In this document: piece after piece, positions 1 through 20,000 of the stretch | Numbering within the stretch: the stretch's first letter is position 1 | Layout: every line of letters starts with the position of its first letter | Source of the DNA: an uncultured virus (IMG/VR IMGVR_UViG_3300027278_000424) | Lineage: Duplodnaviria > Heunggongvirae > Uroviricota > Caudoviricetes | Virus record (IMG/VR): IMGVR_UViG_3300027278_000424 | Strand: one strand, 5' to 3' | Length of the DNA stretch: 20,000 nucleotides | Translations under genes and position numbers: made by a program | Notes under the pieces: model-generated | Database searches by the model: none | What the model was told of the DNA's origin: nothing | The model's input: the letters and a program-made list of their open reading frames with translations, nothing else

Positions 1-117
1 CCATTCAATCAGTTCTTTACATGGCAGACTACTTCTATAACAGAGATAGTAGAGCAGAAAGAGGATTACATTAAATTCAAAACACAAAATTCAAACTACG
101 AATTATTTAAGTTATGA
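1..117 (+). CDS. 3' end of hypothetical protein (partial, runs off window)
   Basis: Frame 1 is open from base 1 (PFNQFFTWQTTSITEIVEQKEDYIKFKTQNSNYELFKL*); its TGA overlaps the ATG of the next gene (ATGA 114-117). Confidence 0.7.
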   Translation, partial: PFNQFFTWQTTSITEIVEQKEDYIKFKTQNSNYELFKL

Positions 118-527
118 AAGCATATAAAATGACAAACCGATATGGAGATAAATTTACATTTACTCCTCAAGAAGACGGAACCATATTATGGGAAGGTAAT
201 TTTGAATATTGTAGATTTGGTTGGCCTAATGACTACACAAAAGCCTTCTTTGAATATACAAGAGATACCGGAGGAGGTATTTCATTAGAACAGTTTAGAG
301 AATTAGTTCACGCTTATGATGAGGTAAAAGAATCATATGTATTAGAAGACAATAAATATAGAGAACTTGTTACATCTAATAAAGCTATTATTAATATGGT
401 AGATCCATCTGGCGGACCATACTTAACTTCCGGAATGGCAGTAGAAAGTATATCTAAAGAATTAACTGATATGGAAATAGAGAGATTTGAATCGGTTAAA
501 GAGGGTTGGAAAATATATTTAAGATAG
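114..527 (+). CDS. hypothetical phage protein
   Basis: 137-aa ORF coupled by ATGA to the upstream gene; its TAG stop is the first 3 nt of the promoter repeat. Confidence 0.75.
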   Translation: MKAYKMTNRYGDKFTFTPQEDGTILWEGNFEYCRFGWPNDYTKAFFEYTRDTGGGISLEQFRELVHAYDEVKESYVLEDNKYRELVTSNKAIINMVDPSGGPYLTSGMAVESISKELTDMEIERFESVKEGWKIYLR

Positions 528-563
528 TTGTTTATTTGAATTATTCTTCTTATATTAAGGTAT
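525..563 (+). promoter_or_regulatory. phage promoter-like repeat, copy 1
   Basis: TAGTTG-N20-TATATTAAGGTAT, followed by AAAGGTTATG at 581-590. Confidence 0.75.
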
Positions 564-587
564 AATTAAAAAATGATAATAAAGGTT

Positions 588-1805
588 ATGAAAAAAATTA
601 TTTTAAGTCTAAGCATTCTTTTTATAGTTAGCTGTACAAAAGATTCATTTACAGATACTGAACTTGAAAAAGTAATTGACACAGTACCTATCGCAGATAA
701 CCCATTTAGTGTAACCTATACACCCGATTATACGAAACCTTCTTACTATACCAGATTGCCATTTCCAGAAAATGTAAAAAATGGTACATATAGAGAGTTT
801 AGCAATTGGCACCCTCCTCTAGAAGCTGTAGTTTTAGACTACGATAAAGATGGTTACTTAGACATTATAGACAATCAATCAGACTACGGGGTATTTAGAA
901 GAAACAGTATACTATTTCTAAAAGGTAATTCTTCTGGTAAGTTAGATATTGATAGGGAGAACTCATATAAACATACTGGTCTCATTCATGGGCGGAAAGG
1001 TCTTGTAGGTGATTACAATGGAGATGGATGGCCAGATGTATTTTTTATTGGACATGGATACGATGTAGTAGACGGAAATCCAAGAGATGAATACCCCATA
1101 ATGCTCCTTAATAATCAGGGGAAAGATTTTGAATATAGAGCTTTTGAATCAGTAGTTGGTTTTTTTCATACGGGTGCTAGTGGAGATATAGATAACGATG
1201 GAGATTTAGATATACTAGTAATTGACGGTACTAAAGGAGTTAGTAATTCTTATATCTTTATCAACGACGGAAGTGGTAACTTTGAAAAGAAAACTTTAGA
1301 TCAATATTCGTCTATACCTAATAATCTCTATGATTCATTTTTCCAAAAATGGACTGTGGAACTAAAAGATATAGACAACAACGGGTACTTAGATATTATA
1401 ATAGCTGGTGCACCGGATATGTATGATAGTACACCGCCTACTATAATGTTGAATTCTGCAAATGGATTTACCAGTAAAATTGAACTACCAAGAGAACCTG
1501 TATATAAATTAGTTGTAGATATAGACTTTTATGATTTTGATGGTGACGGGATAGATGAGTTAATACTAAACAGAACACCTTTAAATTATATATCTTATAA
1601 AGTTACTATTCATAGTTTAACTAGTGACGAGTACTTAACCACTACCTACTTCAATAACAGTGAGTATACAGGTCAGACTTCAGATAAATGGATGTATTGG
1701 ATTTCTATCATTGAAAAAGATGGGGAACTATATTTAAAGGGAGACGATATGTATACTCCACATGAATGGATTTTTGAAGATGGAAAGTTTAAAAAAATAA
1801 AATAA
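588..1805 (+). CDS. FG-GAP/VCBS-repeat lipoprotein (probable beta-propeller)
   Basis: Lipoprotein signal MKKIILSLSILFIVSC; repeated DxDxDGxxD motifs (DYDKDGYLD, DYNGDGWPD, DIDNDGDLD, DIDNNGYLD, DFDGDGIDE). Start moved from 573 to 588 because of the AAAGGTTATG motif. Confidence 0.85.
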   Translation: MKKIILSLSILFIVSCTKDSFTDTELEKVIDTVPIADNPFSVTYTPDYTKPSYYTRLPFPENVKNGTYREFSNWHPPLEAVVLDYDKDGYLDIIDNQSDYGVFRRNSILFLKGNSSGKLDIDRENSYKHTGLIHGRKGLVGDYNGDGWPDVFFIGHGYDVVDGNPRDEYPIMLLNNQGKDFEYRAFESVVGFFHTGASGDIDNDGDLDILVIDGTKGVSNSYIFINDGSGNFEKKTLDQYSSIPNNLYDSFFQKWTVELKDIDNNGYLDIIIAGAPDMYDSTPPTIMLNSANGFTSKIELPREPVYKLVVDIDFYDFDGDGIDELILNRTPLNYISYKVTIHSLTSDEYLTTTYFNNSEYTGQTSDKWMYWISIIEKDGELYLKGDDMYTPHEWIFEDGKFKKIK

Positions 1806-2204
1806 ATGATAAAAGGAGTAATTGCCGGAAACTTTGACGTAATGCATCCAGGCTACATAAAGATGTTTAAAGAAGCAGCAGCAAATTGCGACTGTTTAGT
1901 AGTCTTACTTCATACTGACCCTTCTATTGAACGCCCACATAAGCTTAAACCTATTCTATCTATAGAAGAACGTAAAGAGATGTTGTTTGAATTAAAATCA
2001 ATATGTGGCATACTTACGTATACTTATGAAGAACAGCTCTTAGACTTACTAAAAATGGGGGAGTTTGATGTAAGGTTCCTTGGAGATGATTATAAAGGTA
2101 AGCCTTTTACTGGAGACTATCTAAACATTCCTATTTATTATTTGAATAGGGATCACGGGTGGTCTACTACAAAGTTTAAAAAAATGATAGCTAAAACTGT
2201 ATGA
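1806..2204 (+). CDS. cytidylyltransferase-family nucleotidyltransferase (TagD/RfaE-like)
   Basis: GNFDVMHPGY (HxGH-type motif), KPILSIEER, GDDY, and the C-terminal GWSTT motif. Confidence 0.85.
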   Translation: MIKGVIAGNFDVMHPGYIKMFKEAAANCDCLVVLLHTDPSIERPHKLKPILSIEERKEMLFELKSICGILTYTYEEQLLDLLKMGEFDVRFLGDDYKGKPFTGDYLNIPIYYLNRDHGWSTTKFKKMIAKTV

Positions 2205-2325
2205 TAATACAGGAAAAGATTTTAACCCCTCACCTAGCTACAGAAGTTACTTCCGGAAAACGTTTAGTACTCGTATAATGTTCTTAAGACAAGAAAACTT
2301 ACAAATTAAAAGTGGATTAATTTGA
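2201..2325 (+). pseudogene. internally deleted, frameshifted 2OG-Fe(II) oxygenase remnant
   Basis: Reads MIIQEKIL-TPHLATEVTSGKRLVLV*, then after a frame change MFLRQENLQIKSGLI*; matches both ends of the oxygenases at 4756 and 5280. Confidence 0.65.
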
Positions 2326-2390
2326 ATCTTCTTATTAGATTACAAAACATACCTATATTTATATTAAATAAAGCTTTATAACTTATAATC

Positions 2391-4595
2391 ATGAAAGGAA
2401 CCCTTTTTTCAACAGATTTTGTTAAAGACTCTAATGGAAACTTAAGATTGCTTGAAATCAATACAGATACTGCTATTGTTTCTTCTGCAATCAAACAATT
2501 AGACTTTACAGGATTTAAACAAGTATTAGAAAGTAATTCTATTACAAAAGTAAAGACAATCCATAAACTATATCAAGAAGATATCGTAGAAGCATTAAAA
2601 GCATACTTAGATGCAAATGTACCTTCAGTAAACTCTTTTGAAAGTATAGTTGAAGATAGCAACACTATTTATCCTACATCTGTAGAAGATGCAGCAGATA
2701 CCTTTATCTTAAGGTTAGCTTATGATGAAGCTGCATTATTAGATAGTGAATATGCTAAAAACACACACAATATTCTAAAACTATTCAGCGACAATGGGCA
2801 AATTAGTTCAACAGTTGGGTATTATTATGCTGGAGGCGGTAGTATAGAAGACCACCTTACAAGAGATTTTAATGCTGAAAACGTTCCTGATATTTTAGTT
2901 AAAAACTTGAACACTACTTTAGGAGAGCCGATTGAGTTCTTTAAAATAGGTCAATCAAGTAAGACAGCTGAAGATAGATTTGCTGATGTATTCGATATGT
3001 TAGATGATACTAAAATTGCTATGAACTTCTACAACGATGAAGCAGCAGCAAAAGTAGAATCTTTTAGAACATTACACATAGTATACGGAAGCGACCTAAA
3101 CGTTATCGATGTAGCAGGATTTAAATCTTCAGCTATATTAGATAAACCAGCTTCTCTATCAGTAGTAGATGAAGATATAGTAACGAAAGTAGATGTAAAG
3201 CACTACCATGAATTAACTACTACATTACCTAGATTTGGAGTAGGTTCTAACTACGGAGGTATCTTTGAAGAAGAGTTTATTGTAAAAGCAGACGGTACGT
3301 TAGTACCTATTAAAGACGCTACAGTAGGAGATTCCTTTAAATCATACTTTATTTCAGGTTCACCCGATACAGACATTGAATCAGAATATCTAGCATGGAC
3401 TTACCCAGGATCTGAATTACCTAGTGGTTCTTACGCTACAACTTCTACTTTAGTAAACAACTTAGAAGTAGGTTTATTCTATAATATGATCTTCCACGTA
3501 ACTTTACAAGACGGAAGTGATTTTAGAGCAACAGGAAACTCTCACGTATTAGTTTACGATGTACAGGCAGACTTATTAAAGTATGTTGCAGTAAACTATC
3601 TATCATCAGATAAACATAAATTAATATCTGCAGGAAATGGATTAGTAGATATTACAGGAGTTGTTTGTGAGATATTAGATGGGGAGTATTCTTCTCATAT
3701 TCTAGATATGGAAATAGCCGATACATTCTTCATCGGTGATGGACAATTAAGCGTTAAGATTGTTGCCCACAACTGCTTCCCAGCTGGTACTAAAATTACA
3801 ATGGCTGATGGTTCAGTCAAAAACATTGAAGACGTTAAGGCAGGAGATAAACTATTAACTATCAACGAAAATACTTTAGAACAATCAGAAGGTAGAGTTG
3901 GAGATGTATTAGTTAAGAAAGATAGATTGTTATTCGAATTCAAATTAGAAGACGGAGGAGTAATCAAATCTACATCTCATCACAGATATTTCGTAAAAGA
4001 AAAGTCATGGTTAACTGCTCAAGATATTCAAGTAGGAGACGTATTAGTTAGATCAAACGGAGATGATGTCAAAGTAGAATCAATTGAACAGCACGAAGGT
4101 GAGTTTGAAGTATTCCATATTATTGATGTAAAAGATAACCATACTTACTACGCAGAAGATATTTTAGTTCATAACTATAAAGCTTGTTTCATCGCTGGAA
4201 CAGAGATTACTTTAGCGAATGGAGATGTTAAAAATATCGAAGATGTAGCAGTAGGAGAAGAAGTTCTTACTTACAACGAAGATAAAAAAGAAACAGAAGC
4301 AGGAGTAGTAGGAGACTTGAAGAAACATGAAGTTCAATCTGTAATCAGATTAACTCTTGATAATGAGAATGTAATCGTAACAACTGAAGAACATCCTTTC
4401 TATGTAGTAGATGCAGGATGGGTAAAAGCAGGAGAATTACAACCATTAGATGTTTGTTTAAAAGAAGACGGTAAAGAATCTCTAATCTCTTCAGTAGAGG
4501 TATTAGAAGAGAAACATGAAGTATTTAACTTACTAAGCGTTTCTGAAAACCATAACTTCTTCGCTAACGGAATATTAGTTCACAATAAAAAATAA
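2391..4595 (+). CDS. circularly permuted ATP-grasp-like domain fused to three tandem Hint (intein-like) domains
   Basis: N-terminal DFVKDSNGNLRLLEINTDT; Hint1 about aa 290-461 (GIFEEEFIVKADG...VAHN); Hint2 aa 462-595 (CFPAGTKITMADG...TSHH...LVHN); YKA linker; Hint3 aa 599-732 (CFIAGTEITLANG...TEEH...LVHN); then KK. Confidence 0.85.
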   Translation: MKGTLFSTDFVKDSNGNLRLLEINTDTAIVSSAIKQLDFTGFKQVLESNSITKVKTIHKLYQEDIVEALKAYLDANVPSVNSFESIVEDSNTIYPTSVEDAADTFILRLAYDEAALLDSEYAKNTHNILKLFSDNGQISSTVGYYYAGGGSIEDHLTRDFNAENVPDILVKNLNTTLGEPIEFFKIGQSSKTAEDRFADVFDMLDDTKIAMNFYNDEAAAKVESFRTLHIVYGSDLNVIDVAGFKSSAILDKPASLSVVDEDIVTKVDVKHYHELTTTLPRFGVGSNYGGIFEEEFIVKADGTLVPIKDATVGDSFKSYFISGSPDTDIESEYLAWTYPGSELPSGSYATTSTLVNNLEVGLFYNMIFHVTLQDGSDFRATGNSHVLVYDVQADLLKYVAVNYLSSDKHKLISAGNGLVDITGVVCEILDGEYSSHILDMEIADTFFIGDGQLSVKIVAHNCFPAGTKITMADGSVKNIEDVKAGDKLLTINENTLEQSEGRVGDVLVKKDRLLFEFKLEDGGVIKSTSHHRYFVKEKSWLTAQDIQVGDVLVRSNGDDVKVESIEQHEGEFEVFHIIDVKDNHTYYAEDILVHNYKACFIAGTEITLANGDVKNIEDVAVGEEVLTYNEDKKETEAGVVGDLKKHEVQSVIRLTLDNENVIVTTEEHPFYVVDAGWVKAGELQPLDVCLKEDGKESLISSVEVLEEKHEVFNLLSVSENHNFFANGILVHNKK

Positions 4596-4600
4596 GAATC

Positions 4601-4741
4601 ATGCCAGTAGTATATAAATCATTTGATTACCAAACAGAAGCAAGAGACAAAGCAGTAGAAGCAGCAGATGTAACTACAAAACAGCAAATGAATGACATCG
4701 TTGCAAGCTTTGTAAATTTATTTAAAGCTAAACACCTATAG
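4601..4741 (+). CDS. 46-aa small protein, not in ORF track
   Basis: MPVVYKSFDYQTEARDKAVEAADVTTKQQMNDIVASFVNLFKAKHL*; fills the gap between the Hint gene and the first oxygenase; same AATCATG start context as the Hint gene. Confidence 0.75.
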   Translation: MPVVYKSFDYQTEARDKAVEAADVTTKQQMNDIVASFVNLFKAKHL

Positions 4742-4755
4742 TATACAGCTTTAAA

Positions 4756-5283
4756 ATGGTTACTGAAAAAACGTTATTCTCACAACAAGATTGCGAATAC
4801 ATTAAATCATTTTATGATGTAGCAATTGAGAAGAACGAAAAAGGTTTCAAAATAAACTCAGACAAATACCCACAAGGTATAGCAATAAAAGACGGTTCAG
4901 CAGTATCATGGAATGAAATCCAAAACGATACTCTGGACCGTTTCTTGTTAAGTAAGCTTATAGAGTTAGAAATAACTTCACTCCCTTATCTTAAGCTAAT
5001 GAAGTACGGAGTCGGAAATGAAATGAAACCTCATAGAGATTTTCAGGCATATGATACAAGTACAATCTATAGATCAACAACAATACAGCTAACCAGTCCG
5101 GAAGATTATAAAGGAGGAGAGTTATATGTAGAAGGAGTAAAAGCTAGTAATATACAAGGAACTGCAATTATGTTTAACCCCTATCAAACACATTGGGTTA
5201 CAGAGATTACTGAAGGAGAAAGATGGGTTATAGTAGCTTTTTTAGAAGAGTTTCATTTTAATACTAAGAAAAGTTTATTATGA
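4756..5283 (+). CDS. 2OG-Fe(II) oxygenase (prolyl-hydroxylase/PKHD-like)
   Basis: HRD...YKGGEL...THWVTEITEGER: HxD...H triad plus 2OG-binding Arg. Confidence 0.9.
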   Translation: MVTEKTLFSQQDCEYIKSFYDVAIEKNEKGFKINSDKYPQGIAIKDGSAVSWNEIQNDTLDRFLLSKLIELEITSLPYLKLMKYGVGNEMKPHRDFQAYDTSTIYRSTTIQLTSPEDYKGGELYVEGVKASNIQGTAIMFNPYQTHWVTEITEGERWVIVAFLEEFHFNTKKSLL

Positions 5284-5789
5284 TTGATCAAAAAGTATTA
5301 TTTACAGCAGAAGAATGTGAGTGGTTGAAATCCGCACAATCAACTATATACCCACCAGTAGAAGATACTAAATGGTGGGAGTCACATCGTATAAATTATA
5401 GATTTAAAAATATACAAGAAAGAGAAGTATTTGAACAGTCACGTTTAGATTTTGTTGCTAGTAGAGTTAAACAATTAGGAGTGAAATCTGTTCCTACATA
5501 TAAAATTATACATTACGGTAAAGGTGGATTCTTCGCCCCTCACATAGATTCAGGGAGAAACCATCCAATTAGAAGAAAAACATTATTAGTGCAGCTATCC
5601 TCTAAAGAAGATTATTCTGGAGGTGATATGTATGTTAAGGGTGTACTTTTTGAAAAGACAATAGGCAATACAATATTATTTGATTCGTCATTAACTCATG
5701 AACTAAAATTAATAGAAGGAGGAAATAGATTAGTTATGGTCACATGGTTATCTATTTATAACCTTGAGAATCCTAAAACTTTACTATGA
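5280..5789 (+). CDS. 2OG-Fe(II) oxygenase
   Basis: FFAPHID...DYSGGD...THELKLIEGGNR. Confidence 0.9.
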   Translation: MIDQKVLFTAEECEWLKSAQSTIYPPVEDTKWWESHRINYRFKNIQEREVFEQSRLDFVASRVKQLGVKSVPTYKIIHYGKGGFFAPHIDSGRNHPIRRKTLLVQLSSKEDYSGGDMYVKGVLFEKTIGNTILFDSSLTHELKLIEGGNRLVMVTWLSIYNLENPKTLL

Positions 5790-6310
5790 TAACAGTTAAA
5801 CATAACGTACTGTCGGATAGAGAGGTAAACAAGCTACTCACTTTATGGTATGATACAAAACCTAACCATATTATAACAGACGGCTATAAGTATAATATTG
5901 AAGCAGTAGAGATTTTAGACTACATAGATAAATTAAAACTTTCGTATTCTTTTCCAAAAGAACACTATAGGGACTTTATACTACAGACAATAGATGAAAC
6001 ACATAGCAAAGCTCCTAATCATGACAAATATCACCGACATGAAAATGAATGGACATATGTTATGTACTTAAATGATAACTATCAAGGAGGAGAAATAGAG
6101 TTTACTAATGGAACTATCATTAAACCACAAGTAGGAGATGTTATATACTTTTCACCTGAAGAAGGACATAGAGTTAAACCCCCATATGATTTTACCGAAC
6201 AGTATTTTAAACACAACGGTAAGAGTATTCTTATGAATAAAAGATGGTCACTTGTCGGATTCATGAATTCTGACATTATAAACGAGAATAAAAAAACATG
6301 CTTAATTTAA
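5786..6310 (+). CDS. 2OG-Fe(II) oxygenase (divergent metal motif)
   Basis: YHRHE...VMYLNDNYQGGEIEF...GHRV...KRWSLVGF. Confidence 0.85.
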   Translation: MITVKHNVLSDREVNKLLTLWYDTKPNHIITDGYKYNIEAVEILDYIDKLKLSYSFPKEHYRDFILQTIDETHSKAPNHDKYHRHENEWTYVMYLNDNYQGGEIEFTNGTIIKPQVGDVIYFSPEEGHRVKPPYDFTEQYFKHNGKSILMNKRWSLVGFMNSDIINENKKTCLI

Positions 6311-7002
6311 TTTATACCTATTCAATCAAACTTAGCGGTAACAGTATAGAAAAATACGTTAAACTCCTAAATAAAGCATACCTACATAACAGTAAGTACC
6401 ATTCTATAGTACTATATACCGATAGGGAGACATTACCGTATGTAGAAGATATTTTTCCGGAGATAAGATTAGTAGAAATAGACAATCTTCAATTTATGGA
6501 TGATATAAAAATGAAGATTATAGATAAACTTGAAAGCAATAGTATACTTACAGATTACGATATCTTTTTAAACTCACCTTTAATACTTCCAGACAATTTT
6601 GATGTGTATGTAGATAGAAGAGGTAAGGTAAAAGAGTTAGTACTGTACAGCCATTTGTTTGAACATTTAAGACATGAAGGTTATGGTATTTTTACTAAAG
6701 ATGTAAATACCTATTTGAATGTAGGTATATTAAAAATCAACAGTGAACATAAAATAAAAGCTATTAAAGACGCATATTACGCTTTAAGAAATTGGTATGT
6801 GGATAATAAAATAGAAGAAAGAACTCAATTTACATACCATACAGGAGTATGCCCTTCTATAGCAGCTTTACAGTACAATTTAGATAAAATAGCTACTATA
6901 AGTAACTGGAAAGTATGTGAGATGAAAAAATACAACAACTACCATCATTTAGTTGGAGAAGATAAATTTAAAGAAATAAGCACAAAAAATACTGTGATTT
7001 AG
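6298..7002 (+). CDS. GT-A-like (DxD) glycosyltransferase-like protein
   Basis: IVLYTD, TDYDIFL, YLNVGIL motifs typical of GT-A/DUF6734-like proteins; similar layout to 7256..8044. Confidence 0.55.
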   Translation: MLNLIYTYSIKLSGNSIEKYVKLLNKAYLHNSKYHSIVLYTDRETLPYVEDIFPEIRLVEIDNLQFMDDIKMKIIDKLESNSILTDYDIFLNSPLILPDNFDVYVDRRGKVKELVLYSHLFEHLRHEGYGIFTKDVNTYLNVGILKINSEHKIKAIKDAYYALRNWYVDNKIEERTQFTYHTGVCPSIAALQYNLDKIATISNWKVCEMKKYNNYHHLVGEDKFKEISTKNTVI

Positions 7003-7038
7003 TTGTCAAAACAGTATATTTTTCATATATTTAGATAT
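7000..7038 (+). promoter_or_regulatory. promoter-like repeat, copy 2 (divergent)
   Basis: TAGTTG-N20-TATATTTAGATAT. Confidence 0.65.
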
Positions 7039-7062
7039 ATTAATCTATTAAAGACAAATGTT

Positions 7063-7251
7063 ATGAACAAATTATTTTTTGTACCTTCAACCAAAATTAA
7101 CGCAAGAATTGCCGACACTGTTGTTACAGGACAGCATATTACAGTAGAAGGGTTAACTTACCAAATGGTATCAAAAAGACCACTTGGAAGAAGAGTACTA
7201 AGACGTCTAATTAACGAATCTACAAATACAAAAATTGTAATCTATTCATAA
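7063..7251 (+). CDS. hypothetical 62-aa protein
   Basis: Start moved from 7003 to the GTTATG at 7063, downstream of the promoter repeat. Confidence 0.65.
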   Translation: MNKLFFVPSTKINARIADTVVTGQHITVEGLTYQMVSKRPLGRRVLRRLINESTNTKIVIYS

Positions 7252-7255
7252 CCAA

Positions 7256-8044
7256 ATGAAAGCAATATATAGCTACAAAATATTCTCAGACCAACGTAAA
7301 CCTTTAGATAAAACGTTTTGGAAACTAGCTGCATATAGTGTTAAGTCTGCTTCTAAGTATTATAGAACAGTTCTGTACTCCGATGAAGAAAGTGGAAAGC
7401 TATTTGATAGACACGGAATTTATTTTGATGAGTATCATATTCTTCCTGAAATAGAAAATTATAAAGGAAGGGTTTATAGTGTACCAAAAATATATGCAAT
7501 GATTGCTGAGAAAGAGCCATATATTCATTTAGACTTTGACTCTGTAATACTGGAAGAGATTATATCTACACACACTATTACATACGCATATACAGAAGTT
7601 GATTTAATAAATCTAGCAGGGTATGCTAGAATAGATTACGTATTTGGAGGATATGTAAGACCTTATCGAGACTTGTTGGTTGATATATTTAAGGATGATA
7701 TAATATATCCTGATTTTAATATAGTACCTAACCATTCTTTTCTGATGGTAAAAAATCCAACTATTGTTAGAGAGATTTACAAAAGAATACTCAGTAAAAT
7801 ACCAGCGGACATATTAGAAGAAGTAAGCCCTACATTATTAGAGCAATGTCTACTTTACCTATACTTAAAAGAAAATCAAACAGATATAGGATACTTAAGT
7901 TGGTATTCAGCAGAGAAGTTTTTAGAACGTGAGTTCGGTTCTTATAAATTTATACATTTACCATTTTACAACGAACCGGAAAAGAAAGAAGAAGTAGAGT
8001 TTGTTCTTAAAAAACTTGAAGAACAATTCGGCCCAATCGAATAA
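7256..8044 (+). CDS. GT-A-like (DxD) glycosyltransferase-like protein, DUF6734-like
   Basis: VLYSD, PKIYAM..EPYIHLDFD, PNHSFL, LLEQ motifs. Confidence 0.6.
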   Translation: MKAIYSYKIFSDQRKPLDKTFWKLAAYSVKSASKYYRTVLYSDEESGKLFDRHGIYFDEYHILPEIENYKGRVYSVPKIYAMIAEKEPYIHLDFDSVILEEIISTHTITYAYTEVDLINLAGYARIDYVFGGYVRPYRDLLVDIFKDDIIYPDFNIVPNHSFLMVKNPTIVREIYKRILSKIPADILEEVSPTLLEQCLLYLYLKENQTDIGYLSWYSAEKFLEREFGSYKFIHLPFYNEPEKKEEVEFVLKKLEEQFGPIE

Positions 8045-8059
8045 CAGTTATACCTTATT

Positions 8060-8410
8060 ATGAAAATTAAAGAGCTACTTTTAGGAGCCGTGTTATTTAC
8101 TCTCGGACAGAGCATAGCCTGGTACCAGACTAATGGGCAATTTATAAGTAGTTGGATAAAAGAACATCCGTTACTTATGTCGGCAATAGTTGGAGTACCT
8201 GTTGGGATGTGTTATATTTACGGAACAACGTACACAGTAAGTGCTTTTGAAGGAGAATTATGGCCGGCAAGAATTATAGGATTTACAACTGGTATATTTT
8301 CCTTTACAGTTCTTACTACACTACACTTAAATCAGACAATCGACCTTAAGACAGGTGTCATACTTAGTCTTGCAATTATAATTATTTTACTACAAGCTTT
8401 TTGGAAATGA
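8060..8410 (+). CDS. small 4-TM membrane protein (DMT/EamA-like size and topology)
   Basis: Four hydrophobic segments in 116 aa. Confidence 0.6.
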   Translation: MKIKELLLGAVLFTLGQSIAWYQTNGQFISSWIKEHPLLMSAIVGVPVGMCYIYGTTYTVSAFEGELWPARIIGFTTGIFSFTVLTTLHLNQTIDLKTGVILSLAIIIILLQAFWK

Positions 8411-9291
8411 ATTTTTTAGATAGTCAATATCAAGACCTCCTCAAATACATTATTGAGAAAGGTCAAATAAAAGAAGATAGAACCGGAACCGGAACATTAT
8501 CAGTATTTGGTAGACAATTTAGACATGAGATGTCATTAGGCTTTCCTCTCCTAACAACAAAGAAGATAGCAGTCAAAACTATGATGACTGAACTGAAATG
8601 GTTTCTAAAAGGAGATACTAATATCAAGTATTTAGTTGATAACGGTTGTAATATTTGGAATGGTGATGCTTATAAGAATTATAGAAATAAGTTTGAACCA
8701 GCCCCTTATCAATTTACTCCAGATACAATGGAAGAGTTCATCAACAAAATCAAAACCGATGATGAGTTCGCAGAGGAGTGGGGTGAGTTAGGTCCAATAT
8801 ATGGAAAGCAATGGACTGATTGGAATGGTATAGACCAGATATTAAATCTTCTTAACTCAATAAAGAAGAACCCAAATAGTAGAAGATTGATGGTATCGGC
8901 TTGGAATGTAGGTGAATTACATGAGATGACATTACCTCCTTGTCATTACGGATTCCAGATAAATGTTAGAGGAGAGTATTTAGACCTAATGTGGAATCAA
9001 AGAAGTGTAGATACATTTTTAGGAGTACCTTTTAATATAGCCTCATATGGTCTGCTACTTAGTCTAATAGCGTATGAGACAGGTTATAAGCCTGGTTCTC
9101 TCATAGGATCTCTAGGAGATACACATCTATACACAAACCATATAGAACAGGCGAAGGAACAGATAAAAAGAACTTCATTTGATCTTCCTACTCTTAAGAT
9201 TATTTCATCTGATATTCTAAATGGAGAGTTTGAAGTAGAGTTTGAGAACTATATTTCACATCCTGCAATAAAAGCACCTTTATCAAATTAA
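8401..9291 (+). CDS. thyA: thymidylate synthase
   Basis: DRTGTGT, FPLLTTKK, LGPIYG, LPPCH, QRSVDTFLGVPFNIASY, GDTHLY; start may be 8407 (ATGA overlap). Confidence 0.98.
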   Translation: MEMNFLDSQYQDLLKYIIEKGQIKEDRTGTGTLSVFGRQFRHEMSLGFPLLTTKKIAVKTMMTELKWFLKGDTNIKYLVDNGCNIWNGDAYKNYRNKFEPAPYQFTPDTMEEFINKIKTDDEFAEEWGELGPIYGKQWTDWNGIDQILNLLNSIKKNPNSRRLMVSAWNVGELHEMTLPPCHYGFQINVRGEYLDLMWNQRSVDTFLGVPFNIASYGLLLSLIAYETGYKPGSLIGSLGDTHLYTNHIEQAKEQIKRTSFDLPTLKIISSDILNGEFEVEFENYISHPAIKAPLSN

Positions 9292-9329
9292 AGTTTGTAG
9301 TCTGAATTATTCTTCTTATATTAAGGTAG
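9292..9329 (+). promoter_or_regulatory. promoter-like repeat, copy 3
   Basis: AGTTTG-N19-TATATTAAGGTAG, then AAAGGTTATG. Confidence 0.7.
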
Positions 9330-9347
9330 TTAAAAAAAGAAAAGGTT

Positions 9348-9713
9348 ATGCATTTAAGAACTACAAGAAGATTAGCTGAGAAGTATTTAAACAATTGTGA
9401 GAAAGTTTACGGATTAAGTAAGTTTCATGATAGCACTCCTTACATAGAGTTTCAACCTTATGTTCATTCTGTTTACACAGAAGATGATAATCCAATTGCA
9501 GAGTATATCTTTGACTATAATACTATTGTAATATACTATAAGAATATTCACAGTGCAGAAGATTTAGCTCAAACTATCGTTCATGAATACCAACACTACT
9601 TACAATCACCAAGCTGGATGACTAGATACTATAATATGGGCTTCTGTTATTCAGACCATCCATATGAAATAGCAGCATTTAATGAAGAGAAAAATTGGAA
9701 ATTAGTTGCTTAG
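9348..9713 (+). CDS. small HExxH zincin-like metalloprotein
   Basis: TIVHEYQH plus downstream PYEIAA. Confidence 0.7.
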   Translation: MHLRTTRRLAEKYLNNCEKVYGLSKFHDSTPYIEFQPYVHSVYTEDDNPIAEYIFDYNTIVIYYKNIHSAEDLAQTIVHEYQHYLQSPSWMTRYYNMGFCYSDHPYEIAAFNEEKNWKLVA

Positions 9714-9761
9714 TTAAAGTACATTTCACTATTTATTAAGAACTAAACTAAACTAGAATAT

Positions 9762-10574
9762 ATGGCATGTGGTTGTGGAAGATCTCCAGACGGATGTAGA
9801 GGCTGGCACTCTTTAACAGAAGAAGAATTCAAAGTAGAATATGATGCGTTTCTAAAAGAAAAAGATGGTATCTTAAGAGTAAAAGAGGTAGAACATTATA
9901 CCGATACTCTATTCAAATTCAAGTTAACTAAAACAGACGAATATAAATTTAAGGCCGGACAGTTTACAATGTTAAATGTAGACGGTGCACCAAAAAGAGC
10001 TTATAGCTATACAAGTGGTCCGGAAGATGATTTTATAGAGTTCTATAGTATAAAGGTACCAAATGGACCTCTTACAAGTAAGCTTCAGAAGATACAAGTA
10101 GGAGACTTTGTAAATGTTTCTCCAAAAGCTACTGGAACACTCATAGTAGATAATCTTACAGAAGGAGACGATTTATGGTTACTTGCTACAGGAACTGGAA
10201 TTGCACCATTCATTAGTATGTTATGTGATCCTTTAACTTACGACAGATTTAAAAACATTCATGTTGTATGGTCGGTAAGAGTAAAAGAAGAACTAGACGC
10301 TTTTCATGATTGGTTAGGAAGTATAGGAATAGATTATATTCCAATTGTTACTCGAGATGATAGATGGGAAGGAGAGAAAGAAAGAATAACAACTCTTATT
10401 CAAAGAGGAGACATAATGAAAGATAGTACTCCAGATAATGATAAAGTAATGCTATGCGGTAATATGGACTTCAACAAAGAGATAAAAAATCTACTTGTTG
10501 ACGAAAGAGGATGGGTAGAAGGTAATAGTAGACAAGCAGGATCATTTGCTTTAGAGAAAGCTTTTGTTGGATAA
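9762..10574 (+). CDS. fpr: ferredoxin/flavodoxin-NADP+ reductase with N-terminal CDGSH-like Fe-S motif
   Basis: FKAGQF, RAYSY, GPLTSKL, ATGTGIAPF, MLCG, EKAFV; N-terminal CGCGRSPDGCRGWH. Confidence 0.9.
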   Translation: MACGCGRSPDGCRGWHSLTEEEFKVEYDAFLKEKDGILRVKEVEHYTDTLFKFKLTKTDEYKFKAGQFTMLNVDGAPKRAYSYTSGPEDDFIEFYSIKVPNGPLTSKLQKIQVGDFVNVSPKATGTLIVDNLTEGDDLWLLATGTGIAPFISMLCDPLTYDRFKNIHVVWSVRVKEELDAFHDWLGSIGIDYIPIVTRDDRWEGEKERITTLIQRGDIMKDSTPDNDKVMLCGNMDFNKEIKNLLVDERGWVEGNSRQAGSFALEKAFVG

Positions 10575-10575
10575 A

Positions 10576-10614
10576 AAGTTGCTGCAATGGACTATTATTC
10601 TTATATTAAGGTAT
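10576..10614 (+). promoter_or_regulatory. promoter-like repeat, copy 4
   Basis: AAGTTG-N20-TATATTAAGGTAT. Confidence 0.75.
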
Positions 10615-10634
10615 AATTAAAAATAGTAAGAGTT

Positions 10635-11033
10635 ATGACAACAGCAAAACTTTATTTAGTTACTTTTGAGTATGAAGGTACAAAATTTTTCAAAGTAGGT
10701 ATTACAGAAAAAGGAGATGTAATGGATAGGTTTAAGTACTCTATACTTAAATATAAACTAATGAACTTTAAAATACATAAGTCCTCTTGGTTTAAATCTT
10801 TGGAAGCAGCAGAGAAAGCTGAACAAAAATGCTTTGCAGACATTAAACAAACCTTTCCAGAAAATAACTATGTTGATGCTCAAGGGAACCACTACTTCCA
10901 TAATAAGTGGTTAGATGAAAAGATAAATGGTATAACTGAAATCAGAGTATACAATGGAGAAGAGTATAAATTTGCATGGAATTTTGTACATAATAATGGA
11001 GTAAATAAATATAAGGATTTAGTAGGTTCTTAG
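10635..11033 (+). CDS. GIY-YIG-like (T5orf172/MUG113-like) protein
   Basis: LYLV...FKVGIT...DRF...AEKAEQ...TE pattern. Confidence 0.6.
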   Translation: MTTAKLYLVTFEYEGTKFFKVGITEKGDVMDRFKYSILKYKLMNFKIHKSSWFKSLEAAEKAEQKCFADIKQTFPENNYVDAQGNHYFHNKWLDEKINGITEIRVYNGEEYKFAWNFVHNNGVNKYKDLVGS

Positions 11034-11058
11034 TAAACTTATTCTTATATTAAGGTAT
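11020..11058 (+). promoter_or_regulatory. promoter-like repeat, copy 5
   Basis: TAGTAG-N20-TATATTAAGGTAT. Confidence 0.75.
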
Positions 11059-11072
11059 AAATAATAAGGGTT

Positions 11073-11366
11073 ATGAAAGCAGAAAAACATTATCAAGAGT
11101 GGTCTTTAGAAGAGTGTAGAGTTTATTTCAAAATGTATCTTGAATTAATTAAAAGGAGAGATGTTAAAGAAGTAAGAAAAGAGTTAGCCGAATTTTTTGG
11201 TAGGACTTATTCAGCTATAGGTTTCAAAGAGAGAGAAGTAGTAGGAGTGTTGACTGAAGGTCAACAAGGAATTTATACTTACGGTGAGAATATGGTTACA
11301 GCTACTAACGAAGCATTAGAAGCTTCTGGTATGAGTGTTATACGTTTTAAAATGTTATTCGAATAA
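11073..11366 (+). CDS. hypothetical protein, possible Myb/HTH-like DNA-binding domain
   Basis: WSLEE...ELAEFFGRTYSAI resembles a helix-turn-helix. Confidence 0.55.
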   Translation: MKAEKHYQEWSLEECRVYFKMYLELIKRRDVKEVRKELAEFFGRTYSAIGFKEREVVGVLTEGQQGIYTYGENMVTATNEALEASGMSVIRFKMLFE

Positions 11367-11367
11367 T

Positions 11368-11766
11368 ATGGCATTATGGGATGTAGATGGAGAGATAGTG
11401 TATACAGAAGGTAGCCTGTCTCTAACGCCTGAAAAGGCAAATGCTTTATTTGTTACTCGTCATCGATATAAAATACCTTATTCAAATGTCGGTATGGGCG
11501 GTTTTGTTAAGACTGATAGAGGAACTTTTCATACTCCTTCTTGGATACAAGTTCATCCTCAAACTTCTTTTGAAGATTTAGAAGTAGAAAAGAAACCTTT
11601 CGAAGAGTTGTTTGTTGAAGAAAAGAAATGGGAGTTTAAATCAGGCTCTTCAGATAAAGTATATACTGTTAAACATAATAAGAGAGGAGAACTTTCTTGC
11701 GACTGTATGGGGTATATTGGTCATAGAAAATGTAAACACATAACAGTAGTTAAAGAAAGCTTATGA
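11368..11766 (+). CDS. SWIM zinc-finger protein
   Basis: YTV...SCDCMGYIGHRKCKH (CxC-xn-CxH); start moved to 11368, just after the upstream stop. Confidence 0.8.
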   Translation: MALWDVDGEIVYTEGSLSLTPEKANALFVTRHRYKIPYSNVGMGGFVKTDRGTFHTPSWIQVHPQTSFEDLEVEKKPFEELFVEEKKWEFKSGSSDKVYTVKHNKRGELSCDCMGYIGHRKCKHITVVKESL

Positions 11767-11984
11767 GAATAATTATAGAGTATTTTGTTTGGTATATACT
11801 ACCGGGACTATTTTGGGCAGGATTTTTGGAGTGGTTTACAACTACCAAATTAGAAGGTATATTTGGACAGCCTTGGAAAATGCCGGAAAGATTAATGCAT
11901 TCATTTTTATGGCCGCTATCATTCTTAAAGTTTGCAATCGAATTTCTAAAAGGTTTATTTGGATACTATGACGAAGAAGAATAG
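11763..11984 (+). CDS. small membrane protein
   Basis: Hydrophobic, Trp/Phe-rich 73 aa; ATGA-coupled. Confidence 0.65.
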   Translation: MRIIIEYFVWYILPGLFWAGFLEWFTTTKLEGIFGQPWKMPERLMHSFLWPLSFLKFAIEFLKGLFGYYDEEE

Positions 11985-12504
11985 AAATATAGGTTTACTC
12001 ATTCTATTTTTACTTTTAGCTTTAGTTGCTATAATAGTATTTACATATAGAGAAAAGACATTTAATATAGTTGAATTAGGTAAAGAGAATGCTGTCTTAA
12101 ATAGAACAGACAAACCATATCTTGATACAATTGTAAGTGTAGGACTAAGTGAATTAGGTATTGCCGGAATTACTGTTCTAATAGACCCGTTAGAAAAAGA
12201 ATTAATTACTGGAGAGTTTGAAATTCAAGCTCATATAATCGGTACACAAAATCAATTCATTATATTTACAAATGAATTTTCAAGAGAGAAAGCTTTAGAA
12301 GTAATGTCTCATGAGTTAATACATCTTCAACAATATAATACTGGAAGACTTATTAAGACAAATGGAGGAGTAATTTGGGAAGGATATTATATACAGTCAA
12401 TAGATCAAATTCCATATTTAGCTCGTCCGTGGGAGTTAGAAGCTTTTGTATTAGGTGAGAATTTAGAAAGGACTTTGAAAGTAATTTTAATAAAAAAACA
12501 GTAG
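11959..12504 (+). CDS. membrane-anchored HExxH metallopeptidase-like protein
   Basis: N-terminal TM helix; MSHELIHLQQ...PWELEA. Confidence 0.75.
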   Translation: MDTMTKKNRNIGLLILFLLLALVAIIVFTYREKTFNIVELGKENAVLNRTDKPYLDTIVSVGLSELGIAGITVLIDPLEKELITGEFEIQAHIIGTQNQFIIFTNEFSREKALEVMSHELIHLQQYNTGRLIKTNGGVIWEGYYIQSIDQIPYLARPWELEAFVLGENLERTLKVILIKKQ

Positions 12505-12537
12505 GTTCGTATTATTATTTTTCTTATATTAAGGTAT
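12499..12537 (+). promoter_or_regulatory. promoter-like repeat, copy 6
   Basis: CAGTAG-N20-TATATTAAGGTAT. Confidence 0.75.
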
Positions 12538-12558
12538 AATTAAAAACAAATAGAGGTT

Positions 12559-13209
12559 ATGAAAAAGTTTAAAGGTTGGATTTTACTACCATTATTATTA
12601 TTAAGCTGTAACAAAGACACTGAAGAGATACTCGAAATACCTCAGAATGTTTACTGGTATCAAGACGAAATATATTCACAAATTGAAGATTCAGGTGAAG
12701 TACAAGATGTATTTAAGTCTTACTTAAGAGCTTTTATAGCTGACGCTCAAAGACATGGAGTAGATTTATCACACGTTAATATTGAAAATAGTAGATTAGA
12801 TTTAATTACAACTGATATTATTGCTTCAATTGGGTACTGTGACCCTACTAGAGCTCAATTAATCTGGAATGTAAATAGCTGGAATACAAATAAATTAGAG
12901 AGAGTAGGAGAGCCTACTAAAATCTATTTAATGTGGCATGAATTAGGACACGATTTATTAGGATTAGATCATGTTTGTAAATCCGGGCATATAATGACTG
13001 GAAGACATACTCCCTGTAAAGGCGATGGAAACGAAGGAGAGGAAATAAACCTATACGGACTCAGATATAACACCGTAGAGGATGTTAGGAATTTTAAAAG
13101 AGCGGTTGATGATATGTTTGCAATGTATGAACAGTACCATATGGACTGTAGAAATTCATTTTCTTCAAAAGGAACTGTAGAAATTCTGTCATGTAATTTA
13201 AATTATTAA
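12559..13209 (+). CDS. lipoprotein, metzincin-like zinc peptidase
   Basis: Lipobox LLLSC; HELGHDLLGLDH followed by a Met-turn-like HIM. Confidence 0.75.
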   Translation: MKKFKGWILLPLLLLSCNKDTEEILEIPQNVYWYQDEIYSQIEDSGEVQDVFKSYLRAFIADAQRHGVDLSHVNIENSRLDLITTDIIASIGYCDPTRAQLIWNVNSWNTNKLERVGEPTKIYLMWHELGHDLLGLDHVCKSGHIMTGRHTPCKGDGNEGEEINLYGLRYNTVEDVRNFKRAVDDMFAMYEQYHMDCRNSFSSKGTVEILSCNLNY

Positions 13210-13210
13210 G

Positions 13211-13423
13211 ATGTACACACCTCCTCCTCAAATACCAATATCTGTCGCATATAAAAAGAAGACAGGACAAAAAGTTTGGATCAAAACATTTACCGATCTA
13301 AGATCTCCAGACCGATTAATAACTAACCGTTCTACTTTACTTCCGGAAGGGAGTGATATTTTAGAGATAGGAGTTGGGAGTAATTTTGAAGCAAGCTACA
13401 AAAAGAAATATAAAGTTAAATGA
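13211..13423 (+). CDS. hypothetical protein
   Basis: 70-aa ORF abutting its neighbours. Confidence 0.65.
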   Translation: MYTPPPQIPISVAYKKKTGQKVWIKTFTDLRSPDRLITNRSTLLPEGSDILEIGVGSNFEASYKKKYKVK

Positions 13424-13602
13424 AGTTAGTATATACTCAAGAGACTATCAACTACATGGCTAAAATTAATCCTCAACTCATAGAAGATCTAGCCAAATAC
13501 GGAGCACCAGAACCAGTCGAACTATTAGATGATAAGGGAACTATAATAAACAAGTACTATCTATATAATATTAATGAAGATACTTCCGAACATATTAGCT
13601 AA
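13420..13602 (+). CDS. hypothetical protein
   Basis: 60-aa ORF, ATGA-coupled. Confidence 0.6.
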   Translation: MKLVYTQETINYMAKINPQLIEDLAKYGAPEPVELLDDKGTIINKYYLYNINEDTSEHIS

Positions 13603-14104
13603 AGAATATGTTTCTTCTATACTTTCTAAACAAAAGCAGTTAGGGTATAAAGGAAGAGAATCATCTCCTATACATTTGAATTCTGCTATTGTAGAATGGA
13701 ATATAGAAGGATATTGGAATAATGATGATGCAGTAGTACTTTCATTTGAAGATAAAGGCTTCGTATTTCTTCTATATACTTTTCAAAAGGATATAAACGG
13801 AACAGATAAACTCTACTGCGAAATAAGGCACATAGTAACATTAGAACAGTATAGAGGACAAGGTACCGGTAAGCAGTTAGTAGAAGCAACTGCAAAACAC
13901 ATGAAAGAGAGAGATTGTCAAATCTTAAAAGTCCTTTCAGATATTAAATCTAAAAACTTCTACATTAAAAATGGATTTGAGGTTTCCGGAATAACAAAGC
14001 ACGGACTATCCTACTTCTGTAATGATATTACTTCTAGGAGAAATGTTTCAATGCCTGCTAGTGATTTTCCTTTTATGACTAATTCTCCTAAATCAATATT
14101 ATGA
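13574..14104 (+). CDS. GNAT-family N-acetyltransferase
   Basis: IVTLEQYRGQGTGKQL (acetyl-CoA binding motif A) and FYIKNGF (motif B). Confidence 0.88.
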   Translation: MKILPNILAKEYVSSILSKQKQLGYKGRESSPIHLNSAIVEWNIEGYWNNDDAVVLSFEDKGFVFLLYTFQKDINGTDKLYCEIRHIVTLEQYRGQGTGKQLVEATAKHMKERDCQILKVLSDIKSKNFYIKNGFEVSGITKHGLSYFCNDITSRRNVSMPASDFPFMTNSPKSIL

Positions 14105-14622
14105 GAGGTATAATTAGAAATGTACTCAATCAATCTGATATAGACTCTATTTTTAAACTATATAATGAGTCTTCTAATATTGTTGAATTATATGGAGAGT
14201 TAAAAAATAGACATAACATTTCAAGTAATTTAGGAATGTTTCTTTTATCACATTTTACACAAAAAGAGTTTCAACCATTCCTTTCTAAAATTATACCTTC
14301 AATAGAAGCTAAAGAAAGAATTGAATTAGAAACTACTTCATGTAGGGTACTTAAATACACGAAAGATTGCTTTATTTCAAAACATAGAGACATTAAAACT
14401 TCAGAAGCCAATTCAAGCCTTTCGGTAATAATACAGCTCTCTAATCAAGATGAGTACGTAGGAGGAAAAGCGATTATAGACGGAGAAGAAAGTATACTAC
14501 AGCAAGGTGATTTAGAGTATTATACCTATAGTTACGAACATGAAGTTACTAAAATATTTTCCGGTTGTAGGTATGTTATTAACTTACGAATTAATATCAA
14601 AAAAGATTCAACTTTAATATAA
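14101..14622 (+). CDS. 2OG-Fe(II) oxygenase
   Basis: KHRD...SVIIQLS..EYVGG...HEVTKIFSGCRY. Confidence 0.9.
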   Translation: MRGIIRNVLNQSDIDSIFKLYNESSNIVELYGELKNRHNISSNLGMFLLSHFTQKEFQPFLSKIIPSIEAKERIELETTSCRVLKYTKDCFISKHRDIKTSEANSSLSVIIQLSNQDEYVGGKAIIDGEESILQQGDLEYYTYSYEHEVTKIFSGCRYVINLRINIKKDSTLI

Positions 14623-14625
14623 AAA

Positions 14626-14664
14626 AAGTTGCTAGAACGATTATTTCTTCTTATATTTAGGTAT
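14626..14664 (+). promoter_or_regulatory. promoter-like repeat, copy 7
   Basis: AAGTTG-N20-TATATTTAGGTAT. Confidence 0.75.
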
Positions 14665-14686
14665 AATAATTAAAACAAATATATCT

Positions 14687-14812
14687 ATGAAGTATCAAGC
14701 GATTTTAAAAAATGGAAAGAATGGAGAAAAATTATTTTCAACGCCAAAAAAAGCGGTTAAATTTTATCCCGGTCAAATTAAATTATTGAAAGAGATTTAT
14801 ATAGGGGGTTAA
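14687..14812 (+). CDS. 41-aa basic small protein, not in ORF track
   Basis: MKYQAILKNGKNGEKLFSTPKKAVKFYPGQIKLLKEIYIGG*; ATG at the usual distance from the promoter repeat. Confidence 0.6.
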   Translation: MKYQAILKNGKNGEKLFSTPKKAVKFYPGQIKLLKEIYIGG

Positions 14813-14847
14813 TAATAACCCCTTTTGGGGGTTAAAAAATAAAGGTT

Positions 14848-15402
14848 ATGTCCACATTAGAATTCTACCCTACACTTACTCCAATCGAAATGTTACAGGA
14901 AGGTATATTTGGAGGTTCATATTTCGGAGTAGAGAAGTTGCAAGGAGATCAAGATTACCTACCTCTCTTTGAAACGTTAGGAGATATAGATCCTGCTCTC
15001 TATTTAGGAAACAAATATAAACCTAAAGTAAATAAGTTCAAAGTACGTTCGGGAATGCCATATCAATATTGGGTAGATATGAAATGGATGCATGCAGATG
15101 ATCCATATGGTTGGTTTGAATGGTACATTAAATACTTCAACGGACGTAGACATCCAGATGACAATAGACAGATTTCTAGATGGCAGGACTTTGCCGGAAG
15201 GAATGGAAGATGGAGAAACAATATCTATAAGAAGATATATGATACAGGAGATTGGAATGTATCTCCTCGTATTCAGCAATCATTATTACATTGGGGATAT
15301 AAAGTTAATGAAGGAGATTATAACTTATGGTTAAACTCTATTCATAAATCAGATGAATGGTGTCAGTATGGCGGAATGCCTTCACCAAAAGCTTATATGT
15401 AA
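14848..15402 (+). CDS. conserved Trp-rich protein of unknown function
   Basis: LTPxEMLxxGxFGGxYF, DPYGWFEWY, GRRxxDDxRQIxRW, SPRIQQSLLHW; motif set recalled from a viral/eukaryotic family of unknown function (not verified). Confidence 0.75.
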   Translation: MSTLEFYPTLTPIEMLQEGIFGGSYFGVEKLQGDQDYLPLFETLGDIDPALYLGNKYKPKVNKFKVRSGMPYQYWVDMKWMHADDPYGWFEWYIKYFNGRRHPDDNRQISRWQDFAGRNGRWRNNIYKKIYDTGDWNVSPRIQQSLLHWGYKVNEGDYNLWLNSIHKSDEWCQYGGMPSPKAYM

Positions 15403-15416
15403 ACTTTTTTAAAATA

Positions 15417-15455
15417 AAGTTGGTCCGTATTGTTTTTCTTCTTATATTAAGGTAT
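15417..15455 (+). promoter_or_regulatory. promoter-like repeat, copy 8
   Basis: AAGTTG-N20-TATATTAAGGTAT. Confidence 0.75.
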
Positions 15456-15475
15456 AGAAATTAAAAATAAAGGTT

Positions 15476-15694
15476 ATGACAAATCCATTACATTACTTCA
15501 CATTTTCATTCAAAGACAAATCAACCAAAGAGTATGTTGGTTGGAATACTACAGTTGCTACAACAGAAGAGGAAGCAATTGTAAAAGCACAGCAGCAATG
15601 GGATACAGCTGAGAGTACTTACTATATCGATACAGCATCTTTTATTCAGCAAACGGATGAAGAAATGGTAGAGATGGTAAACTTTGCACTATAA
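15476..15694 (+). CDS. hypothetical protein
   Basis: 72 aa, AAAGGTTATG start after the repeat. Confidence 0.7.
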   Translation: MTNPLHYFTFSFKDKSTKEYVGWNTTVATTEEEAIVKAQQQWDTAESTYYIDTASFIQQTDEEMVEMVNFAL

Positions 15695-15695
15695 G

Positions 15696-15734
15696 TAGTT
15701 GATTATTTAATTTATTCTTCGTATATTTAGGTAT
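15696..15734 (+). promoter_or_regulatory. promoter-like repeat, copy 9
   Basis: TAGTTG-N20-TATATTTAGGTAT. Confidence 0.75.
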
Positions 15735-15745
15735 AGAAATTAAGA

Positions 15746-15806
15746 AATAAGTATTGCTTGCGGTTGGCAAAGCATGGATAAAGGCAGATAAGCCCATGCA
15801 CTTATT
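15746..15806 (+). ncRNA. candidate structured RNA leader (multi-stem)
   Basis: AATAAGT/ACTTATT closes TTGCT/GGCAA and GCATG/CATGC stems; GC-richer than its flanks. Confidence 0.4.
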
Positions 15807-15827
15807 CTTTTTTAAAAAATAAATGTT

Positions 15828-16211
15828 ATGCAAAATTACATTACAGTTTACGATTCATTAGACGCACCAGACACTTCTGGTTCAAGTTTAAAAGGACATT
15901 TAGGTTACGGCATTACTTACGGTATGTTAATTGAGTATTTAGGATTACCAACTTACCTTCCGGAAGATTCAGGAGACGGTAAAGTAAACTTTCAATGGGT
16001 AATAGAATTTGAAACTGCTAATGGAGGAACAAAAGTATTCTATATTTACGATTGGAAAACTGAATCTCCAGAATGGTCAAGACTGAATACTGGAACTAAA
16101 GAACAAGCTTCAGAATGGTTTGGAGGTTCAAGATGGCATGTAGGAGGTAAAACTTATGCTGGAGACTTTATCGATTTTATCGAAAAAGAAATTAAGGAAT
16201 TAGTTGCCTAA
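15828..16211 (+). CDS. hypothetical phage protein
   Basis: 127 aa; GDGKV..W...YIYDWK...WHVGG. Confidence 0.75.
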   Translation: MQNYITVYDSLDAPDTSGSSLKGHLGYGITYGMLIEYLGLPTYLPEDSGDGKVNFQWVIEFETANGGTKVFYIYDWKTESPEWSRLNTGTKEQASEWFGGSRWHVGGKTYAGDFIDFIEKEIKELVA

Positions 16212-16239
16212 TAGAAATATTCTTCTTATATTAAGGTAT
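16201..16239 (+). promoter_or_regulatory. promoter-like repeat, copy 10
   Basis: TAGTTG-N20-TATATTAAGGTAT. Confidence 0.75.
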
Positions 16240-16257
16240 AATTAAAAAATAAAGGTT

Positions 16258-16608
16258 ATGTTAAAAAATGTATTAGTAGTATTAGGATTAACAGTTTTAG
16301 CTTCATGTAATAGCGGGTTAAAGGTAGAAGATGAATATGGTTTTAATGAGAAAGATAAAACATATTTAATAAACGAACTTAAAAGACTCGTAATAGAAGA
16401 TGTTGAATCAGAAACCGATTTAATATTTACTGAAATCTCCATTCAGCCTACTTATGGTAAAATGAAAGATGATGGTAGATTTATTGTTAATGGAAGTATA
16501 TTCTATTCAATAGGTCCGTCAAATTATTTACAACCATTTATTGGTGAAGTGGACGGAACTATCCATTTAGCAGGTGCTGCTGTTAATGCAGACTTTTTTA
16601 AAAAATAG
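16258..16608 (+). CDS. hypothetical lipoprotein
   Basis: Signal MLKNVLVVLGLTVLASC (lipobox LASC). Confidence 0.75.
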   Translation: MLKNVLVVLGLTVLASCNSGLKVEDEYGFNEKDKTYLINELKRLVIEDVESETDLIFTEISIQPTYGKMKDDGRFIVNGSIFYSIGPSNYLQPFIGEVDGTIHLAGAAVNADFFKK

Positions 16609-16644
16609 TTGTCTAATAGAAATATTCTTCTTATATTAAGGTAT
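16606..16644 (+). promoter_or_regulatory. promoter-like repeat, copy 11
   Basis: TAGTTG-N20-TATATTAAGGTAT; nearly identical to copy 10. Confidence 0.75.
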
Positions 16645-16664
16645 AATTAAAAAGGTAAAAGGTT

Positions 16665-17459
16665 ATGACACGTACAGAAATTTTAAAGATTAGATTAGAC
16701 GAGCTTAGTAATGAAAATACCAAGCTTGATGCTAGAGTAAGAAACTTGTATATTAGAAGACAGAAAGAACTTATTAATGTCTTAAGAGACTGGTTTATTC
16801 CTTTCAATATAGAAGATCAAGATGTTACTTTCAACTTTACTGAGTATAGAGTTGAGGTATTGAAAAAACAAAAAGAAGAAAATAAGGCCATCTTCTGGTT
16901 TAAATTGAGAGAAGAGTGGAACGATAAAACTACTTTTACTGGATTTGAACTAAATAGTTATTATGGAGGAGCGATAATTAGCGATGATACTGTTACAACA
17001 ATGATATTAACTGCTAAATGGAGTCAGTTTGTATTAGATTATCAAGATGATATTATTGCCGAACTTAATATGGTTCAAGAGAGATATGAAAAGTATATAA
17101 CTATACTAAGAGATAAACAATATGAGTTGAAAAAGTCTATCAATCAACAGCAATCAGATATTAATGAGTTGAGAAAAGAAGAGATCTTATCTAAACTAAC
17201 TACTGAAGGAATAGAGTTAGATACAAATAAGAAAGAGAATAAGGATTCATATCTTCCATCTTTAGAAGTAAAGTTTGATTGGACTTTAAGATCAGTTAAA
17301 GCGTTAAAAGTTTTGAGAATGACTACTTCTAAAAAGTCAGCTGATGTTGAAGTTACAACAAGAGATTGGCAAGGAGGTTTACACAAAACAATAGTAGAAA
17401 GAGTCAGAATGGATAATATTTTAGGCTTTGTAAGATACAATGAGGATATAATAATTTAA
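16665..17459 (+). CDS. hypothetical coiled-coil protein
   Basis: 264 aa with heptad-like charged segments. Confidence 0.75.
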   Translation: MTRTEILKIRLDELSNENTKLDARVRNLYIRRQKELINVLRDWFIPFNIEDQDVTFNFTEYRVEVLKKQKEENKAIFWFKLREEWNDKTTFTGFELNSYYGGAIISDDTVTTMILTAKWSQFVLDYQDDIIAELNMVQERYEKYITILRDKQYELKKSINQQQSDINELRKEEILSKLTTEGIELDTNKKENKDSYLPSLEVKFDWTLRSVKALKVLRMTTSKKSADVEVTTRDWQGGLHKTIVERVRMDNILGFVRYNEDIII

Positions 17460-17462
17460 GTT

Positions 17463-17729
17463 ATGGTAGAAATATTTCCAGCATATAGAAAAGCAATTAA
17501 AGTTATAGAATCTAGTGAAACATTACAACATTTGGAAGGTGCTAGAAAGTTTATTAATAACTTCTTCAGAGCTTATTCAATTCCTTACGAAGTCAGAAAA
17601 AGAAAGTTTGGTTGGGAGAACTTAAATAGTGAAACAAAAGTTGAAATAAGACAGCCTAATACGCTAGCAGCACATATGTATGAAGAACTGTTAATCATAC
17701 TTGAAACAAAAGAAGCTAAATTTCAATGA
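17463..17729 (+). CDS. hypothetical protein
   Basis: 88 aa, GTTATG start. Confidence 0.7.
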   Translation: MVEIFPAYRKAIKVIESSETLQHLEGARKFINNFFRAYSIPYEVRKRKFGWENLNSETKVEIRQPNTLAAHMYEELLIILETKEAKFQ

Positions 17730-17848
17730 GGGCACTAGCAAGACCAACCAGACTAAAATTATCACACAATCCTACTTCTCTACTGATTGTTTCAATACAG
17801 AAGAAGTTAAGAAGAGAGAAGAGGAAGAAAGCTTATAGGATGTCATAA
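17726..17848 (+). CDS. 40-aa Arg/Lys-rich peptide, not in ORF track
   Basis: MRALARPTRLKLSHNPTSLLIVSIQKKLRREKRKKAYRMS*; ATGA-coupled to the upstream gene. Confidence 0.55.
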   Translation: MRALARPTRLKLSHNPTSLLIVSIQKKLRREKRKKAYRMS

Positions 17849-17881
17849 CCCCTATATTATGTTTTTAATTATTATTAGAAG

Positions 17882-17915
17882 AGCCGGTAGACGTCATAAC
17901 CCTACCGGTTTTTTT
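17882..17915 (+). terminator. intrinsic terminator
   Basis: AGCCGGTAG-loop-CTACCGGTT stem followed by a T-run, just before promoter copy 12. Confidence 0.8.
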
Positions 17916-17935
17916 ATTGAAAATAATTAACAAAA

Positions 17936-17974
17936 GAGTAGGTTCGTATTGTTATTCTTCTTATATTAAGGTAT
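17936..17974 (+). promoter_or_regulatory. promoter-like repeat, copy 12
   Basis: GAGTAG-N20-TATATTAAGGTAT. Confidence 0.75.
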
Positions 17975-17995
17975 AGAAATTAAAAGATAAAGGTT

Positions 17996-18298
17996 ATGAC
18001 AATTACAGCAATTAAAAAAGAAAACTTCAAAGCAGTTAAAGACTTATTAATCAAGAAGTACAACGCTTACAACATCGAAAATGAAGGTAACTACTTTCAT
18101 ATGTTTATCGATTTTGAAGATGAAACTCTACAATGTGAATTAACAAGAGATTGTTCATTCGGAAGCTGGGATGCAACTAAACTTTCAGGTGAGGGATGGA
18201 CACAAGAAGAGATAGCTAAACAAGCAGCTGCTGAAAGATTAGAAAATGAAGTTTATGCTGATATGAAAAAAATAACTAAAGAAATAGTTTCTAGTTAG
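17996..18298 (+). CDS. hypothetical protein
   Basis: 100 aa, AAAGGTTATG start. Confidence 0.7.
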   Translation: MTITAIKKENFKAVKDLLIKKYNAYNIENEGNYFHMFIDFEDETLQCELTRDCSFGSWDATKLSGEGWTQEEIAKQAAAERLENEVYADMKKITKEIVSS

Positions 18299-18323
18299 AA
18301 ATATTATTCTTATATTTAGGTAT
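18285..18323 (+). promoter_or_regulatory. promoter-like repeat, copy 13
   Basis: TAGTTT-N20-TATATTTAGGTAT. Confidence 0.7.
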
Positions 18324-18454
18324 AATAGTTGGGGTAAGTATATCGGTATGGAGCAAGTCCGATGTTAAAGAGTCCCTAGAGAGTAATTGGCTGAAATCAT
18401 CCTAACCCTACCAGAAGTTAGGTTTCAACTCACTACCCAACATTATACTTTTTT
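18320..18454 (+). ncRNA. candidate ~130-nt structured RNA
   Basis: GTATAAT/ATTATAC and GTTGGG/CCCAAC outer stem; inner ATATCGG/CCGATGT; nested GAGT/ACTC, TGAAA/TTTCA, CCTAAC/GTTAGG; starts at the promoter repeat and ends in T6. Confidence 0.55.
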
Positions 18455-18474
18455 AAACTAAACAAATAAAGGTT

Positions 18475-18597
18475 ATGATTGAAACAAGAGAACTACTTAG
18501 AGAAGAATTAAGATTACTACTTGACGGTACAAACAATGTAGCGGAGACAGTAGAAGAGATCATCGCACACATCAGATGGAGAGAAGATAATTTATAA
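18475..18597 (+). CDS. 40-aa small protein, not in ORF track
   Basis: MIETRELLREELRLLLDGTNNVAETVEEIIAHIRWREDNL*; AAAGGTTATG start. Confidence 0.7.
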   Translation: MIETRELLREELRLLLDGTNNVAETVEEIIAHIRWREDNL

Positions 18598-18617
18598 TTC
18601 TAAAACAAATAAAAGTT

Positions 18618-18848
18618 ATGGCAACAGGATACAATTCAGTAATTAAGATCGAATGTATAAAAGGTTTCATTCCGGAAGGAGGAGATCTAGTAATAATGAA
18701 AGGAGATAGATTCTATCAATCTTCAGACTTCAGCGATGATTGGATTGGAGAGGTAGATGGAAGAATGGAAGGAATGATTATATCTTTCTACACAGAACAA
18801 CTAGCAAATAACTTTCAATTTGTAGGTAGAAAAATCTCCTTATATTAG
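18618..18848 (+). CDS. hypothetical protein
   Basis: 76 aa, AAAAGTTATG start. Confidence 0.7.
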   Translation: MATGYNSVIKIECIKGFIPEGGDLVIMKGDRFYQSSDFSDDWIGEVDGRMEGMIISFYTEQLANNFQFVGRKISLY

Positions 18849-18884
18849 TAGGTTCGTATTGATATTCTTCTTATATTAAGGTAT
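18846..18884 (+). promoter_or_regulatory. promoter-like repeat, copy 14
   Basis: TAGTAG-N20-TATATTAAGGTAT. Confidence 0.75.
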
Positions 18885-18904
18885 AGAAATTAAAAATAAA
18901 GGTT

Positions 18905-19411
18905 ATGACAATTCAAAACGTATTATCATTAGAGAATTTAGTAGATGTTCAAGCGGTATTATCTGCAGCAACAAGAAGGGTAATTGAGTTAAAAAATAAC
19001 TTACCATCCTTTCCGGAAGTTAAAAAGCAGGCTGTTACTTTGAAGAAAGAGTTCAGAGCTTTAGTAAACGACGATTCTAAATACTATAATGACGATTTGA
19101 CTGGCCGTGTTGAGATGATGAAGAATGAAGACGGGTCTAGATATTATGAAGGTTCGTTTAAAGTTATACCTTCAACAGGTCAAGAAGGAGTATATGATGA
19201 GGATTTTGGTTCACTTGCCGGACAGCCTAGATATGGATACAAATTTCAACTTGATTCTCCAGACCAGACATTAGAGATTGTTAATAAAGTATTACCAAAA
19301 GGATGGACTACAGAAGTTAAAATCGATAAGGGCTTAGTTCATGAAGGTGACGATTTAGTACCTTATTCTTCTTATTTAGTAAGTGTAAAATCTCCAAACT
19401 TTTTTAAGTAA
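18905..19411 (+). CDS. hypothetical protein
   Basis: 168 aa, AAAGGTTATG start. Confidence 0.75.
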   Translation: MTIQNVLSLENLVDVQAVLSAATRRVIELKNNLPSFPEVKKQAVTLKKEFRALVNDDSKYYNDDLTGRVEMMKNEDGSRYYEGSFKVIPSTGQEGVYDEDFGSLAGQPRYGYKFQLDSPDQTLEIVNKVLPKGWTTEVKIDKGLVHEGDDLVPYSSYLVSVKSPNFFK

Positions 19412-19412
19412 A

Positions 19413-19451
19413 TAGTTGTTTCGTATTGATATTCTTCTTATATTAAGGTAT
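19413..19451 (+). promoter_or_regulatory. promoter-like repeat, copy 15
   Basis: TAGTTG-N20-TATATTAAGGTAT. Confidence 0.75.
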
Positions 19452-19471
19452 AATTAAAAACAATAAGAGTT

Positions 19472-19984
19472 ATGGCAAATTATTTATCAGTAAACAAAAA
19501 GTATTCATCGTTTAATTCTCAACTTGCTCAGTCAGAAAAGAATGACTGCTTTGTAAGAGCGTTAGCTGTTGCAGGTGAAACAGATTATCAAACAGCTCAT
19601 CAAATAGCTAAAGATGTATTTGGAAGAAGAGAGAAGAAAGGAACTTTAGGTTATATGATTCACTCTGCATTCTTAAAAGCAGAAGCTGCAGGAATGATGT
19701 TAGGAGGTAAAAAGCTTGAGGTAGCGGTATTAGGTAGAAGAGATACCAAAAATAGATATAAGGTTAAAGGAGAAGTAATTTGGAGACAAAAGACTCTAAA
19801 AAGCTTTATCGAATCTCATCCAGTAGGAAATTATATCGTTACAGTTGCCGGACATGCATTAGCAGTAATAGATGGAGAGTTAGCAGATTGGTCTAAAGAA
19901 GGATTCAAACCTACTCGTAAAGTTCAAGCAGCTTATAGAGTTCATCCTCAACAAATAGCATCTCAATTAAGTCTATTTGAATAG
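19472..19984 (+). CDS. phage protein with putative Cys-His-Asp (papain-like) motif
   Basis: NDCFVRALA...VAGHALAVIDG..AD. Confidence 0.6.
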   Translation: MANYLSVNKKYSSFNSQLAQSEKNDCFVRALAVAGETDYQTAHQIAKDVFGRREKKGTLGYMIHSAFLKAEAAGMMLGGKKLEVAVLGRRDTKNRYKVKGEVIWRQKTLKSFIESHPVGNYIVTVAGHALAVIDGELADWSKEGFKPTRKVQAAYRVHPQQIASQLSLFE

Positions 19985-20000
19985 GAAAATAAATGGGGAA

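Follow-up and report, generated by a model that had tools for sequence, protein, structure and literature searches.

In discussions of intein-like (Hint) domains, they usually figure as parasites that occupy conserved enzyme sites, or else as domains that release toxins and signals. Canonical splicing requires Cys, Ser or Thr at the +1 position, and the pretoxin Hint (PT-HINT) precedes a C-terminal toxin domain and sets it free. Splicing by bacterial intein-like (BIL) domains that have no flanking nucleophile is reportedly the subject of earlier papers, going by their titles. A-type BIL domains are described as having Cys1 and a C-terminal His-Asn with no nucleophile in the C-flank (PMC7765530), and BIL domains are said to give mainly cleaved products (PMC7664689). 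In Tetrahymena BIL2, lysine acts as the nucleophile and an isopeptide bond is formed (PMC8616854, section 2.4).

The gene described here comes from an uncultured marine phage and lies within the window, which is the whole stretch of 20,000 nucleotides that was analysed. Its product joins an ATP-grasp-like N-terminal domain (N-domain) to three Hint domains, and its parts are as follows.

2391..4595, plus strand: whole ORF, 734 aa; ATP-grasp-like domain, Hint1, Hint2, YKA, Hint3 and KK
2391..3257, plus strand: N-domain (aa 1-289), predicted circularly permuted ATP-grasp-type ligase fold
3258..3773, plus strand: Hint1 (aa 290-461), with Gly at position 1; block B is degenerate, the insertion loop conserved and HN 460-461 retained
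3774..4175, plus strand: Hint2 (aa 462-595), intact and BIL-like, with C462, T528..H531 and H594 N595; +1 residue Tyr
4176..4184, plus strand: YKA linker (aa 596-598), apparently a variable tail remnant
4185..4586, plus strand: Hint3 (aa 599-732), intact and BIL-like, of an apparently laterally mobile lineage; +1 residue Lys
4587..4592, plus strand: terminal Lys-Lys, the first Lys conserved family-wide

The initial annotation had read this ORF as three back-to-back Hint domains with 0 aa, YKA and KK as exteins, and this arrangement stands: positions 3258-4595 run from G290 to the stop, VAHN (458-461) directly adjoins C462, HN 594-595 is followed by YKA and C599, and after HN 731-732 come KK and the stop. 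Breaks occur in the contigs of run X8 around 4143-4151 and 4277-4301, close by the Hint2/Hint3 junction, which could point to an assembly artefact or a decaying pseudogene. That reading is refuted by the existing data and has practically no probability left, as both breaks are bridged without indels by X11 record 11 (4122-4761) and X10 record 8 (4071-4800), the frame is open across 734 codons, copies of the gene with 100% identity are found on three other viral contigs, its cluster is present on 16 contigs, and full-length homologues number in the hundreds. Overall, contigs from runs X8, X9 and X10 and the RNA library X11 span 3200-4800 with no indel or joint and, together with the three identical viral copies, confirm that the assembly is intact. 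The X11 contigs span the gene, and such coverage alone does not demonstrate transcription.

Hint2 and Hint3 are both 134 aa long, and their gap-free alignment shows 40% identity (E 5e-35). The protein matches Pfam PT-HINT (PF07591) with E 4.5e-29 and 101.9 bits, against a gathering cut-off of 27.7, and the families Intein_splicing, Hint, Hom_end_hint, Vint and Hint_2 also exceed their gathering cut-off, while the same scan found no endonuclease family. Residues C462, T528, H531, H594, N595, C599, H668 and N732 are invariant in 31 sequences, with T665 and H731 at least 90% conserved. Both domains have the Cys/Ser start, TxxH and terminal His-Asn that define the HINT superfamily, and in having Cys1, a C-terminal His-Asn, no nucleophile in the C-flank and BIL domains as nearest kin they fall with the A-type BIL domains. 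The likeness to cleavage-type BIL domains that had been suggested is upheld by the nearest PDB sequences, 2lwy being the best match of Hint2 (E 4.2e-15) and BUBL BIL2 the second-best sequence relative of Hint3 (E 4e-12).

In common with A-type BIL domains (2lwy; PF07591) the two have a length of about 134 aa, Cys1, TxxH and a terminal HN, and like them they carry neither an endonuclease nor C/S/T at +1. They differ in lying in tandem at the extreme C-terminus of a phage enzyme with a C-flank of 1-2 residues, and in the intein-like lateral mobility of one copy, Hint3. The pretoxin context of PT-HINT is absent, with only 1-2 residues beyond the last Hint and no toxin domain downstream, as is a Hedgehog-type Hog context, KK alone following Hint3. 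Nor is this a BUBL-type locus; Pfam found no ubiquitin-like family in the protein and the Hint flanks are Hint1, YKA and KK. BIL2 (Tetrahymena BUBL, 6y75/6tmm) is nevertheless sequence kin of Hint3 and a top fold match of Hint1, and its lysine nucleophile (PMC8616854) has a counterpart in the conserved Lys at +1 of the last Hint, which by analogy might be used in the same way. Unlike in BIL2, there are no flanking ubiquitin-like domains and the N-flank is an ATP-grasp enzyme with a pseudo-Hint. Class 1 mini-inteins share Cys1, TxxH and HN with these domains, as well as insertion beside a conserved host residue and, for Hint3, lateral transfer with exact domain boundaries, but here the C-extein is 1-2 residues long and insertion is into a tail of the host protein and not an active-site motif. 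Cys is found at +1 of Hint1 only, and only the Hint1-Hint2 junction (HN/C) resembles a canonical C-terminal splice junction. Tyr596 after Hint2 and Lys733 after Hint3 depart from the canonical class 1 pattern, and the earlier statement that +1 must be Cys, Ser or Thr has documented BIL exceptions such as the Lys isopeptide of BIL2 (PMC8616854).

Hint1 was not called by Pfam. In profile-profile comparisons (hhalign) it matched Hint2 with 95% probability (E 3.3e-8) and Hint3 with 82% (E 1e-5), and the control comparison of the N-domain with Hint2 gave 0.1%. The AlphaFold model of residues 285-461 (pLDDT 87) had the C. thermocellum BIL 2lwy as its first Foldseek match (E 4.6e-9, TM 0.87 on target), followed by BUBL BIL2, DnaB inteins and Hedgehog 1at0, and the predicted fold is that of a Hint. 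Gly290 occupies the Cys1 position in 31/31 sequences and in 90% or more of a wider set of 38, and the His of TGNSH is replaced among distant members, so that the N-terminal nucleophile and block B His of an acyl shift are not present together. HN 460-461 is invariant in all 31 sequences and is conserved regardless of what comes after it. Profile comparison, fold and conservation thus agree with the proposal of a Hint that has no N-terminal nucleophile but keeps its HN, and Hint1 retains the C-terminal His-Asn machinery only. The internal insertion that had been pointed out is confirmed, and its own sequence is strongly conserved (GS.LPSGSY.TSS, with one Ser invariant).

The N-domain model has a pLDDT of 90.9. 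Its Foldseek matches were YjfC/YgiC, eukaryotic glutathione synthetases and GspS (E 3.4e-7 to 1e-5, probability 1.00), at a TM of only about 0.44 on the query. VIA gave Z scores of 9.4-8.1 over 202-222 residues (Z 9.4 corresponding to an rmsd of 4.8 over 215 residues), and the 11 best rows were without exception members of the permuted GSS/GspS class, the related ligase Cp1B, or deposits of putative members (3n6x, 3k1t). Pfam returned no family up to E 1, and searches of PDB sequences with the single sequence and with a 38-sequence profile gave chance-level matches only, the best being haemagglutinin HA2 (E 0.69) and thioredoxin (E 0.3); the class of this domain comes from the fold search only. 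In its model the domain has the fold of a circularly permuted ATP-grasp ligase (glutathione synthetase/GspS/YgiC class), in line with the ATP-grasp-like label it had been given. Residues E22, N24, K59, R108, K171 and R226 are invariant, and all of these except R108 presumably map to the ATP-grasp active site, where they would be compatible with ATP/Mg-dependent carboxylate-amine ligation. The sequence LLEINTDT is located at the extreme N-terminus of the domain. Eukaryotic glutathione synthetase, the GspS synthetase domain and E. coli YgiC and YjfC resemble the N-domain in fold over model residues 1-280 and in an E-x-N motif near the start of the aligned part, which we take to be the metal-binding motif. 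Unlike the permuted ATP-grasp ligases it is fused to Hints and shows no sequence-level match in Pfam or the PDB, and at just 289 aa it does not have the first 90-150 residues of the glutathione synthetase/GspS/YgiC-type enzymes.

The family is found in viruses only, with 331 clusters at 50% identity and more than 120 full-length homologues. A tblastn search of 50,697 phage records matched only the Hint parts (inteins of unrelated genes), with none covering 80% of the query, and the PHROGs match, phrog_21587 (unknown function), covers residues 449-567 only. A pattern-based N-domain scan of 185,579 species genomes, which does not prove absence elsewhere, returned three loci, two of them weak and one a genuine relative, found in a Cyanobium MAG on a contig of 2.8 kb. 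The core of ATP-grasp domain and Hint1 is present in 80/80 viral loci, which carry one canonical Hint in 29 cases, two in 37 and three in 14, although this count used loose envelopes and at least four of the rows scored as three include a spurious extra match. From a profile search over 1.84 billion proteins, 147 of the 150 listed representatives were classed: 24 were core only, 42 had one further Hint, 36 had two and two had three, and the remaining 43 had an N-domain with no Hint1 match, many of these being fragments. The comparison of copy number among homologues, which had been put forward as a check, thus gives 0-3 canonical Hints on the same core, and with the core in all 80 loci this fits the suggestion that the enzyme retains Hint1 when the other Hints are released. 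Close relatives (P0002-P0011, 68-93% identity) all keep both Hints.

The ends of these proteins are also conserved. Hint-free proteins of 460-490 aa end in HN plus 1-10 residues that include K (FHNK, HNAKSY, HNYKLKPQF), and others have HN followed by a Cys-rich tail of about 30-80 aa with K or Kx at the end; since the library has no genomic context, some of the Hint-free proteins could be cut at contig ends. A K lies within the last three residues of 98 of 121 representatives, compared with 15% expected from composition, and directly after the terminal HN in 66 of 83. Read from these ends, the conserved core is the ATP-grasp domain, Hint1 with its HN, and a tail ending in Lys. The linkers, by comparison, are variable. 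The later Hint junctions of 120 homologues show 71 linker sequences, 0-11 residues long, with YKA in a single instance, and since variable linkers were the very observation named beforehand as speaking against a role for YKA, that role is not borne out. The 0-aa junction between Hint1 and Hint2 was correctly described for this protein and is seen in 91/120 homologues, but it is not universal, as A, AP, SP or NP stands there in the others and 5-14 residues in distant members. A SICLOPPS-like head-to-tail cyclisation of the linker between the Hint1 Asn and the next Cys1 was considered as a general role and rejected, because 91 of the 120 proteins have no residue at that junction.

We consider it fairly probable that the protein is a virus-restricted ligase core with mobile, self-removing BIL-type Hints inserted in its Lys tail. 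The core would comprise the permuted ATP-grasp domain, an integral Hint1 and a short Lys-ended tail, with Hint2 and Hint3 as intact BIL-type self-processing domains inside that tail. As Hint2 directly follows the HN of Hint1 and Hint3 directly precedes the terminal Lys, the exteins of 0 aa, YKA and KK amount to five residues of host tail, and the inter-Hint peptides look like remnants of the Lys-ended tail and not products. The Hint3 lineage would move laterally between distantly related family members, and tandem arrays could arise via repeated gain at the tail site. After translation the intact Hints would remove themselves, either through cleavage at their N- and C-termini or through non-canonical ligation via Lys or an alpha-amine, of a type reported for BIL domains, leaving a product equivalent to the Hint-free relatives, that is, core-HN plus a short Lys tail. 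The Asn of Hint1 could next cleave this tail off. Cleavage as opposed to splicing, the order of events and any role of the Lys are points that we infer.

The mobility is clearest for Hint3. P0001 and P0096 share about 40% identity over residues 1-598 and 98% from C599 to K733, with the jump exactly at Cys599, and P0100 shows the same pattern at 94%. A Hint3-type Hint also precedes the terminal KK in Cys-tail proteins whose N-domain is 25% identical. In a blastn comparison of the window gene with locus L089, Hint3 aligned at 75% (gene nt 1794-2208), together with one 61-nt piece of Hint2 that likewise falls on the Hint of L089, and 818 of 62,771 module pairs lie more than 30 points above their own N-domain identity. 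Judged by these alignments, Hint3 is a laterally mobile cassette with exact boundaries. Measured against mobile inteins, exact-boundary lateral spread is seen for Hint3 and none was shown for Hint2, and no endonuclease family is present. The mobility of Hint3 was overlooked in the initial annotation, as were the Lys tails of the Hint-free relatives.

Such mobility raises the question of whether the canonical Hints are purely selfish parasites with no role, surviving in a disposable tail where Asn cleavage by Hint1 removes everything downstream, so that they would cost the host protein nothing. A copy number of 0-3 on the same core, the exact transfer of Hint3 and a Hint1 HN that is kept whatever comes next would all fit, yet we hold this to be unlikely: the insertion lies just ahead of the conserved terminal Lys, which is kept past the last HN, and not anywhere in the tail, which suggests a need for this Lys to be restored or presented, the spread has no endonuclease behind it, and both ends of Hint2 and Hint3 are intact across deep divergence. 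Some points also count against the preferred reading, of mobile Hints that remove themselves from a Lys tail. The identity of Hint2 is 55-59% compared with 40-45% for the N-domain, with no sign of recent transfer, Hint2 perhaps being a long-established resident or a part with a function; no homing endonuclease accounts for the spread; and precise excision has no obvious reason if Hint1 cleaves the tail off anyway. Retention of both Hints in close relatives, with conserved catalytic residues, fits a selected function equally as well as an active selfish element.

A short partner ORF directly follows the ligase gene in 80/80 loci.

4601..4741, plus strand: partner ORF, 46 aa (MPVVYKSF...FKAKHL), starting 6 nt past the ligase stop

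Partner proteins are 43-50 residues long, with Tyr5 invariant and Lys6 present in at least 90% of 51 sequences. No match was found in PHROGs, and the ESM Atlas returned only unnamed clusters (best score 0.84), which were uninformative. This partner could bear on the thioester cascade that had been proposed for the locus, in which the Hints would serve to activate a C-terminus: Cys462 would convert the Asn461-Cys462 bond to a thioester, and the enzyme-Hint1 unit or a linker peptide would pass to a nucleophile from outside, perhaps a lysine of the partner, as for BIL2 with ubiquitin-like domains. The constant presence of the partner and its Tyr5 and Lys6, the invariance of C462 and HN 460-461 in 31/31 sequences and the BIL domain with a Lys isopeptide documented in PMC8616854 are all consistent with such a transfer. 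It is nonetheless improbable, as the YKA part fails, the junction is sometimes longer than 0 aa, Hint3 at least has recently moved, and the core, HN and Lys tail are kept in the 24 of 147 representatives with no canonical Hint and hence no thioester-forming Cys.

Further downstream are genes for protein-modifying enzymes with a C-terminal tag in common, K-x(1-3)-hydrophobic.

4756..7002, plus strand: four consecutive genes with a common C-terminal tag, three 2OG-Fe(II) oxygenases (KKSLL, PKTLL, KKTCLI) and one 234-aa protein (TKNTVI) with no Pfam or PHROGs family
13574..14622, plus strand: two more genes with the tag, one for a GNAT acetyltransferase (PKSIL) and one for a 2OG-Fe(II) oxygenase (KKDSTLI)

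On the preferred reading, the ligase most likely works with the 46-aa partner and these end-tagged modifying enzymes. The tail of the ligase, with Lys near its end, resembles the tags of its neighbours, and this, with the conserved catalytic residues, might instead suggest that the Hints are domesticated regulators that keep the ligase inactive (the Lys tail acting as a pseudo-substrate, or a Hint as a steric block) until a timed self-cleavage. Hint-free members would then need some other control, and the mobility of Hint3 speaks against a finely tuned regulator; we regard this as very improbable. The tags could also be read as parts of a phage protein-tagging module built around Lys-bearing C-terminal ends, with the mobile Hints as lysine-dependent inteins, a quite speculative proposal to which we give a low probability. 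The ligase would recognise short Lys end-tags, ligating them or ligating onto them, the tags being its own tail, the K.KHL end of the partner and the K-x(1-3)-hydrophobic ends of downstream enzymes (SET, 2OG-oxygenase, radical-SAM, methyltransferase and GNAT). Asn cyclisation in Hint1 would detach the tail of the ligase, in one subfamily a Cys-rich peptide of 30 residues that would be released as a product, and the mobile Hints would survive in the tail by splicing with a +1 lysine nucleophile, the C-terminal Lys being restored through an isopeptide bond. If true, the mobile Hints would form a natural class of inteins that depend on lysine and have a C-extein of one residue.

The literature searched, PMC7824862 included, yielded no account of such an architecture, most subscription journals lying outside the search. 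Intact BIL-type Hints are here found in tandem at an extreme C-terminus, with a one-residue lysine flank, and apparently moving between distant homologues, which makes the locus a natural test case for splicing or ligation with no C/S/T nucleophile and for the formation of Hint arrays. The host family joins what is modelled as a minimal permuted ATP-grasp ligase to a Hint keeping only its Asn-cleavage half, and the compact Asn-only Hint and the Lys-flanked Hints could serve as protein-engineering parts. This ligase is always paired with a partner of 43-50 residues and heads arrays of end-tagged protein-modifying enzymes, and its substrate, once found, could reveal a new protein modification route in marine phages. 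The partner ORF and the array of end-tagged enzymes had both been overlooked in the initial annotation. A related form of the partner is present in 75/76 of the Cys-tail loci.

The ligase-Hint gene of the window, the small partner ORF that follows it and two arrays of genes carrying a C-terminal tag were located as follows:

2391-4595, + strand: ligase-Hint ORF, 734 aa
4601-4741, + strand: partner ORF, 46 aa, beginning 6 nt past the ligase stop
4756-7002 and 13574-14622, + strand: tagged gene arrays (in the related viral loci, L001-L080, such arrays follow the ligase gene at 0-6 kb downstream)

Residue mapping confirmed the junctions proposed in the initial annotation: VAHN (458-461), which ends Hint1, abuts Cys462 of Hint2 directly; HN (594-595) is followed by Tyr-Lys-Ala and then Cys599 of Hint3; and after HN (731-732) come Lys-Lys and the stop. 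Each 134 aa long, Hint2 and Hint3 give a gap-free alignment at 40% identity (E 5e-35). The window protein matched the Pfam families PT-HINT (E 4.5e-29), Intein_splicing, Hint, Hom_end_hint, Vint and Hint_2, all above the curated cut-off, and no endonuclease family was among its Pfam matches. By sequence, the nearest solved relative of Hint2 is 2lwy, a bacterial intein-like (BIL) domain of C. thermocellum (E 4.2e-15), and that of Hint3 is BIL2 of the Tetrahymena BUBL locus (E 4e-12). The gene structure also held when the assembly was checked, as had been advised; an artefact is excluded because a 100% identical gene is carried by three other viral contigs, and 3200-4800 is covered without indels or joints by contigs of the sequencing runs X8, X9 and X10 and the RNA library X11. 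The X11 coverage is no sign of transcription, as RNA libraries can also contain DNA.

The N-domain (residues 1-289) had no match by sequence methods (Pfam; PDB sequences, searched with the single sequence and with a profile). A model built from a 38-sequence alignment (pLDDT 90.9) was matched by Foldseek to YjfC/YgiC, to glutathione synthetases of eukaryotes and to the synthetase part of GspS (E 3.4e-7 to 1e-5, prob 1.00, TM about 0.44 on the query). A second, Foldseek-independent structure search placed the same class on top (Z 9.4-8.1 over 202-222 residues), with the match spanning model residues 1-280. These are the circularly permuted ATP-grasp enzymes, with which the LLEINTDT motif at the extreme N-terminus agrees. 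Residues E22, N24, K59, R108, K171 and R226 are invariant, and are compatible with an active ligase.

Despite having no Pfam match, Hint1 (residues 290-461) is assigned to the Hint fold by profile comparison and modelling. The profile-profile probability against Hint2 was 95% (E 3.3e-8), compared with 0.1% for the N-domain against Hint2 as a control, and the model of residues 285-461 (pLDDT 87) had 2lwy, BIL2, DnaB inteins and Hedgehog as its top fold matches (E 4.6e-9 and up). In 31 sequences neither Gly290, which takes the Cys1 position, nor HN at 460-461 varies, and the earlier description of Hint1 as a Hint with Gly for Cys1 and a retained HN is upheld by profile, model and invariance alike. 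The block B His is lost from conservation in distant members, and the Hint1 insertion is a conserved loop (GS.LPSGSY.TSS). Asp D444 is invariant and Glu E441 nearly so (at least 90%), with D444 falling in the stretch that the profile comparison aligns with the block-F region of Hint2. Hint1 would retain just the requirements for Asn cyclisation (HN, D444 and E441) and, as it is conserved regardless of the sequence downstream, it probably cuts the tail from the ligase.

Full-length homologues number more than 120, at 41-93% identity, and 90 relatives were confirmed on viral contigs no longer than 326 kb; in the best 80 of these 90, which form the analysed loci, the N-domain and Hint1 are always present (80/80). 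A scripted count, which used loose envelopes and in which at least four of the rows with three include a spurious extra match, gave one, two and three canonical Hints (intact, of the Hint2/Hint3 type) in 29, 37 and 14 of the 80 loci. The N-domain profile searched against 1.84 billion representative proteins returned 331 clusters. Most of the 150 matches listed have the domain from residue 1 on, and the later-starting rows look like fragments or longer forms. Among the matches listed, 147 proteins were classed: the core comes without a canonical Hint in 24, with one in 42, with two in 36 and with three in 2, and 43, many of them fragments, have no Hint1 match.

Of 120 proteins, 91 have no residue between Hint1 and Hint2 and 24 have A, AP, SP or NP there (5 were not parsed); the later junctions show 71 distinct linkers, 0-11 residues long. 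FKYGGGS is the most frequent of these, a lone R or K occurs 19 times and YKA once, and this variability between homologues argues against the role previously proposed for YKA. The first residue after the last HN is K in 114 of the 120, and the remaining six have longer tails. Among the Hint-free proteins (those without canonical Hints), the ones 460-490 aa long end in HN plus 1-10 Lys-containing residues, such as FHNK, HNAKSY, HNKVKIEPPK and HNYKLKPQF. A Lys stands at one of the three C-terminal positions in 98 of 121 representatives, compared with 15% expected from composition, and the first residue past the terminal HN is K in 66 and R in 5 of 83. Without Hint2 and Hint3 the window protein would end ...AHN-YKA-KK, an end of the type seen in the Hint-free relatives. 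The conserved core, as delimited by these comparisons, is the predicted ligase, Hint1 and a tail ending in lysine.

A group further removed, of 490-550 aa and viral as well (203 relatives), has HN and a Cys-rich tail whose own end is K or Kx, as in HN-VCTGCSWSACGNYWCDSSCIGCGFGSGGQK, with HN and five Cys invariant in 13 sequences. The Cys-tail sister subfamily (proteins P0230-P0263; loci L087-L166) has the ATP-grasp and Hint(HN) core in common with the window protein, and its tail contains six Cys in ~30 residues (HN-SCWCPWNYCGHWCNSNYCPGC...K[LI]). Hint1 Asn cleavage in this subfamily would yield a free peptide of ~30 residues.

In the window protein, Hint2 and Hint3 would excise themselves from the tail, and at the 0-aa junction the Hint1 Asn and the Hint2 Cys would share one peptide bond as target. 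Hint2 and Hint3 have the sequence features of A-type BIL domains and would work in the same way. They lack the +1 residue of class 1 inteins, and neither the toxin context implied by the name PT-HINT nor the ubiquitin-like flanks of BUBL are found around them. Going by their titles, Dassa 2004 and Aranko 2013 reportedly concern ligation without nucleophilic side chains. Passages of PMC7664689 and PMC7765530 describe cleaved products as predominating for BIL domains without a +1 nucleophile, and section 2.4 of PMC8616854 describes isopeptide formation by BIL2 with a lysine nucleophile. By analogy with these precedents, the conserved +1 Lys could be re-attached. Of the initial interpretation, BIL-like autoprocessing in which the enzyme retains Hint1 fits the family, and the idea of YKA as a product is not supported. 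Searches of the open literature gave no description of an ATP-grasp-Hint fusion, of Hints flanked by a single Lys residue or of this gene pair.

When the identity of each Hint module was set against the N-domain identity of its own protein, 818 of 62,771 module pairs exceeded N-domain likeness by more than 30 points. Over 1-598 the homologue P0096 shares ~40% identity with the window protein, which rises to 98% between Cys599 and Lys733; the change coincides exactly with the Hint boundary (slash; VHN-YKA/CF vs VHN-R/CF), and the homologue P0100 has an equivalent jump, to 94%. In proteins with N-domains only 25% identical, a Hint3-type module (78-85%) also separates the Cys-rich tail from the terminal KK, and in loci L090 and L110 this slot is occupied by a second Hint type. 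The DNA of the window gene aligns with that of locus L089 at 75% over nt 1794-2208, which is Hint3; the sole further match is 61 nt of Hint2, also falling on the Hint of L089. Hint2 had no such excess over N-domain identity (55-59% vs 40-45%). The median identity of Hint pairs within one protein is only 35%, so the tandem Hints are not recent duplicates. Judged by these identity patterns, Hint3 is a laterally mobile cassette. Separately, the contigs of run X8 stop at 4143-4151 and 4277-4301, flanking the Hint2/Hint3 junction that contigs of the other runs span; these ends may be strain variants differing in the Hint3 cassette, or assembly noise.

An ORF of 43-50 aa was found at the partner position in 78 of the 80 loci by a first script, and in 80/80 with two loci added where, owing to a ligase gene call that stops early, it is placed further downstream. 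In 51 sequences, Tyr5 never varies and conservation is at least 90% for both Lys6 and the His of the C-terminal K.KH; the ORF ends in K.KH[LSM], and Pfam, PHROGs and Atlas gave it no identity. A related ORF ending in K.KHL follows 75 of the 76 Cys-tail genes with room downstream. The ligase gene has a 2OG-Fe(II) oxygenase within 3 kb downstream in 60 of the 80 loci, and the ORFs in this direction frequently carry a C-terminal tag (K-x(1-3)-two hydrophobic residues-end, scored on ORFs of at least 100 aa).

Frequency of the C-terminal tag by position relative to the ligase gene
0-2 kb downstream: 119/196 (61%)
2-4 kb downstream: 64/125 (51%)
4-6 kb downstream: 50/123 (41%)
4-8 kb upstream: 5-7%
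Motif at internal positions (control): 1.65%

In the window's own record the tag is on 8 of 110 ORFs, four of which are the first four genes past the partner ORF. The 239 tagged ORFs form 43 clusters, from which 28 representatives chosen by cluster size were run against Pfam: six matched 2OG-FeII_Oxy_3 or _5 (three below the curated cut-off), three SET domains and two radical SAM, one each matched a methyltransferase and a GDSL lipase weakly, and 15 had no Pfam match. The window contributes an additional tagged enzyme, a GNAT. These matches are to enzyme types that modify proteins or peptides.

The source is a large tailed phage: the virus record to which the window belongs is 94.8 kb (completeness estimate 58%; G+C about 0.31), has all 51 ORFs of at least 200 aa on the same strand, and encodes ribonucleotide reductase, a family B DNA polymerase, GroEL, QueC/QueE-like proteins and a baseplate wedge protein. 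Beyond the window, positions 7001-19091 of the longer record (G000:C1; loci L082 and L083) hold QueC-like, QueE-like and GTP cyclohydrolase genes together with those for a GroEL homologue and several glycosyltransferases, a set that suggests 7-deazaguanine DNA modification in the source phage. Upstream of the ligase, 573-1805 (+) encodes an FG-GAP repeat protein of 410 aa, the N-terminus of which (MKKIILSLSILFIVSC) looks like a lipoprotein signal, an unusual phage cargo. Further downstream, within a one-strand block, 8401-9291 and 9762-10574 (+) encode a ThyA-type thymidylate synthase and an FAD/NAD-binding reductase-like protein.
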